From: Candidatus Nanohalarchaeota archaeon | Lineage (GTDB): Archaea > Nanohalarchaeota > Nanosalinia > Nanosalinales > JAFCCC01 | Reading direction: 5' to 3' | Length of the DNA stretch: 64,000 bases | Assembly (NCBI GenBank): GCA_017610385.1 | Contig: JAFCCC010000002.1 | Span: 32,001 to 96,000, forward strand | In this document: positions 1-64,000 of the stretch, piece by piece | Position numbering within the stretch: position 1 is the stretch's first letter | Layout: each line of letters opens with the position of its first letter | The notes under the pieces: generated by a model | The model's database searches: none | Told to the model about the DNA's origin: nothing | Seen by the model: the letters and a program-made list of their open reading frames with translations, nothing else | Made by a program: the position numbers and the translations under genes

Positions 1-1
1 T

Positions 2-574
2 TCTCAAGAAGGTCATTTAGTGGTAATCGCTGGACCAATGTTTGCTGGAAAAAGTGAAGAACTTGTTAGAGAAATCACCAGAGTTTCTTTTACAGGACAA
101 CCATTTCTTTTAGTTAAACCCTCTATAGATACAAGATATAGTAAAACTGACGTTGCCACTCACAATGGACGATTGAAGCCTGCAGTATTGTTAGATTTAG
201 AAAATGAAACTTGGGAGAATTTAAATGAACTTGCAGAAGGAACTCTCTCAGAAATAAAGTGGATTGGGTTTGATGACGTGCAATTCTTTGGTCCAAAATT
301 TGTGAATCTTTGTTTACAGTTAGTTGAAAGGGGTAAAAAAGTTATTGTAGCGGGATTAGATACTAATATCCTAGGTAAACCCTTTGGAATTATGCCTGAT
401 TTATTAGCGTATGCGGATGAAGTAAGAAAACTAAAGGCAGTTTGTACAAAGTGCAAAGAAAGGGAAGCAAGCAGGACATATAGAACCGTTGGTGGACCGC
501 TTATTATGGTGGGAGGACCAGAAATTTACGAGGCCAGATGTAAATTGTGCCATAGAATGCCGGGAGAAGGTTAG
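2..574 (+). CDS. tdk: Thymidine kinase (TK1 type), probably 5'-truncated by the window edge
   Basis: GPMFAGKS P-loop, KP-x-IDTRY, VIVAGLD, Zn-lasso CTKC...YEARCKLCH. The frame is open back to position 2 (SQEGHLVVIAG). Confidence 0.93.
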   Translation, partial: SQEGHLVVIAGPMFAGKSEELVREITRVSFTGQPFLLVKPSIDTRYSKTDVATHNGRLKPAVLLDLENETWENLNELAEGTLSEIKWIGFDDVQFFGPKFVNLCLQLVERGKKVIVAGLDTNILGKPFGIMPDLLAYADEVRKLKAVCTKCKEREASRTYRTVGGPLIMVGGPEIYEARCKLCHRMPGEG

Positions 575-708
575 TTATCTAATTACTCTTCTAAATACTC
601 ATAATATATAACGGTTATTTGCACATTCATTTTTGAAAATCTTTTAAAATCTGAAAAGATTACAAACACATTTAACTTTTCAAAATAATTGCTTAATAGT
701 GGCAACAT

Positions 709-1398
709 ATGTCAAAAGAAAAAAATGCAAGCGGATTACAACTAAACACTCGTTTTAGTCTTGATACGTTAGAACAGTTTGAATTTTATGATCTTAATTC
801 AAATGGACATTCACAAGCAATTTACACCCCCATAGGACTTAGCAAGAAACGGCGTTTTACTACCTTACTTTATTGTATGCGTACTCCACAAGATCAATAT
901 TTGTTTGTTCCTGGTCGAGGATTTGTGGGTTTATTACGATTAAATGGATCGTTAAAATTCAACGCAATCGCTCGCTGGTGGAAATCTATTTTTGATTATT
1001 TAGAATTAGAGGTAAAAACACTTACTCCAGAATCAGAAGTAAAAAGGCTTACTTCAGAAGTAGATAATGTTGAAGGTATTGAAGGAGATCTTCCAGTTTC
1101 AAAACAGCTAGAATTTGCGCAAGACTCTGTATTTTTCTGTTTGGGAGATCAAGTTTCATTAGATTTTGCTGATCCCGCAAGGGTGGGAGATTTAGATAAA
1201 CGGTCTCAGGAAAAATTCAAAAAAGGAATGCGTTTGGGTTGGGATTATTGGCTTTTTAACTATCGTGATGCTGGACTGCTTACTGCACGTAGAAAATGGT
1301 ACAGAGAAAACTCTGGAGAACTTGATTTATGGATAAATAACAATGTTGCACTCTTTATAGAAGATTTAGGGGGAGTTAATCTGAAATTAAAAGAATAG
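709..1398 (+). CDS. Hypothetical protein
   Basis: 229-aa ORF with ATG; no recognised motif. Confidence 0.6.
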   Translation: MSKEKNASGLQLNTRFSLDTLEQFEFYDLNSNGHSQAIYTPIGLSKKRRFTTLLYCMRTPQDQYLFVPGRGFVGLLRLNGSLKFNAIARWWKSIFDYLELEVKTLTPESEVKRLTSEVDNVEGIEGDLPVSKQLEFAQDSVFFCLGDQVSLDFADPARVGDLDKRSQEKFKKGMRLGWDYWLFNYRDAGLLTARRKWYRENSGELDLWINNNVALFIEDLGGVNLKLKE

Positions 1399-1507
1399 AG
1401 GTTCTGTTTTGTTTATTAATTAATTTGTAGAAGATATTCTTTTTGTTTATTAGTTATTGTGTGCTTAGTTGCAGTCGAGCTATTTATTATGCATTATTAG
1501 TATTTAG

Positions 1508-1581
1508 CGGACCTGAGGGGTCTCGAACCCCCGACCCCTTGCTTAGGAGGCAAGTGCTCTATCCAACTGAGCTACAGGCCC
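1508..1581 (-). tRNA. tRNA-Arg (CCT), intronless, CCA not encoded
   Basis: Reverse complement GGGCCTG-TA-GCTCAGTTGGATAGAGC-A-CTTGC-CTCCTAA-GCAAG-GGGTC-GGGGG-TTCGAGA-CCCCT-CAGGTCC-G folds as a cloverleaf with anticodon CCT. Confidence 0.96.
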
Positions 1582-1732
1582 AAACTTCAAGAAGTTTGAT
1601 CATCACGCAAAACTTTTACGAGTTTTCCTAACTTGTGAACAAAATTCACAAGTACAGCGAGTTGATTCGCAACTCACTATACTTTTTCTATAGTTAAAAG
1701 TTTTTAAATACTCTGAATAATTAATACAGAAT

Positions 1733-2027
1733 ATGAATGCATATCTCATTCTTTTGGGAATAGTAATCGGATTTCTTGTCGCAAAATATTTTTCTGGGAA
1801 AAGGGGGTAAACAAGGACGACTAAAATCATTAAAATTTAACATTAAAAAATATACCATTCACTATTGGTTTATTGCAACTTCGATTCTCCTTATTTTCAT
1901 TATATTTAATTATTACAATGATATCATTCATGGAATACTCATTGGTTTAATCATTCAGGGAATTACTTATAGAGATTTTTACAAGATAATATACTCAAGA
2001 AAATTACACCCAAAAATTTTTCAATAA
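1733..2027 (+). pseudogene. Small membrane protein gene split by a frameshift
   Basis: ATG 1733 gives MNAYLILLGIVIGFLVAKYFSGKRG* (stop at 1810). The adjacent frame continues GKQGRLKSLKFNIKKYTIHYW plus two hydrophobic helices. The shift is at the GGGAAAAGGGGG run (1796-1807). Confidence 0.55.
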
Positions 2028-2066
2028 AGAACTTTATAAACTTCTTTTACCTTTTATTTGTAATGT

Positions 2067-5000
2067 ATGAAAAAAAGTGTGATGATTTTAATTCTAATTG
2101 GAATATTTTTAATTAATTTCAATTTGGTAAACGCAACAACAAATGTTACTGAATGTGGGACCTTGAGTTCAGCAAACACAATTTATCAACTAAATCAGTC
2201 AATTAATTCTTCTTTTGATTGTATAATAATTAATGCAACAAATATTACTCTTGATTGTCAAGGGTATAACATTAGTTTTGGAAATGCCACAGGCGGAAAA
2301 GGAATCAGGATTTCTAATGACGATGAGGAAGGATATGATAATGTTACTGTTCAAAATTGTGTTGTTATTCAGAATGAATCTGGTGCAGACCACACCGCAA
2401 TATTTTTTGGAATGAATTCTGAAAATGGAGTTGTTTATAATAATACTATTTTTGTTTTTGGGGTGGATACCCCTGGAATGCTTTTTGAATCAAATTCTGT
2501 TAATGCGAATATAAGTTTTAATAATATAACTGCTTCTGGTGGATTGGGTTCTGGAATAGTTTTAAGTGAAAATGGTAGTGGTGCAGACATTAGGAGCAAT
2601 ACCATAATAACTTCTGGAGATGATTCTAATGGGATTCTTATTGGGGAGAATTCATCAAATGGAACGCTTTTTAATAACACAATTACAACTTCTGCAAATT
2701 TAAGTTTTAGAGACGGAATAGGAGGAATTTTTTTGGAACTTGGAACAAATAATGTAAATGTGAGTTCAAATACCATCAATACTTCTGGAACAGACGGACC
2801 AGGAATTTGGATATGGGGTTCTAATCATTCTATTGACGGAAATACAATTATAACGTCTGGAGAACAGGGAGATGGAATTTATATGTCTGATGTACAAGGA
2901 ATAAACTTAACTTCCAATACCATAACTATTTCTGGGATTAGTGCAGATGGAATTCATTCCCAACTGTCTGAAAATTCATCAACTCTCATTTATAATAATG
3001 TTATAATGACTTCTGCAAATTATTCTTATGGTATTTATCTTCTAGAAGAAAATTATAATAATATTTCTTCAAATAACATAACAACTTCTGGTACTGCTTC
3101 TTATGGAATTTATTTTAATGAATCACATAATGCTACCTTATTAAATAATATAATTAAAACCGAGGAATCAGATTCTTATGTTCTTTATCTTGACACTTCA
3201 ACAGGAAATTTTTATAATAATATTTTTAATACTTCAACAAGTGGCTCTGGAATTAATTTTATAAATTGCGATGTTAGCTATTTTAATACCAGCAAAACAT
3301 CGGGGACAAATATTATTGGAAGGGGATATATTGGTGGAAATTTTTGGACAAATAATTTAGGTACTGGTTATAGTGATAATTGTATTGATTCTAATGGGGA
3401 TTATGTGTGTGATGTTATCTATTCAGTAAATGACTCTATAGATTATCTCCCCCTTGCTGATCATACTAATGTGATTTCAGCATGTGGGACATTAAATATT
3501 GAAGATAAATCTTATTATTTGAATCAAAGTCTATTGGTTAATGGAACTTGTTTTAATATTACTGCAAACAACATCACTCTTGACTTTAATGGATATAATA
3601 TCACAGGAAACACAACAGGGAATGGTATTAATGTCACTGGTTACAATGAAACAACGATCTTAGATGGACTTATTTATAATTTCTCAATAGGGATTTATTT
3701 TAAGAACAATTCAAATAACAATATAACAAATATAACTTCAAATAATAATTATCAAGGAATTGCATTCACTACAAGTTCAAATAACAATTTGACAACCTTA
3801 ACTACAAATAATAATACTGCGAATGGGATCCTCCTTGAATCTTCTTCAATGAATAATGTTTTTACAAATATAATAGCACATTCAAATAATCATCTAGGAA
3901 TTTATATTGTTGTTTCATCAAATAACAACACATTTACTGATATAGATATAAATTATTCTGGAATTGGTCTTGCTATTGCTTCAGGCAATACATTTACCAA
4001 TATGAATATAAGTAATTCTACAACAGATGCAATTCTTTTGCAATATGCAACTTCTGATAATAATAACTTTACAAATGTGGTTGTAACAAATACAAGTGCC
4101 TCTTATTATGATATTAATTTTTCTACTGCCGGTATTGATGGAACATGGATTAAGGGAATTAATTTTGGGAGATATACTTTTGCCGGTGCTGGTGGAAAAG
4201 TTAATTTTGAGGAACCAAATTTTGGAAAAGTTGTATTTTTAGAAGCAATTAATGGAAGTGGGACAGATCTTTCTACCGAAGTTGACATTGAGAACAATTC
4301 TGTTTTTGTAAATTCTTCTGCAAATTCTGGATTAAATAAAAGTGCAAATATAACTTTATATAGCATAACTTATACAGATCCAAAACCACAATATAGTTCT
4401 AATGGAGTCACATTCATAGATTGCACTGCAACAACAGATCCTGCCTGTGCTGAACTTGGTTTTAGTGGAAATAATTTTGTATTTAATGTATCCCATTTTA
4501 CTTATTTTAGATCTGCTGAAGCGTATATTACCCCTAGTGACACAACTTCTTCAAGTTCAGGTGGTGGAGGATATCCCAATTATCGACCAAAAGAAGATGA
4601 ATTAAATAAAGGATATCAAAAATTAATGTATAAAAATTGGAAAGTATCTTTTAAAGTAGAAAATATTTCACATACATTTAAAGTGGGAGATATTACCGAA
4701 ACAAATGCAAAAATAAGTATTTCTTCTGAAACTCAAGAAGCTGTACTTTCAGTTGGAGAAGAAAAGAAATTTGAACTTTCAGAGGATAATTATTATGATA
4801 TCTTGGTTAAATTGAATTCAATAGATACAACATGGAAAAATAGAGCAAACTTTACAATACAAACAATACATGAAGAAATTGTTTCTCCACAAAAAAATGA
4901 AGCAGAAAAAGAGATAATACAACCAGGTCCTGAAAGCGAAGGAGAAGTAATCCCTGAAAGCGAAGGAGAAGTTGAAGAAGGAAAAACAAATTCAACATGG

Positions 5001-5072
5001 TTGTGGGTTGTAATTGCAGTGATTATAATATTAATTCTTTCTGGTGTAGGGTATAAAAAGTTTAGAAAGTAA
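2067..5072 (+). CDS. Cell-surface glycoprotein with right-handed beta-helix (NosD/PbH1-like) repeats and a C-terminal TM anchor
   Basis: Signal peptide, two CGTL...ITLD starts, many NNxIxT..GIYL repeats, GGNFW motif, S/G linker, C-terminal hydrophobic helix plus basic tail, many NxS/T sequons. Confidence 0.85.
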   Translation: MKKSVMILILIGIFLINFNLVNATTNVTECGTLSSANTIYQLNQSINSSFDCIIINATNITLDCQGYNISFGNATGGKGIRISNDDEEGYDNVTVQNCVVIQNESGADHTAIFFGMNSENGVVYNNTIFVFGVDTPGMLFESNSVNANISFNNITASGGLGSGIVLSENGSGADIRSNTIITSGDDSNGILIGENSSNGTLFNNTITTSANLSFRDGIGGIFLELGTNNVNVSSNTINTSGTDGPGIWIWGSNHSIDGNTIITSGEQGDGIYMSDVQGINLTSNTITISGISADGIHSQLSENSSTLIYNNVIMTSANYSYGIYLLEENYNNISSNNITTSGTASYGIYFNESHNATLLNNIIKTEESDSYVLYLDTSTGNFYNNIFNTSTSGSGINFINCDVSYFNTSKTSGTNIIGRGYIGGNFWTNNLGTGYSDNCIDSNGDYVCDVIYSVNDSIDYLPLADHTNVISACGTLNIEDKSYYLNQSLLVNGTCFNITANNITLDFNGYNITGNTTGNGINVTGYNETTILDGLIYNFSIGIYFKNNSNNNITNITSNNNYQGIAFTTSSNNNLTTLTTNNNTANGILLESSSMNNVFTNIIAHSNNHLGIYIVVSSNNNTFTDIDINYSGIGLAIASGNTFTNMNISNSTTDAILLQYATSDNNNFTNVVVTNTSASYYDINFSTAGIDGTWIKGINFGRYTFAGAGGKVNFEEPNFGKVVFLEAINGSGTDLSTEVDIENNSVFVNSSANSGLNKSANITLYSITYTDPKPQYSSNGVTFIDCTATTDPACAELGFSGNNFVFNVSHFTYFRSAEAYITPSDTTSSSSGGGGYPNYRPKEDELNKGYQKLMYKNWKVSFKVENISHTFKVGDITETNAKISISSETQEAVLSVGEEKKFELSEDNYYDILVKLNSIDTTWKNRANFTIQTIHEEIVSPQKNEAEKEIIQPGPESEGEVIPESEGEVEEGKTNSTWLWVVIAVIIILILSGVGYKKFRK

Positions 5073-5314
5073 ATAAAATTATCAATATATTCTTCCACCC
5101 GCAAGATTATTTCATTTTCTTTTTTAGAAAAAAAGAAACAAAAAAGGCGGCGACACTCCAATACAAAATACAAAAATTTACCCTACGACTTTGATTTTTT
5201 CGGACTTTGTTCCAACGTTGCATATAACACTAAAAATTAAACGAAAAATTGGAAAATTTTTAAGTATAGTATACATTACGTAACTTTTTATTGTTTTAAA
5301 TCAGATTAAAAATC

Positions 5315-5803
5315 ATGTCATACGCCAAAATAGAATGTGATTTAGCTGAATCAGCATTATTTCTTGCAGATTTAATCGAAAGGGTTCCAAAGATAAATAA
5401 AGTGAATGTACAGTATACTTTACCTCCAAATGCCTTGGGTATTATAGGCCCTGTAGGAAATCTTACATTCGTTGAAGACCCAGCAACAAACAGAGGTATT
5501 ATTGACATAAAATCCATAAAAGGGCAAGAAAAGAAGGTGAGCCGTCTCTTTCGAGAAGGATATGAAAACGAATGGCTTACTGGCATATATTATTTTATGG
5601 TAGATTGTTCTTATGTTGAGCCAGAAAACACTTCTAAAGGTCTTCATACTATTTCATTTCAAGGTCATGAAAAGAAATTGACAATACATGGTTATGGACT
5701 GTCAGAAAAGTCTCTTTCCAGATATTTGGAAAATTTAGGCGTATTTAGTATTTTAGAGGAACTGAATCCTAAAAAAGAAGAACCTGAATGGATTCTTCTT
5801 TAA
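5315..5803 (+). CDS. Hypothetical protein
   Basis: 162-aa ORF with ATG about 35 nt after a T/A-rich box. Confidence 0.6.
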   Translation: MSYAKIECDLAESALFLADLIERVPKINKVNVQYTLPPNALGIIGPVGNLTFVEDPATNRGIIDIKSIKGQEKKVSRLFREGYENEWLTGIYYFMVDCSYVEPENTSKGLHTISFQGHEKKLTIHGYGLSEKSLSRYLENLGVFSILEELNPKKEEPEWILL

Positions 5804-5829
5804 CAAACTTATTTTTCAATAGGGATACA

Positions 5830-5869
5830 ATAATGTTTTATTTAATCGATAATGTTTTATTTAATCGAT
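5830..5869. repeat. Tandem 19-bp duplication ATAATGTTTTATTTAATCG x2
   Basis: Seen directly at 5830-5848 and 5849-5867. Confidence 0.85.
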
Positions 5870-6051
5870 CAAAAATCTTCAAGGTCTGATCTCTAAATTG
5901 TATGCATCTAAAAGTAGTTTATTTAAATGCGGGTTTAGTTTATTTAAATAATGATTTCAGTTTAGTTAAAGGAAAGTTATTCCATTTATTCATTATATTT
6001 CAATCAGTCAACTATAAAAAGAATTACTACTCAATAGGAACATGGGTACCC

Positions 6052-7302
6052 ATGAAGTCATTTAATGTCAGTTTGTTATTTGTACTCTTTATTACTCTAT
6101 TTGGTTTAATCATAGGTAGTTTAGTTACTGCGTTTCCACCGATTCCGTATATTGTTCATGGAAATGTTTATTCTGATGGAAATTTAGTTCCGAAGGGAGC
6201 AGAGATAACTGCCCTAACTTCTGATAGCACACTATGCGGAACAGCTATTATGCCTGCAGATGGAGAATATTGGATTTATGTTAATGGAGATGACTCTGAA
6301 ACAACAGAAGAAGAGGGTGCAAATGAAGGGGATGTAATTAAATTTATGTATGCTGGCAAATATGCGATTGAGACGATTGTATGGAAATCTGGGAAGTTCA
6401 ATTATTCGTTTAACTTAAATTTTAATTCTAATAGTTGTTCTGATTGTGATAATGATGGTTATGATCAGACAGTAGATTGCAAAGATGATAATCCTCAAAT
6501 TCATCCGGGTGCTCCAGAACTTTGTAATAATATAGATGATAATTGTGATGGCTCTATTGATGAAGAATTAACAAGAGTTTGCGGAAGCAGCGTTGGAGAA
6601 TGCGAACAAGGAACTCAAACATGTTCTTCGGGTGTTTGGAGCGCATGTACGGGGGAAATTACACCCAAAACAGAAGAATGTAATAATGTTGATGATGATT
6701 GTGATGGAGTAATTGATGAAGGCTGCTCAACGGGCGGTGGAAATTCTAATGGAGGCACTGGTGGTTCTACTAATGGCGGAACAACTTCTAATACTACAAA
6801 TAATTCAGATGAGAATACAAATACTCAGGAAAATCAAAATAATGCCTCTGGAACTCAACCAGATAATTCTTCCAATGCAGTAAATGAAAGCAATAATGAA
6901 ATTAATGAACCAGAACCATGTAAAGAAGCTTGGAGTTGTTCTGGTTGGACTTCTTGCATAGAAGGATTACAGACAAGAACGTGCATTGACTTTAATGATT
7001 GCGGCACAGAAAAAAATAAACCTGGGGAAGAATTAATTTGTGGATGTAGACCTCATTGGTTCTGTAAACCCTGGTCTAAGTGCATAAACGGTACACAAGA
7101 AAGATTTTGTTTGGATGGACAGGAATGTAATAATAATACGGCATTAGACCAAAAAACACAAACAAGAAATTGTTCGATTCTAACTCAGGATTTAGGGCCT
7201 GTGATTACAGGAAACACAGTTTGGAAAGAAGAATGGACTGTGGGAATTATTTTCGGAGCAATTTCTATCTTAGCGTTCGTATTCTTTAAATGGTTAAGAT
7301 AA
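6052..7302 (+). CDS. Cys-rich surface protein with MopE-related (DCDD..PGA.E.C) and TSP1-like repeats and a C-terminal TM
   Basis: Start re-called at MKSFNVSLL (signal peptide). Motifs DCKDDNPQIHPGAPELCNNIDDNCDG and WSCSGWTSC..QTRTC; ends ITG-x-TM-KWLR. Confidence 0.82.
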   Translation: MKSFNVSLLFVLFITLFGLIIGSLVTAFPPIPYIVHGNVYSDGNLVPKGAEITALTSDSTLCGTAIMPADGEYWIYVNGDDSETTEEEGANEGDVIKFMYAGKYAIETIVWKSGKFNYSFNLNFNSNSCSDCDNDGYDQTVDCKDDNPQIHPGAPELCNNIDDNCDGSIDEELTRVCGSSVGECEQGTQTCSSGVWSACTGEITPKTEECNNVDDDCDGVIDEGCSTGGGNSNGGTGGSTNGGTTSNTTNNSDENTNTQENQNNASGTQPDNSSNAVNESNNEINEPEPCKEAWSCSGWTSCIEGLQTRTCIDFNDCGTEKNKPGEELICGCRPHWFCKPWSKCINGTQERFCLDGQECNNNTALDQKTQTRNCSILTQDLGPVITGNTVWKEEWTVGIIFGAISILAFVFFKWLR

Positions 7303-7456
7303 ATATTCTTTAATATTTAGAATTCTTTAATAATTAGAGTAAGATTAAACTATTAATTGAACTTGGTTGAACTATTTGCTATATCTGTATTTACTTTTTT
7401 GAATTATTGAAGCGATCTTAGTTAATTATTTGAACTATTGAGTTTAAGTTTAATTC

Positions 7457-8233
7457 ATGTTCGAGATTTTGTGGTTAAGAGAAGAACTCAAAAACAAATA
7501 TTTTCATGTATTTTTATTTGCAATATTTTTTAGTACTATTTCAATTATAATTACACAGAAATTCCTAAATTTTTATAATGGATTAGTTGCTGTTTTTATA
7601 ATTTCTTTGGCTGCAGCATATCCTTTAATTAGATATATGAAAGTGGAAGAAGGAGAGGAAGTCACTTTAGTCAAAAAATTCTCTGAAAAGAATATTTTAA
7701 GGAGGCATGGACGAGAGCTCGCATTATATTTATCATTTTTTATGGGGGTTTTGATTGTTTTTATTGTTGCGACGATTCTCCTGCCTGACGGATTCTTTAA
7801 AATTCAACAAGAAACAATAGGAGTTATTCTTTCTGGAAGTGCAACTCATGGTGAGTTTTTTTGGAGCATTTTATCTAATAATCTTAGGGTATTTGGAATA
7901 ACCTTTTTAATCAGTTTTTTTATTTCTGCTGGAATGATTTTTATTTTGGTTTGGAATGCGTCAATTCTTGGGGTTTTTTTAGCTAGTCAAGCAAGGGGCA
8001 TTGCTCACATACCTGTATTTAGCCTGGGTTATCTGCCTCATGGTTTGTTGGAAATCAGTGCGTATATCTTAGCGGGTTTAGCTGGCGCTTTAATTTCATA
8101 TAATGTTCCCAATTTAGGAATTAAAAAGTTTAGAAGAGATTTGTTCCCTAAAATTTTACTTGATGCGTGTGTAATTGCGATAATTGGACTGGCGTTTGTT
8201 TTAATTGGAGCTGTAGTAGAGGTATTTTTTTAG
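7457..8233 (+). CDS. Stage II sporulation protein M (SpoIIM) family membrane protein
   Basis: Multi-TM; ILSNN, WNASILG and PHGLLEI motifs. Confidence 0.85.
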   Translation: MFEILWLREELKNKYFHVFLFAIFFSTISIIITQKFLNFYNGLVAVFIISLAAAYPLIRYMKVEEGEEVTLVKKFSEKNILRRHGRELALYLSFFMGVLIVFIVATILLPDGFFKIQQETIGVILSGSATHGEFFWSILSNNLRVFGITFLISFFISAGMIFILVWNASILGVFLASQARGIAHIPVFSLGYLPHGLLEISAYILAGLAGALISYNVPNLGIKKFRRDLFPKILLDACVIAIIGLAFVLIGAVVEVFF

Positions 8234-8248
8234 CAATCTAATTGCACT

Positions 8249-8527
8249 TCATATAGACACATTATTATACCACGTGCCATAACTATTTCCAATTGCAATA
8301 TTATTTTCTGGAGTAAGTTCTCGAACATAATTTAAGAACTGTCTGACGACCTCTATTTTCTCATCAGGCATTTTTTCTACTAATTCGTGATAGGTTAGTT
8401 CACTTCCCCTAAGGATATAAGGAATTTCTTCTGGTATTTTTTCTCCCATCTGTAAAATGCATTCATACCAGTTAAATCTGTTTTTTTCTGTAAGAACGAC
8501 CTTCCAAAAAATTTGTTCATCTCCCAT
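8249..8527 (-). CDS. Small acidic hypothetical protein, translationally coupled to the giant surface protein
   Basis: TAATG stop/start overlap at 8525-8529. Confidence 0.55.
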   Translation of the reverse strand: MGDEQIFWKVVLTEKNRFNWYECILQMGEKIPEEIPYILRGSELTYHELVEKMPDEKIEVVRQFLNYVRELTPENNIAIGNSYGTWYNNVSI

Positions 8528-11500
8528 TAAATCACTAACTCTATTTCATTAACTGCATTAAACCAATAACCCGTTCCAGGAGTTAATATTGTTAAATCGC
8601 TCATTGTTGGGAACATTGGAGAATAAGTCTTCCAACCCGTTGGGGTGTATGCCATTATTAAACTATAATCAGCATCTGTTAATCCATTAAGCACTTCTGT
8701 CGTATTTCGTTCGTTCATGCTTGGATATCCAATTAAATTCCAGCCAGGAACAACAGAAATTGTAGTATTATTTACATGTGTTCCGTTAATTTGCAAAATT
8801 GCATTATTAGTCATATGTATCCAATATCCCACTCCTGGTTTAACTGTTTTTAAATCACTAAAGGTTGGGAAAACCGGACTGTATGTTTTCCAAGATCCGT
8901 TTCCATAACTCAAAATACTATCAAAATCACTATTTATTCCCGAGAACACTGTATTAAGTGAATTGTTTAGTGGGCTTAATGGAATTGAGATTAAATTCCA
9001 ACCATTAGTTAGGTTTAATTCGAAAGTAATCGTGGTGCTTTCTTGTTCTAACCCTTTAATTTCTGGATTTGGTATGTGATTTCCTATCCAATCATTTTGT
9101 GTATCTGTATCTCTTATTTTGGGGTATCTTTGAATAGAAAATCCTTTGTCTGAAGAAATTGCCCATGCGGGATAAGAATTATTATATCCTGATTCCCACG
9201 CGACAAAGTCAATTTCACTTCCATTATTTTTCAAAGCTAAGCTATCTCCATCATTATTCAGATTTAAAGTTAAATCACTTAGATCTGGATCAAATCCATA
9301 AAGCGCATTAAATCCTTCTTGATCTTTTGCAATAACTAAATTCTCTTTTCCATTTAACGTAATATTTTCTGGAAGGGTGTATATCTTTGAATTATCCTCT
9401 AGGGTCCATGAGTCTAGAGAAACTTCTGATTCTGTTGGATTATATAATTCAATCCATTCTTCTTCTGAATCAGTTCCTTCTGTATCATAATAAACTTCTG
9501 TTATTAAAATGTGATTACTTACATTATTGACACAAGATTCTGAGAATTCACAAGTCTCTGTACAAACATTGTTCGAACAGACACCAACTGTTTCATTTAA
9601 TGCGCAAGTATTTTCAATGCTTTCAGGGTAACTGGCCCAATCAAATTCTCCACAAGTTCCTAATCCGCAGCCTTCAGCAGGACATGTTGTGACGTCACAA
9701 TTGGAATCTTGAGCTGTACAAATAGGCATGCTTTCTGGCTCACAAATCATTTCCGCGCAACCTGAACAAGGATTTACACATCCATTGCAATCATAACCTT
9801 CGTCTAAAGGACACATATCATGTATATCGGGAGTGCTATCATTATCTGAATCTGGAAGAATCGCACAACTTTGGTTAAATTCAGAGCTTGTTGAATCACA
9901 AGAATATTCTATACACATACCTAAAGAACAGAAGTCATACCCATTGTTAGGATAAACAGTCCAATTTTCACTAACACATTGTGCTTGTGGGCAGGTTCTT
10001 AGAGAACCACAAATTATTCCATTTGTATCTCTATTTTGTGTTTCATTTTCATATTGTGTAGTTGCAGCATTTGTTGTACAGTATGATTCAGTTGTTCCCG
10101 CATTTACGCAAACGTGTTCTGTTACCGTTCGTTCTCTCTCACAATTTGCATCTAAATCACAAACACCAGACCAATTACAAGACCATTCGCTCCAATAACC
10201 ATATTCATAAGTTCCAGAATAACAATCTTCTGGACTATAACAGTTAATTATTTCTGGAATTTCATATGTACAAGAATAAACACTTAAATCATGATAAAGA
10301 AGCTTTCCTGCACTTTGTGAAAATGTTGCGAATGAAATAGTACAATTATCTCCTTCAATTGAGCATGCTGGGCAACTACAATCTTGAATTAAGTCATTTA
10401 AAACTGGACCCAAATTTCCCAAATACGTTGTTCCATCATATTCCCCAATATACATCCACTCCGAGTCACCTTTATTCCCTGTATCTAAAATAGGATTTGT
10501 TGGGTAAGACTGCAAAATATCTCGCGCAATTTCAATATAAACATTAGAAATATTGATTATGTCTACAGAATAATATTCTCCATGACCTACATTTGCTACA
10601 TTCATCATGGTCTGATAATCTGCTTGATTTCCATATGCAATAGCATATACTGAAATTCCATAAGTTTCCCAAGCATCTCTGGCTATTTCTATTGTTTCAT
10701 TAATAGCTTGCTCTTGACTACAGAACGCTCCACTTAAACACCTGTTGGCCATTCCATCACTCATTAAAATAACAGCTTTTTTCATGTTTGTTCCTTGATT
10801 GACTAGGTTAATTGCTTCATTTAGACCGCAAGAAATGCATGTTTGACCATAAACAGAGTAATCTACGATTTGATCAAGTAAAGAATTTTGATCATTGGAT
10901 AATTCATGACTATTAATTACACCATAACTATAACTGGTTAAACCTAATCTATTATTAGGATAATTCAAAACAGTTTCAACAAAATCACTGTCTGCTTCTC
11001 TTGCTTTAGTTATTTTTTCTCCAGCCATGCTCGCAGATCGATCAGTAACCAAAACAATGTCAACTGTTTTGTCTGATGTGTATGGCACTGAATTTCCATC
11101 AAGTTCTACACTAGCGCCTGTGATACCGACATCTCTTGGAATCGTAACTTTTACAGTTGTATCTGCGCCACCGCCATTTGGGAATTCTATTTCTCGTTCA
11201 GAATAACCACCATAGAATTTATTAGTCAAAAGTTCATTTCCAGTACATTCTAAGCAGCCATAAGTAGAATCGCAAATCATTCCTTCTTCTAAATTACAAC
11301 TATTAATATTACATCCATTTGCTTCACAAGTTCTTTCACCATAATAGCACATATCATTAGTTATTGTTCCTGGAGTAGGGCAAGTTTCTCCTTCATAACT
11401 GCACGAACAGTCTGATAAACAATTTGCGTTATAATAGCATTGATCATTAAAGAGATATGGTTGACAGTTTGAATTTACTTCGCATTCTGCGCCACAGCTT

Positions 11501-14500
11501 AATGAGCAATCCCCTGGTGTTTCAACTAGACCATAATTACAGCCATTTTCTGGATTCAAATAATCACAGGAATTTGCATTACAATAATAATCTCTTGTTC
11601 CAGCCTTGTTATTAATACAAATAAAATCATCATCCATAAAATCATAATTTATTACTTGCGTTTGATTTCCTGCACATTGAGTTCCACTGTTTTCTGTACA
11701 AAAATGTACGGAATAAACACAATTTGGGTCAGCTCCAAATCCTGGCGTATTTCCACCGCCAGACCAAGAGTCAGCTGGACAGCTTTGATTTAGTGTGATT
11801 TGGTAATCGCAAGCGCCGTTTTCACAATAATAATCCCTATTTTCCATATCTAAGAAATTAGAAGTACAATATAACCCATCGTCTGTATTGCAATCTTCTT
11901 CAAATTCAGGAGTGGTATATTCGGTACTTTCAACACAAGCATCAGTTATACAAGAGAAATTATGTAACAATTTTTGTTTTACAACAGCATCATTATCACA
12001 AACTAATTCATAAGGGTCATAATAATTTAAATCAGTACAATTTTGAGTGGTATAATCGCAATTAAATGTTGTAGGATTACAAGTCCCATTTTCTTTTAGA
12101 ATATTTCCTTCACAATTAGTTACACAGTAACCATTCACAGGATTTGTGTTTACAAGTTCGCATGTTGCATTATTGTTTTCTACACAAGCATAATCTGCAA
12201 TACCGCATTCATTAATTAACTCTCCATCTAATTCATTACAATTCTGAACGATACTGTCTTGTTGATATGATGTACTATCTTCGCAACCAGTTAAAGTACA
12301 GTAAAAGTCGTGATAAAGTTTTTTTGTTCGTAATTCTGCGCCCGTACAATAATATTCTGATTCATTGTAATAATTATTGTCATCACAGGTTTCTTGGGCA
12401 TATTCACAACCATTGGCGGTACAGACTCCTTGAGAATACCAAACTCCATTATTACAATGTGTTTGTAGGTCACAAGAATCTATGAATTGGCAGGTTTGAG
12501 TATTACAATTGCTAGAACATACTCCATTTTCTTCTGAGTAATCTAAAATTCCGGGTTCGCATTCTTCTCCTTCTTCTATTATTCCATTTCCGCAAATAAC
12601 TGGAGGTTTGTACAGACAATTGTAAGTACAATTTCCTTCAAAAGGATTCATTTCATCGCATTGACTATCCGCAGCACATCCAGAATAATTTGATTCACAA
12701 TTTAACTCAACTAATTGACAATTCGAGTCACAAGCATCTTGTAAATAGTCATGACCACCTAAATTACAACTTTCAAAATTGGTATTTGGTGCAAAGCCTT
12801 CGCAGGCAGGACTTGCGCTACACAAATATATGCACTCATTTACGTTTTCATAGTGCATTCGATCTAATGCACATTGTTTGTATGTTGCATTTGAATTACA
12901 TAAGAATTCGTGTCCGTCCCCCCATTCTCCGTCTTGATCACACAAGCAACCTTCGTCTATTTCACCATCACAATCATTATCTTTGTGATCACAGAGTTCG
13001 GGAGCACCAGGATAGATTTCTGGATCCGAATCATCACAATCATTATCACATTCAATATCAAAAGTATCATTATCCAAATCTGTTATAATTTCATTAAAAG
13101 AAGTACATTGGTTTTCAGTACAAGAACAACCTAAGCAGGTGTTCTCAACATCAGAGTAATCTCTAAATGTGCCATTGTAACACTGATCGTTTTGATCGCA
13201 TTCTGTGGCAGTACAGTCAGAATCAGTACTACATTCCGCATTACATAATCCCGAACACTCTGTAATTGATGTATCATTTACATAGGTAACATTTTCTTTA
13301 CAGCCAGTTAAAGAGCAGGAGAAATCATGAAATGCTCTATGCACTTTAAAATTATAATTATCGCAATAACCAGTATAATTTTCATAATAATCTAAATCAT
13401 TACAATTGAATGAGTCAAACGTGGTTCCTGTTCCAGAACAATTTGCATTATGGTGCCATACTTCATCTACACAGTAATTGCTCATATTATTTGTTTGAGT
13501 AAACCAGCAAGTCAGGTTTAAATCGCAGCCGAAATAGCATGTTGAATCATCAATGTAGAAATCAGTCGTCTGATCACAAATCGCATCACAAGCTCCTTCT
13601 GCACACTGAGTTGTTGTTTGTGGTTCTTCGCAAGTTACGGGATTTTCAGTACAAAAACAAGAATCACAGGTATTTTCTGTTGAATTTGTAATTGTTAGAT
13701 TATCTAATATTCCATTGATGTTATATTCTGTTAATTTATTGCCTGTACAATAATCTACAAAAGTTTCTGAACAAGTTGTTGCATTGCAATTGCCATCTAA
13801 TTCACATCCTGCGCCACAGAAAAATTCACATCCAACATTTTCTAAACTTTTTGCATGTCCACAACCATTTTCTGGATTTTGAGAATCACAAGAGCTTAAA
13901 TTACAATAATAATCAAGCCAATAATTTTCATAATCCAAGCAAAGGTCATTATTGTCCCAAATTAAATCAAAATCTGCCTCATTTGTTATTGAGGAATCAC
14001 AATAATCATTTGTTCCATTCTCTGTACAAAAATAATCTGTGTAAACACAAGAAGGGTCCTCGCCGAATCCTGGTGTGTTTCCGCCACCACTCCATTCATT
14101 TATTCCACATTGAGTTTCATTTATAATTTCATAATTTGATGTTCCGGTTTCAGTACAATAATAATCTCGCGTTTGAACGCTTTCATTTCCTTCACAATAT
14201 GTTCCGTCATAAATATTATAATTATGAGATTCTGGAACTGTGTAAATACAATTTCCAGTGTTATTTTGTATTTCACAAGTATATTCTCTGTATTCGCAAA
14301 CTGGATCATTAAAGCCCGTTAAATCCCCGTAATTATACCAGTTGTCTTGGGTACCACAATCGTCTAATCTTGCGTGGTTGGTATAATAAGTAGTTTCTAA
14401 ACATCCTCCCACAGAACATGTAAATTCATGGGATAGTCTTTTTTCCCATATTTCACTTCCATTACAATATTGTTCAAAAGGCTCGTAATAATCTAATTCA

Positions 14501-15834
14501 GTACAATTTTCTGTTGTAAATGAACAGCCTGTTTCATTGCAACCACCAGTGAAATGTCTTACATTATCTTCACAATAAGGATTAATTGAACAATTATAAT
14601 CAAACAAACAGGTTATAGGGTTACAGGCATAACTGCACACCTCATTTTGTAAAATATAATCTAAATAAGTTGGTTCACATTCTTCATTAGACCCAATTAT
14701 TCCGTCTCCACAGATGCTACACTGCGGTCCACATTGATAACTGTTATTTTCTAATATTTCTTCATCAACCCAATAGGGGTTATCAATACATTCATTGGGG
14801 CTGCATGAATAATCGTGATAAAGTCTATGTTGCTTTAGGGTGCAATCATCACAGTAGGTCTCAAGGTCATCATAATAATTTAAAGTGGAACAATCTTCTG
14901 TTTCAAATGAACAACCTGCATCGCTGCATTCACCACCATAATTTCGAATATTTCCATCACAAAACGGTTCAAGAGAACATGAATCTTGATAAGTACAGGA
15001 ATTAAGTGCGTCGCAGTTATAATTGCAGGTGTTTTCAGTAATTAAGTAATTATTTGGTCCATCACAAGTTGCACCACACGAATCAATATGACATTGATAT
15101 GATTCAAAATCACATCCGTCAGTATTAGCACAATGAGTCCCCAACGGATTTGTACGATTTCCATAACATTCTTCACACCAGTCACAAGAAGGATTTGAAG
15201 TACAAGTATCTTCTCCAACACAAGTATAACATGCGTTATGATAATCTATGACTAAATGAGGTTTTTTGTTGTTATTCGTTGTTCCTTCTGTGCTATAATA
15301 TTTTTTATAGTTCATATAGCTGTTTTCATTTGTTCTTTTAACCGCTAAACTTAGTGTACTATCTGATTGGTATTCTTGAATTGTTGCATCGGTTACTGGC
15401 CACATTTGACTGCCTGTAGTACACTGAGAATTTTGGGAGATATATTGGAAATTTGTGGGAGCATTATTCCATGTAATTGATCCTTCATTCCAGTTATCAG
15501 AAACTAAATTTGTCTCATAGGGGTAAAGGGAAGAACAAGACGTTGTTGATATTAGATACATGTAAAAATTTGAAGAGTCTATTGCAACACAAGCTGGAAT
15601 TTGGTTTAAATTGAATTTCAAATATGTTCTGTAATGGTAATTTGAGCAGCTACCCCACCCAGAGTATAAATAAGAGGAAGAACCGTAATTATTGTTCTGA
15701 TTTGACGTTCCATAACCATAAACATAGGAATCATCCGTAGGATAAATAGTTGTTGTTGTAGCAAACACTTTTGTGAATGGTGCTACTAACGCTAAGAACA
15801 ATATTGAAAAAATTATAATTTTAAATAATTTCAT
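8527..15834 (-). CDS. Giant secreted Cys-rich protein (about 2435 aa): DNRLRE-like N-domain, Cys repeats, MopE-like motif, vWA, lamin-tail domain, GWNL C-terminal repeats
   Basis: Start re-called at MKLFKIIIF (signal peptide, GGAAGGT upstream). PTDDSYV..RTYLKFNL..WNEGSITWNN; vWA DRSAS..MSDG; LTD ILITEVYYD..EWIELYN; GWNLISIP/GWNLIGYP. No TM anchor. Confidence 0.85.
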   Translation of the reverse strand: MKLFKIIIFSILFLALVAPFTKVFATTTTIYPTDDSYVYGYGTSNQNNNYGSSSYLYSGWGSCSNYHYRTYLKFNLNQIPACVAIDSSNFYMYLISTTSCSSLYPYETNLVSDNWNEGSITWNNAPTNFQYISQNSQCTTGSQMWPVTDATIQEYQSDSTLSLAVKRTNENSYMNYKKYYSTEGTTNNNKKPHLVIDYHNACYTCVGEDTCTSNPSCDWCEECYGNRTNPLGTHCANTDGCDFESYQCHIDSCGATCDGPNNYLITENTCNYNCDALNSCTYQDSCSLEPFCDGNIRNYGGECSDAGCSFETEDCSTLNYYDDLETYCDDCTLKQHRLYHDYSCSPNECIDNPYWVDEEILENNSYQCGPQCSICGDGIIGSNEECEPTYLDYILQNEVCSYACNPITCLFDYNCSINPYCEDNVRHFTGGCNETGCSFTTENCTELDYYEPFEQYCNGSEIWEKRLSHEFTCSVGGCLETTYYTNHARLDDCGTQDNWYNYGDLTGFNDPVCEYREYTCEIQNNTGNCIYTVPESHNYNIYDGTYCEGNESVQTRDYYCTETGTSNYEIINETQCGINEWSGGGNTPGFGEDPSCVYTDYFCTENGTNDYCDSSITNEADFDLIWDNNDLCLDYENYWLDYYCNLSSCDSQNPENGCGHAKSLENVGCEFFCGAGCELDGNCNATTCSETFVDYCTGNKLTEYNINGILDNLTITNSTENTCDSCFCTENPVTCEEPQTTTQCAEGACDAICDQTTDFYIDDSTCYFGCDLNLTCWFTQTNNMSNYCVDEVWHHNANCSGTGTTFDSFNCNDLDYYENYTGYCDNYNFKVHRAFHDFSCSLTGCKENVTYVNDTSITECSGLCNAECSTDSDCTATECDQNDQCYNGTFRDYSDVENTCLGCSCTENQCTSFNEIITDLDNDTFDIECDNDCDDSDPEIYPGAPELCDHKDNDCDGEIDEGCLCDQDGEWGDGHEFLCNSNATYKQCALDRMHYENVNECIYLCSASPACEGFAPNTNFESCNLGGHDYLQDACDSNCQLVELNCESNYSGCAADSQCDEMNPFEGNCTYNCLYKPPVICGNGIIEEGEECEPGILDYSEENGVCSSNCNTQTCQFIDSCDLQTHCNNGVWYSQGVCTANGCEYAQETCDDNNYYNESEYYCTGAELRTKKLYHDFYCTLTGCEDSTSYQQDSIVQNCNELDGELINECGIADYACVENNNATCELVNTNPVNGYCVTNCEGNILKENGTCNPTTFNCDYTTQNCTDLNYYDPYELVCDNDAVVKQKLLHNFSCITDACVESTEYTTPEFEEDCNTDDGLYCTSNFLDMENRDYYCENGACDYQITLNQSCPADSWSGGGNTPGFGADPNCVYSVHFCTENSGTQCAGNQTQVINYDFMDDDFICINNKAGTRDYYCNANSCDYLNPENGCNYGLVETPGDCSLSCGAECEVNSNCQPYLFNDQCYYNANCLSDCSCSYEGETCPTPGTITNDMCYYGERTCEANGCNINSCNLEEGMICDSTYGCLECTGNELLTNKFYGGYSEREIEFPNGGGADTTVKVTIPRDVGITGASVELDGNSVPYTSDKTVDIVLVTDRSASMAGEKITKAREADSDFVETVLNYPNNRLGLTSYSYGVINSHELSNDQNSLLDQIVDYSVYGQTCISCGLNEAINLVNQGTNMKKAVILMSDGMANRCLSGAFCSQEQAINETIEIARDAWETYGISVYAIAYGNQADYQTMMNVANVGHGEYYSVDIINISNVYIEIARDILQSYPTNPILDTGNKGDSEWMYIGEYDGTTYLGNLGPVLNDLIQDCSCPACSIEGDNCTISFATFSQSAGKLLYHDLSVYSCTYEIPEIINCYSPEDCYSGTYEYGYWSEWSCNWSGVCDLDANCERERTVTEHVCVNAGTTESYCTTNAATTQYENETQNRDTNGIICGSLRTCPQAQCVSENWTVYPNNGYDFCSLGMCIEYSCDSTSSEFNQSCAILPDSDNDSTPDIHDMCPLDEGYDCNGCVNPCSGCAEMICEPESMPICTAQDSNCDVTTCPAEGCGLGTCGEFDWASYPESIENTCALNETVGVCSNNVCTETCEFSESCVNNVSNHILITEVYYDTEGTDSEEEWIELYNPTESEVSLDSWTLEDNSKIYTLPENITLNGKENLVIAKDQEGFNALYGFDPDLSDLTLNLNNDGDSLALKNNGSEIDFVAWESGYNNSYPAWAISSDKGFSIQRYPKIRDTDTQNDWIGNHIPNPEIKGLEQESTTITFELNLTNGWNLISIPLSPLNNSLNTVFSGINSDFDSILSYGNGSWKTYSPVFPTFSDLKTVKPGVGYWIHMTNNAILQINGTHVNNTTISVVPGWNLIGYPSMNERNTTEVLNGLTDADYSLIMAYTPTGWKTYSPMFPTMSDLTILTPGTGYWFNAVNEIELVI

Positions 15835-16023
15835 GTACCTTCCTCTACAATTCCCGCCCCCCAGGAGAAGTATTCTAAGATGGACTGAGTTATTAATTTT
15901 TATATATCTTAGTAATAGCCAATACAGGTGTAATGCCCTAAGAAAGAGGGTGTATCCCAAAAAAGAGGGGAGGTATTTTAGTATTAGAACTTCTTTTTTA
16001 TTATTAGAACTTCTTTTAAGAAA

Positions 16024-17808
16024 CTAATTCCAAAGATTCTGATTTATTCGTGGTTTATTGTTCTTTTTTAGGTTAAAGAATATTAAAACGCCGGTTATTA
16101 TGCTTAAGAGCAGTAATAAGGAATTTAGAGTCATTGAAGTTACTGTAATATTTCCTGTGAAAGAAGTTTTATTACCTTGTAAATTGCCATCGGTCTGATT
16201 TAAAGTAAGATTAGATTCATCAGAGGTTTGAATGATGTTTTCTTGAGCATCTTCGGAATTTTCTGTTTCATTTAGTTCTGTAGTCTGGTTGGATCCGCTT
16301 GTTGTTTGATTGTTTGAAGATTCTTGGATTTGTTCGGTTGTTCCGGAGTTTCCACTAGGTGCCGTTTCTGTTTGTTGCTGAGTTCCTTGATTCGTTTCAG
16401 AATTATCTGTTTCTTCTTCCGGTTCATCAATCGCTAAATCACATGCTCTTGAAATTGCTGGTTTATTTGCTTCTGTTCCGCAAGAGTTTTGATCTTCACA
16501 AGTTCTTGTTTGAAGGTTATTTGAACAACTGGTCCATTCTAAACAGTTCCATTGTTCTATACAACCAATAGTAAGTAATTCATCACCACCAACAGGTAAA
16601 GCTTCTGAACCAACATTTACAACACCATTTAAAGCTGCTGTTTGAGCAGAATCTGGTGCTTTTAATGTATAATTTAATATTGTATCTTGTATTGGTAAGT
16701 ATGGTTGTACTGGTAAAAATAACCATTTAATTGTATTTCTAGAGTCATCTAAAAATCCTGATCCCAAATCAATTACTTCAAAACCATCTGGTATTTTTTC
16801 AGATAAAATTGCGCTTGGTGGCAAATTTGACTCATCAAAATTAACATTAATTGAAATTTGGAACTCATCAGATGGATTCAGATTAGAAGGGATGATTCTG
16901 GACGTTTCAATAGAATAACCAGAAACAGAAGGGATTAGTAGTAATAAAAATAGCATGAAAATTCCTGAAATGGCCCTAAGGCTTCCTACTTTTGATTTTT
17001 TTTCTTTTTTACTTCGAAGGTTCGGATTCTTTTTAATTTGTAAATAAGTGAAAACTCCAGAAAGCATTAGAAAAATTCCTAATAAATATGGCGTTGCTTG
17101 TGTTGCCAAAATCATGCCTGTAATGGGAGTTTTGTTCGTTTGAACAGTCTGATTATTATCAGTTTCATTTAATTGTGTAGTTGTTTCATTTTGATTTTCT
17201 GCAGTGTATGTTGTATTCATTGAATTCTGAGTCTCATTTGTAGTTGTGGTTTCATTTGGAGTTTCGTTCGGATTAGATGCTGTTGCTCCACCACCCCCTG
17301 AAGAAGTACTGGTTGTTACACTACATGGCATTGCTTCTAATGGCTTATATGTTTCTGTTCCACAATGATTGCTATCAGTACAGGTTCTGTATTGATATGA
17401 TCCAGTACAAATGCTCCAAATTCCACAATTCCACGATTCTGTGCACGAAACAGTTTTAATTTCGAAAGTTGTGTTTGATTGAATGGTGGATGAAGAAGCA
17501 TAAACTGTATAAACCCCATCAACTAATGAATCAGCTAATTGAACTTGAGAATAAAAATTACCTAAAGAATCAGTTGTGGTCTGATCTAAAAAGTAGAGCT
17601 CTTGGTTTGGTTTTAAGACTTGAATCCCAATTTGCTGATTTGGATATGGATTTCCATTATCTTTTAAAGAACCTGAAATTTCAACTAAATCTTCGGGGTT
17701 ATAATTTGCTGTGTTTGTAGAAACTTCGAGAGTTTGAGCTGCAGTTACGATTCCAATAAAAACTATACTTAACAGAAATACCGAGATAAATTTACCTTTA
17801 TTAATCAT
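16024..17808 (-). CDS. Two-module surface protein with an internal TM, a second signal-peptide-like segment and a C-terminal TM
   Basis: Order: signal peptide, MG2-like Ig, Cys repeat, T/N linker, TM, Lys-rich loop, hydrophobic segment ending VSG, second Ig-like domain, Cys repeat, linker, TM. Confidence 0.8.
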   Translation of the reverse strand: MINKGKFISVFLLSIVFIGIVTAAQTLEVSTNTANYNPEDLVEISGSLKDNGNPYPNQQIGIQVLKPNQELYFLDQTTTDSLGNFYSQVQLADSLVDGVYTVYASSSTIQSNTTFEIKTVSCTESWNCGIWSICTGSYQYRTCTDSNHCGTETYKPLEAMPCSVTTSTSSGGGGATASNPNETPNETTTTNETQNSMNTTYTAENQNETTTQLNETDNNQTVQTNKTPITGMILATQATPYLLGIFLMLSGVFTYLQIKKNPNLRSKKEKKSKVGSLRAISGIFMLFLLLLIPSVSGYSIETSRIIPSNLNPSDEFQISINVNFDESNLPPSAILSEKIPDGFEVIDLGSGFLDDSRNTIKWLFLPVQPYLPIQDTILNYTLKAPDSAQTAALNGVVNVGSEALPVGGDELLTIGCIEQWNCLEWTSCSNNLQTRTCEDQNSCGTEANKPAISRACDLAIDEPEEETDNSETNQGTQQQTETAPSGNSGTTEQIQESSNNQTTSGSNQTTELNETENSEDAQENIIQTSDESNLTLNQTDGNLQGNKTSFTGNITVTSMTLNSLLLLLSIITGVLIFFNLKKNNKPRINQNLWN

Positions 17809-17908
17809 TGCTTCCCCTCTTCACTTTAACTCTCATTCTAAACTTATAAATCTTTTGTTTCTGTTTAGTAACAATAAGTTTTTATAGTTTTAATTATTAC
17901 ATAAAATC

Positions 17909-18517
17909 ATGTCTTTAAAGTCCTCCCACATAGGTGATTCAGTAATAATAGAACCTGAACTAGTAAAAGTAGAACCATATGTAGAAAGCAAACAAGAAGC
18001 TTTTGATGAATGTCCCATCGCTGTTTTTAGATTTGTATATAATCCAGAACAAATTGTTCCTAAAATTACTAAAAGACATGGACTTAGAATTCTTTATGAA
18101 GGAACCTGCTCGGAAAATGGCAAATTAAGAGAGCGTGTTTTTTCTGCACGATTTGGAATGGAATATACGATTGCGCCAGATGATTATTGTTCATATGTTA
18201 ATATACGATTGGAACCAGGCAATAATCCGTATGAAAATTTGGTTCGAGAAAATATGAGGACTTTGAGAAATCTAGAAATATTTATGAACGGTACTACTCG
18301 ATTTAAGACGTTTAATACTATTACAGACTTTAGAAAAGCACGAAATTGGATAATAATCGAAAGAGAAGATGGTGGTTATGATGTTGAATGTGAATTTCCA
18401 AGAGAGATTCAAAGACTAGAACCACATACTGCGTTAAAGATGGACGTAGGTGACATAGTTTATCTGTTAGACAAAAATTCAGCTAACTTTCTTCAGAAAG
18501 TGAAAGACCAGCTTTAA
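17909..18517 (+). CDS. Hypothetical protein, paralogue of 18641-19108
   Basis: Shares VF.. Y.P..I..I.K..G, FSAR and M..GDIV..LD motifs with the next ORF. Confidence 0.7.
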   Translation: MSLKSSHIGDSVIIEPELVKVEPYVESKQEAFDECPIAVFRFVYNPEQIVPKITKRHGLRILYEGTCSENGKLRERVFSARFGMEYTIAPDDYCSYVNIRLEPGNNPYENLVRENMRTLRNLEIFMNGTTRFKTFNTITDFRKARNWIIIEREDGGYDVECEFPREIQRLEPHTALKMDVGDIVYLLDKNSANFLQKVKDQL

Positions 18518-18640
18518 TTCTTCAGTTTGTTTTTTGAACGACTGTGCCAAATCATTTCTTATATTTTACATATTAAAATTACTATGTTTTAGTAGTGTAT
18601 TTAACATAGTTTTTTATATTTTAATACACAAATTTCACAT

Positions 18641-19108
18641 ATGAACGATGACGTAATGGTATTTAAGGCAACATATGTTCCTCAAGAAGTAATTTTTAGT
18701 ATTCCAAAGATCCGGGGTGTTGAAATTATTCGAACAAAAGAAGCAGTGTATGCTGGAGATTCTGTACGAGTTTATTTTAGTGCAAGACCTAAAAGTAAAA
18801 TATACATAGGTACCCCAAGCACAATGACTGGGGATCACATTAAAATTGAATTGAATCCTCATACACGAATTGCTCATCAAAGAGAAAGACAAATGGATAT
18901 TGATAATGCATTATATTCTTTACAGACTCTTGACCCAGAAGTAGTTTTTAGTACGTATGTGTGTCCAGTAAACTTGTACAGGTTCGATGGAGAAGGAGGT
19001 AAACCTAAAACTATAAAAATTCCTGCATATTCTACTGAAAGGATGAAAATAGGGGATATTGTGGAAATATTGGACGGAAAAGTTAGATTCCAGAGAATGT
19101 CTGGATAG
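18641..19108 (+). CDS. Hypothetical protein, paralogue of 17909-18517
   Basis: Same shared motifs as the previous ORF. Confidence 0.7.
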   Translation: MNDDVMVFKATYVPQEVIFSIPKIRGVEIIRTKEAVYAGDSVRVYFSARPKSKIYIGTPSTMTGDHIKIELNPHTRIAHQRERQMDIDNALYSLQTLDPEVVFSTYVCPVNLYRFDGEGGKPKTIKIPAYSTERMKIGDIVEILDGKVRFQRMSG

Positions 19109-19112
19109 TATT

Positions 19113-19631
19113 CTAATTCTTTTTCATTTCATTCATAGAAACTGCTGTATGTAATAAAATTGAGTTAAAACGATTCACTTTAATTTTTTTCACTAATTCT
19201 TTATAATTATATGTTCTAATCTCAATATCTTCTGTTCTATCTTGTTTTATCGAATCTTTCTTAAGATCTTCTGCAACATAAAAATAGATTTTATGATTTG
19301 AAATGCACGCAGTTGGAAGCAAAAATCCCAAATATTCTAATTTTCCTGCACTGTAACCTATTTCTTCTCTAAGTTCTCGTTGGGCCGCTTGCTCAGATGT
19401 TTCATTTTCTTCTATACTTCCGGCCACTGGCTCTAAAATTCTGTCTTTTACTGCTTGTCTGTAAACATCAACTAAAACAACAGTTTGTGAATCTAAAAAT
19501 GCAAGAACACAAATCGCATCTTTCATATCAATAATGTCATAAGTATATTCACAGTTCCCTAAATCTACTTTTTCTGTTCGTAATGTAATCCAGTTTTTAT
19601 AGATTTCTTTGGTTTCAAGAATTTTCTTCAT
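19113..19631 (-). CDS. NUDIX hydrolase (ADP-ribose pyrophosphatase-like)
   Basis: Nudix box AGSIEENETSEQAAQRELREEIG, preceded by YRQAV..LEP. Confidence 0.9.
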   Translation of the reverse strand: MKKILETKEIYKNWITLRTEKVDLGNCEYTYDIIDMKDAICVLAFLDSQTVVLVDVYRQAVKDRILEPVAGSIEENETSEQAAQRELREEIGYSAGKLEYLGFLLPTACISNHKIYFYVAEDLKKDSIKQDRTEDIEIRTYNYKELVKKIKVNRFNSILLHTAVSMNEMKKN

Positions 19632-19761
19632 GGTAGTCTTAATTACTCTCGCAAGATAAGTTAAATCAATTTCGGAGAAAATTAAACGACTTCAAAATAT
19701 TTTAAATTATATTTTACATACTTTTTAATAGTTTTTTTCACATACTAATTTTGTGAATTAA

Positions 19762-20001
19762 ATGTCAGATGGAGAAACTGATGGCTATAGAGAAATTCTT
19801 ATTGGGGATGGTGAACTAAGAATTAGAAGAGCTGAAATGAAATATTTCAAAGAAACAACTCCTGAGAATTTACAATCAATTTTGGATGCATGTCAGAGAT
19901 TGGAAAATGAATTTGAGTGCAATGCATATTACAGATCACTTGCACAGGCAATAACAGATCCAATAAAAATGCAATATCAAGAAGTATTAGAAGAACTTTA
20001 G
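19762..20001 (+). CDS. Small hypothetical protein
   Basis: 79-aa acidic ORF with a TATA-like box upstream. Confidence 0.5.
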   Translation: MSDGETDGYREILIGDGELRIRRAEMKYFKETTPENLQSILDACQRLENEFECNAYYRSLAQAITDPIKMQYQEVLEEL

Positions 20002-20672
20002 AAGAGAGTATTATCGTGGAAGTGATTAACTTCAAAATAGTCTATAGAGTAAATGCCTTTTGCTGCAACAAAAATTCTGTACTGCCCACTTAAAGAAGTT
20101 GGCGGGAGTGTAAAATAAACTACGTAATTTCCATTTTCATTTGTTGAAATTTGATCTAAAAAAACAGGACCATAATTAGAATTAATAACTTGAATTGCAA
20201 TTGGTTCATTTGCAATTGGTTCTGAATCATACAAAGTTCCTCCAATTGCAACTAATTCATTTGAATTAAAACTCTCTTTATTTACGTTTATTGTCAAAGT
20301 TTTAGTGTTCTTTACTACTTCAAAAGTCACTTCTCTTATTTGATTTCCATTCGTAACATAAACTGTGTAAAATCCTTCGAGAGAATTTTCATTTAATTGG
20401 AATATGTCTTCAAAGTAGCCGTTTGCATCTGTTTTAATTTGATTTACATGATACATTCCTACGGGTGTTGTGATTTGAATGCCTATGTCTTGACTTATAT
20501 CTGGTTCTCCGTTAGATAACAAAGTTCCACTAATCTTGACAGAACTACCTAAAGCATAAACTGAATGATCTGTGTTTACTTCTAAAGAGTAGCTATATGG
20601 TTGAATTGCGAGAATAAGTTGTGTTGAAATAAGAATTAATGGAATGAGTAATAGCAGTAACGCTTTTTTCAT
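19998..20672 (-). CDS. Secreted protein with two MG2-like Ig domains
   Basis: Signal peptide; two repeats of LEV.T....Y..G..V.ISG.L....P...IGIQ...DQ..T..NG.F...F.L...G.Y.V.V. Confidence 0.8.
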   Translation of the reverse strand: MKKALLLLLIPLILISTQLILAIQPYSYSLEVNTDHSVYALGSSVKISGTLLSNGEPDISQDIGIQITTPVGMYHVNQIKTDANGYFEDIFQLNENSLEGFYTVYVTNGNQIREVTFEVVKNTKTLTINVNKESFNSNELVAIGGTLYDSEPIANEPIAIQVINSNYGPVFLDQISTNENGNYVVYFTLPPTSLSGQYRIFVAAKGIYSIDYFEVNHFHDNTLF

Positions 20673-20757
20673 TATGAGGAATTATATTCGTGATTGAGTA
20701 CACTTGTTTATGCTGCTTTTATTGTATGGATAGTTGATAAGTAAGCATCATAATTGC

Positions 20758-23058
20758 TTATGCTACTGTGAATGAAGTTTGGAATGGAGCCGAATATGCT
20801 TCCCAGCTTCCTTGTGAGATCCAGTTATTCCAGTTGAAAACTTTGACTGTGTATTCCTTTCCACTTGAAACACCTGTTGGAAGTACAAAGCCTACTGTAA
20901 TTTCAGAAGTGCCTCCATGATTAATTGATGTTTTTACAGTTCCAATGAAAAGAGGAGTTGATCCGTCTAATACTTCTACGATTTGCATTGGTGTTTTTGA
21001 AAGTGTGTCTGTGTTTTCAACATTAACTTTGATATTGAATTGTCCGCCAGCTGAAATTGAGCTCGCAGGATCGAAATTGTGATTTAAAACCTGAACATTT
21101 GTAATAGTTAAAGGGTAAGATTCTTGTGAAGTTGTAAAAGTATAATCTGCGCTTACTGCTTCATTTGTACTTGCATCAGTTGATTTAACTCTATAATGAT
21201 ACAAAGTTCCTTCAGTTAGGCCAGTTAAAGTAAGTGAATGATCAGTTAAGTATGCTAAGTGAGTTTTTTCTGATCCATAAGTAATTGTTTGACCATATTC
21301 TACTTTTCCATTTGCTAATTCATCAGTATCCCAGCTAATTGTTGCAGAATTTCCAGTAACTGAACTTATTTGAATATTTGAAATAACAGGATCTGTTGTA
21401 TCTGGAGCACTTAAAGTTGTAAAAGTATAATCAGAACTTGTGGCCTCATTTGTACTTGCGTCAGCTGATTTAACTCTGTAATGATATAAAGTGCCTGCAG
21501 TTAGGCTACCCAATGTAATTCCGTGAGAGGTTACTAAAGTCGATAGTATTTCAGAATTTCCATAGGCCGTTGTTGTTCCGTATTCGACAACAGAGTTAGC
21601 TAATTCATCAGTGGTCCAAGAGATCACAGCTGAATTTAAACTTGGATTTGATAATATATTTGAAATTACAGGCGCAGTTGTATCTGGTGCGCCACCAGTA
21701 ACAGTTAGTTGAGTGTCACCAACGACTGAATAAATTCCAGCAGGTATTTGTATTGCTCCAAGGAAATTAAAAGTACCCCTTGAAATTGGCTTTAGTGTAT
21801 ATGTATACGTTGTATCTTGAACATGTGTACCCAAATAAGAACTTTCAAAGACTCGCCAAGTTAAGGTTCTAGAATCTGAAGACCAGATACCATTACCTGT
21901 ATTAACTATGTCAAAATTTTGTGGAATGGTTTCTCTTAATGTATAAGAAGTTGGTTTATTCGGTTCATTGACATCTACGATTAATTGAACGTTAAAATTA
22001 AGATTTTGATCGGCGGTTTGTGGAAGATTTCGAGTTACTCCAATTTGGTCATTTGTCAAAATAGATGTTGTAAAAGTGTAATCACTTGAAACCGCGGGAT
22101 TATTATTTGCGTCAATTGAAATTACATGATAATGATAAGTTGTTGCAGGACTTAATCCTGTTAAAATAATTGAGTGAGAAACAACATCACTTGTGTCTGT
22201 TTCAGCGGAGCCGTAACCTGTTGTTACGCCATATTCTACAGTTGAATCAGAATTCTCGTCAGTTGTCCATGTAATTGTTGCGGAGGTTGAGCTTATTGTG
22301 CTTTGAACATCAGAAATAACAGGAGGTATTTGATCCTGTTGAACTTCTGAAACAATAATGTTTGTCGGAATACCTAGTGCAGAATTTCCTATGGGATCAC
22401 TGCAGAATACATAAGCAGAGTAGGTTCCGGCGGTTGTGAAAGTGTACGTTTTTGTGGCAGTACAACTTACACAAGGGGAACTTAAACTCATAGCGCCTTT
22501 ATTAACGCCATCAACATAAAGACTACAAGAAGCAACGCCGGTATTATCAGATACATCCACTGAGTAGGTTTGAGCTTGCCCAGCATTTGCTGCTAAAGGA
22601 CTTATGCTCCCTACAATAGGTGTTTCTGTGTCACCTTGACCACTTGTAACTTGTAATTGTGTATTTCCTAATACGTTATATGTATCTGAATCATCTTGAA
22701 TGGTTCCTGTGAAATCATAAGTTGATTCAACGGTTGTTCTAAGTTGGTATGTATAAGTTATATCTTCAATAACTTGACCCATAAAACTGTCAATTACTAG
22801 CCATTTAATGGTTCTTGTATTCGCGAACCAGCTACCTCCACCCGTACTAATCACTTCAAAATTCTCTGGGATATATTCGGTTAAGATATAGACCGAAGGC
22901 TTATTTGATTCGTCAATATTTACTTCCAAATTTATGTTCAAATTTGCAAGGATTAATGCAGAAGTTGGTAAGACTCTTGTAACTTCCGCTTGAGTTGCAT
23001 TAATTGCCGGCAATGCCAGTAAAAGCAATAATGGAATTAGGAATAGTTTGTATTTCAT
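20758..23058 (-). CDS. Secreted multidomain protein: two VTRxLP..IPxNF Ig/cohesin-like domains, three FN3 repeats, C-terminal YTVKVFNW domain
   Basis: Signal peptide; SATITWTTDE..VEYG..YG..H..L.GL...T.YHY.V.S.D repeats; GAGGT SD. Confidence 0.83.
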   Translation of the reverse strand: MKYKLFLIPLLLLLALPAINATQAEVTRVLPTSALILANLNINLEVNIDESNKPSVYILTEYIPENFEVISTGGGSWFANTRTIKWLVIDSFMGQVIEDITYTYQLRTTVESTYDFTGTIQDDSDTYNVLGNTQLQVTSGQGDTETPIVGSISPLAANAGQAQTYSVDVSDNTGVASCSLYVDGVNKGAMSLSSPCVSCTATKTYTFTTAGTYSAYVFCSDPIGNSALGIPTNIIVSEVQQDQIPPVISDVQSTISSTSATITWTTDENSDSTVEYGVTTGYGSAETDTSDVVSHSIILTGLSPATTYHYHVISIDANNNPAVSSDYTFTTSILTNDQIGVTRNLPQTADQNLNFNVQLIVDVNEPNKPTSYTLRETIPQNFDIVNTGNGIWSSDSRTLTWRVFESSYLGTHVQDTTYTYTLKPISRGTFNFLGAIQIPAGIYSVVGDTQLTVTGGAPDTTAPVISNILSNPSLNSAVISWTTDELANSVVEYGTTTAYGNSEILSTLVTSHGITLGSLTAGTLYHYRVKSADASTNEATSSDYTFTTLSAPDTTDPVISNIQISSVTGNSATISWDTDELANGKVEYGQTITYGSEKTHLAYLTDHSLTLTGLTEGTLYHYRVKSTDASTNEAVSADYTFTTSQESYPLTITNVQVLNHNFDPASSISAGGQFNIKVNVENTDTLSKTPMQIVEVLDGSTPLFIGTVKTSINHGGTSEITVGFVLPTGVSSGKEYTVKVFNWNNWISQGSWEAYSAPFQTSFTVA

Positions 23059-23194
23059 TTTTATTTACCTCTTTGATTTTTTTGAAACTCCCAATTTTTA
23101 TGGAAGTTACATAAATTGTAAATATGAAGTTTTATTACTGTTCTGATACGAACGATACGAATATATATTTTTTGTATTGTTTTGAGCCTTTCTG

Positions 23195-23240
23195 AAATAA
23201 AAAGAAAGGGAAAAGGGAAGATGAGTATTTAACTCACCCT
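23195..23240 (-). terminator. Hairpin plus pyrimidine tract after the Big-1 gene
   Basis: AGGGTGAGT-TAAAT-ACTCATCTT followed by CCCTTTTCCCTTTCTTTTTATTT on the minus strand. Confidence 0.55.
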
Positions 23241-23258
23241 TTATTGCTTCAGTACCTT

Positions 23259-25982
23259 TTAGATGTGCATCCATACAAGAACTGCTTCAATCAATCTTGA
23301 GTCGGGATCGCAAGGAGTTTCATTACACGGATATGCTTTTGGATATCCTTCACAAACACCTGTATCAGAACCACTACCCATCCAATTTAGGATATAATGT
23401 AGAAGTTCACTATCACCGATAAATTGATTGTTGTCAGTATCTGCATCTGCAGCACCACAAGTCAACGGTTCAGTACACCATGGCCAGGTCTTTTCCTCTG
23501 TTGTAACAAATAATTTGTTCAACGGAGTTACATCTTCGCCAATATGATCAACGAAAACATCAACCTCTGTTTTGCCAATGTTTGGTGTGTCGAATCCTGC
23601 AGAGTAGAAAGTTGCAGCTGCGTGTCCGTATTCATCAGTATAAGCGATGATTTTTCGACCACTCATTCCGTCGTCAACAATACTAGGATCGCTGACTTCG
23701 AATTTGACTTGTGCGCCTTCTAATTGAACAGGTTTACAGTAGTGTGTGTAATCTGGAGTGCTATCATTTATCATTCCAGCTAATTCCAAAGGAGTTTGAG
23801 CTGTTAAACTACTCAATCCACGTTGGGAATATAGTTCTTTTTCATAAATAATTTGATCCCAGTTACACCACAATAGTGCAGTTCTCAAAACTGTGGAAGA
23901 AGTTCCATCAGCAGTAATGAACGCAGGCTGAGCCCATGTCCAAACAGCGTTTGGTGTCATTCCTTCGTCTTGTCTTGCACATACTTGTGCCCATGCATTT
24001 CCGAGTATTTCTCCGTTTTGTCCGGTAACTCTAATTTTTGTGCATCCTTCATTACTTACTGGAATTGTTCCAGAAGATCTGAAAATTGCTGTAGCTTTAC
24101 CTTCCTCATCGGTATAAGCATACACGGAATCAACATCACTATCAAATTCTGTCGAATCTTTGTTCATTACAATAGTGTTGTCCATTACATGGAATTCTAC
24201 TCTAATTCCCGCTCTTTTTACAGGATTGCAGAAACTATCTGCGGTATTTGGATTCTCTCTTTCACAAACTTGTGCTGTAACATATACAGGTTTGTCTCCA
24301 TCTGCTGAAATGACAGAAGGGGAAGCATGTGCTGGATTAGATTCATCGTAACCCATCATATCTTGATCTGTATATACATTTATGCCATTAGGTTTGAAAC
24401 CGTGTGGCTGAATGACTGTTACATATGTGTTTGTGACGCTGATTGAATCTGAAATACTTGAAACGTCGATATAAGCATTACCAGGGGCTACATTATCCTC
24501 TTTGCAATCCTTAGCTGTAAATTCTGCATAAGCATAACCAAATGCATTGGTTTCAGCAACAATTATGGCATGACCATCATTGTCAACATCTGCAGAATCA
24601 TAAACTAATTCTGAATTTCTTGAGGTAAATGTAATTGGTCTTCCAGACATGAATACAGGGTATCCATTTGTTTTATCTAGAAGTTGTGCTGTAACCTTAA
24701 CCTTAGATTCGCCATCACACAAGATCTTACCTGGAGACATTGTAACATCTAATGCCTCTGGCCAGTATTGTGCATCAACTAATTCAACATCAACATCATC
24801 GTTTTTGAAGAATTCTGCTGAAGCTTCAATTCTAGCTTCTGTTAGGGTATTTTGATCGTGTATGCCGTTTGACCTAAAGGTAGTAGTATAAACACCGCCT
24901 TGTGGAAATCTTCCATCTTCGTCTTCGACTTCAGCGTAACCAGGATTGGTTGTATAGAATGGATTTGTAGGTACTAGTTGGCTTATGTCATGAGAGACAA
25001 ATGAAACCACTTTTGCAGGTGGATTTCTGATAATGTGACCATTATCTTTTCTTAGTTGAACACAAGCTTCAACAGTTGAAGTTCCATCAGCTAAGATTTG
25101 TAATGGGAATTCAGAAACGTACAATTGACCATTAATGTTTGTAGTACCGTAATTTAAGGTAGTTTCTACATTAATCGTTTTTTTAAGTATTCCGTATCCT
25201 CCATCAACTTCCACCATGATATCTACATCGCCATCATTTTCGGAGCCTGCACCAGATGATACAAAAGTTGCATATGCAACACCTTGATCATTGGTATAAG
25301 CTTCAACCATATCAGTTCCGTCGACAGCTCTTACAATGTTGGTTTTATCTGAAACGAATTTAATCTTTACGCCAGATTTCTTGACTGGTACATCAGGATT
25401 TAAATCGTCTTTTAATTGTGCTGCGATAACGATTCTTGAAACTCCGTCAGCTATAATATCTGGATAATCTATATCAGGAGTTTCTTTATCAAATGCGTCA
25501 CCGTTAGGACACTTGGACAATTCTACCATATCAGGCACGTGTGCCTTGACATCAACTAATGTAGAACAAGATTCTTGTTGTAAGGATCTACATCGAATCT
25601 CAACATTGTCTGCAACATTGGCATTTCTATTCCCTGTGGAATAAAAATTTAGAACAACTCTTCCGAATTTATTGGTAGTTCCGATTGCAATTGCGCCACC
25701 AAGAACACCGTTGTTTAAAACGTCGGTATTTTGAGATTCACATTTGATCTCAACTCCACACATTTTAACAGGTTCGCCAGGATAAGTTTCATCATCTGCA
25801 CTCATCAACTGAACGGTAACCTGAGTCATAGAAGAGTTATTTTGATCCCAAGTTGCGTGAATTACAGAAGGTTCTGCATCACACTCGAGAACGTCTGGTA
25901 CTGCAGCAAAAGCTAGACCGCTAAATAATAGAGACATTGTGAAAATGCTCATTATTACGGCAAACTTTGCTACGTTTTTCAT
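23259..25982 (-). CDS. Secreted invasin/Big-1 Ig-repeat protein with a C-terminal dockerin-like EF-hand motif
   Basis: Start re-called at MKNVAKF (AGGTGA SD). About six ADG...AQL...PV...G..I.F.S...AYT...G.A.ATF.S repeats; C-terminus DADTDNNQFIGDSELLHYILNW. Confidence 0.83.
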   Translation of the reverse strand: MKNVAKFAVIMSIFTMSLLFSGLAFAAVPDVLECDAEPSVIHATWDQNNSSMTQVTVQLMSADDETYPGEPVKMCGVEIKCESQNTDVLNNGVLGGAIAIGTTNKFGRVVLNFYSTGNRNANVADNVEIRCRSLQQESCSTLVDVKAHVPDMVELSKCPNGDAFDKETPDIDYPDIIADGVSRIVIAAQLKDDLNPDVPVKKSGVKIKFVSDKTNIVRAVDGTDMVEAYTNDQGVAYATFVSSGAGSENDGDVDIMVEVDGGYGILKKTINVETTLNYGTTNINGQLYVSEFPLQILADGTSTVEACVQLRKDNGHIIRNPPAKVVSFVSHDISQLVPTNPFYTTNPGYAEVEDEDGRFPQGGVYTTTFRSNGIHDQNTLTEARIEASAEFFKNDDVDVELVDAQYWPEALDVTMSPGKILCDGESKVKVTAQLLDKTNGYPVFMSGRPITFTSRNSELVYDSADVDNDGHAIIVAETNAFGYAYAEFTAKDCKEDNVAPGNAYIDVSSISDSISVTNTYVTVIQPHGFKPNGINVYTDQDMMGYDESNPAHASPSVISADGDKPVYVTAQVCERENPNTADSFCNPVKRAGIRVEFHVMDNTIVMNKDSTEFDSDVDSVYAYTDEEGKATAIFRSSGTIPVSNEGCTKIRVTGQNGEILGNAWAQVCARQDEGMTPNAVWTWAQPAFITADGTSSTVLRTALLWCNWDQIIYEKELYSQRGLSSLTAQTPLELAGMINDSTPDYTHYCKPVQLEGAQVKFEVSDPSIVDDGMSGRKIIAYTDEYGHAAATFYSAGFDTPNIGKTEVDVFVDHIGEDVTPLNKLFVTTEEKTWPWCTEPLTCGAADADTDNNQFIGDSELLHYILNWMGSGSDTGVCEGYPKAYPCNETPCDPDSRLIEAVLVWMHI

Positions 25983-26006
25983 TTTATTTTTCACCTTTTT
26001 AGGTTT

Positions 26007-26038
26007 GTGAGGTTGTTTAATGTGCCCCTCACGGCACA
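26007..26038 (-). promoter_or_regulatory. Candidate H-type pseudoknot in the leader of the Big-1 gene
   Basis: Minus strand reads TGTGCC-GTGAGG-GGCACA-TTAAACAA-CCTCAC, ending about 10 nt before the AGGTGA SD. Confidence 0.4.
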
Positions 26039-26523
26039 AGTTCTAGTTCTATGAATAGAACAACATGAAGTGAATTAATTTAGTGAATTACTTGAACTGA
26101 ATAAATTTGAAAATGATAAATTGGAATGATTGAATGTTGAATTTAAGTCCAAACTAGAATGAATGTTTCCTTCCCTTGCGCGGTATTGTGAGTTGTAATC
26201 TTTACTCATCTAGCCTTCCCCTTGAAGTTCGAATCTATCATAGATTCTGATATTACTGTTAAGATGTGAATTATAAAAACATGCGTGGTGCGGTTGTATT
26301 GGCACTACAAGTGTATCTTACCTGAACAGTGTTTTAACGACCGTTAATTTCTTCTGTGAGTGATTAACGAACATTTATTTCATTTACGACTAATTAATAA
26401 ATACTTAATGACTCACAGTACAATCAGAATGTTTCTGTACTGTTTCTGTATAGCGATTTTCAATAATATACCTAAAATTGAGAAATCTTTAATATCCTTG
26501 TACACTATGTTTAATATAGTACA

Positions 26524-27006
26524 ATGATGAGAATTAATCCTCGTATTGAATTTGTTCTTAAATTTACTGGAATTACTTTGGGATTATTTACATTGTTTTT
26601 CTTTACGCGCAATTCCTTGAAGTTTTTGCTTTCAGGAACTGCGTGGATTCTGAAAGGTTTATTGTTTATTTTTGGAATTAATTCAAAAGTTGTTGGGTGG
26701 ACTATTGTTTTTCCTAATGTGAATTTTAGTGTGATTTATGCTTGTACTGCAATTTTTCCTATTATAATTTTTATTGCGGCAATTATGAGCTATAAAGCAG
26801 AACTAAAAAGTAAAGGTTTAGCTATCTTGGTTGGTGTTCCTCTAATTTACCTTCTAAACTTGCTTAGATTACTTGTACTTTCTTTGGTTGGAATGAAATT
26901 CCCTTCTGCTTTTCAATTTATCCATAGTTTTTTGTGGGAATCTATTTTCCTTATTTTTATAATTCTAATGTTTGTATTTTGGGTGAAAAAATATGCAAAA
27001 GAATGA
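26524..27006 (+). CDS. Archaeosortase/exosortase family transpeptidase (XrtH/ArtB-like)
   Basis: Multi-TM with the Cys-Arg-His set: VIYACTA, LNLLRL, FQFIHSFLWE. Confidence 0.85.
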   Translation: MMRINPRIEFVLKFTGITLGLFTLFFFTRNSLKFLLSGTAWILKGLLFIFGINSKVVGWTIVFPNVNFSVIYACTAIFPIIIFIAAIMSYKAELKSKGLAILVGVPLIYLLNLLRLLVLSLVGMKFPSAFQFIHSFLWESIFLIFIILMFVFWVKKYAKE

Positions 27007-27553
27007 AATTTTAAAAAAACTTAAAATTTTGAAAAAATTGAAAATGTTTAAAAAAGGTAAATTGTTTGAGAAGTTTGAAAAATTGCCGTTTATTGTGAAG
27101 TTTTTTATTTACTTAATACCTCTTTTTGGGCTTTGGTATGTAATTGGACTATATTATGTTAAGATAATTATGCTTCTCGTTAAAGAATTTCTTTCAATTG
27201 GTGGCTATTCTTTAACAAATATGGGAAATATGATGTATTCTGTTATTTCAAATGGATTAAGAATTCGACTGGATATGAGTTCCTCTGCCTTAATTGACTT
27301 TAATATAGTGCCTTTTTTTGCCTTATTATTTGCAACAAAAACAAAATGGAAAAGAAAATTAAAGTTCAGTTTGATTGGTTTTTTTGTTCTTTTACTAATG
27401 CACGCAATTACATTTTCAGTGTATGTTCCATATTTATTAACTCAGTCAGAAGGGTTATATTTTGTCTATAATCTAAGTGTTATTTTAGGTCCGGCATTGC
27501 CGTTCATACTTTGGTTTTTAATTGCGTTTCCTAATGAAAAAGCCAAGATTTAA
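26993..27553 (+). CDS. Exosortase-associated membrane protein
   Basis: Overlaps the sortase gene; about four TM; NIVPFFALLFAT..KWKRK..LLLMH, exosortase-like but without the catalytic Cys. Confidence 0.6.
   Translation: MQKNEILKKLKILKKLKMFKKGKLFEKFEKLPFIVKFFIYLIPLFGLWYVIGLYYVKIIMLLVKEFLSIGGYSLTNMGNMMYSVISNGLRIRLDMSSSALIDFNIVPFFALLFATKTKWKRKLKFSLIGFFVLLLMHAITFSVYVPYLLTQSEGLYFVYNLSVILGPALPFILWFLIAFPNEKAKI
27514..27544 (+). repeat. Direct repeat, left copy (3' end of gene 26993-27553)
   Basis: GTTTTTAATTGCGTTTCCTAA-TG-AAAAAGCC, matching 28651-28680. Confidence 0.9.
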
Positions 27554-27579
27554 ATAGTACTGTATTTTAAATAATACGT

Positions 27580-28170
27580 ATGTATGATAAATTAAACATA
27601 ACTGAAAACACTTTGAGGGTTCTTTCTCTATTTACTAATGATTTTAATAGCACATATTACATCCGAGAGGTTGAAATGTTACTTAAAATAAGTCCAAGAA
27701 CTGCACAACTAAGTCTTGAAAATTTAGAAGGTAAGGGAATTATTGAATCAAAAATGAGGGGCAAAATAAAATCTTATAAACTACAAAATAACGACTCCGC
27801 CAAAAACTATCTTGTTTTAGTAGAACGATATAAATTGCTCACGTTCATGAGCACACAATTAATTGTTAAAGAGATTATAGAAAAAATAACTCCACACATA
27901 CAAGGAATTGGAGTCATTTTTGGAAGTTATGTAAAGGGGCTCGAAAAGAAAAATTCTGATTTGGACATATTTGTTGCTGGATCTTATGATGACAAAGAAA
28001 TTGAAAAAATTTCAAGAATGTTTGGTGTTGAAATCAACGTGAAATGTTACCCGTTAAAACTTTTTGAAAAAAAAATAAATCAAGATATTCTTCTAAATGA
28101 AATATTAAAAAATCATATTGTCTTTTTGAATATAGAACAATTTATTCGGCAGGTGTTAAAAAATGGATAA
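27580..28170 (+). CDS. HTH-fused minimal nucleotidyltransferase (MNT antitoxin)
   Basis: N-terminal wHTH YIREVEMLLKISPRTA; FGSYVKG....SDLDIFV (GS-x10-DxD). Confidence 0.88.
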   Translation: MYDKLNITENTLRVLSLFTNDFNSTYYIREVEMLLKISPRTAQLSLENLEGKGIIESKMRGKIKSYKLQNNDSAKNYLVLVERYKLLTFMSTQLIVKEIIEKITPHIQGIGVIFGSYVKGLEKKNSDLDIFVAGSYDDKEIEKISRMFGVEINVKCYPLKLFEKKINQDILLNEILKNHIVFLNIEQFIRQVLKNG

Positions 28171-28636
28171 AATTAAATGGTGTGCCGAAAAAAAAGACGG
28201 ATTAAGTTTGATTGCGCCCAATTCAAATCTTTCTCGCGCATACATTATCAAAGCAGAAGAAGCGCTTGAAGCGATGTGTATAAACACCATAAAAGATTGG
28301 AAAATTTCAACAGCATATTACACACTCTATTTTGCAGTTTATTCTATTCTTACTAAACTTGGAATTAAATGTGGAATTCATTCTTGTACTATTTCATTTG
28401 CAAAAAGTTTTCTCAAAGAATTTTTTAGTGAAGAAAATTTAGAATTTCTTGAAGAATCCATGAAAGCCAGAATAAATTCTCAATATTATGTAGATCGAAC
28501 GATTCCGGACATACAATATTCTAAGATGATAACAAAAGCTCCAGAATTTTTGGTTTTGTGTAAAAGTATTCTTATAAAATTAAATGAAAAGAAAATTAAT
28601 GAATTGCGACTCCAATTTAAAGCCGCGCTAATTTAA
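28163..28636 (+). CDS. HEPN domain protein (UPF0332-like), partner of the MNT
   Basis: AYYTLYFA..L..G....HSC and RINSQYY; overlaps the MNT gene. Confidence 0.85.
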   Translation: MDKIKWCAEKKDGLSLIAPNSNLSRAYIIKAEEALEAMCINTIKDWKISTAYYTLYFAVYSILTKLGIKCGIHSCTISFAKSFLKEFFSEENLEFLEESMKARINSQYYVDRTIPDIQYSKMITKAPEFLVLCKSILIKLNEKKINELRLQFKAALI

Positions 28637-28650
28637 TCGTAACTTTCATT

Positions 28651-28680
28651 GTTTTTAATTGCGTTTCCTAACAAAAAGCC
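28651..28680 (+). repeat. Direct repeat, right copy
   Basis: GTTTTTAATTGCGTTTCCTAA-C-AAAAAGCC; 21 bp identical to 27514-27534. Confidence 0.9.
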
Positions 28681-29033
28681 GACTAGAACAGCATTACTTT
28701 TTTATAAAACTTTTGCTCTTTTCTGGAACAAAGAGGGACTATAACATATAATGAGTTACTAAAAGAAATGATCAGAGCATATAATCGTAACAAATTAGCA
28801 GACATGATGGCTGCCTTGGAAAAAACAAATAGCCCCAAGCTGGTGGCACTTGATGACGTATAAACTTTTGCTTGCTCCTGATGCATCAAATTTTATTGAA
28901 AATGTTTATAGACAGAACTCATAAAAGAGATGGATTCTAGTGAATTAAAAAATTTGAGAAATAGAATAACAGATTGTGAAAAATTTCTGGTTTTTTGGAT
29001 ATACACTTTAGTTTATTTTTTGAGGTTTTTTCC

Positions 29034-29672
29034 TTAGAATTTGGCATCAAGATTTCCATAAGCACTCATAAAAAATTTATTCCAATATAATGCAAATCGA
29101 ATTAATGGTGCATCACCATATTGATCTCTTATTCCTCTAATTCCATACTCTCTAATAAATTCATTCATCCTTTTTTTAGTTTTTTCAACCGCTTCTGAAA
29201 CTGAAAATCCTGAAATTAACAACAAAACCAACATCACATGTAAATCTCTAAATGGTCTAAAACTTTTGTCTTTTAATGGGGTTGTAGATCTGGTTGGCTC
29301 AAGAGTAATCATATAGTGAGATTCATAACCAATATACGCTTCTGCACCTCCATTTTCTATTGCAAATCTGCCGAGCTCATGTAGAGAGTCACAAACTAAA
29401 GCATAAATTATACGAGAATTCATTTTTTGAATGTTATTTTTGTCTAAAATAATTTCATTTTGTCCCCAAACGCAGTCAATACTTCCATGTCCATGTAAAA
29501 TAACAAGCCTAGGGTTTCTCTTATCAATTGCTTTTTCAAAAGAATTTCGATTTGCTTTTTCTTCATTTAAATCAATAACTTTGTGCTCTCCTACCTCTTT
29601 GATTTCTTTTATAAGTTCTCCTGCAAGAACATTGAGATATTGTGTTTGTATGTCATTGCACGGTCTCGTCAT
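29034..29672 (-). CDS. Caspase/CHAT/gingipain-fold peptidase-like protein
   Basis: LVILHGHG, IIYALVCDS and AYIGYE fit a clan-CD His-Gly/Cys dyad; no signal peptide. Confidence 0.65.
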   Translation of the reverse strand: MTRPCNDIQTQYLNVLAGELIKEIKEVGEHKVIDLNEEKANRNSFEKAIDKRNPRLVILHGHGSIDCVWGQNEIILDKNNIQKMNSRIIYALVCDSLHELGRFAIENGGAEAYIGYESHYMITLEPTRSTTPLKDKSFRPFRDLHVMLVLLLISGFSVSEAVEKTKKRMNEFIREYGIRGIRDQYGDAPLIRFALYWNKFFMSAYGNLDAKF

Positions 29673-29685
29673 TAGAATATATTTT

Positions 29686-29910
29686 TCAATAATCTATTTC
29701 CCCTCTAACAAGCATTTTAATGTAGGACAATTGTACTTCCATAATTTGTTCTCCAAAAGGAGTATTGCCCTTTACTTCCTTTATCATTTGTTTAACAGAA
29801 ATTGGTCCCTGTGAACCCATAAGCAATATTTTTGATTCAGGATTTAAAGTCTCTAATCTAGCAATTACTAGCTCTTGTACATCTGCAACTATACTTTGGT
29901 CAATTGCCAT
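29686..29910 (-). CDS. Small protein of the three-gene module
   Basis: ELVIARL..EVKGNTPFGEQI; operonic spacing. Confidence 0.7.
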   Translation of the reverse strand: MAIDQSIVADVQELVIARLETLNPESKILLMGSQGPISVKQMIKEVKGNTPFGEQIMEVQLSYIKMLVRGEIDY

Positions 29911-29914
29911 AAGT

Positions 29915-30103
29915 TTACACCTCGTGCAATATACCTAATTTAACAAGTTTTTTTAATATTTGTTTCCCTAATTCTGTGTCATTCTTAATCTCATCGTAAG
30001 CTCTATTCCAAGAATATGGTTTGCCGGTTATAACAATAAGTACACCATTTCTCTCATCTTCTATTAAATTAGAGTATGCTTTCATAAATTCTGTCTTTGC
30101 CAT
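29915..30103 (-). CDS. Small protein of the three-gene module
   Basis: FMKAYSNL..PYSWN.AY.EIKNDTELGKQIL; related to the neighbouring small ORF. Start re-called at MAKTEF. Confidence 0.7.
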   Translation of the reverse strand: MAKTEFMKAYSNLIEDERNGVLIVITGKPYSWNRAYDEIKNDTELGKQILKKLVKLGILHEV

Positions 30104-30388
30104 AACGCTTCGCAACCACGATCTAATTATGTATTATTTGTACGAAACTTAAATAAGTATATTGAACTTAGAATTTTTCTCTGCTTAAATGCCTGAAACA
30201 CAGAAGATTTTTGCAAAATGTAAACTTTAATTATGCATTTTCGTTTTAGTTTATTCCTTAATTATGTTTCTCCGGGAACAGTTCTAGTAAGAATTAGTTT
30301 CCTGTAGGAAAGTTATCTAAAAAGTACCACCAGGATAAGAATAGTTTAATCTCTGTCAAATGAGTCTATTCTAAACTGAATCCTCTTA

Positions 30389-32857
30389 TTACTTTTTCCC
30401 GACAAAAAAGTAACCAAAACCTGCAATTCCTAAGAATAAAGAGACCAAAATAATAGGACTCATTACAGGAACTTCTAATGGATCTCCACCACCAAACGGA
30501 GGATCTGCTAAATCGTCTAAAGTCGGTGTTGTTGTGGCTGTAACTGTAATAGTTATGCTTCCGTCTCCATTTAAAACTTGGTTAGAACATAGACCCCAAG
30601 ATTCAGTACCTTTATTCCACCAGTACATTTTACTTCCACCAGGATTCTGGAAAGTTATGTCTAGGCTAGTAATGCCTGGATCAACATATGGACCTGGTTC
30701 ATATTTTACATCAAAGAAGTTACTTGCACCAGAGAAAACTGCGCTATCTGTCCAAGGTCTATTTTGATAAGTTATTAAGTCAAGGTATCCGGTTCCTGCG
30801 CCAAAAGCTTCAACGGTAATTGAACCATCACCACTTGTTTCCGGAGTTCCTACCTCGATAAGCATTCTCTCTGGACCAAAACTGCCTTGCACTACTGCCG
30901 CACCCAACCAAGGTTCATAATCTACATTCGTGCTTACTGCATTGCCAGTACCCGAACCTTCTCCAGAGGGACCTGTATCAGAACCCCACCAATTGTTTTC
31001 TGCATTAACAAGTGGTCCGGTACTGGAAATTCCATAAACATCATTTCCGATAACATTATTGTACTTTGCAACAACAACGCTTGTATCTGTGGTACTATAA
31101 CCAACAGCAATTCCGGTAGTTGAATCTGAGATGGTGTCACCAATAATTGTAGCCTTTGTATTAGAACCCCAAGCGGTTGTAACCAATATCCCAGCGGAAG
31201 TTGAACCATCAACACTTGCTACGCCTTTACAATTAGTTATTGTACAACCCTCAACTTTTATATCTCCCTCATTTCCTACTTCAAATCCGTAATCAAGGAA
31301 ATCACCGATACCTTTTCCTGTGTAAGTACAATCTTTGATTAATGTTCGTGCATCTGGATTAAATGTAAAAACGCCGATTCTTTGTATATTTTCAAACGTA
31401 CAACCGAGTATTTCAACGTATTGACCATAATTATTGATTGCGCGACCGTGATATTGACTAGTATGTTTAATATTTCTAAAATCACAGTTTTCCACTTTGC
31501 CTCCAGTACTATCTACATGATAATGAATGGCTGTGCGGACATTTTTCCCGGTTCCGTCAAATATTAGATTCTGGAAAATTACGTTTGCTCCAGTTACTTG
31601 GAACCAGCCTCGACCATTTACACCAATTTCATTATTTAAACCAGTGTTTTCTGTTGGGGTGATTAGTGGTTTATTTGAAGAATCTCCCAGAATTGTTAAG
31701 TCTTTGTCAATTATACTAATTCCTTCGTTATACGTCCCTGCTGCAACATTAATCGTGTCATCATTAATTGCTTGCTCTATTGCATTCTGAATATACGTGT
31801 AATGATCATTTGTAACAGGCCATTCAACAGGTAAATACCAAATGTTTCCAGTTATTTCTGTATTAGGATCATTTGGATTTCTTTCAGAGGTATAAAACAA
31901 ATATGGACTTCCTAATGCATCTGTAAATCCTGTTGGCCACATATCAATCCAAACATTTGAACCATAACTGGCGCTAGTAATGTCAACCTCTGTGCCAGAA
32001 GACAATAACGTATTCAAAGAGGTGCCAGTTTTTGCTTTGATCCATTGTTTTGGACTCACCCAAGGAGCATAAGCTGCAACATACTTTGTGCCAATTTTGT
32101 AAATGGTTGGATCATAAGGTCCAGATTCTGTAGCAGAATCTATTTGATTCCACACGGCGCCACCCCACTGATAAATATCTTGGTCTCCGCTGTCTGCCCG
32201 AATAAAATAAAGATTGCTTCCTTCGCAGTAAAATTTGGCTGTCCCGTAATTATTGGTTATGTCATACTCAGAACTCCAACTAGTAGTATAATATTTTGAT
32301 TTCCAATTATTGCCTAATTGGTATGCAAACCACAGTTTATTATCACAATTAATTGCAGCAAAATGTGCTGCGCCATCTGCCAGCCCTAATTCAATTATAC
32401 TTTCGCTCCAAGTTACGCCACCATCATTACTAGACCATTGATATAAAGTCGCATCAGCACCTACATCTACAGAAGCATAAACCCTAACATATCCATTAAA
32501 ATATGCAGAATCTGTTTCTCCTTGATAAATATTTGCATTGTGCGGTACATCTATTCTCGTGGGGGTTGCTGTAGCCAAATTTGAAATTGTCGATGCTTTT
32601 TTATAATACAGTTCATAATCGTGCGTATCTGGATCAGTGGGATTAGGATTCCCATAATTTCCAGTTACAGTAGCAGAACGTCCATAAAATAGCCAATAAT
32701 TAGAACCATCATAAATTATAGATTGTCCTCGTTCATAATGTTCATTATTGGTAAGTTGAATAGGTTGACTTACGTCAATAGTCGCCGCATTTACTGTAGC
32801 AACCATGATTAGAAAAGAAAATAAAAAGAATACTGAAATTAGTTTTTTAGCTACCAT
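30389..32857 (-). CDS. Surface protein (beta-propeller-like N-domain, beta-helix) with a VPXXXP-CTERM sorting signal
   Basis: Signal peptide; BNR-like SNDGGVTW; IQNAI..TINVAAGTYNE and NAENNWWG beta-helix motifs; C-terminus VPVMSP-IILVSLFLGIAGFGYFFVG-KK. Confidence 0.85.
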   Translation of the reverse strand: MVAKKLISVFFLFSFLIMVATVNAATIDVSQPIQLTNNEHYERGQSIIYDGSNYWLFYGRSATVTGNYGNPNPTDPDTHDYELYYKKASTISNLATATPTRIDVPHNANIYQGETDSAYFNGYVRVYASVDVGADATLYQWSSNDGGVTWSESIIELGLADGAAHFAAINCDNKLWFAYQLGNNWKSKYYTTSWSSEYDITNNYGTAKFYCEGSNLYFIRADSGDQDIYQWGGAVWNQIDSATESGPYDPTIYKIGTKYVAAYAPWVSPKQWIKAKTGTSLNTLLSSGTEVDITSASYGSNVWIDMWPTGFTDALGSPYLFYTSERNPNDPNTEITGNIWYLPVEWPVTNDHYTYIQNAIEQAINDDTINVAAGTYNEGISIIDKDLTILGDSSNKPLITPTENTGLNNEIGVNGRGWFQVTGANVIFQNLIFDGTGKNVRTAIHYHVDSTGGKVENCDFRNIKHTSQYHGRAINNYGQYVEILGCTFENIQRIGVFTFNPDARTLIKDCTYTGKGIGDFLDYGFEVGNEGDIKVEGCTITNCKGVASVDGSTSAGILVTTAWGSNTKATIIGDTISDSTTGIAVGYSTTDTSVVVAKYNNVIGNDVYGISSTGPLVNAENNWWGSDTGPSGEGSGTGNAVSTNVDYEPWLGAAVVQGSFGPERMLIEVGTPETSGDGSITVEAFGAGTGYLDLITYQNRPWTDSAVFSGASNFFDVKYEPGPYVDPGITSLDITFQNPGGSKMYWWNKGTESWGLCSNQVLNGDGSITITVTATTTPTLDDLADPPFGGGDPLEVPVMSPIILVSLFLGIAGFGYFFVGKK

Positions 32858-33029
32858 TACCCCCATCAAATAAGTGTATTGTTTTTAGTGTTTAAAACTC
32901 TGTGTAAAGGATTCGTAGTGCGCGTAAGTTCTGCCTATATTATATATATAAGAACTTTTTGGTTCTAAATGAAATGAAGCTTCTCATAAAGTTTATATAC
33001 TGGGCAAGGCAGAAGTAATGTGATCAAAA

Positions 33030-33818
33030 ATGAATAGGAAATACATACCCTTATTTTTAGTTGTTTCATTATTGTGCGCAAGTTTTGTGGCCGCGGAAAA
33101 TACTAATGGAATGAATAATGTTGCTAATATGTCTAACACGACTACAAATGTAACTTCAGGAAATTCTGGGGCAAATGTAACTTCTGCTGTACCTCCTACT
33201 GCGATTGTAAATGCTACTGCTGTTTTAAATAGCACTAAAAAGCAAGTCAATACAAAAAATCAGACTCGTGAAAGAAACGAAAGTGCAATTAAAGCAATCA
33301 ATATTTCCAATATAAGAATAAAGGCGAAAACAGTAAGAGAGTATAGACAAATAATTCAAGAAAGAAAGCAAGTTATGAATCAAACTTTGATTGGGATAAG
33401 TGCCAGAAAAATAAAAATTTACAAAAATCAGAATCAGGTTAGGGAAGCTGTTCATAATCTGTTGGCTTTAGAAGATCTTGCAGGAGGAATAGGCAAGAAT
33501 ATCTCTAAAATTGCACGCGAATTTAATAATTCTGTTCAAAAAACCATAAACGCTGAAGAAAAAATTCAAAATAGAGCACCGTTATTGAGATTTTTTGCAG
33601 GTGGAAATAAAAAAGCAACTGAAGAACTGGAAGCAGAATTAACTCAAAACAGAATAAGAATGGAGAAATTAGTTCAATATCGGGAAAGACTTCAGCCAGA
33701 ATTAAAAGGGCTCTTAAATGAACAAATAACTCAGATTCAACAAGAACAAACTCGGTTAACTGAATTGGCACAAAAAGAGAAAAAGAGCAAGGGGATATTC
33801 GGTTGGCTCTGGAAGTAG
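33030..33818 (+). CDS. Secreted coiled-coil protein
   Basis: Signal peptide, N/T-rich linker, AVHNLL..GGIG..IA and GIFGWLWK terminus; GAAGTAATGTGA upstream. Confidence 0.75.
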   Translation: MNRKYIPLFLVVSLLCASFVAAENTNGMNNVANMSNTTTNVTSGNSGANVTSAVPPTAIVNATAVLNSTKKQVNTKNQTRERNESAIKAINISNIRIKAKTVREYRQIIQERKQVMNQTLIGISARKIKIYKNQNQVREAVHNLLALEDLAGGIGKNISKIAREFNNSVQKTINAEEKIQNRAPLLRFFAGGNKKATEELEAELTQNRIRMEKLVQYRERLQPELKGLLNEQITQIQQEQTRLTELAQKEKKSKGIFGWLWK

Positions 33819-33975
33819 ATTCAGCTCAATTTTTATTTCTTTAAGTTTTTATATTCTTTTAGTTAGTAGCCCATTGAGAATTAGTTCAATGCAATCATTT
33901 TCAAAAAGGTCTAAGTTTGTTAAGTATATTTAACATATGTAAAAGAGACTTTACACTCGTTTAAACAAGTTTGGG

Positions 33976-34830
33976 CTATTTTTTTAAACTTGTATATTTT
34001 TCTTCGATTTGTTTCTTGATCTGATCAGCCATGAATTCGCCACCGTAGAAATCAACCTTGGACAAAATAGTTAATTTATTTGCAACAAAACGAGCCATTG
34101 CACCTCTTTTTTCTTTTCTGATGCCATTTATTTTTGGATAAAGAAATAAAATGCCGTGTTTTGGTGCTTTTCCTTGTTCTTTTAGGTATCTAAAAAGGGC
34201 TTTTTCTGCACCCAAAACCTGAATAGTTGAAGAAGGCATTCTCGCTAATTTTTGCATAGACCCCGCCAGACTAAGTAAGTGGGCAGCTAAATTTTCGCCT
34301 AAAATATATGATACATTGGGCATAAGTTCTTTAGCAAGTTCTGAAACCTGTTTTTCTACTTCGTCATGAAGTTCTTTTAACTCTTTAATTTTGAATTCAA
34401 ATTTTCTTCCTACATAAGATGTTTCTTTAACATTTTTTAGAGCAAGTAATCTTTCTTTTAATGGGTTAATTGAATTGTCTAAAGCTTGTTGAAGTTTAAT
34501 CAACTCAATTAAATATAAATCTTCAGGTAATGACTCGTTAATTTTCAGAGAAGTATAATTTTGCGCTATTTTTTGTAGTTTATGATAATAATCTTTTTCA
34601 TTTTTCACTATGTTTTCCTGCAATGCAAAGGCTCTAAAATCGAAATCGCTATGATCAAGTTCTCTTATATTCGGATATTTTTTCACAAGGTCTTTCACAA
34701 AGTTGCTCTTTTTTAATAGAATTTTAGCTGCTTGTTCTGGTTCTTTCGGAAGTGGTTTGAATTCGTGAACTTTTCCCTTCTCATTAAAAACAAACGTACC
34801 AAGAAAATTTGTGAAGGATTTAAATTTCAT
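33976..34830 (-). CDS. nop5: Box C/D sRNP protein Nop5 (Nop56/58)
   Basis: MPN..LAGS..LARMPSSTIQVLGAEKALF..PKHGILF. Confidence 0.93.
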   Translation of the reverse strand: MKFKSFTNFLGTFVFNEKGKVHEFKPLPKEPEQAAKILLKKSNFVKDLVKKYPNIRELDHSDFDFRAFALQENIVKNEKDYYHKLQKIAQNYTSLKINESLPEDLYLIELIKLQQALDNSINPLKERLLALKNVKETSYVGRKFEFKIKELKELHDEVEKQVSELAKELMPNVSYILGENLAAHLLSLAGSMQKLARMPSSTIQVLGAEKALFRYLKEQGKAPKHGILFLYPKINGIRKEKRGAMARFVANKLTILSKVDFYGGEFMADQIKKQIEEKYTSLKK

Positions 34831-35005
34831 AAAAATAAATAAGATTAGAATTGTTTTAAATGCGTTTGTTCAAATGATAAATTATCTGAGTTTTGATGAA
34901 GTGAAAAATTCTCAGAAAAACTTTTCATAAAACTAAATTATATTGATTTTTTATATTTTTTAGTCTTTTGTAACTTTTTTATAATAGTCTCACCATAATA
35001 CTTTT

Positions 35006-35209
35006 ATGAATACTCTGAGCAGAATTATCACTGGAACTTTTATGATTATTTTAGGAATGTTTTTAATTGCGCTCGGTTTTTCTGAATGGAGTATATTGCT
35101 GTACGGAATTCCAAGTTTTGTTCTTGGAATTTTCATTCTTTTTCATAAAAATGAAGATTATATTGAAAAAATAAAAACTAAACCATATGGAGGTAAAAAA
35201 ATAAAATGA
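35006..35209 (+). CDS. Small two-TM membrane protein
   Basis: Two hydrophobic helices followed by NEDYIEKIK; overlaps the next gene. Confidence 0.7.
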   Translation: MNTLSRIITGTFMIILGMFLIALGFSEWSILLYGIPSFVLGIFILFHKNEDYIEKIKTKPYGGKKIK

Positions 35210-35529
35210 CAGATATACTAGTTACAACAGGAAATGAAGCTCCTGGAAAGAAAATCATTAAGATCCTTGGCATCGTCAAAGGAAGTACAGTAAGAGCAAG
35301 AAATATTGGTAGAGATATTGGTGCAGGATTTAAAAGTCTCGTCGGAGGAGAAGTAAAAACATATACCGGTATGACTAAAAATGCAAGAGATGAAGCATAT
35401 AATAGAATGGTTAATGAAGCAATAGATATGAATGCTGATGCAATTATTGGTGTTCGATTTGCAACTTCGATGGTAATGCAGGGCGCTTCTGAAATGCTTG
35501 CATACGGAACTGCAGTTAAACTTAATTAG
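35206..35529 (+). CDS. YbjQ/UPF0145 family protein
   Basis: LGIVKGSTVRARNIGRDIGAG..GGE..YT..ADAIIGVRF..AYGTAV. Confidence 0.92.
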   Translation: MTDILVTTGNEAPGKKIIKILGIVKGSTVRARNIGRDIGAGFKSLVGGEVKTYTGMTKNARDEAYNRMVNEAIDMNADAIIGVRFATSMVMQGASEMLAYGTAVKLN

Positions 35530-35599
35530 AAATAAGGAGATTCAAGAACTCTATTCTTGAAACGAGGAGTTTTCGATAAGAGTTCCATAATAATAAAAA

Positions 35600-36502
35600 T
35601 TATTCATTAGAATATTCGTAATTCAAAACCAAATCTCCTTGATTATTTCTTATAAAAATAGTATCTTTTGCGTTATTCCAGACAGCATTGCACTGTCTTC
35701 CACTGCTGCACCAGTAAAGGCTTTTCTGTGCGTCTATACCACAGCCAGTATACAGAGTTACTTCTGAGTTGCTTTCGAGAACAAAATTTGGGAATACATA
35801 GGGATCTCTTGAAGTTTCATCTGTAACTCTCCAACCAGTTATATCATATGAAAAGCCACAACTATTTTTTAAAGTAATATATTCATCATTTAAATTGTTA
35901 CAGTCGTTTCCTTCTGCATTGGCGTGTATGTAGAAAATTCCAATACAAGTATCTGGTGAAGCGCCTTCCCAAATACATCCTTGTTGTTTTTGCGCTGTGT
36001 TCTCTGCTTCTTCTAATTCTTTTTCATATTTTGTATTAGGAGAAATTATGAATACTGTGGCTAGGCCTTCTTCCACAAGTTTAATGTTGATATTCTTGTT
36101 ATTTAAGAAAATGTAGCGTAAAAGTCTTCCATATTGATCTTTCGTATTCTCATCTGTTTCTAATCGTACTTCTTTGTTTTTTATTAACTCTTCCAATCTT
36201 TTTTTGGCTTCGTTATAACATTTTTGCCCTCTTTCAGGAGTATTTATCCCTAAAAGTCTTATTCTTTCTCCTGTTTCAATTTCTATTGTATCTCCATCTA
36301 TTATTCTTATCACAAAGGCTTTTTCAGCAGGGATCGTTTCAGAAAAATTGTTCTTAGCTATTATGTACCCTTTAGGACCATTCTGACCTTCGTTTGGAGT
36401 AGACCCCTTAATCAAAAAACCAATCAAAATTCCAATTAAAAGCATTAATAAGAAAGAGGCTGTTAAAATGCTTGTTTGTTTTCTGAATAACTTTTTCTTC
36501 AT
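35600..36502 (-). CDS. Membrane-anchored thermonuclease (SNase) fused to a lamin-tail domain
   Basis: IIDGDTI..RIRLLGINTPE..DQYGRLLRY; C-terminal NDEYITLKN..VWNNAKD. Confidence 0.9.
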   Translation of the reverse strand: MKKKLFRKQTSILTASFLLMLLIGILIGFLIKGSTPNEGQNGPKGYIIAKNNFSETIPAEKAFVIRIIDGDTIEIETGERIRLLGINTPERGQKCYNEAKKRLEELIKNKEVRLETDENTKDQYGRLLRYIFLNNKNINIKLVEEGLATVFIISPNTKYEKELEEAENTAQKQQGCIWEGASPDTCIGIFYIHANAEGNDCNNLNDEYITLKNSCGFSYDITGWRVTDETSRDPYVFPNFVLESNSEVTLYTGCGIDAQKSLYWCSSGRQCNAVWNNAKDTIFIRNNQGDLVLNYEYSNE

Positions 36503-36832
36503 TGTGTATTATTTTATTACTTTTGTTATTCATACGTGTTTTGGTAGAAAGTAAAAATTTAAAATCCTGTATTTGCTATAGGTCTTGCTAGCGTTTGCGA
36601 TCTTTGCATGACTACTCAAGCAATTGAAAATCATCCTAAAACTCGTTTTAAATAATGAATAAAATCGGCTTTGCCCATTAAGTCCTAAAAACGATTGACT
36701 TTTTGTGCAGGATGGATTTTTGCATAAAAAGTCATAGATTTCTATCGGAACGCCTCAGATACCTCTCAACTTGCATTTGAGTTAGAAACTGTTTGAACTA
36801 GGAATCTATCCAGAATTTTAAATATCTTTTAA

Positions 36833-37051
36833 GTGGATTTAAGGTATATGGAAGAAGAATTCTTAGAGCATTATCACAAACGAAGTAACGTAGAATCAAT
36901 AATGTACAGGATTAAATCTAAGTTTGGAGATGGGTTGTTGAGTAAAACTAAAACTGCACAGAGTAATGAGCTTTTGGCTAAAGTTCTGTGTCATAATATT
37001 TGTGTAGTTATCCCGGAGTTGTTTGAGTTGGGTATAAAACCCAACCTTTAG
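36833..37051 (+). pseudogene. IS5/IS903-group transposase C-terminal fragment
   Basis: HYHKRSNVESIMYRIKSKFG..AQSNE..CHN (Y-x2-R-x3-E-x6-K); N-terminal part absent. Confidence 0.85.
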
Positions 37052-37134
37052 GATTTTTTATCGAGACGCACATAAACCTACCGCGTAAATCATTTACATC
37101 AGCTTTTTATCATTTTATACCGCTATATTAATTA

Positions 37135-38490
37135 ATGAAGATTGAGTTAAAACAAAAATTTGACTGTAAAAAAATAATTAAAGAATTAGATTGCTTGGTG
37201 AAATGTGCAGTTTCTCTTTTTGATGATTTTTCTTCTTGTCGCATCAATTCGATTCGCAATTCAAAGAAACTACAAAAACTTGAAACTATACTTCTTATAC
37301 ATTTTCTAGAAAAAACGAACTTTGAAAGCGTATTTGACAATATGAAAGCCAGTTATATCTATACGGATATTGTGGGTCACAATATATTTCATCACTTACT
37401 TTGTAATTTAGGTAAAAAGCAAATGGAACCTACCTTATCTAATTTACTTTTAGTTTGTGAAGAGAGTTTTAAGCAAATACGTCGCAAGCGCCCAAAAAAG
37501 TACAGTTATTATTTACCAACCAGAATTGAACTCGAGTTATCCAAAGGAAAAAAGAGCTACTTAAAAAAAATATTGAAAAATAAAATAGGCATAGAGATTA
37601 GTAGACCCTCTAAAAAACTTTTAGAAAGTATGCACCGCCCAAACCTCAAGGAATTATTTGATACTCGGCAAACAATTTTAAAATTAGAGGTACGAGCAAG
37701 AGATTACGCGTACGTTAATAAAATTTTGGATAGAAAAGTTTTAGCATTAATTGGTGCACTCGCCTTTACTATTAGTTACCAGAATAATCCGCTCATAGGG
37801 TTTCACGCGCCTAATAAATCTGAAATTCTAACTACCCCATTAGAAGATTATATTGTTATTGTAGAAGATGATGAAACTGTTGTTTATCCCGCGTCATCGA
37901 TACATTCCGTATTGCGGCGGGTGGTGGATAAAGATATTAGATCGGTTGGTAAATCCTTTTGGATAATTCACGACAGAGAGACTGGCAATTATAAATTTTT
38001 TAAGAAAATTTTAAACCTCTTAGCCAACCAGACACCAAAAATAAGATCAATAACTGAGAGTAAATTGAAACTTTATTTAGATGCAGTCACTGAAAAACAA
38101 CTAGAAATATCTTTTTTGAAATTTTGGGTAATTATAGAAAGCACAATAAAACTAAAAAATAAGAAACGCGGCGCAGTTGTGGTATCCTCCCTTAAAAAAT
38201 TACTTGCTGAAAAAGAATTAGAACCCTTGATAGATTCTTTATATGCAAAACGAAATTTACTAGTTCATGAATTTGAGGCAGATTATATTTCTCAACAAGA
38301 TAGGAGTTTAGTAAAGATTTTTGTAGATAAAATCATGTTATTTTTAATTGACCAACCCATAAAACTGCGGAATCCACAAGAATTAAAAATGTGGATAGAT
38401 AACGCATTTTTTTCAGATGAGGAGCTTATTAAAAGAAAAGATATTATAACTAAACTCCTTAAAAAAAGATTAAGTTCTAAAAATGGTTAA
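37135..38490 (+). CDS. HEPN domain protein (ApeA/MAE-like), cargo of the element
   Basis: C-terminal FLKFWVIIES...LYAKRNLLVHE (R-x4-H). Confidence 0.7.
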   Translation: MKIELKQKFDCKKIIKELDCLVKCAVSLFDDFSSCRINSIRNSKKLQKLETILLIHFLEKTNFESVFDNMKASYIYTDIVGHNIFHHLLCNLGKKQMEPTLSNLLLVCEESFKQIRRKRPKKYSYYLPTRIELELSKGKKSYLKKILKNKIGIEISRPSKKLLESMHRPNLKELFDTRQTILKLEVRARDYAYVNKILDRKVLALIGALAFTISYQNNPLIGFHAPNKSEILTTPLEDYIVIVEDDETVVYPASSIHSVLRRVVDKDIRSVGKSFWIIHDRETGNYKFFKKILNLLANQTPKIRSITESKLKLYLDAVTEKQLEISFLKFWVIIESTIKLKNKKRGAVVVSSLKKLLAEKELEPLIDSLYAKRNLLVHEFEADYISQQDRSLVKIFVDKIMLFLIDQPIKLRNPQELKMWIDNAFFSDEELIKRKDIITKLLKKRLSSKNG

Positions 38491-38694
38491 CTTCTTGTAT
38501 AAATCCAGTCATTAGGTTTTTATAATTTTGCAACAAACTATTACTATGATAAATATTATATCATTTATACTGGGTGGGTTTTCTATTTATTGTCTGTCTA
38601 TACTTACAGTGTGGGTTATAAGACAAATAGGGGATATCTCACCAAAAGATAGATTCTGAACCTAACTTTAATATTAGGTCTTTTTGAAGGGGTT

Positions 38695-39190
38695 ATGTTG
38701 AAAATAGATGTCGTTGCCAAGACGAATGATGGAACTCTTTATTCTATTATGGGTATCAGTTTCTCAAAAAAAGGAGATTTATACGTTTTTGATAAGGCGA
38801 AGGGGGGCGGCAAAGAAGTTTCATTATTCAATTCATCCTAGTGGTAAAATACACCTCAAACTAAATTGTAGAGATGTTGTTTTAAGATGAATTAGCAAGA
38901 TACCAATTCAACAGTTTAAAATACCCTGGACTTTAGGAAGTAAGCTTCTTGACATAAATGAGATTTCAGAGAAATATAAGGTATATAATTCTAGAAAAAA
39001 TAGAGATAGTTTTTTGGTGGACTTAACAAAATATCCTTATAAGAGGGTGTTGATGCAAATAACTCTTTTGACACGAAAAGTTCTGTTAGACTTTCAAAAA
39101 CAATATAAATATTATGAAAAGTCACAAGTTTATACTTTTGAAAATCAGCACATACATGTTGCACTATCTGTAAAAACCTACCCTAAATAA
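38695..39190 (+). pseudogene. Disrupted cargo gene with an HxSxHxSGxxH motif
   Basis: ATG 38695 (GAAGGGG SD); +1 shift near the A7/G6 runs (38766-38807); in-frame TGA at 38888-38890; the frame then stays open to TAA 39190. Confidence 0.55.
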
Positions 39191-39279
39191 ATACTTTTTG
39201 TGCAGAAGGCACTTTATGTGCAACGCCAATAAAATCAAAACCTTTATATGCTTAAAGCACTCAGTTCTTTCAGATTAAT

Positions 39280-39477
39280 ATGGGAAATGTAAGACCAAAT
39301 TTCATTAAGAGAATTGCAGAAGAAATGATTAAAGAGAATAAAGACGTTTTTACAGGAGATTTTGAGAAAAACAAAAAGATTCTTAATGAATTGGACGTTT
39401 TAGACTCAAAAGGATTACGAAACAGAATTGCTGGTCAAATTGTCAGAGATGTTTTGAATAAGAAATATCAAAACTAG
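39280..39477 (+). CDS. rps17e: 30S ribosomal protein S17e
   Basis: MGNVRPNFIKR..FTGDFEKNK..SKGLRNRIAG. Confidence 0.96.
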   Translation: MGNVRPNFIKRIAEEMIKENKDVFTGDFEKNKKILNELDVLDSKGLRNRIAGQIVRDVLNKKYQN

Positions 39478-39540
39478 TTTTCCTTTTTTTTAAATCTAAA
39501 TTTTCTTTAAAAGTCAAATTTTTCTTTAGAATTCAAATAA

Positions 39541-40014
39541 TTAACACCCGTATTTCCGTGCCCATTCTGAATCTCCAAAATCGCTTCGTTCACAATAATA
39601 AGTTAATATTTCTGCAAGCCCTTTTTTAAGTAACTGTTCGTTCAAGTTGATGCCTTTACAATAAATAACACCAATTCTTCGATCATAAGACATTTCTTGC
39701 TGTTTATCAATTAAAACTGTTGCAATACCTCCTATATTGCAAAGATCATGAGCTAATTTCGTTCCAGCCGCTTTAATTTCACCTTTTTCTGGAGTATTAA
39801 CTAAAGATAATCTTATTGGTATTTCGCAAACTTCTAAAGTATCTCCATCTCTAATTTGTGTAACGGGCCCCTTAATGTACTCTTCCGTAACAACACAATC
39901 TTGATTTTTTAGTGAACTAGTAAAAACAAATGCCACAACAAAAATCATAAACCCAAGAAATATTATCAATAATATTTTTACTGTTTCTTTCCATGGTATT
40001 TTTTGGAATTTCAT
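39541..40014 (-). CDS. Membrane-anchored thermonuclease (SNase) family protein
   Basis: N-terminal TM; DGDTL..IRLSLVNTPE..YDRRIG..LNEQLL..GLA. Confidence 0.85.
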   Translation of the reverse strand: MKFQKIPWKETVKILLIIFLGFMIFVVAFVFTSSLKNQDCVVTEEYIKGPVTQIRDGDTLEVCEIPIRLSLVNTPEKGEIKAAGTKLAHDLCNIGGIATVLIDKQQEMSYDRRIGVIYCKGINLNEQLLKKGLAEILTYYCERSDFGDSEWARKYGC

Positions 40015-40200
40015 AATAAGTTCTCTTGTGACTGTTTTTTATACCAATATAAGAAAATTGGTGAGTTGGGTTTAAATTTTTGTAGTTTTTTAAGAACGCA
40101 ACAACCAACCGAATTTCGGTCGCACCTCCCGCAGACGCAATATAACCTCTAGAAAAGCGATATCCTTATATTCTTTTGGCTATATACTTACCCTTATCAA

Positions 40201-40725
40201 GTGATTAAAATGGTGCAAGATGGGTATGATACTGAAGAAATTGGATTAAATGAAGAATCAGGAAAAAATTTAAGTTATGCAGTTAGTATTCGTGATTATT
40301 TATTAACTAATGGAACTGCACTTCGACAATTACAGGTGGGAACCGCATTAGCGGTACTTGAGAGTTTCTTAGAAGAAATAGCACCTTATGGGGCTCCAGA
40401 ATTAGGTGAGATTACCTATGAATGTATGAACGGTAAACGTTTACGAGATCAAACCCCACATACAGAAAGATTCAGTGATCCAGAACAAGTTTACAGCTAT
40501 GCAGGAAAAAACAATCATAGATTTAATCGGTTTACTGCCCCAGTTTATTTAAACAAAATCCCTATTTTTGTGGCTGATTTTGATAATCATGGAAAATTAA
40601 CAATAACAGCAAATAATCCAACAGATAATCCTTTATGCGAAGCAGACTTGGATCATATTTGGTCAGAAATATGTTCTGAAGAGGTTTTAGGTAACATTTC
40701 AGCAAGTTTTATGCAAAAAGATTAA
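40201..40725 (+). CDS. Hypothetical protein
   Basis: 174-aa acidic ORF; start may be ATG 40210. Confidence 0.6.
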   Translation: MIKMVQDGYDTEEIGLNEESGKNLSYAVSIRDYLLTNGTALRQLQVGTALAVLESFLEEIAPYGAPELGEITYECMNGKRLRDQTPHTERFSDPEQVYSYAGKNNHRFNRFTAPVYLNKIPIFVADFDNHGKLTITANNPTDNPLCEADLDHIWSEICSEEVLGNISASFMQKD

Positions 40726-40783
40726 AAAGAAAGAAGAAATGGACATTACATAAAAATATAAATTATGTTGCGAAACAACAATT

Positions 40784-41227
40784 ATGTCTGAAACTGTAGG
40801 TATACAACCCGGATTCATACCAAAAATTCCAGTTGAAGCGTATAAAAGAGATAATTGTGTGAATGCTATACGTAGTGTTCTTGACGGAGGACGAGTTACA
40901 GAATATAGATTGGCTCAAATCCGACAGCTGTTAGATACAATAAATAATTCTTTTGAAGTACATGATGCTTATAAAACGTTAAGTATAGATAACACCCCAA
41001 AAGAAGCGATAAAACAATATTTGGTTACGTTAACTTGGTATACTAAACTTTGCAAAAGAGAACCTGTCATTGAATCCACCGTAGAAAAATATGTGGCTGC
41101 TTTAGGGAATCTTCAACAAACTCTCACGGCCCTATTAAAAAAAGAAAAAATTACAACAGAAGCTGCAGAGATACTTGAATCATATATGAAGGAATATGTA
41201 TGTGAACCTTTGAGTTCACCAATATGA
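40784..41227 (+). CDS. Hypothetical helical protein
   Basis: 147-aa ORF. Confidence 0.6.
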   Translation: MSETVGIQPGFIPKIPVEAYKRDNCVNAIRSVLDGGRVTEYRLAQIRQLLDTINNSFEVHDAYKTLSIDNTPKEAIKQYLVTLTWYTKLCKREPVIESTVEKYVAALGNLQQTLTALLKKEKITTEAAEILESYMKEYVCEPLSSPI

Positions 41228-41273
41228 AAATAAATTATTTCTAACGAGAAAAAGGAAAAAAGAAAGAATTGGT

Positions 41274-41477
41274 TTATCTTATTGCCAATTCAATATCCTC
41301 TCTTTTAATAGTTCTTCTTTTTGCATGCCGTGATGCCCTTAGTGCTTCATCAGCTACTGCTTGTGCCATGTCTTCTATAATTTCTCTTACTGCGGCAACA
41401 GCATCTTCAGAAACTCTTTCGGCTCCTGCATTTCTCATTAATCTTTCAAGAGGTGCTAATGGTAAAATTTTCTTCAT
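41274..41477 (-). CDS. Archaeal histone (HMf family)
   Basis: LPLAPLERLMRNAGAERVSEDA..HAKRRTIKREDI; AGGTGA SD. Confidence 0.96.
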   Translation of the reverse strand: MKKILPLAPLERLMRNAGAERVSEDAVAAVREIIEDMAQAVADEALRASRHAKRRTIKREDIELAIR

Positions 41478-41772
41478 TTTAAGTCACCTATTCCTTTTAT
41501 ATTTAATTCGAAGACATGGTTTATATAGTTTATTGTAATATGGTTCCAATTAGACCTTTAAATAAGATATTTCCTTGAATTTGGCGTTTTATTTTGTACT
41601 TTGAAAAGGATAACGGCAGTGGAAGTGACAGCTACCGAAACCTTTATATACTGGACAAAGATAGTATAAAACTACTCTTAGGGACGGATTTAGTCTATCA
41701 TATATTCTCCAGAAGATAAATTTATATAAGGTTAGCTGGAACTATATATGTACTACTTTGGGGGAAATACAA

Positions 41773-42771
41773 ATGGGTCAAGAATTTGAAATCGCAGGTG
41801 AAGAAGAAATCATGGAAGATACCACTCCTCGTTCTGAAGAACCTAAAAAATCAGCATCTAAACTAAAATGTCCTGATTGTGGTTGTACTGAATTTAAAGA
41901 AGATCGAGTTAAAGGTGAAGTAGTTTGTACTCGTTGTGGTTTAGTTTTAGAAGATAATATTATTGATGAAGCACCAGAATGGCGAGCTTTTGATGCAGAA
42001 CAAAGAAATCAAAAAGCAAGAGCTGGAGCTCCATTAACGTATACAAAACATGATATGGGTGTTTCGACTGAAATTGGTATGGGTCTTGGAGAACTTTACA
42101 AAGTTTCTGGAAAGAAAAGGGCCCAATATTATAGATTAAGAAAATGGCACAAGAGACTTACTAAATCCAAAGATAGGAATTTGGGTTTTGCTTTGTCTGA
42201 ATTAAATAGATTAATTTCTCATATGAGCTTACCAAAAACAGTTCACGAAGAAGTAGCTCGTTTGTATGAAAAAGCAGTTGATAAAGGATTAGTTAGAGGA
42301 AGATCAATGGAAAGTGTTATCACGGCTTTAATATATATTGTAGCAAGAAAACAAGGTACTCCAAGAACTTTAGACGAAATTAGTGAAGCATCTGACATTG
42401 AAAAAAGAGAAATAGGAAGAGCTTATAGATATGTTGCAAGAGAACTTGGATTAAGAATTTTACCTGCTAAGGCTCAAGACTATCTACCTAGATTTTCAGC
42501 TAAACTTCAACTTTCAGGAGAGGTTCAAGCAAGAGCCAGAAAAATCATCCAAGCTGCGAAACTAAAGGATCTTTTATCGGGTAAAGGACCAACTGGTGTT
42601 GCCGCGGCCGCTTTGTATATTGCAGCAGTACTAGAAGGAGAAAAGAGAACTCAAAGAGAAGTTGCAGACATTGTTGGCGTGACTGAAGTTACAATTAGAA
42701 ATAGATACAAAGAATTAGTCGATAAGTTGGGTTTAGAGGAAGAAGTCGAAAAGCGAAACGAGGAAGCTTAA
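41773..42771 (+). CDS. tfb: Transcription initiation factor IIB
   Basis: Zn ribbon CPDCG..CTRCG, PEWRAF, two cyclin repeats, VTEVTIRNRYKEL. Start re-called at ATG 41773. Confidence 0.97.
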   Translation: MGQEFEIAGEEEIMEDTTPRSEEPKKSASKLKCPDCGCTEFKEDRVKGEVVCTRCGLVLEDNIIDEAPEWRAFDAEQRNQKARAGAPLTYTKHDMGVSTEIGMGLGELYKVSGKKRAQYYRLRKWHKRLTKSKDRNLGFALSELNRLISHMSLPKTVHEEVARLYEKAVDKGLVRGRSMESVITALIYIVARKQGTPRTLDEISEASDIEKREIGRAYRYVARELGLRILPAKAQDYLPRFSAKLQLSGEVQARARKIIQAAKLKDLLSGKGPTGVAAAALYIAAVLEGEKRTQREVADIVGVTEVTIRNRYKELVDKLGLEEEVEKRNEEA

Positions 42772-42772
42772 A
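42749..42772 (+). repeat. Direct repeat, left copy (tfb 3' end)
   Basis: AAAAGCGAAACGAGGAAGCTTAAA; 22/24 identical to 43748-43771. Confidence 0.9.
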
Positions 42773-43184
42773 TCTCAGTTAAATATTTTTCTTTTAGGTT
42801 TTTTCTCATTGCAAAAATTTTGAGTAAAAGCAATTTACCTTGTTCAAGATCTAGTTTTGTTCCATAATAGTTTATGCCATTTCGAATATATCTAAATTTG
42901 TCAAAATCTTTGAAATTAAAATTTTCTAAAATAGCATTTAGTAATTCACCAACACACACATGAGATAAAACCTTATAGCCATTTAAAACGCATAACGCAT
43001 CTAAAATCTCTCTCAAAGAATCGTACGCCAATGAAACATACGCTGAAACAGAAATCTCAGTTATTTTTGCCAACTTGATCGTTTGTTCTTTTGAATTCGA
43101 CATTTCAGTCAGAGATTTTACAAGTTCTAGATTTACTCTAGTTTTTTTTATTACACCTTTCCGAAAACACTCGTCTAAATCCAT
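42768..43184 (-). CDS. HEPN domain protein
   Basis: AYDSLRE..GYKVLSH..RYIRNGINYYG; coupled to the MNT gene. Confidence 0.85.
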   Translation of the reverse strand: MDLDECFRKGVIKKTRVNLELVKSLTEMSNSKEQTIKLAKITEISVSAYVSLAYDSLREILDALCVLNGYKVLSHVCVGELLNAILENFNFKDFDKFRYIRNGINYYGTKLDLEQGKLLLLKIFAMRKNLKEKYLTEI

Positions 43185-43699
43185 TTTATCGCTCCTTGCA
43201 AAACTAGCCCATTAAGAATGTTATTTATCAGATGTTTGTTTTTTATTTCTTTTAAATCGGTCACTGCAAAAATTTGAAGTTTTCGTCCCAATAATTGCTC
43301 AAATTTTTTCAGTTTTGGAAATTCTTTTGTGGTTTCTGAAATAATCACAAAATCAAAATCACTTGTTTCTGTATCTAAACCGTCTGCAGTAGAACCAAAT
43401 AATATAATCGTAGGTTTTAAATATGTTTTATTTAATTCTGCAATCAGTCCACACGTTTTTATCTTTCTTATACTATAATATACTTTTAAATCTCGATAGG
43501 AATCACTTTCAATATTCGCCTTGTAAAGTTTGAGAGTTCTTTCTTGTCTTGTTTGTAAAATGTGAAGTTCATTTAATTTTTTCAAATTTTTACTGGCGGT
43601 AGCAGGCGCTATTTTTGAAATCCTGGCAACCTCTCTTACATTAAATTCGCAATTTGGTTCTTCAAAAAATAATCTTAATATGTTTAATATTTTGAACAT
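43175..43699 (-). CDS. HTH-fused minimal nucleotidyltransferase (MNT antitoxin)
   Basis: FNVREVARISKIAPATASK; LFGSTADG....SDFDFVI. Confidence 0.88.
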   Translation of the reverse strand: MFKILNILRLFFEEPNCEFNVREVARISKIAPATASKNLKKLNELHILQTRQERTLKLYKANIESDSYRDLKVYYSIRKIKTCGLIAELNKTYLKPTIILFGSTADGLDTETSDFDFVIISETTKEFPKLKKFEQLLGRKLQIFAVTDLKEIKNKHLINNILNGLVLQGAIKWI

Positions 43700-43718
43700 A
43701 TGTTCATTTTTATAAACA
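43681..43718. promoter_or_regulatory. Tandem inverted-repeat operator over the MNT start
   Basis: TGTTTA-N6-TGAACA (43681-43698) and TGTTCA-N6-TAAACA (43701-43718); central perfect palindrome TGAACATATGTTCA. Confidence 0.6.
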
Positions 43719-43747
43719 CTTATTTAAATAGATTTGTCTTTTGATTA

Positions 43748-43771
43748 AAAAGAGAAATGAGGAAGCTTAAA
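43748..43771 (+). repeat. Direct repeat, right copy
   Basis: AAAAGAGAAATGAGGAAGCTTAAA; still encodes KRNEEA*. Confidence 0.9.
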
Positions 43772-43800
43772 ATTCTTCAATTTAATTTACATATTTGAGT

Positions 43801-44028
43801 ATGGACTTTAAAAAAATTCGGAGAATTTTAGATAGAGTAGATTCTATTGTAGAGCCACGTGAAACTTTGATTTATGGCGCGATTAATGTATTTAGTGGTG
43901 GTGTTGTATTTTATGGCCTTTCTTTTGGTTCACCAGAGGAATCTCAAGCTTTGATTAATCTCGTAATACTAATTGGCGCTGCAAGTTACGGTGCAAGCTA
44001 TGGTAAACTAATCTCTAAAAAATACTAA
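43801..44028 (+). CDS. Small membrane protein
   Basis: Two hydrophobic segments; ATG at 43801. Confidence 0.55.
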   Translation: MDFKKIRRILDRVDSIVEPRETLIYGAINVFSGGVVFYGLSFGSPEESQALINLVILIGAASYGASYGKLISKKY

Positions 44029-44059
44029 TTTTAAATAGAATCTGCTTCTTACAGTTCTT

Positions 44060-44572
44060 ATGCCACAATTTATTCGTTACCCGCAAAAAAGACCTAAGAA
44101 AAAGAAAACATGGGTACAAAAAATGAATTCATACAAAGATTTGCCTAAAATTCAAGAGATGAGTGGAAAATTAAAAGAGATTCATGGTTCAGGAAGAATT
44201 TTGCTTCCTGCCCCGTCAGATATTTATGAAATAATGAAAAGTATTCCAGAAGGAACTATAATTACAATTGATCAAATTGGTGAAATCTTGAAAGAACATT
44301 ATAAAGTGGATGTTGTGGATTTAGTTCGTTTAGGTTTATTTGCTAAAATATGTGCTCATGCGTCCCAAGAAAAGCGAAAATTAGATCATAGTGTATTTTT
44401 TCCATTTTGGAGAACCCTGAAAAGAGATGGAAGTTTAAATCCAAATTATCCCGGCGGAATAGCTATTCAGAAAAGACTATTAGAAAGAGAAGGTCATTTA
44501 GTGGTTAAAAGAGCCACTAAATTTATTGTTAAAGACTATCAAAAAACAATGTTTGAATCTGGAGAACACTAA
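44060..44572 (+). CDS. MGMT DNA-binding-domain (alkyltransferase-like) protein
   Basis: IPEG..IT..I and PFWRTLK.DG.LN..YPGG..QK.LLE.EG; no active-site Cys. Confidence 0.8.
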   Translation: MPQFIRYPQKRPKKKKTWVQKMNSYKDLPKIQEMSGKLKEIHGSGRILLPAPSDIYEIMKSIPEGTIITIDQIGEILKEHYKVDVVDLVRLGLFAKICAHASQEKRKLDHSVFFPFWRTLKRDGSLNPNYPGGIAIQKRLLEREGHLVVKRATKFIVKDYQKTMFESGEH

Positions 44573-44606
44573 TGATTTGTCTTAGACTTTCTTTTTAGTT
44601 AATTCA

Positions 44607-44897
44607 TTAAAGTGCGTCTTTGACTGTGCCTGTTTTTTCTTTAAAGTTAATTCCATAAGAACTCATTGCACTTTCCATATTTGGACCAAATGCGCCTGCA
44701 ATAACTAACTCTACTTTTTTGTCCTTAAGTACTTTAGCTACTCCAAAACCTGCACCGCCACCCCCCATTCGAAACGGATTTTTTATTGTTTCTACTAAGG
44801 TTCCATTCTCGAAAATTAAGTAGAATGGAGATCTACCTGCCTGTTGACTTATTTCAGAGTCCTCTTGATCGGATAATGCTGCTATAGCTATTTTCAT
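44607..44897 (-). CDS. NifB/NifX (FeMo-co biosynthesis domain) family protein
   Basis: MKIAIA..GRSPFYLIF..NP..GGGAG..VIAGAFGP. Confidence 0.88.
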   Translation of the reverse strand: MKIAIAALSDQEDSEISQQAGRSPFYLIFENGTLVETIKNPFRMGGGGAGFGVAKVLKDKKVELVIAGAFGPNMESAMSSYGINFKEKTGTVKDAL

Positions 44898-45418
44898 TTT
44901 TTCACCCCCACAAACTTTTCTAAAAGATATCCATTAATTATTGAAAAGATAATTGTATATATTGCTAAAATGAATGTAAATGTCCAACCAAAATAAAGAA
45001 CCAACACAGGTAGTAAGGGAATTTTAATTGAGCGATTATACAAAAATGTGGATATTAATGCTAAACGCATTCCTTTTTCTTTAAGTTCACTTAGTAGTGG
45101 ATACCATAGGTAAATTGGACCAGTAGATAATATCCCACCAATAATTGCTATAACCCAGCCTTTGATTTTTGATTTTTGCCCGAGAAAATTCTTAATTTGC
45201 TTTGGTTTTATGAATAAACTAGTTAGGAAAAGTAAAACAATAACTCCTGCGAACGTTGGAAGTATTTTTAAAAATAACCCGCCCGAATAGATAAAAGCGC
45301 GATAAACCAAGTTGGGAGATAAAATAAAAAGGACTAAATAAAGCAAAGAGATTCCAAATACAAAAAGCATTGTACCGGTTATTCTTTCTTTTAATTTCCT
45401 TAATTTATTTAATTTCAT
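44894..45418 (-). CDS. Permease half (DUF318/ArsP-like)
   Basis: GGILSTGPIYLWYPLL..L.EKGM; multi-TM. Confidence 0.8.
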   Translation of the reverse strand: MKLNKLRKLKERITGTMLFVFGISLLYLVLFILSPNLVYRAFIYSGGLFLKILPTFAGVIVLLFLTSLFIKPKQIKNFLGQKSKIKGWVIAIIGGILSTGPIYLWYPLLSELKEKGMRLALISTFLYNRSIKIPLLPVLVLYFGWTFTFILAIYTIIFSIINGYLLEKFVGVKK

Positions 45419-45843
45419 AGTAACCCCAACGTAAAACTCATTAATATTGCAATTACAATAGCTGCAACAAAACTAATTAAATTTCTAAATATCGCAAATT
45501 TCCGTCCTAACATTAAACTTTCAGCAGGGAATTGAACAAACCCAACAGTCACCCATGCAAGAATAAAAGCAAGTACTGCAAGCAAACTGATTCCATTGTT
45601 CAATAACTCACCACCAACAATGTAAGAAGTAATTGGATTGCCTGCGGCTACACTACCTATTGACGCACCAATTATAGGATCTAGAATTATGTTTTTGGTA
45701 AAAATTTTGGAATAAAATTCTTTTGGAACTGCCACAAAAACTATAGAAACTAATAGAACCATTGCAATTAAAATTGGAATTGTTTTTTTTAGGTTATTCC
45801 AAGTTTTTATACCAGCATCTTTAAAATCTAAAGTCATAATCAT
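45415..45843 (-). CDS. Permease half (DUF318/ArsP-like)
   Basis: GNPITSYIVGGELL..G..AWVTVG..PAE..LG.KFA..RN. Confidence 0.8.
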   Translation of the reverse strand: MIMTLDFKDAGIKTWNNLKKTIPILIAMVLLVSIVFVAVPKEFYSKIFTKNIILDPIIGASIGSVAAGNPITSYIVGGELLNNGISLLAVLAFILAWVTVGFVQFPAESLMLGRKFAIFRNLISFVAAIVIAILMSFTLGLL

Positions 45844-45922
45844 AATGAATACTTATTCATATTTAAAGCTATTGGAACCTGAATCGAATGCAATCTCGCA
45901 ATTCAATACTTACACCTAAAAC

Positions 45923-47026
45923 TTAGAATTGCTTTAAAATAAAGTCTATTGGCGCATTGGTTTTAAAGGCCGTTGGACTGAAATGCGTTTTTGATGTTTC
46001 ATATCCTTGTTTTTGAAGTTTGGATATCAAACCTTCTAATTTTGGGCAATCCTTATTTGAAATTCTAGCTAGCTCGTGGGATTCATAGAAAGGTACTTTG
46101 ATTTCGCTCTCTTCTTCAATCATTTTTGTGAATTTAGCAGCTTTTTCATAACCTCTTTTTTCAAGATCAGATGCAACTTTTGAAACAAATCTTTGATCGC
46201 TTGTCTGGTCTATCCAAAGTGGTCCAGCATAACTTAGTTTTTCTCTGCAATTTGGGCATTTAATAATCTTTTCAACTCCGAGCGCTCGGAAATTACATTT
46301 ACTACAATGAGAAAGATAACCAAATTTTTTTATCGAACGATTTGCGTGTTTAGCGGATTCTTTTACTTTTCCAAATAATCTGTAATAGTGCCGTTCATAA
46401 AAACCTAACAAAGGTTCAAAAGCCAAATCATGTTTTGAAAGGGTTTCAATCACAGCTTTAATAAAAATTCTTACACCAATTTCGTGACAATATTCTGTTT
46501 TTAGGGGTTTTGAATGATATCTCCTTTTACAGGTTTCTTTGTAAGCTCCAGCTAAAACAGCCAAATCCGTTGCAGTTAAACCAATAAATCCGCCGTTTTT
46601 GATTGAACGTGCGGCCATATCTAAGTAATAAATAGGGGAACCAAAGGGGTCTATATCAACAAAATTAAATGTTTTGTAATTTTCAACTAAAATCAGATTT
46701 GCATCTTTATTAAAAACGTCAATTTTTTTAGATTTATTCAATTTCAGATTTTTTTTAATATTTTTAACTGCTTGGGGATTCAGATCAGAAACAATTAGTT
46801 TTTCTATTCCATTTACTTCTTTTTCATATCTTAAACTTCTAATTCCACTTCCAGCCAATGGTTCACAAATTACAAAATCTTTTTCAGATTGTTCTTGTGC
46901 GACTTGCAAACAAGACACAGAAATATCGCGATTCATTTGCATTTTAGAATTGTAAAAAACTTCTGAACTTTTATTTGGATTCTTTTCCACTTTTAAGTTT
47001 AATTTAATTCCTCTTTCTTCTAGCAT
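45923..47026 (-). CDS. trm1: tRNA (guanine-26-N2)-dimethyltransferase Trm1
   Basis: VFYN..M..NRD, AGSGIRSLRY, DIDPFGSP, TATD, GPLW, THFSP..FKT. Start re-called at MLEE. Confidence 0.95.
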   Translation of the reverse strand: MLEERGIKLNLKVEKNPNKSSEVFYNSKMQMNRDISVSCLQVAQEQSEKDFVICEPLAGSGIRSLRYEKEVNGIEKLIVSDLNPQAVKNIKKNLKLNKSKKIDVFNKDANLILVENYKTFNFVDIDPFGSPIYYLDMAARSIKNGGFIGLTATDLAVLAGAYKETCKRRYHSKPLKTEYCHEIGVRIFIKAVIETLSKHDLAFEPLLGFYERHYYRLFGKVKESAKHANRSIKKFGYLSHCSKCNFRALGVEKIIKCPNCREKLSYAGPLWIDQTSDQRFVSKVASDLEKRGYEKAAKFTKMIEEESEIKVPFYESHELARISNKDCPKLEGLISKLQKQGYETSKTHFSPTAFKTNAPIDFILKQF

Positions 47027-47096
47027 TTTAATTAATAAGAAACAGAAAGAATTTAAAATAGAAACGTATATAAATCGTGATACAAAGTGTAACTTC

Positions 47097-47306
47097 ATGG
47101 AAACAAAAGTTTTGCATGTTAAGGTTCCTGAAGATCAACTGGAATTTTTAGAGGATATTGTAGAAGAAAACCAATACGTGTCCAAATCAGAAATGATTAG
47201 AGAAATGATTCGTAAATTCATTAATGAATATGTAAGTCAAGAGTATAAACGATTCGAAAATGAAAAAAAGGACTTTATTTCTTGGAAAGAATATAAGGGA
47301 AATTAA
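47097..47306 (+). CDS. Ribbon-helix-helix antitoxin
   Basis: VLHVKVP..LE.IV....Y.SKSE.IRE.IR; GATACA-N3-TGTAAC operator upstream. Confidence 0.8.
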   Translation: METKVLHVKVPEDQLEFLEDIVEENQYVSKSEMIREMIRKFINEYVSQEYKRFENEKKDFISWKEYKGN

Positions 47307-47308
47307 AT

Positions 47309-47575
47309 ATGATATTTGAAATTCAAATTCATCCTCGAGTTATAAAATATCTTGATCGACTTTCAAAAATTGAGAAAAATCAATGTGATAAAAATATAGA
47401 AAAACTTTCAGAGGATCCATTTCATACTCATTCTAGTCGCGACATTAAAAAATTACATGGGGACAAAAAAGATCTTTATCGATTAAGAGTGGGAAATAAT
47501 AGAATAGAGTATTTTATAGAAAATAATTCGGTTTGGTTAACAAAAACATTTAAAAGAGAAAGAGGATATAAATAG
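47309..47575 (+). CDS. RelE/ParE family toxin
   Basis: IKKLHG....YRLRVGNNRI.Y..I. Confidence 0.88.
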   Translation: MIFEIQIHPRVIKYLDRLSKIEKNQCDKNIEKLSEDPFHTHSSRDIKKLHGDKKDLYRLRVGNNRIEYFIENNSVWLTKTFKRERGYK

Positions 47576-48145
47576 CTAATTTTGTACAGATTTTACATCC
47601 CAAACATCAGGGAGATTTCTAAAGTTTTCAGCTACGTCTATTCCATAACCAACTAAAAATCGATCTTCCGCTATTCTTTCTCCAACAAAATCTAAAGGAA
47701 TGGTCTCTTTTCGTCCAGCAGATTTATCTATTAAACAACAAGTCCGAATAGACGCGGGATTTTTACTCTTAACTAAATCTAAAACTTTGTGAAATGTTGA
47801 ACCGCTGTCTACGACCGTGTCTGTGATTAAAACATGCTTCCCAGTTATATCTAATTTTAAATCTCCTAACTTAACGTCTCCGGCAGTAGTACCGTTTACA
47901 CCATAACTAGATGCAGAGATTGTTCCATACTTAATTGAAATCTTTTGCCCCTCTGGAGAAATTGCTCGTACTAAATCTGCGCTGAAAAAAACACACCCTT
48001 CTGGAATTCCAATAACATATAATGACTCATTGGATCCATTCAAAACACTAGAATAATAATTGCGTATTTTTTCACCTAACTCTTTGACGAGTTCAGAAAT
48101 CTTATTTCTTCCCAGCACCTTTTCGTTTAAAATATATCTTGGCAC
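47576..48145 (-). CDS. hpt: Hypoxanthine-guanine phosphoribosyltransferase
   Basis: F.ADL.R, SSYG, VLITDTVVDSGST PRPP loop, FLVGYGID..FRNLP. Confidence 0.88.
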   Translation of the reverse strand: MPRYILNEKVLGRNKISELVKELGEKIRNYYSSVLNGSNESLYVIGIPEGCVFFSADLVRAISPEGQKISIKYGTISASSYGVNGTTAGDVKLGDLKLDITGKHVLITDTVVDSGSTFHKVLDLVKSKNPASIRTCCLIDKSAGRKETIPLDFVGERIAEDRFLVGYGIDVAENFRNLPDVWDVKSVQN

Positions 48146-48211
48146 TCAACGAAGTTTAGTTAAACTGATATTAATAAGTATGTATCATAGAAATCTTATC
48201 TAATTTTTCTT

Positions 48212-49387
48212 TTATTTCAACTTTCTGACAGCGGCCTCAATTTGATCCATGGCCTGTTCAATTTTAGAATATTCTGTAGCATAACTAAATCGTAAAAATC
48301 CTTCACCATATACTCCGAATTCTGATCCTGGAACTGCGGCTACTTTTGCATTTTTAAGTAACCATTCAGAAAAATCTAAGGATTTCATTTTAAAATCAAA
48401 TTTAGGAAATAAATAAAAGGCCCCGAATGGTTCATGTGCATAGAATCCGGAAATTTCATTGGTTCTTTTATAAATTAGTTTTCTTCGTTTATTATAGGAA
48501 TCTCTCATGCGTTTAATTTCCTTTTTAGCTTGTTTCCAGTTTTTTAAAGCGTCTCTAACAGCGGTTTGAGATGTTGTGGGTGCTGAGAGAGTAGTAAATA
48601 TATGTAATTTATTCATCGCCTTGATTATTTGAGATGGACCAGCAGCATAACCTATCCTAAATCCCGCCATTGCCAAAGTTTTTGAAAAAGTTTGTAGTGT
48701 TAGGGTGTAGTCTTTCATCCCGTTTAAAGAGGCAAAGGAAATGTGCTTTCTTCGTTCGTAAGTTAGGTATTCATAAGCTTCATCTGAAATAACAATAATA
48801 TTATTTTCAACCACGACGTCTGCGAGTTCTTCTAATGCTTTCTTATTCATTACTGTTCCAGTTGGATTTCCAGGGGTATTTAAAATTAAAGCTTTAACTT
48901 TTTTAGGATCTTTTATGGCGTTTTGAAGAGACTCTTTTGTTAAATTAAACTCATTTTCTTGAGTTAACGGAACTGAAACCGGGTATCCATTTAACATTTG
49001 AACCATTGGTCTATACGCCAAAAAACTTGGATCTGGAACTAATACCTCCTCTCCAGGATCAATTAACGCTAACAAAGCAAGAACAAGTGCTTCATTACTT
49101 CCACACGTTACTGAAATGTCATTAGAATTATATGTAATTTTGTTTTCTCTCTTTAATTTTTTTACAATCTCACGCTTTAAATCAGAACGTCCAGAAACAG
49201 GAGAATAATGTGTTTCTTTTTTATCTAGAGATTTTTTAGCGGCTTCTCGCACAAAATCTGGAGAGTAAAAGTCCGGTTCACCAGGACCTAAGGAAATAAT
49301 ATCTTTTCGTTCCTCTGCGATTTTTAATAATTCGCCTATTTTGAATTTTGGTAGTTGAATTATTCTTTTAGATAAATTGTATTTCAT
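48212..49387 (-). CDS. Class I/II PLP aminotransferase (aspartate aminotransferase-like)
   Basis: GEPDF, NTPGNPTG, SDEAY, FSKTLAMAGFRIGY, LRFSYA. Confidence 0.93.
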   Translation of the reverse strand: MKYNLSKRIIQLPKFKIGELLKIAEERKDIISLGPGEPDFYSPDFVREAAKKSLDKKETHYSPVSGRSDLKREIVKKLKRENKITYNSNDISVTCGSNEALVLALLALIDPGEEVLVPDPSFLAYRPMVQMLNGYPVSVPLTQENEFNLTKESLQNAIKDPKKVKALILNTPGNPTGTVMNKKALEELADVVVENNIIVISDEAYEYLTYERRKHISFASLNGMKDYTLTLQTFSKTLAMAGFRIGYAAGPSQIIKAMNKLHIFTTLSAPTTSQTAVRDALKNWKQAKKEIKRMRDSYNKRRKLIYKRTNEISGFYAHEPFGAFYLFPKFDFKMKSLDFSEWLLKNAKVAAVPGSEFGVYGEGFLRFSYATEYSKIEQAMDQIEAAVRKLK

Positions 49388-49438
49388 TACGCAATATTAT
49401 TGAATTTTTCAGTTTAAAAAGAATGTGCTTATAAACAA

Positions 49439-52400
49439 TTACTTATCTTTTTTTAAGTGCAGTTTTAATTTGGAAAATTTCTGGCCTAATTTTTGTCGTA
49501 CTTGCTCTCCCTTTAGTTTTCTTAATGATTTTTCTTGCTCTTTTTCTAGTCTTTTTTCCTCTTGAATTTCCTCTTTTAATGTGCTCATTTTTTTATCTGC
49601 TAAGAAATTATATTCTTTTTTGACTTCTTTTTCTTCGTTTTTTTCTTTATTAAGACTTTTTCTTAACTTTTTAATTCTGCTGGGAATCGGCTCGTTAATT
49701 TGTTTTTCTTTTTTCTTAATTTTGAGCATTTTGATTTTGGGCAAAGATACACCCAATTTCTTAATTAATCTTTTATCTTCTGGGACTAAAGAAAAATATA
49801 AAACAAAAGCTACAATTAAAAGAATAATAATTGGTATAACGATATATATCCAAATTGAAACTTTTTTATTTCCAATAATAGTTTCTAAGGTAGCTTTAGC
49901 AGTTGTTAATCTATTATTAATTTCTTTTTGCAATTGAACCACTTGGGCATAATCTTCACTATTCAAGGAATTATTGGCTTGCTGTATTAGAGACTCTACC
50001 TCAGATAACAAAACAACAATTCCTTCTAAGCTCGTTTGGTTCTCAACTGTTTTATTGGCTTTTTCTAATAATTCTTTAACTTTTCCATATTCTATAATGC
50101 AGTCTGCGATAGTTTTGACATATTGTGTTGAATCATTTATAGCCGGTTGTATCTTCACTTTCAAAGTTGCCGTTGCTGTCGCTTCACTCCCTTGGGCTTT
50201 TAAAGTATAATCATAAACACCAACAGAATCATTTTTAGTGGTATTTAATGTTATTTTAATCAATCTGGTTGCACCAGAACTGATTATAGATATTTCGCTT
50301 GGATCTATAGTATTTAATAGAATTCCTGTTAGTGAAATAGTGGTATTCGCGATATTTTGATTTCCTGTATTTTTTAATTGTATTTCAAAACTGGTTGAGT
50401 TTCCTTGAAAAACATTTATAGCTGTTGGTAAGTTCTGCCAAGCTAAAGAATAAGTGTCTGTAGTAGTTGTTTCATTTGTAGTTGAACTTGAGCTGGAGCT
50501 TGAACCATCAGTGGTAGTAGAACCTGTGGTGGTTAAAAAACTCCAGACTTCATTATCTGAATGACCTACTTTATCATAAACGGTGATATTCATATAATAG
50601 GTTGTGCCTTCGTCTAAACTACGGATGTATATTACACCAACACTACTACAATCATCATAAGATAGAGTAGTATATGTAGACTGAGAAGCTCGTCTCCAGG
50701 ACATTATGCAACTACTTGTATCGATTCCAGATTCTCCATCTGAAAAATTTATTTTTAGAACTGCGTTTGTAACCGCTACACCACTGCCTCTTGGTGATCT
50801 AGAATTATAGTCAATAACTGGTGCTGAATTATCAACAGGGATAACCTGTAGGGTACTATTAATGTTGCCGGCTTGATCCTTACATTGAAATAAATATGTG
50901 TAATTTCCATTGGTGTCTATTGTAAAATTACTAGAATTCGTCCAGTCATTAGAATAACTAGTTTCGTTAACAGTATAAACTGATGCACCAGATATGGCAT
51001 CAGAACACGTAACTACCCAAACAACAGAGTTATTATACCACCCACCAGCGCCAGAATACGGTGCAGTTAGATTAGCAACAGAAATGGATGTGGGCGCATC
51101 AAAATCTGTGGAAATATTATAAGAAATTGTAGTGTTTTGATTTAATGTATCATTTGCATAAAGCACCACAGAATAATTATTATTGTTTTCTAAGTTAGTA
51201 ACACTAAAATTAATTTGATAAAGTGTCTGATTTTGAGATTGTGGCCATATATTAAAAGAAGGATAAGTGCCATTAAAGGTTACATTAATTGAATTATTAT
51301 TAATTCCAGACACATCGGTAATGTTAAGCCATATTGTTAAATTAGTATAATTTGTCCAATGTGTGGGATATTTAATTTCTGTGCCGTTTACGTATCTAGA
51401 AAGTTCTGGTGCAGAGAGATCTATTGTAGCATTTAGTGTGCCTGTTTTTGCAGTATTATTGGCTGCGTCATACGCAGTTAAATTAAATTCATATTGATAA
51501 TCATCAATTAGATTTTCAACTAAATAGTTTGTGCTTGTATTTAGTATACTAGAATTTAGATTGTACCAAGAAGTCCAAGAACCAAAACTTCCGGTTTGTT
51601 GAGATAATGAACGATTTCTTGCTAATAAAACATACTGAGAAATATATGTTTCAGAATCTGTAGCCGCGGTCCAATTAAGTGTTAAATTGTTTCTATTATA
51701 AGTATCATTAGAAGTGGGTGTTTGATCTGCGGTATGATTTATTATAAAATTTGTTGCGGCAGTTGGTGCACTAGCGTCTACATGAAAACTCCAGTATCCA
51801 GAAGATAAATTAAGCTCTTTTCCCCAAGTATCATTTGCACTAACATTTACGAAATAGATTGTATCATCATCTAAATTTGTTACAAAATATGTCAATCTTT
51901 TTCCATGAGTTATTGTAACTGAAGAATCTGGGGTTACTTCTGAATTATTAAAATAAAAACTTATTGTTGAAGAGTTTAAGAATCTATCTAAAACGTCTAC
52001 AGTTAGAGTAACATTCTGATCACTGGTGTAGACGGAAGGAGAATAATTAGCTAAGACGGGTGCACGACTATCTATAACAAAGGTATCTGCAATTGTGCCA
52101 TTTGATTGAATTAGGGTGGTATTTGTCTGAGAATTACCCGCCCAATCCGTTAAAGTAATATTAATTATGAACTCTATTTCGGTTGTTGAAAAAGTATACG
52201 AAAGATTACTTTTGTTTTCATCTGGATAATTCGTCATTAAACTAAAATCAATCAACGTTCCATTAGAATATTCAAAAGAAAGATTCGCGTATCTTACTGA
52301 AAAATCTGCATAATTGCATGTAATTGTATTTGTAGACTGATTTGTTGGAGATGTATTATTTATTGTTGTATTAATGAAAGATGGGGCGGTTCTATCAAAG

Positions 52401-52759
52401 GTTATGGCCCTTGAATCTGAAACATTCCAATTTCCAGTAGTGTTTTGTGACCAAACAGAATAAGTATAATTTGTTTCTAATAAAGAGGTATTTGAAGTTG
52501 TAAGATTTACATACGCATGAGTCAAGGAAGTGTTTGTTAGAGAGAAATTAAAAGATCCTGTTGAATTGCTCCAGGTGATTAAAGACTGATTTAAATCTTC
52601 ATTAGAGGTGACGTTAAGATAAAAATAAGTGAGAGTAGAATTTGCAGCGTTTTCTGGTGTAGACGGAAACTGAATTGTTGCGGCATTTGTTTTAACTGCA
52701 TAACAGAAAACCATTACGAACAGAATCGCGAGTAAGGCAGGTTTATAAGTTTTATTCAT
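49439..52759 (-). CDS. Large N-glycosylated Ig/FN3-like type I membrane protein with a Lys/Glu-rich cytoplasmic tail
   Basis: Start re-called at MNKTYK (AAGGAG SD). Repeated D.xGN / D..AP Ig linkers, S/T linker, helical bundle, TM, about 110-aa charged tail. Confidence 0.8.
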   Translation of the reverse strand: MNKTYKPALLAILFVMVFCYAVKTNAATIQFPSTPENAANSTLTYFYLNVTSNEDLNQSLITWSNSTGSFNFSLTNTSLTHAYVNLTTSNTSLLETNYTYSVWSQNTTGNWNVSDSRAITFDRTAPSFINTTINNTSPTNQSTNTITCNYADFSVRYANLSFEYSNGTLIDFSLMTNYPDENKSNLSYTFSTTEIEFIINITLTDWAGNSQTNTTLIQSNGTIADTFVIDSRAPVLANYSPSVYTSDQNVTLTVDVLDRFLNSSTISFYFNNSEVTPDSSVTITHGKRLTYFVTNLDDDTIYFVNVSANDTWGKELNLSSGYWSFHVDASAPTAATNFIINHTADQTPTSNDTYNRNNLTLNWTAATDSETYISQYVLLARNRSLSQQTGSFGSWTSWYNLNSSILNTSTNYLVENLIDDYQYEFNLTAYDAANNTAKTGTLNATIDLSAPELSRYVNGTEIKYPTHWTNYTNLTIWLNITDVSGINNNSINVTFNGTYPSFNIWPQSQNQTLYQINFSVTNLENNNNYSVVLYANDTLNQNTTISYNISTDFDAPTSISVANLTAPYSGAGGWYNNSVVWVVTCSDAISGASVYTVNETSYSNDWTNSSNFTIDTNGNYTYLFQCKDQAGNINSTLQVIPVDNSAPVIDYNSRSPRGSGVAVTNAVLKINFSDGESGIDTSSCIMSWRRASQSTYTTLSYDDCSSVGVIYIRSLDEGTTYYMNITVYDKVGHSDNEVWSFLTTTGSTTTDGSSSSSSSTTNETTTTDTYSLAWQNLPTAINVFQGNSTSFEIQLKNTGNQNIANTTISLTGILLNTIDPSEISIISSGATRLIKITLNTTKNDSVGVYDYTLKAQGSEATATATLKVKIQPAINDSTQYVKTIADCIIEYGKVKELLEKANKTVENQTSLEGIVVLLSEVESLIQQANNSLNSEDYAQVVQLQKEINNRLTTAKATLETIIGNKKVSIWIYIVIPIIILLIVAFVLYFSLVPEDKRLIKKLGVSLPKIKMLKIKKKEKQINEPIPSRIKKLRKSLNKEKNEEKEVKKEYNFLADKKMSTLKEEIQEEKRLEKEQEKSLRKLKGEQVRQKLGQKFSKLKLHLKKDK

Positions 52760-52863
52760 TATATCTCCTTTACTAACTATATTTTGACAATCGTTTTTAT
52801 AGCTTTTTCCTTTTAAATTTATATACTTCAAAAAATCAAAGTTATGGACAAGTGTGATTTAAA

Positions 52864-53502
52864 ATGAAAATTTTGGCTTTGGTTTCTGGCGGAATTGACT
52901 CCCCAGTAGCTATGCATTGTTTTTTAAAAAAAGGTTATGATGTAGAATGTGTTATTTTTGAAAGTACTCCATTTACTAAAAAAGAAGAAGTGATGACTGC
53001 TAAAGAAACCATAAAAAAGCTAAGTCAAAAATATGGAAAAAAGTTTAAAACGTATATTGTACCTCACGGAAAAACCCAAGAAACTTTTTTTAATTTAGTT
53101 AAAGAATCAGATTTAAAGTATAGTTGTATATTCTCTCGAAGAATGATGTTGCGAATTTCTGAAAAAATTGCAAATGAAAATGGATGCTCTTTTCTATTAA
53201 CTGGTGATTGTTTGGGCCAGGTTGCATCTCAAACCTTAGATAATCTAATTTTAATTGGGAACGTGAGTAAAATTCCTGTCTTACGACCGATTATTGGTCT
53301 AGATAAACTAGAAATAATTAAAATCGCTCAAGAAATAGGCACTTATGAAGTTTCTATTAAAGGCGGAATTTCCTGCGCAGTTAATGCAGATTACCCAGAA
53401 ACCCATGGAAAACAAACTGAAATGGAAAGAATTGAAAGCTCTTTAGGAACTGAAAAATTAATGAATGCCGCAGTAAGAAATATGATAATTGAAAAAATCT
53501 GA
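52864..53502 (+). CDS. thiI: ThiI-like tRNA sulfurtransferase, PP-loop domain only
   Basis: SGGIDSPVA, RRMM, GDCLGQVASQTLDNL, LRP.IG.DK.EI; no THUMP domain. Confidence 0.8.
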   Translation: MKILALVSGGIDSPVAMHCFLKKGYDVECVIFESTPFTKKEEVMTAKETIKKLSQKYGKKFKTYIVPHGKTQETFFNLVKESDLKYSCIFSRRMMLRISEKIANENGCSFLLTGDCLGQVASQTLDNLILIGNVSKIPVLRPIIGLDKLEIIKIAQEIGTYEVSIKGGISCAVNADYPETHGKQTEMERIESSLGTEKLMNAAVRNMIIEKI

Positions 53503-53562
53503 TTGGTTTGAGATTATTTTAATTTTGGATTGTTCCTCTTTGGATACATTTAAAAAATTTAA

Positions 53563-53802
53563 TTATTGTAAAAGTGATTTTAAAATCGATTCTGCTTCTT
53601 CCTTCGTACAATTTCGGAGAATTAGTCCTGTAGGGGTCAGGGAAATATTCTTTTTGAGGAATTCAAAAATTAGAAGATGTTTGGTATTCATAGAAACTAT
53701 TGCTTTTAGCAAAATCTTTGTCCGAATTGATTCAAACTCAGTTGCTCTGATATCCACTCTATAGCCTTTTTTGGTAGCACATTTTCGTAATCTGTCTATC
53801 AT
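53563..53802 (-). CDS. Small hypothetical protein
   Basis: 79-aa ORF with GGAGA upstream. Confidence 0.55.
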   Translation of the reverse strand: MIDRLRKCATKKGYRVDIRATEFESIRTKILLKAIVSMNTKHLLIFEFLKKNISLTPTGLILRNCTKEEAESILKSLLQ

Positions 53803-53912
53803 AATCTATTCTATTTCTCCTAATCTATCTCAACATATTTCAATTTATACTTATATTTTTGTATTAAAATTCTTGTGTTAGAAATTTAAATTTGCAAATT
53901 CTATTATATAGT

Positions 53913-54362
53913 ATGCAGTGTGAAATTTGCGGGAAAGAGGCCAAATTGATTAAAGCGGAAATTGAAGGTGCTGTAATGAATGTTTGTTCTGATTGTGCAA
54001 CTCTTGGAAGAAACTTGGAAATTCATACAACCTACGGGACTTTAACGGGAAATTCCAGTGTAAATTCTGCTTCAGAATTAGTTGAAAATTTTGGGGAAGT
54101 AATTAAAACTGCTAGGAATTCTTTGAATTTAAGCTTGGAAGATTTTGCCAATAAGATAAATGAAAAAAGTTCTGTTTTAAAAAGGGTTGAGAATGGTTCT
54201 TTAAGTCCTTATGAAAAATTAGCTAAAAAAATTGAAAAAGAACTGAATATTTCATTATATGGCATACCACCCAATGCTTTTCAAGTAAAAAAACAGAATT
54301 TTAAAAAAGAAACAACGCTTGGAGATGTTGTACGGATTAAGACCAAACATCAGAGTTCTTGA
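53913..54362 (+). CDS. Archaeal multiprotein bridging factor aMBF1
   Basis: CEICG..IEGA..VC..C Zn ribbon, HTH, TLGDVV tail. Start re-called at ATG 53913. Confidence 0.93.
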   Translation: MQCEICGKEAKLIKAEIEGAVMNVCSDCATLGRNLEIHTTYGTLTGNSSVNSASELVENFGEVIKTARNSLNLSLEDFANKINEKSSVLKRVENGSLSPYEKLAKKIEKELNISLYGIPPNAFQVKKQNFKKETTLGDVVRIKTKHQSS

Positions 54363-54820
54363 ACAAGTTTGTCTAAAATGATGTGTGAATTATAGGCCAA
54401 AAAGCTAAATAAAGCAGGAATTAACGTGTGAAACGTAAATAGAGTTATGATCCCAATAAAAATAGAGAAAATGATAGAAAATTTGAACGTATGTGTAATT
54501 CCTCTGTGTTTTGGCTTAAACCACGTTAACAAAATGTATAAAAACATTCCAGAACCGAAAGAAGCGATAAATGCAATTTTAAGATTGGGGTAACAAATAA
54601 CGCCAATAACAATTATTGCAATGATTATTATAATGGATTTTACCCAGCGATGAATCTTGGAATTTTGATGATCTACATCAGGAAAGAGTGCTGCAAATCC
54701 GATTAATAAAAGAGAAATTGCAGTAGATTTGATATCTAATAAAATCAATTGACGGAATACATAATATAGTATTGCACAAAAAACAAATCCAAAAATGAGA
54801 TGAACTTTATAATCTGGCAT
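54350..54820 (-). CDS. Membrane-bound metal-dependent hydrolase (YdjM-like)
   Basis: H..., PDVDH, HRGITH, SHIILD. Confidence 0.88.
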   Translation of the reverse strand: MPDYKVHLIFGFVFCAILYYVFRQLILLDIKSTAISLLLIGFAALFPDVDHQNSKIHRWVKSIIIIIAIIVIGVICYPNLKIAFIASFGSGMFLYILLTWFKPKHRGITHTFKFSIIFSIFIGIITLFTFHTLIPALFSFLAYNSHIILDKLVQEL

Positions 54821-54876
54821 ATTATTAATTTATTTTCTTGAGTATATTATTAACTTTCTTTATCGTGACTTTAGGC

Positions 54877-54965
54877 GAATTTAATAGAAATCTAATGATG
54901 AATTTAATATAAATCTAATGATGAATTTAATATAAATCTAATGATGAATTTAATATAAATCTAAT
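54877..54965. repeat. 23-bp tandem repeat, about 3.9 copies (GAATTTAATATAAATCTAATGAT)
   Basis: Units start at 54877, 54900, 54923 and 54946; no spacers; the last unit overlaps the stop codon of 54961-55410. Confidence 0.95.
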
Positions 54966-55410
54966 CAAGAGTTAATTCTAATAATTTTTCTGTGATGTGA
55001 TTTGAAAAAAGTTCTATATCATCTGATTTTGCAAGCAAGATATTCTCAGAAAGAGGTTCTTTTAACAAGTTCGCTTCTTTTAAAAGATCTTTAGAATTGC
55101 CAATAGAACAAATAAGTTTCTTTTCTGTGTTAAATTCCATTAAGATTGTTTTTAACTCCTCTTTTTTTCGTATTTTGTGTCTATAATTCACCAAAATTAT
55201 TGCGTCATAGTCTTTAACCGCAATTTCTTCAAAAGAATAATCTGGTATTATCGGAATTCTATTGACAACTGTTTCTTGTGTTTCAGCCGCTAAAGTTATA
55301 TTTACGCCACGATTTTCTATTATTCTCATAACCTGAAATAATTGAGGTTCATTGAATCCAGGAGCAATAATAAAAAGAACTGAAGCATTCTCCAAATCTA
55401 AATCTGGCAT
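54961..55410 (-). CDS. Degenerate DJ-1/PfpI family protein
   Basis: VLFIIAPGFNE, PD..FEEI..DYDAIIL, K.IC.IG; the nucleophile-elbow Cys is replaced by Gly. Confidence 0.7.
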   Translation of the reverse strand: MPDLDLENASVLFIIAPGFNEPQLFQVMRIIENRGVNITLAAETQETVVNRIPIIPDYSFEEIAVKDYDAIILVNYRHKIRKKEELKTILMEFNTEKKLICSIGNSKDLLKEANLLKEPLSENILLAKSDDIELFSNHITEKLLELTLD

Positions 55411-55526
55411 GTTAGTATTAAGAAGTTAAAGCGTTATATTTTTGAGTATATTTCTAAGGCGTATTATGTGTTTTTTGTGGTGTGGATGAGCATAACAATT
55501 TTAAGTATGTGCCCTATTTTTAGATT

Positions 55527-57254
55527 ATGAAACATTTAGCAGTTATTGATCCAAAGAAATGTAACCCAAATAAATGTCATCACGAGTGTATGAAGGCTTG
55601 TCCTATTAACAGACAAGACAAACAATGCATTCACCTAAATGAAAAAGGAGATTTGGCGAGAATTGATGAAGATTTATGTATTGGTTGCAAATTATGTATT
55701 AAAGCATGTCCTTTTGGAGCGATTCATATTGTTAATCTTGCTGAAGAAAAAGGCCAATTAGTTCATCAATTTGGAAAAAACACTTTTAGATTGTATAATC
55801 TGCCGGCACCAAAAGAAGGGTTTGTTGTGGGCTTGCTTGGACAGAACAGTGTCGGAAAGACAACTGCTTTAAGAATTTTATTTGGAGATATTAAACTAAA
55901 TCTAGGGGATTTTGAAAATGTTCCGAAGTTAAAAGAAGTTATTTCTAAATTTAGAGGAACTGAACTTCAGAATTTTTTTGAAAAATTTGAAAATAAAGAA
56001 ATTAAGGTTGCATACAAATCCCAACAAGTTGATAAAATTCCTATGTTGTTCAAAGGAAAGGTTTCTGACTTCTTGAAAAATAAAAGAAAAGAAGTTGAAG
56101 AAATTTGGAATCGTAAACTAAAGGAGTTAAGTGGGGGGGAACTGCAGAAAATAGCAATTTTTGCTACAATAGAAAGGGATGCTGATCTTTATCTTTTTGA
56201 CGAACCCTCGTCTTATTTAGATGTTAAACAAAGATTAGAATTAGCTAAGGACATTAGAAAATTAGCTGAAACTAAAAAGGTTGTAGTTGTTGAACATGAT
56301 TTGGCAACTCTTGATTTTCTTTCAGATATAATTTATATTTTCTATGGAGATGCAGGAGTTTTTGGGGTTGTGTCTCAAAATAAATCAGTTCGAGATGGCA
56401 TTAATCAATTTTTAGATGGATTTTTGATCCAAGAAAACATTAAAATAAGACCAGAAGAGATCAGCTTTCTGGTTAGACGAAATAAATTTGCTCTAGAAGA
56501 AAGTATTTTGGAGTTTCCAGAAATATATCATAAATTTAAAAACTTTGATTTAAAAATTGAAAAAGGTGAGATTCTAAAAGGAGAGGTATTAGGCATTTTT
56601 GGGGAAAACGCCTTGGGAAAAACTACATTTGCGAGAATTTTAGCTGGCGAATTAAAACCAAAGAAGGGTTCTTTTAATAAAATCAGAATTTCACATAAAC
56701 CACAATACCTAAGTTCTGATTTCAAGGGAACTGTAAGAGAAGTATTAAGCTTGAAAAATGATATTTATTCTACTGAATTTAGAACAAAATTCATTCAACC
56801 ATATGATTTAGAGAAATTAATGGAGAAAAAAGTAGATGAACTAAGTGGGGGGGAATTGCAGAAAATAGCAATTGTTTTGTGTTTGGCGCAAAAAGCTGAT
56901 GTTTATCTTTTGGATGAGCCTTCTGCATATTTGGATGTTGAAACTCGAATAAAACTAGCCAAAGATTTGAGAACTTTTGTTGAGAAAAATAATACGTCAG
57001 TTCTAATTATTGACCATGATTTATTGCTTTTAGATTATGTTTGCGACCGAACTATTGTTTTTGAAGGAATTCCAGGAATAAGCGGACATGCAAGAAGTCC
57101 GGTTCCATTGAGAGAAGGCATAAATGAATTTTTAAAAAATCTAAATATCACCTTTAGAGTAGATCCAAGAACTGGCCGACCAAGAGCAAACAAAATTGGA
57201 TCCCAGAAAGACAAGGAACAAAAGAAGAAGAAGGATTTTTACTGCGCCGCCTAA
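55527..57254 (+). CDS. Ribosome recycling ATPase ABCE1/RLI
   Basis: N-terminal Fe-S Cys motifs, two ABC domains with LSGGELQ and DEPS, GRPRANK..S..D.EQK hinge. Confidence 0.96.
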   Translation: MKHLAVIDPKKCNPNKCHHECMKACPINRQDKQCIHLNEKGDLARIDEDLCIGCKLCIKACPFGAIHIVNLAEEKGQLVHQFGKNTFRLYNLPAPKEGFVVGLLGQNSVGKTTALRILFGDIKLNLGDFENVPKLKEVISKFRGTELQNFFEKFENKEIKVAYKSQQVDKIPMLFKGKVSDFLKNKRKEVEEIWNRKLKELSGGELQKIAIFATIERDADLYLFDEPSSYLDVKQRLELAKDIRKLAETKKVVVVEHDLATLDFLSDIIYIFYGDAGVFGVVSQNKSVRDGINQFLDGFLIQENIKIRPEEISFLVRRNKFALEESILEFPEIYHKFKNFDLKIEKGEILKGEVLGIFGENALGKTTFARILAGELKPKKGSFNKIRISHKPQYLSSDFKGTVREVLSLKNDIYSTEFRTKFIQPYDLEKLMEKKVDELSGGELQKIAIVLCLAQKADVYLLDEPSAYLDVETRIKLAKDLRTFVEKNNTSVLIIDHDLLLLDYVCDRTIVFEGIPGISGHARSPVPLREGINEFLKNLNITFRVDPRTGRPRANKIGSQKDKEQKKKKDFYCAA

Positions 57255-57255
57255 A

Positions 57256-58605
57256 TTACTCAGCCATTAACTGATCTAGGCTTTCTTTAAAAGAGGGATT
57301 TTTTAGTGAAATGTCTTGTGCAATAGCTCGCGCAATGTCTCTAATTTCCCATTGTGCGGCTGGTTTTAATCTATCACCCATAAATCCAGAAACAATATTC
57401 CATGCATTTAATTTTATCAAACTGCAGATTTCTGTTGCATGTGGTATAACGCCTATTGCTTCGCTTTTTGGGATTCCCGAACCCACCATTGCTTCATAAA
57501 GATCAAAAGATCTATTACACGTATCCTGAAATGCAGTAAAATATGAAGAGTTTCTTATTGTTTCTGGGACTACAATTTCACCTCTTTGAGCCGCTGAATA
57601 AATTGATTCATAAATCTGAGGAATAGTATCATGCCGTTCCAATTGATGTAGTGCATTTAAAGACATTTTTGCTACATAACCGGTTATATTCCCTACAGAA
57701 TTTGATAAACTTAACATAGCCTTTTTTGCTAAATCTTTACCTCTTGCAAATTCGATCATTTCAGAAGTTAAAGGAATACTGACTAAAATGGGTTTAGAAA
57801 GCGAAAGATTACTTAAATATTTGCTTAATTTATCATCTTCGGAAATAAATATATGCGCCATTCCTGGGAATTTTCCTTGCGCAATAAATGCTTCAACATT
57901 TTTGGGAGCATATAACGTTTCATATCTTTTTTCTAATTGCGTAAACGTTAGTTTTAAAGTTCGGGTTAATAATTCAGGAATCCAAGTATTGTCTTCTGGA
58001 TCATAAGCCGCTTTTAGACCTGTAAATGATGCAAAATTTCCGTGTCCGTGAAGATATTTAGCAGCGACTAGTAAAGGATGAATAAATCTAGCGTCCTCTC
58101 GTGGAATTTGGTTTGCTGAATGTGGCTCTGTCATTTGCATATATATCCCAAACGAATCTTGGAATAATTGCAAAACTTGATCTTCAAATTCTGTGCCACT
58201 AATTGCGGCAGGCATAAAATATTCTCCTGATCGATTCTCTTCACCAGATCGTGTATATCTTAGAGAAGTTTGTAAAAATTTAGTAAAATCATCAGCACAC
58301 AAACCTAAAGTAACTAATCTTGGAGCTACGACTTCAATTCCGTGTGGTGCTTGATAAAAAACAGAAGTATGTCCTCCTTCTGCGCATGCAAAGAACAATT
58401 TTTCAAGTACGGCTTTTCTTTCTTCACTAGAAATTCCTTTTAATTCTTTTTCATAAATTTCGTAAGGACCTAATTGAGAGCGGCTATATGCTGTACGTGC
58501 TGTACCAAATGTAATCTCTTCAACACCATAGTCGGGATTCTCTTGGTTTTGAGCGCCCCATCGTAAATTTGCTTCTGGTTCCCGAATTATAATTTCTCTT
58601 CCCAC
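57256..58605 (-). CDS. thyX: FAD-dependent thymidylate synthase, tandem ThyX domains
   Basis: GHTSV..Q.SLRY..IPREDARF; second domain HQLERH..AQWEIR. Confidence 0.75.
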   Translation of the reverse strand: MGREIIIREPEANLRWGAQNQENPDYGVEEITFGTARTAYSRSQLGPYEIYEKELKGISSEERKAVLEKLFFACAEGGHTSVFYQAPHGIEVVAPRLVTLGLCADDFTKFLQTSLRYTRSGEENRSGEYFMPAAISGTEFEDQVLQLFQDSFGIYMQMTEPHSANQIPREDARFIHPLLVAAKYLHGHGNFASFTGLKAAYDPEDNTWIPELLTRTLKLTFTQLEKRYETLYAPKNVEAFIAQGKFPGMAHIFISEDDKLSKYLSNLSLSKPILVSIPLTSEMIEFARGKDLAKKAMLSLSNSVGNITGYVAKMSLNALHQLERHDTIPQIYESIYSAAQRGEIVVPETIRNSSYFTAFQDTCNRSFDLYEAMVGSGIPKSEAIGVIPHATEICSLIKLNAWNIVSGFMGDRLKPAAQWEIRDIARAIAQDISLKNPSFKESLDQLMAE

Positions 58606-58784
58606 AACTCAAAATATTAGAATTTTGAATTAAAATAGCTTTGTAATGTGAACGTAATGTGCAACACATAAGGAATAGAAACTTCTAAAAAAATACAAGA
58701 TTTAGTTAAATTTGAGAAATGTTAATTTTGCTAATGTGAAATACAAATCCAAATCCATAAAAATCTTCGTGTTAAATCAAAACT

Positions 58785-59336
58785 ATGAAAGAAAATATTG
58801 TTTTTAGTAAGATAGGTGCGGAAATTGCCAGGCAACTTCGTACATTGCACCAGGTTAAAGAAGAAAGTAGATATACTACCGCAATACTTTTTCCAGACGA
58901 CGAAAGACAATTGCATGACGTAGTTCCTTATGGAACTTCTGCCCTTCAATCTTGGTTGCGTGATGGGGGAACAAAATTTCACACTGAAAAACGCGAAAAA
59001 ACAGTGATTGTGGAAGATTATGAACGTACTAAACAAAACAGAGATGCACTTAATGCGTTCTGTTACCAGCACACACCCCAAAGCGTCATGTTTTTTAGAC
59101 AAATCTATGAGGCATTTGAACAAGAAACACCTTTGCCAGAATTCATATATAAAACCGTAAAAGACACTGTTGGGGTGCTCGAACACCTCGCATCAAATGA
59201 AATTCCTGAAGCATATACTCTTTTAGAACAATATGCAATACCAGACAGCGACAGAGCAGATCCACTAAATCAGCTTTCTTTAGAGATTTCTTATGCATTG
59301 GACAGACTTACTGAACTCAGTTCTACTAATCAATAA
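58785..59336 (+). CDS. Hypothetical protein
   Basis: 183-aa ORF. Confidence 0.6.
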   Translation: MKENIVFSKIGAEIARQLRTLHQVKEESRYTTAILFPDDERQLHDVVPYGTSALQSWLRDGGTKFHTEKREKTVIVEDYERTKQNRDALNAFCYQHTPQSVMFFRQIYEAFEQETPLPEFIYKTVKDTVGVLEHLASNEIPEAYTLLEQYAIPDSDRADPLNQLSLEISYALDRLTELSSTNQ

Positions 59337-59394
59337 ATTTAAATGCGGCATAATTTAAATATGATGCAGAAGTTCATAGGAGGGCAGTATAAGC

Positions 59395-59658
59395 CTAATA
59401 GATTGATTCTCCGCATGAAACGCCTTCTATACCACTTAAAGAACTTTTCATCTTCTTTAATTTAGTCCTAATCCGGTCAATATCTAAATCCATACCACGA
59501 AGATCCATTTTAGTCTCTTCAACACCTCTAAAGTCACTTAGAATTTTAAGAGTTATCGCATCAACACCTTTGATTTTAGAGAGTTCTTTTACAAAACTTA
59601 TTGAATCTATATCTGTTGGTTTAAAAATGCCCAAAGTTAATTTGTTGATTTTTGTCAT
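59395..59658 (-). CDS. DUF211-family protein
   Basis: KL.L.I.KP..L..I.GV..I..G..LD.D.I...L......IE.V..G pattern. Confidence 0.65.
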   Translation of the reverse strand: MTKINKLTLGIFKPTDIDSISFVKELSKIKGVDAITLKILSDFRGVEETKMDLRGMDLDIDRIRTKLKKMKSSLSGIEGVSCGESIY

Positions 59659-59752
59659 AAAGTATTATTTGCTTTGTGGTTTTATAAAATTTAGTTAGAA
59701 CAACACAATCATTTTTATATCTTTTTACTACTATAATAAGACAAGCGATTTT

Positions 59753-60472
59753 ATGTCAAATTCACCATATTCTATAGCTATGAAAAATGGAAGAGTAAGT
59801 TATTGGGCTACTGGAATAACAAATGACGGATTTCCGCGGGGCGGAACTCTTGAGGTAAAACACATAAATCATGGTAATTCTTTTGCAGTGGTCTTTGGGT
59901 GTTATGATTCTGAAAAAGACGTATCAGTTTATTGTACACCAGACACTCAAGAAATTAGAATAACTGGTTCTTGCGCACCAGAAGCAATAAAAGCTATTTT
60001 AGGCGCTACAAGAGACTTAGATCAACTATCTATAAGAAAATCAAATCATAATTCGGGAAACAGAACCATAATCCCCCTAGAATTGTGGAAAATAATAGAT
60101 CAAATAGAAGATCCAAAATTGACACCATATTTTCCTAGACGTGAAATAACTTGTTTTCCATATGCAGAAGATCATGATAGTGGAAAAGATCTGGGTTTCC
60201 TTAAGTTAGTAGCAAAAGAACTTGATGTTTTAGATGATGCAGCAAAAGAGGGTTTTGGAATTATTGGTAGAGATTCTAGAGTAAAAAAAGTACGTGGTTT
60301 TGATATTGCACGGACGGTAGCCAAAGGACTTAAATTATTCTTGTCTTCTGACGGACGAGATGAATTTCATGGGATCCGTTGTTATTCAGATAGTGGTGAT
60401 GGCGTTATTGAACTAGATGCGCCTGCACAAGAAAGACTTCAACAATTTTTAGAAAGCGAATATTTTCTTTAG
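59753..60472 (+). CDS. Hypothetical protein
   Basis: 239-aa ORF with a TTTTATAT box upstream. Confidence 0.6.
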   Translation: MSNSPYSIAMKNGRVSYWATGITNDGFPRGGTLEVKHINHGNSFAVVFGCYDSEKDVSVYCTPDTQEIRITGSCAPEAIKAILGATRDLDQLSIRKSNHNSGNRTIIPLELWKIIDQIEDPKLTPYFPRREITCFPYAEDHDSGKDLGFLKLVAKELDVLDDAAKEGFGIIGRDSRVKKVRGFDIARTVAKGLKLFLSSDGRDEFHGIRCYSDSGDGVIELDAPAQERLQQFLESEYFL

Positions 60473-60550
60473 AAAGTGCGTATTTATTTGATTAAAAAGC
60501 GAGAATCCAATTTAAATCAGAAGAAATATATTTTAATCATAAAACTTCGC

Positions 60551-61078
60551 CTATAAGAATCGTCGCTCAGAACTCGGAGATGAAGAAAAATCAGGTGAAA
60601 ATGGATTTATTCGTTCTGGTTCTTTTTCAGGCGGCGCTTTAAAAGAATTATCAGTGGAAACCTCTGCTGAATTCTTATTAGATTCTTTCATTTCTCTTAA
60701 TAAACTAATCATTTCTATATTTTGGTCTCGGATTTCCTTTAGAATTTCAACAATAGGATCATTTAATTTTGATTTTGGTGGTTCTGGTTTTGGTTGTATG
60801 GGTCTTTCAAATAAGGGTTTTTCAGAATCAGACAAATCTCTTATTTCTGGTTCAGGCTCTTTTTCCTTCTTAATCGGAGATTGTTGTGAACTGTATTTTT
60901 GTGCCTGTTGTTTAAGAAAATCAAGAGAAGTCGACGTTTTTGGTTCAATGTTTTCTGGGTTCTTTTTTTTATCTAACAAAGGATTTATTTTAGGATCCAT
61001 TTTAGGAATCACAGAATTATTCTCATGTTCTTTTCTAATTTCGTCTTTAATTGTGTCAAAAAATGTCATATTCACCAA
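60551..61078 (-). CDS. Disordered protein with a QNxxIxLLxE coiled-coil motif
   Basis: P/E/K/S-rich; DQNIEMISLLREMK. Confidence 0.7.
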   Translation of the reverse strand: MVNMTFFDTIKDEIRKEHENNSVIPKMDPKINPLLDKKKNPENIEPKTSTSLDFLKQQAQKYSSQQSPIKKEKEPEPEIRDLSDSEKPLFERPIQPKPEPPKSKLNDPIVEILKEIRDQNIEMISLLREMKESNKNSAEVSTDNSFKAPPEKEPERINPFSPDFSSSPSSERRFL

Positions 61079-61419
61079 AGTCTCCTTTCTTCAAAAGGTT
61101 TATCATAATACTGTGAACTTGATTTAGATTCCACTGAAGATGAAATCGGATTTTGTTTTTCTAAATCTCTCTTTTTTACTATTTCTTCAAGTAATCTTAT
61201 AATTCTTTCGTTTTGATCTAACATTCGATCAATTTTCGAAATTATAGAATATTGAGATTCAGAAGAATGAGGCTCCATTCCAGGCAAATTAAATAAAGTA
61301 TTCATTTTCTCAGAAGTATCTTGAATTTCAACTTCTTCGTTTGTATCTGAATCACTATAATGTTGAACTCCAGTAGGTTTAAGTTCAATCTCTGTTGGCT
61401 CTTGCTTTTTTCTAAACAT
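61072..61419 (-). CDS. Disordered protein with a QNxxIxLLxE coiled-coil motif
   Basis: DQNERIIRLLEEIV. Confidence 0.7.
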   Translation of the reverse strand: MFRKKQEPTEIELKPTGVQHYSDSDTNEEVEIQDTSEKMNTLFNLPGMEPHSSESQYSIISKIDRMLDQNERIIRLLEEIVKKRDLEKQNPISSSVESKSSSQYYDKPFEERRLW

Positions 61420-61420
61420 A

Positions 61421-61861
61421 CTATCGCCTCATTTTGTAATTTAAATTCATATTAATTTCTCTTAAAAGTTCGATTATTGTTTGATTTTGGGTTGTCATTA
61501 CATCTAGTTTAGCTGTTAAACGATCATTTTGTGAAACTTCAGGGGTTGTTGATCTCTCATATAATGATCTTGTCCTTTCACGATATTGCGGGTTTTCTTT
61601 TGCATATGAACTAAGTGCAGAAGGGGTGGATTGCATAGTCGACCTGCTTTGTAATATCTGAGAAGCATTCTTTTGCTCTCTTTGTGGTGAATTTTGAATA
61701 GTATTTGAATAATTTCTTTCTGGATATTTCAGAGTTTCTGAACTTGGTTGATTTATCTGGGATTTTTGTGAAAGATAATTTGACGAGGAATATTTTTGAG
61801 TGGTTTTTGTATTTTCTCCTTTCAAGAATTTTTTAAATTTACTAAAAAGCCCCATCACCAC
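61421..61861 (-). CDS. Disordered protein with an amphipathic N-terminus and a QNxxIxLLxE motif
   Basis: MGLFSKFKKFLKG; TQNQTIIELLREIN. Confidence 0.7.
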   Translation of the reverse strand: MVMGLFSKFKKFLKGENTKTTQKYSSSNYLSQKSQINQPSSETLKYPERNYSNTIQNSPQREQKNASQILQSRSTMQSTPSALSSYAKENPQYRERTRSLYERSTTPEVSQNDRLTAKLDVMTTQNQTIIELLREINMNLNYKMRR

Positions 61862-62009
61862 AACCTCTTATTTACTATAAACACAATATTTATTATAAAT
61901 ACCGTTTGTTATAAATACAAATAGTATATTGCTCCTATAGTATTTATGTAATGTGGCTATTGAAGTGAGAAATGTATTTATATAATATAGCTATTGAGGT
62001 GAGAAATTA

Positions 62010-63539
62010 GTGAAGGATTATTGTATGCATGGCTGTTATCCGGTTGATAGTACTTTTTTTGAAGGTTCTGGAATTGATGCTGAAAAATTTATTAAAAGCC
62101 TAAAGCTGGCTGAAGACATAAATAAAAAAGTTCTTGAAACCCTAAAGGAGCTTAAAATAACGCATATAGACGGTCTGTATTCTTATCGTGTTCTTATTAC
62201 TTTATTATCAGATGTGGTTGGCTCAGATGTTGGTGAAAGGATTTTAGATGAAATGGGAAGCACATTACACTATAAATCTGGCCTAGGAGAACCATATGTT
62301 GCAAAAGGAGATAGAACATTAGTTATTGGTGCTAAAAAACAAGGTAAGCCGATGGGCGCATATAGAACATTAGGTTCTCTGTTAGGTTTTCAATATGGAT
62401 ATCAAAGGCATAAAGTTAATGAATGGTTAAATGTAAGTCCAAGATCTCAATTTTACAATGAAATGATGGGTCGGAGAGGGGAGGCAGAACAACAAGTTAA
62501 TCGAGTTTTAGCAACGCTAAGTGATCTTTATCAACAGAAACACTTGTTAGAACATGATATTAGAAAATTAAATGAAAGGATTTCAAGTTTCAAAATATAT
62601 GACGAAAGTAAAGGGGAACGAGAAGAGGCGCTTAAAGCAGATTTTATTGATTTGGTGGATATTCAAACAGGAAGACATAGTTTGTTAACTATGCAGAGCG
62701 AAAATATTTTTCCAACTATTACTGCTGATTTTTATAGAATGAAAAAACCAGAGGATTTAAAAACTGGTGCTCCGATGGGAAATTTGCCTGAATCTGAAAA
62801 AGCCATGTTAAGAAAAAAATGGTATTTGTATGACAAATGGAAAAGTGAATACCAACAGGTGGTTGCTGGTAAAGTTAAGGATCTTGATATGCGATTAAAT
62901 TCAATTTTAACATCCATTAAACAGAATGAGGAAGGAATTAGACCATATGTCAGAACATTAGTAGAATTACGTGGTACATCTACGGAAGAGTTAGATCGTA
63001 TGACAGATCTTCAGATGATGCAAGGATATTCTTCAAGCTGGAGAGGTATGAAATTAGTATGCTACAAGGCCGTGCGTGAAAATCCGGGTGGAGGAGATTC
63101 TCATTATGATGTTTTGGTTGTTAATATAGATCATCTTACGCTTGCCAATACTGAACAGCCTGCAGCTCCTGGAGCTGGTGGTGCAGCATTGATTTTAAAA
63201 TTTAAAGAATATTTGGTTTGTAAACATGTTTTTGATTTAGCTTTTAAGCCACAAATTGATAATAAAAAGGGTGAAGTTGAAAAATTCATGGATTTATATA
63301 CGGGAAAATCACCATGGATAGATACAATTAAAAAATTAGAGCCACATTTAAAAACAGTTAAAGAATTTAAGAAATCTGCGAAACCCAGTAAATGGGCCTA
63401 CGCAATGGGAAAAGCAGATGGATTCTATGTTCGTTTAGAAGAATTAGATGATTTAAGAACGAAACTGGTTGGGCCACCACATATATCTCCTCTTTATCTA
63501 GATTTGAAATATGCAATAGGAATGTTTGTAACAAGCTAA
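62010..63539 (+). CDS. Conserved-looking hypothetical coiled-coil protein (DPANN-type)
   Basis: 509-aa ORF with GAGGTGA SD; LEHDIRKLNERI..LKADFIDLVD..RPYV. Family recalled from memory, not verified. Confidence 0.7.
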   Translation: MKDYCMHGCYPVDSTFFEGSGIDAEKFIKSLKLAEDINKKVLETLKELKITHIDGLYSYRVLITLLSDVVGSDVGERILDEMGSTLHYKSGLGEPYVAKGDRTLVIGAKKQGKPMGAYRTLGSLLGFQYGYQRHKVNEWLNVSPRSQFYNEMMGRRGEAEQQVNRVLATLSDLYQQKHLLEHDIRKLNERISSFKIYDESKGEREEALKADFIDLVDIQTGRHSLLTMQSENIFPTITADFYRMKKPEDLKTGAPMGNLPESEKAMLRKKWYLYDKWKSEYQQVVAGKVKDLDMRLNSILTSIKQNEEGIRPYVRTLVELRGTSTEELDRMTDLQMMQGYSSSWRGMKLVCYKAVRENPGGGDSHYDVLVVNIDHLTLANTEQPAAPGAGGAALILKFKEYLVCKHVFDLAFKPQIDNKKGEVEKFMDLYTGKSPWIDTIKKLEPHLKTVKEFKKSAKPSKWAYAMGKADGFYVRLEELDDLRTKLVGPPHISPLYLDLKYAIGMFVTS

Positions 63540-63632
63540 ATTGCAAATATAATGGGGGATTTTTTATGAGTTTGATTGAAATCATTTGATATTTCAGTTG
63601 CTTTTATAATTCACGGATGACAAGAATATTTT

Positions 63633-64000
63633 ATGGGCTCGGTTTTGGAACAATTTCGAGAATTTCTTAGAGGAGAGCATAAATCAAAGAGACTGTATCA
63701 TTATTTGGGTTGCTCATCTGGAGCTCCAGTTTCTGATAAGATACCTGTTTTATTGGGCAGACGAGCGGGGTGGGCCACGCGGCAAGGAGCCAATTTTATA
63801 GAATTGTTTACAGGACCGCCTTCTGAGTTGATTATGGAAAAAGAAGAATTAATTAATACTGCGGCCAGATTAGGCCTTAATTATTCTATTCATCCCTCTG
63901 AGCAATTGGGCTTAGATAGTTCTTATGTCATGGCGAGAAATGGATATTTAATTGCTCAAGAATATTTACGAAAAATCATAATTTATGCGGGATTATTAAA
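63633..64000 (+). CDS. Partial ORF, TIM-barrel (xylose isomerase/AP endonuclease 2-like) start
   Basis: Open from ATG 63633 to the window end; GANFIEL..LGLNYSIHP. Confidence 0.55.
   Translation, partial: MGSVLEQFREFLRGEHKSKRLYHYLGCSSGAPVSDKIPVLLGRRAGWATRQGANFIELFTGPPSELIMEKEELINTAARLGLNYSIHPSEQLGLDSSYVMARNGYLIAQEYLRKIIIYAGLL

Follow-up and report, generated by a model that had tools for sequence, protein, structure and literature searches.

A predicted toxin-antitoxin cassette lies between two copies of the tfb gene end

The window, a stretch of 64,000 nucleotides of contig JAFCCC010000002.1 from a Candidatus Nanohalarchaeota archaeon, contains an open reading frame for transcription factor B (tfb; 41758..42771, plus strand; TFIIB repeat, E = 1.3e-44; TFIIB zinc ribbon, E = 5.6e-16). 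The functional end of this gene, reading KRNEEA*, forms the left copy of a direct repeat (AAAAGCGAAACGAGGAAGCTTAAA, 42749..42772, plus strand), which covers the final 7 codons of tfb and a flanking base on either side. A displaced copy of the same gene end, which also reads KRNEEA*, is found at a spacing of 999 nt (AAAAGAGAAATGAGGAAGCTTAAA, 43748..43771, plus strand). The two copies are identical at 22 of 24 nt, with a longest identical run of 13 nt, and both mismatches (CGA/AGA, encoding Arg, and AAC/AAT, encoding Asn) are synonymous, which bears out the original prediction of a tfb 3′ end duplicated with silent changes only. The similarity stops at the codon preceding the repeat (GAA vs AAA). 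The host flank resumes 23 nt downstream of the right copy with a gene encoding a 77-aa membrane protein (43795..44028, plus strand; likely start ATG at 43801), followed by a 170-aa gene (44060-44572) whose product matches the DNA-binding domain of 6-O-methylguanine methyltransferase.

Two genes and a leader of 48 nt that contains a palindrome make up the whole interval between the two copies. The gene for a HEPN-like protein of 138 aa (42768-43184, minus strand) lies tail to tail with tfb, and its stop codon falls within the left repeat, overlapping the tfb stop. Its start is overlapped by 10 nt by a gene encoding a winged-helix (wHTH) domain fused to a minimal nucleotidyltransferase (MNT) (174 aa; 43175-43699, minus strand; PF01909, E = 4.2e-8; PF18765, E = 4.4e-7). 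An inverted repeat, TGTTTA-N7-GAACATATGTTC-N7-TAAACA (43681..43718), spans the MNT start codon and is a candidate operator; its folding is no better than that of shuffled sequences. Of the contents originally named for the interval (an HTH-MNT gene, a HEPN gene, and an operator), both genes stand, and the operator is no more than an inverted repeat over the MNT start. The interval matches no Rfam family, and the unit has neither terminal inverted repeats nor a gene for a transposase or an integrase.

The MNT protein carries the catalytic motif G-S ... D-x-D, with G102, S103, D114, and D116 invariant in an alignment of 17 sequences. The HEPN-like protein has no Pfam match of its own, and it aligns with the family of partner genes at an hhalign probability of 98.2% (E = 5e-14). 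Within the alignment of this family (16 members, including the cassette-2 protein), 10 of 16 match the PF05168 HEPN domain, and the PDB profiles matched by the family are those of HEPN-domain proteins. These profile comparisons predict a HEPN domain in the cassette-2 protein. The RNase motif of HEPN proteins is R-x4-6-H. This motif is absent from the 16 aligned partner proteins, all of which, unlike HepT, show R-N-x3-Y, with an invariant Tyr and no His at that position. Because the His is missing, the HEPN-like protein may be a non-canonical or inactive RNase. The pair resembles the HepT/MntA (HEPN/MNT) type VII toxin-antitoxin systems as described in PMC7641770 and PMC11586414, with which it shares a two-gene operon of a minimal nucleotidyltransferase and a HEPN-domain protein and the G-S ... 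D-x-D motif; it differs from them in the N-terminal winged-helix domain of the MNT protein and in a HEPN partner of the PF05168-like group. Cassette 2 is thus a predicted toxin-antitoxin pair, in which toxicity, neutralization by MNT, and AMPylation are putative.

Other units of the same genome are flanked by direct repeats

A second pair, cassette 1, lies elsewhere in the window. Its left repeat copy (GTTTTTAATTGCGTTTCCTAA, 27514..27534, plus strand) is contained in the 3′ end of a gene for a 186-aa membrane protein (26993..27553, plus strand), and the cassette consists of a wHTH-MNT gene (27580-28170, plus strand), whose product is 29% identical to the cassette-2 MNT (E = 3.3e-10), and a HEPN gene (28163-28636, plus strand; PF05168, E = 3.1e-5, above the cut-off). 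The right copy (GTTTTTAATTGCGTTTCCTAA, 28651..28671, plus strand) begins 15 nt past the HEPN stop. The repeat is exact over 21 nt at a spacing of 1137. Both full MNT-HEPN pairs of the genome are thus flanked by direct repeats, and cassette 1 is as originally described: the two loci are independent, with unrelated target sequences and opposite orientations. For the membrane gene at cassette 1, a single homologue is available (G001; 34% identity, with a short tail), and it did not decide which of the tails is ancestral.

Two further units elsewhere in the genome have the same kind of flank. An RHH-type pair has a 24-nt flanking repeat with 1 mismatch, and a DUF234 ATPase gene is flanked by a 62-nt repeat that copies the beginning of the gene that follows; the spare copy there shows ATG>ATA and 2 silent changes. 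The genome also encodes three tyrosine recombinases, on contigs other than that of the window. The claim that the route is integrase-free therefore holds in that neither cassette carries a recombinase gene, and is weakened in that the three tyrosine-recombinase genes could act in trans.

Flanking repeats are enriched at MNT-HEPN cassettes of other archaea

Among 16 testable cassettes of the same phylum, 3 are flanked by repeats that outscore all 200 shuffles. These are a 96-nt repeat corresponding to codons 1-32 of RFC (L040), an 18-nt repeat corresponding to a gene end including its stop (L046), and a repeat of about 46 nt (L054); the flanking repeats of L050 are CRISPR repeats and were set aside. 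Searches at class and phylum level gave the same 70 genomes as the search at order level. In other archaea, repeats scoring at least 16 occur at 9 of 55 testable MNT-HEPN cassettes compared with 1 of 95 displaced windows (Fisher's test, P = 5e-4), so that a survey of repeats around such pairs, of the kind that the original prediction had called for in DPANN genomes, shows enrichment over controls. The remaining 46 of the 55 cassettes have no such repeat.

In 8 of the 9 repeat-bearing cassettes, neither copy is more than 130 nt away from the end of the cassette. The repeats mostly duplicate the start or end of an adjoining gene, with edges that fall on start or stop codons, and in the two-gene cassettes the spacing is 996-1198 nt, with a repeat that abuts or overlaps the HEPN stop. 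The target sequences of the flanked units are mutually unrelated, and repeat lengths vary from 18 to 96 nt; those above 30 bp at related cassettes span 31-96 nt and include repeats of 83 (L081), 62 (C6), 52 (L133), and 40 nt (L126). No flanked unit contains an integrase gene or fragment. The matches at L118, L134, and L109 are weak and may be due to chance, and ARAGORN found no tRNA gene that would include the L103 repeat.

Could the duplication at tfb itself be a coincidental match, of the kind that AT-rich DNA produces, or an error of assembly caused by a short repeat? The G+C content of the genome is 33%, short A-rich matches are common in it, and a genome-wide scan finds about 50 repeat pairs that score 18 or more at a spacing of 300-6000 nt. 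We nevertheless regard this explanation as very improbable. The best direct repeat in the tfb flanks (490 nt each) scores 18 against a maximum of 15 over 200 shuffles, and when 3000 windows of 932 bp are drawn at random from this genome, 11 reach at least 18; several of these 11 contain real repeats, and one falls in the interval that holds cassette 2. Because none of the shuffles and so few of the random windows reach the score, the tfb-end repeat is not due to chance. Moreover, the copies lie exactly at the cassette edges, cassette 1 has the same layout, the enrichment recurs in independent assemblies, and the 13-nt exact run is, in our judgement, below the usual word lengths of assemblers. 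The tfb-end repeat is a real insertion scar.

One insertion is matched by empty sites in relatives

All 41 genomes searched, the window's own and those of 40 relatives, have an orthologue of tfb, an essential gene, and the closest TFB among the relatives is 82% identical. KRNEEA is the terminus of none of the 29 TFB tails of relatives that were compared, so the right copy probably originated in this lineage or in one closely related to it. Neither the two cassette-2 genes nor the two downstream genes are present at the tfb loci of the 29 relatives checked. An empty site would read as the tfb stop joined directly to AATTCTTCAATTT. Across the relatives' tfb loci (the comparison originally suggested), public runs, and a metagenome scan, we found no such site, no excised circle, and no close relative, so we infer the insertion at tfb from its scar. 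In a public run with 5% of the words, short contigs cover parts of 26500-45500, some at 100% identity, leaving 42984-44251 uncovered and providing no joint at either cassette. The metagenome scan with the downstream 170-aa gene returned 2 loci; the better one (79% identical) keeps the 77-aa/170-aa gene pair next to an upstream gene other than tfb, and was rejected as an empty tfb site for that reason.

Empty sites are available for another unit. The 40-nt repeat of L126, in genome G071, flanks an insertion for which two relatives, G125 and G126, have empty sites. Within the flanked unit, the locus-specific promoter word of the target is present once more; this word occurs 4 times genome-wide. 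Elsewhere, relatives of G070 carry another gene, of about 530 aa, where the L133 cassette would be and were rejected as empty sites, and relatives of G072 (L110) gave no match. Congeners of G010 have neither the cassette nor the gene adjoining the spare RFC copy. The motif upstream of RFC in these congeners seems, by eye, to lie beside the working copy of G010, whereas a low-GC stretch that also includes another gene surrounds the spare copy; the congeners are too diverged (74% at the amino acid level) to indicate which copy is native.

Divergence between repeat copies may reflect two alleles at some loci

If the cassette had arrived with the gene end of a donor, differences between the copies could be those between two alleles. 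At tfb, the two silent mismatches have a probability of 0.04 under random change and of 0.12 if the working copy changes silently only; alone they are weak evidence and do not separate a donor allele from drift. Across all coding repeats, 18 synonymous differences stand against 20 non-synonymous ones, and divergence at silent sites only is not a general rule. This tally exceeds the random expectation (P = 5e-4 at 0.22) but not that of a drift model (P = 0.1-0.2 at 0.36-0.40). Copies at L133, L110, L126, and L103 differ through replacements or stops, and spare copies with replacements, stops, or a lost start are found at L133, L103, and C6.

Three repeat pairs do look like two alleles, judging by the kind of differences between their copies. 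The ratio of synonymous to non-synonymous differences is 5:0 at L040 (P = 0.003 under drift) and 5:1 at L081, and at L121 all six differences fall in one codon phase (P = 0.004). Both the silent-only pairs and the promoter copy of L126 fit a stub brought from a homologous locus. The proposal that a cassette arrives with a donor-allele gene terminus gains from L040, L081, L121, and L126.

Possible routes of insertion

We propose, with a probability of about 45%, that the cassette was inserted by a recombinase-free route anchored in a short stub of the neighboring gene, by means of near-relative DNA and host homologous recombination. The 999-bp unit (the HEPN and wHTH-MNT genes, the leader, and one repeat copy) would be a toxin-antitoxin cassette of minimal size that entered where tfb ends. 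The insertion would have spared the gene and displaced a second copy of its final 24 nt to the downstream side. The cassette most likely arrived on DNA of a near relative in which it would already have been located beside tfb, and this DNA would have paired with that of the recipient at the short tfb stub through host homologous recombination. The other joint could have been formed by integration of a circle (Campbell type, pop-in) or by illegitimate end joining (homology-facilitated illegitimate recombination), and either would duplicate the stub with no recombinase carried. Afterwards, the pair, if addictive, would resist loss. Against this route, the identical runs, of 13 nt at tfb and 21 nt at cassette 1, are short for recombination of the RadA type, the layout in G010 fits it less simply, and 46 of the 55 cassettes bear no repeat.

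Repair at the site of insertion could have made the same duplication: if the cassette was joined into a break close to the end of tfb, staggered or gapped, and repair synthesis copied 24 nt there, the result would be two copies of the recipient's own sequence that diverged later, the working one silently only. We consider this rather unlikely, even though several observations agree with it. Repeat lengths vary over 18-96 nt, the 18:20 tally fits the drift expectation of 0.36-0.40, several spare copies (L133, L103, C6) have the replacements, stops, or lost start of a decaying sequence, the spare tfb tail matches the unusual KRNEEA end of this lineage, and the analogous insertions of restriction-modification genes are long, variable target duplications (PMC2853133). 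The differences at L040 (5:0, P = 0.003), L081 (5:1), and L121 (one phase) are, however, hard to obtain with a freely drifting spare copy, and a simple target duplication does not explain the promoter copy within the L126 unit.

Less likely still is site-specific recombination, with the repeats as attL and attR either of a larger integrative element of which the addictive toxin-antitoxin core survives, or of a miniature cassette that an integrase encoded elsewhere mobilizes in trans (for the latter, compare cis-mobilizable elements and homology-dependent integrases such as Int-pTN3). Direct repeats that copy gene ends are the classic mark of integrase targets, this genome has its three tyrosine-recombinase genes, an archaeal integrase with low-specificity, homologous-recombination-like reactions has been published (PMC5495485), and Belot et al. 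2026 propose acquisition with mobile elements followed by streamlining (PMC13617665). The integrase gene expected of an integrase-borne element is absent between the repeats, and the tyrosine-recombinase genes are on other contigs. The absence of an integrase gene or fragment extends to every flanked unit, and these units are uniformly minimal (996-1198 nt, with the repeat at the HEPN stop), which random decay would rarely yield so often; one sequence-specific integrase, moreover, cannot serve unrelated targets. An insertion sequence or transposon was rejected, with no transposase, no terminal inverted repeats at the edges, and repeats of variable length (18-96 nt) in place of a short target duplication.

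Returning to stub-anchored insertion by host recombination, we tentatively extend it beyond tfb, with more doubt than we attach to the single locus. Archaeal MNT-HEPN cassettes, and other small addictive or defence cassettes, may be minimal mobile units whose sole address label is a short stub of the neighboring gene from the previous host. Guided by the stub, host recombination would insert them at either terminus of that gene in a new genome, even where the gene is essential, as tfb and RFC are. The donor allele would rewrite the terminus, and the old one would be left behind as a fossil.

Relation to known systems

In Campbell-type single-crossover integration and in homology-facilitated illegitimate recombination, one short homologous anchor guides the DNA and ends up duplicated, and no dedicated recombinase is needed. 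The anchors described here differ in being very short (18-96 nt) and in lying at gene termini, and in these archaea both a circle and natural DNA uptake are hypothetical.

The closest parallel is the insertion with long (variable) target duplication of restriction-modification complexes (Furuta, Abe, and Kobayashi 2010, PMC2853133; Nobusato et al. 2000, as cited in PMC2875022). As set out in PMC2853133, those insertions likewise consist of an addictive module that has no mobility gene and lies between direct repeats, which arose by duplication of a target present once. In many cases the repeats extend into the 3′ end of a neighboring gene; they vary in length and are more common than around average genes. 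The units differ in their cargo, an MNT-HEPN toxin-antitoxin pair, and in their archaeal hosts, since no archaeal case survived the selection reported in PMC2853133. In addition, the repeats at tfb (24 nt) and cassette 1 (21 nt) are below the 30-bp criterion of that study, several repeat pairs here look like two alleles, and an RNase-type toxin offers no equivalent of the trigger suggested there, a double-strand break made by the restriction enzyme. By analogy, the unit is best read as an archaeal toxin-antitoxin counterpart of these insertions, and its route would not be unprecedented.

The units also resemble the toxin-antitoxin "islets" of chromosomes (Belot et al. 2026, PMC13617665; Ramisetty and Santhosh 2016, as cited in PMC5120126), which are lone pairs amid core genes with no mobile-element genes and comprise a promoter/operator and two open reading frames. 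Spread of islets through homologous recombination at flanking genes has been proposed (PMC13617665, PMC5120126). Those papers concern bacteria and type II systems and, outside their supplements, call the mechanisms poorly characterized and describe no flanking gene-end duplication. More generally, we found no account of toxin-antitoxin cassettes flanked by duplicated gene ends in the literature, supplements aside.

Implications for the spread of toxin-antitoxin modules

How lone toxin-antitoxin pairs reach sites between core genes is still described as poorly characterized (PMC13617665). A recurrent and countable scar, in the form of a duplicated gene terminus with sometimes allele-like differences, provides a handle on this spread and hints that such modules can move without a recombinase of their own. 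From such a scar one would expect empty sites and donor alleles, and possibly also intermediates in the form of circles, all of which are testable in population metagenomes. We suggest that this process can overwrite the termini even of essential genes (tfb and RFC), a point to bear in mind when variation of gene ends is interpreted in reduced genomes.

The tfb terminus and the cassette behind it

The tfb gene (41758–42771, + strand) of this genome (788 kb, 33% G+C, 18 contigs) encodes a full TFB, with TFIIB repeats (E = 1.3e-44) and a zinc ribbon (E = 5.6e-16). Its final 7 codons and stop, plus 1 base on each side (42749–42772, AAAAGCGAAACGAGGAAGCTTAAA), recur downstream at 43748–43771 (AAAAGAGAAATGAGGAAGCTTAAA) with 22/24 identity and a spacing of 999. 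The likeness is bounded by the preceding codon on one side and by 1 base past the stop on the other, and both mismatches (CGA/AGA and AAC/AAT) are synonymous, as the original prediction had stated. The two copies enclose a 138-aa HEPN-like ORF (42768–43184, − strand), whose stop codon overlaps that of tfb and hence falls within the left repeat, a 174-aa ORF (43175–43699, − strand) with an N-terminal winged helix and a nucleotidyltransferase domain (PF01909, E = 4.2e-8; minimal nucleotidyltransferase, MNT), and a 48-nt leader. The interval had been proposed to hold only these two genes and an operator; the genes stand, together with the leader, and the operator becomes a candidate, namely an inverted repeat (TGTTTA-N7-GAACATATGTTC-N7-TAAACA, 43681–43718) across the MNT start. 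The cassette contains no recombinase, transposase, or terminal inverted repeat, and an Rfam search of positions 26000–45000 matched no family.

A Pfam search of the 138-aa protein returned no match. Against a profile built from the genes paired with related MNTs, the protein scored a probability of 98.2% (E = 5e-14), and this profile also retrieves HEPN-domain proteins from PDB. Ten of the 16 members of the partner alignment, in which the 138-aa protein is included, match PF05168 HEPN. HEPN RNases have the motif R-x4-6-H. All 16 HEPN-like partners (alignment A3; window 42771–43184 and relatives) carry R-N-x3-Y, with an invariant Tyr where that motif has His; judged from the alignment, the toxin may be inactive or use another chemistry.

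Flanked units elsewhere in the same genome

The top direct repeat between the 490-nt flanks of the tfb cassette scores 18, against a maximum of 15 in 200 shuffles. The same score was reached in 11 of 3,000 random 932-bp windows of the genome, which represent 6 regions, one being the interval with the tfb cassette.

The sole other full MNT-HEPN pair of the genome, cassette 1 (27580–28636, + strand; MNT 29% identical to that of the tfb cassette), is bracketed by a 21-nt exact repeat (27514–27534 and 28651–28671) with its left copy within the 3′ end of a 186-aa membrane gene. A second locus with the same toxin-antitoxin family in the opposite orientation was correctly anticipated. The 186-aa gene adjoins a 160-aa membrane gene (the two together spanning 26524–27553), a pairing also seen in genome G001; by eye, the 160-aa product resembles an exosortase/archaeosortase-type protein.

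A genome-wide repeat scan revealed two further compact flanked units. At C10:1998–2633, a 24-nt direct repeat with 1 mismatch brackets a 612-bp unit. Within it, PF01402 (RHH) is matched only weakly (E = 0.003, below the cut-off), and an 88-aa ORF without a Pfam match is RelE-like by eye. At C6:10388–12146, a 62-nt repeat brackets a 469-aa DUF234/ATPase_2 gene; the repeat copies codons 1–19 of the following gene, and the spare (displaced) copy has ATG>ATA and 2 silent changes. The C10 site is a spacer between a putative patatin-like gene and a gene that, by eye only, resembles GAPDH, and the C6 unit has a LuxC-type acyl-CoA reductase gene as its upstream neighbor.

A third wHTH-nucleotidyltransferase gene (C14:3905–4498, − strand; PF18765, E = 1e-8), without a HEPN-sized partner, lies next to a 79-nt imperfect repeat, the right-hand member of a pair (275 and 3554) around three unrelated genes (C14:275–4498). 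An approximately 33-nt hairpin-like unit (ATTTTCGCTTAAGCCTTTTATTAAAAAGGCTTA) has copies at C9:6568–8151 and C6:98 and 4313, some about 61 nt apart.

Recurrence in other archaea

The phylum, class, and order sets coincide, comprising the same 70 genomes. A gene similar to the tfb cassette's MNT (E ≤ 1e-8) is found in 15 of them, giving 20 further loci, 16 of them testable, and the flanking repeats beat all 200 shuffles at 4 of these 16. Gene termini are duplicated at L040 (96-nt repeat over codons 1–32 of the essential gene RFC, with its edge one base ahead of the ATG), L046 (18-nt repeat spanning the end of the adjoining gene, ...GDRCS plus stop), and L054 (repeat of ~46 nt, with a 3-nt gap). 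Locus L050 (G032:C1:327813–331280) was rejected as a gene-end scar because its flanking repeats are CRISPR repeats; an MNT-HEPN pair and a cas2-like gene (by eye) lie there between 35-nt CRISPR-type repeat copies, as though the pair were inside or between arrays.

A wider scan, in which a 7-sequence MNT alignment was searched against a single genome from each species, yielded 80 loci, chiefly from DPANN-type and other uncultured archaea. A HEPN-sized partner ORF is present at 69 of the 80, and the flanks sufficed for testing at 55. Repeats scoring at least 16 surround 9 of the 55 cassettes, compared to 1/45 and 0/50 control windows of the same size shifted within the same loci (Fisher's test, 9/55 versus 1/95, P = 5e-4), so that the enrichment over controls expected of the pattern was found; the lone control match stems from the third copy of the repeat at L108. 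No flanking repeat was found around the remaining 46 cassettes. We regard chance or artefact as a very unlikely source of the pattern.

In 8 of the 9 cases, neither repeat copy is farther than 130 nt from its end of the cassette (spacing, 1011–1198 nt). The duplicated segment is a gene 3′ end at L133, L110, L061/L046, and L072 (L061 is taken to be the same locus as L046, since the 18-nt repeat and the 1080-nt spacing are identical), a gene 5′ end at L126, L081, and L121, an internal 5′ region at L103, and intergenic at L108. At L081, an 83-nt duplicate of the start of a 454-aa gene brackets a 2-kb block with the MNT-HEPN pair.

Three side observations concern the surroundings of such pairs. 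The intergenic repeat of L108 (26–49 nt, TGTATAGTAAGCCCCATTTA...; L108:1267–4028) occurs in three copies bounding two successive units, one an MNT-HEPN pair, a layout resembling a cassette array with one common site. The word AAAGTGATAATCATGAATAAAA (leader and start codon) stands at several gene starts near MNT-HEPN pairs in two genomes (L081:837, 924, and 1907; L082:79, 1075, and 2361). Loci L042 (G051:C7) and L043 (G029:C5), from different genera, have 2283 nt in common (98.9% identity), comprising the MNT-HEPN pair and its left flank, and the likeness breaks off sharply ~250 nt past the MNT start.

An insertion with empty sites

At L126, the genes encoding 98-aa and 215-aa proteins are 1.76 kb farther apart in genome G071 than in its relatives G125 and G126. 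The empty site of G126 has 136 nt between the two genes, and in G125 the sequence matched beyond the 98-aa gene stops 13 nt short of the ATG of the 215-aa gene. The extra DNA consists of a lone MNT-like gene followed by a 1112-bp MNT and HEPN unit, with a 40-nt repeat at either side that corresponds to positions −8 to +32 of the 215-aa gene; the spare copy encodes MLHIKPLETKD, then a stop. The promoter word of this target (AAGATTTTTAAG) has a second copy just inside the flanked unit; it occurs 4 times in the G071 genome and twice in each relative, one of them at the empty-site promoter. Given that the promoter word and the gene start are both duplicated, the unit holds both sides of a homologous locus, which fits DNA from a relative with the cassette between promoter and gene. 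Entry via the 40-nt stub could involve either a circle (Campbell type) or one illegitimate joint.

Possible allelic origin of the repeat copies

If change were random, the two silent differences at tfb would have P = 0.04; the value rises to 0.12 if only silent change is open to the working copy, the one inside the functional gene. The tfb pair alone cannot decide whether it represents two alleles. Because the KRNEEA* ending of the spare copy occurs in none of the TFBs of 29 relatives, that copy derives from this lineage or a near relative. An automatic tally listed 21 repeat pairs and counted 15 (ORF of at least 90 aa over a copy), weak pairs included. The 15 pairs have 18 synonymous versus 20 non-synonymous differing codons, which exceeds the random expectation (0.22; P = 5e-4) but not the 0.36–0.40 expected for in-situ duplication followed by drift (P = 0.1–0.2). 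The exclusively synonymous divergence at tfb is therefore not a rule.

Three pairs are exceptions: the synonymous to non-synonymous ratios are 5:0 (L040; P = 0.003 under drift) and 5:1 (L081), and all six differences at L121, which falls outside the tally as its ORF continues past the contig end, are in a single codon phase (P = 0.004). At L133, the spare-copy "replacements" include an Asp also present there in two relatives. At the RFC locus of genome G010, the upstream motif of congeners is apparently beside the working RFC copy (by eye), and the spare copy is within a low-GC stretch alongside another gene; the layout is not tidy. Most economically, the pairs are read as a mixture, the young ones being two alleles and the older ones having a decayed spare copy.

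Possible routes of arrival and relation to known systems

The targets of flanked cassettes are mutually unrelated in sequence, and the repeats range from 18 to 96 nt, with one edge tending to fall on a start or stop codon, the point beyond which relatives would no longer share homology. Homology-anchored insertion, our tentative preference (probability of about 0.45), fits because of these unrelated targets, variable repeats, and start/stop edges and the lack of mobility genes and terminal inverted repeats. Duplication of the target in situ draws support from the codon tally staying within its drift expectation, and we consider it somewhat unlikely. An integrase acting in trans, or a larger element since decayed, seems to us unlikely; the genome does have three tyrosine-recombinase genes, and an archaeal integrase whose activity resembles homologous recombination has been described (PMC5495485). 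The original interpretation, a homology-guided arrival together with a donor allele's gene end, is supported in part: it gains from the recurrence, the L126 empty sites, and the allele-like pairs at L040, L081, and L121, and loses silent-only divergence as a general feature.

The nearest described phenomenon is that of restriction-modification genes showing "insertion with long target duplication" (Nobusato 2000, as cited elsewhere). Such insertions lack mobility genes, have variable repeats, often over gene 3′ ends, are commoner than for average genes, and occur in mainly naturally competent bacteria, with no archaeal cases left after selection in the study concerned (PMC2853133). The cassettes described here likewise lack mobility genes, have variable repeats, involve gene 3′ ends, and are enriched over controls; unlike the bacterial cases, their hosts are archaea. 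Bacteria are known to carry lone toxin-antitoxin islets amid their core genes; the way these arrive is called poorly characterized, with homologous recombination at the flanking genes proposed (PMC13617665; PMC5120126). Our literature search, with supplementary material outside its scope, found no account of toxin-antitoxin cassettes between duplicated gene termini. The duplicated-terminus scar is countable, and the insertion model is testable.
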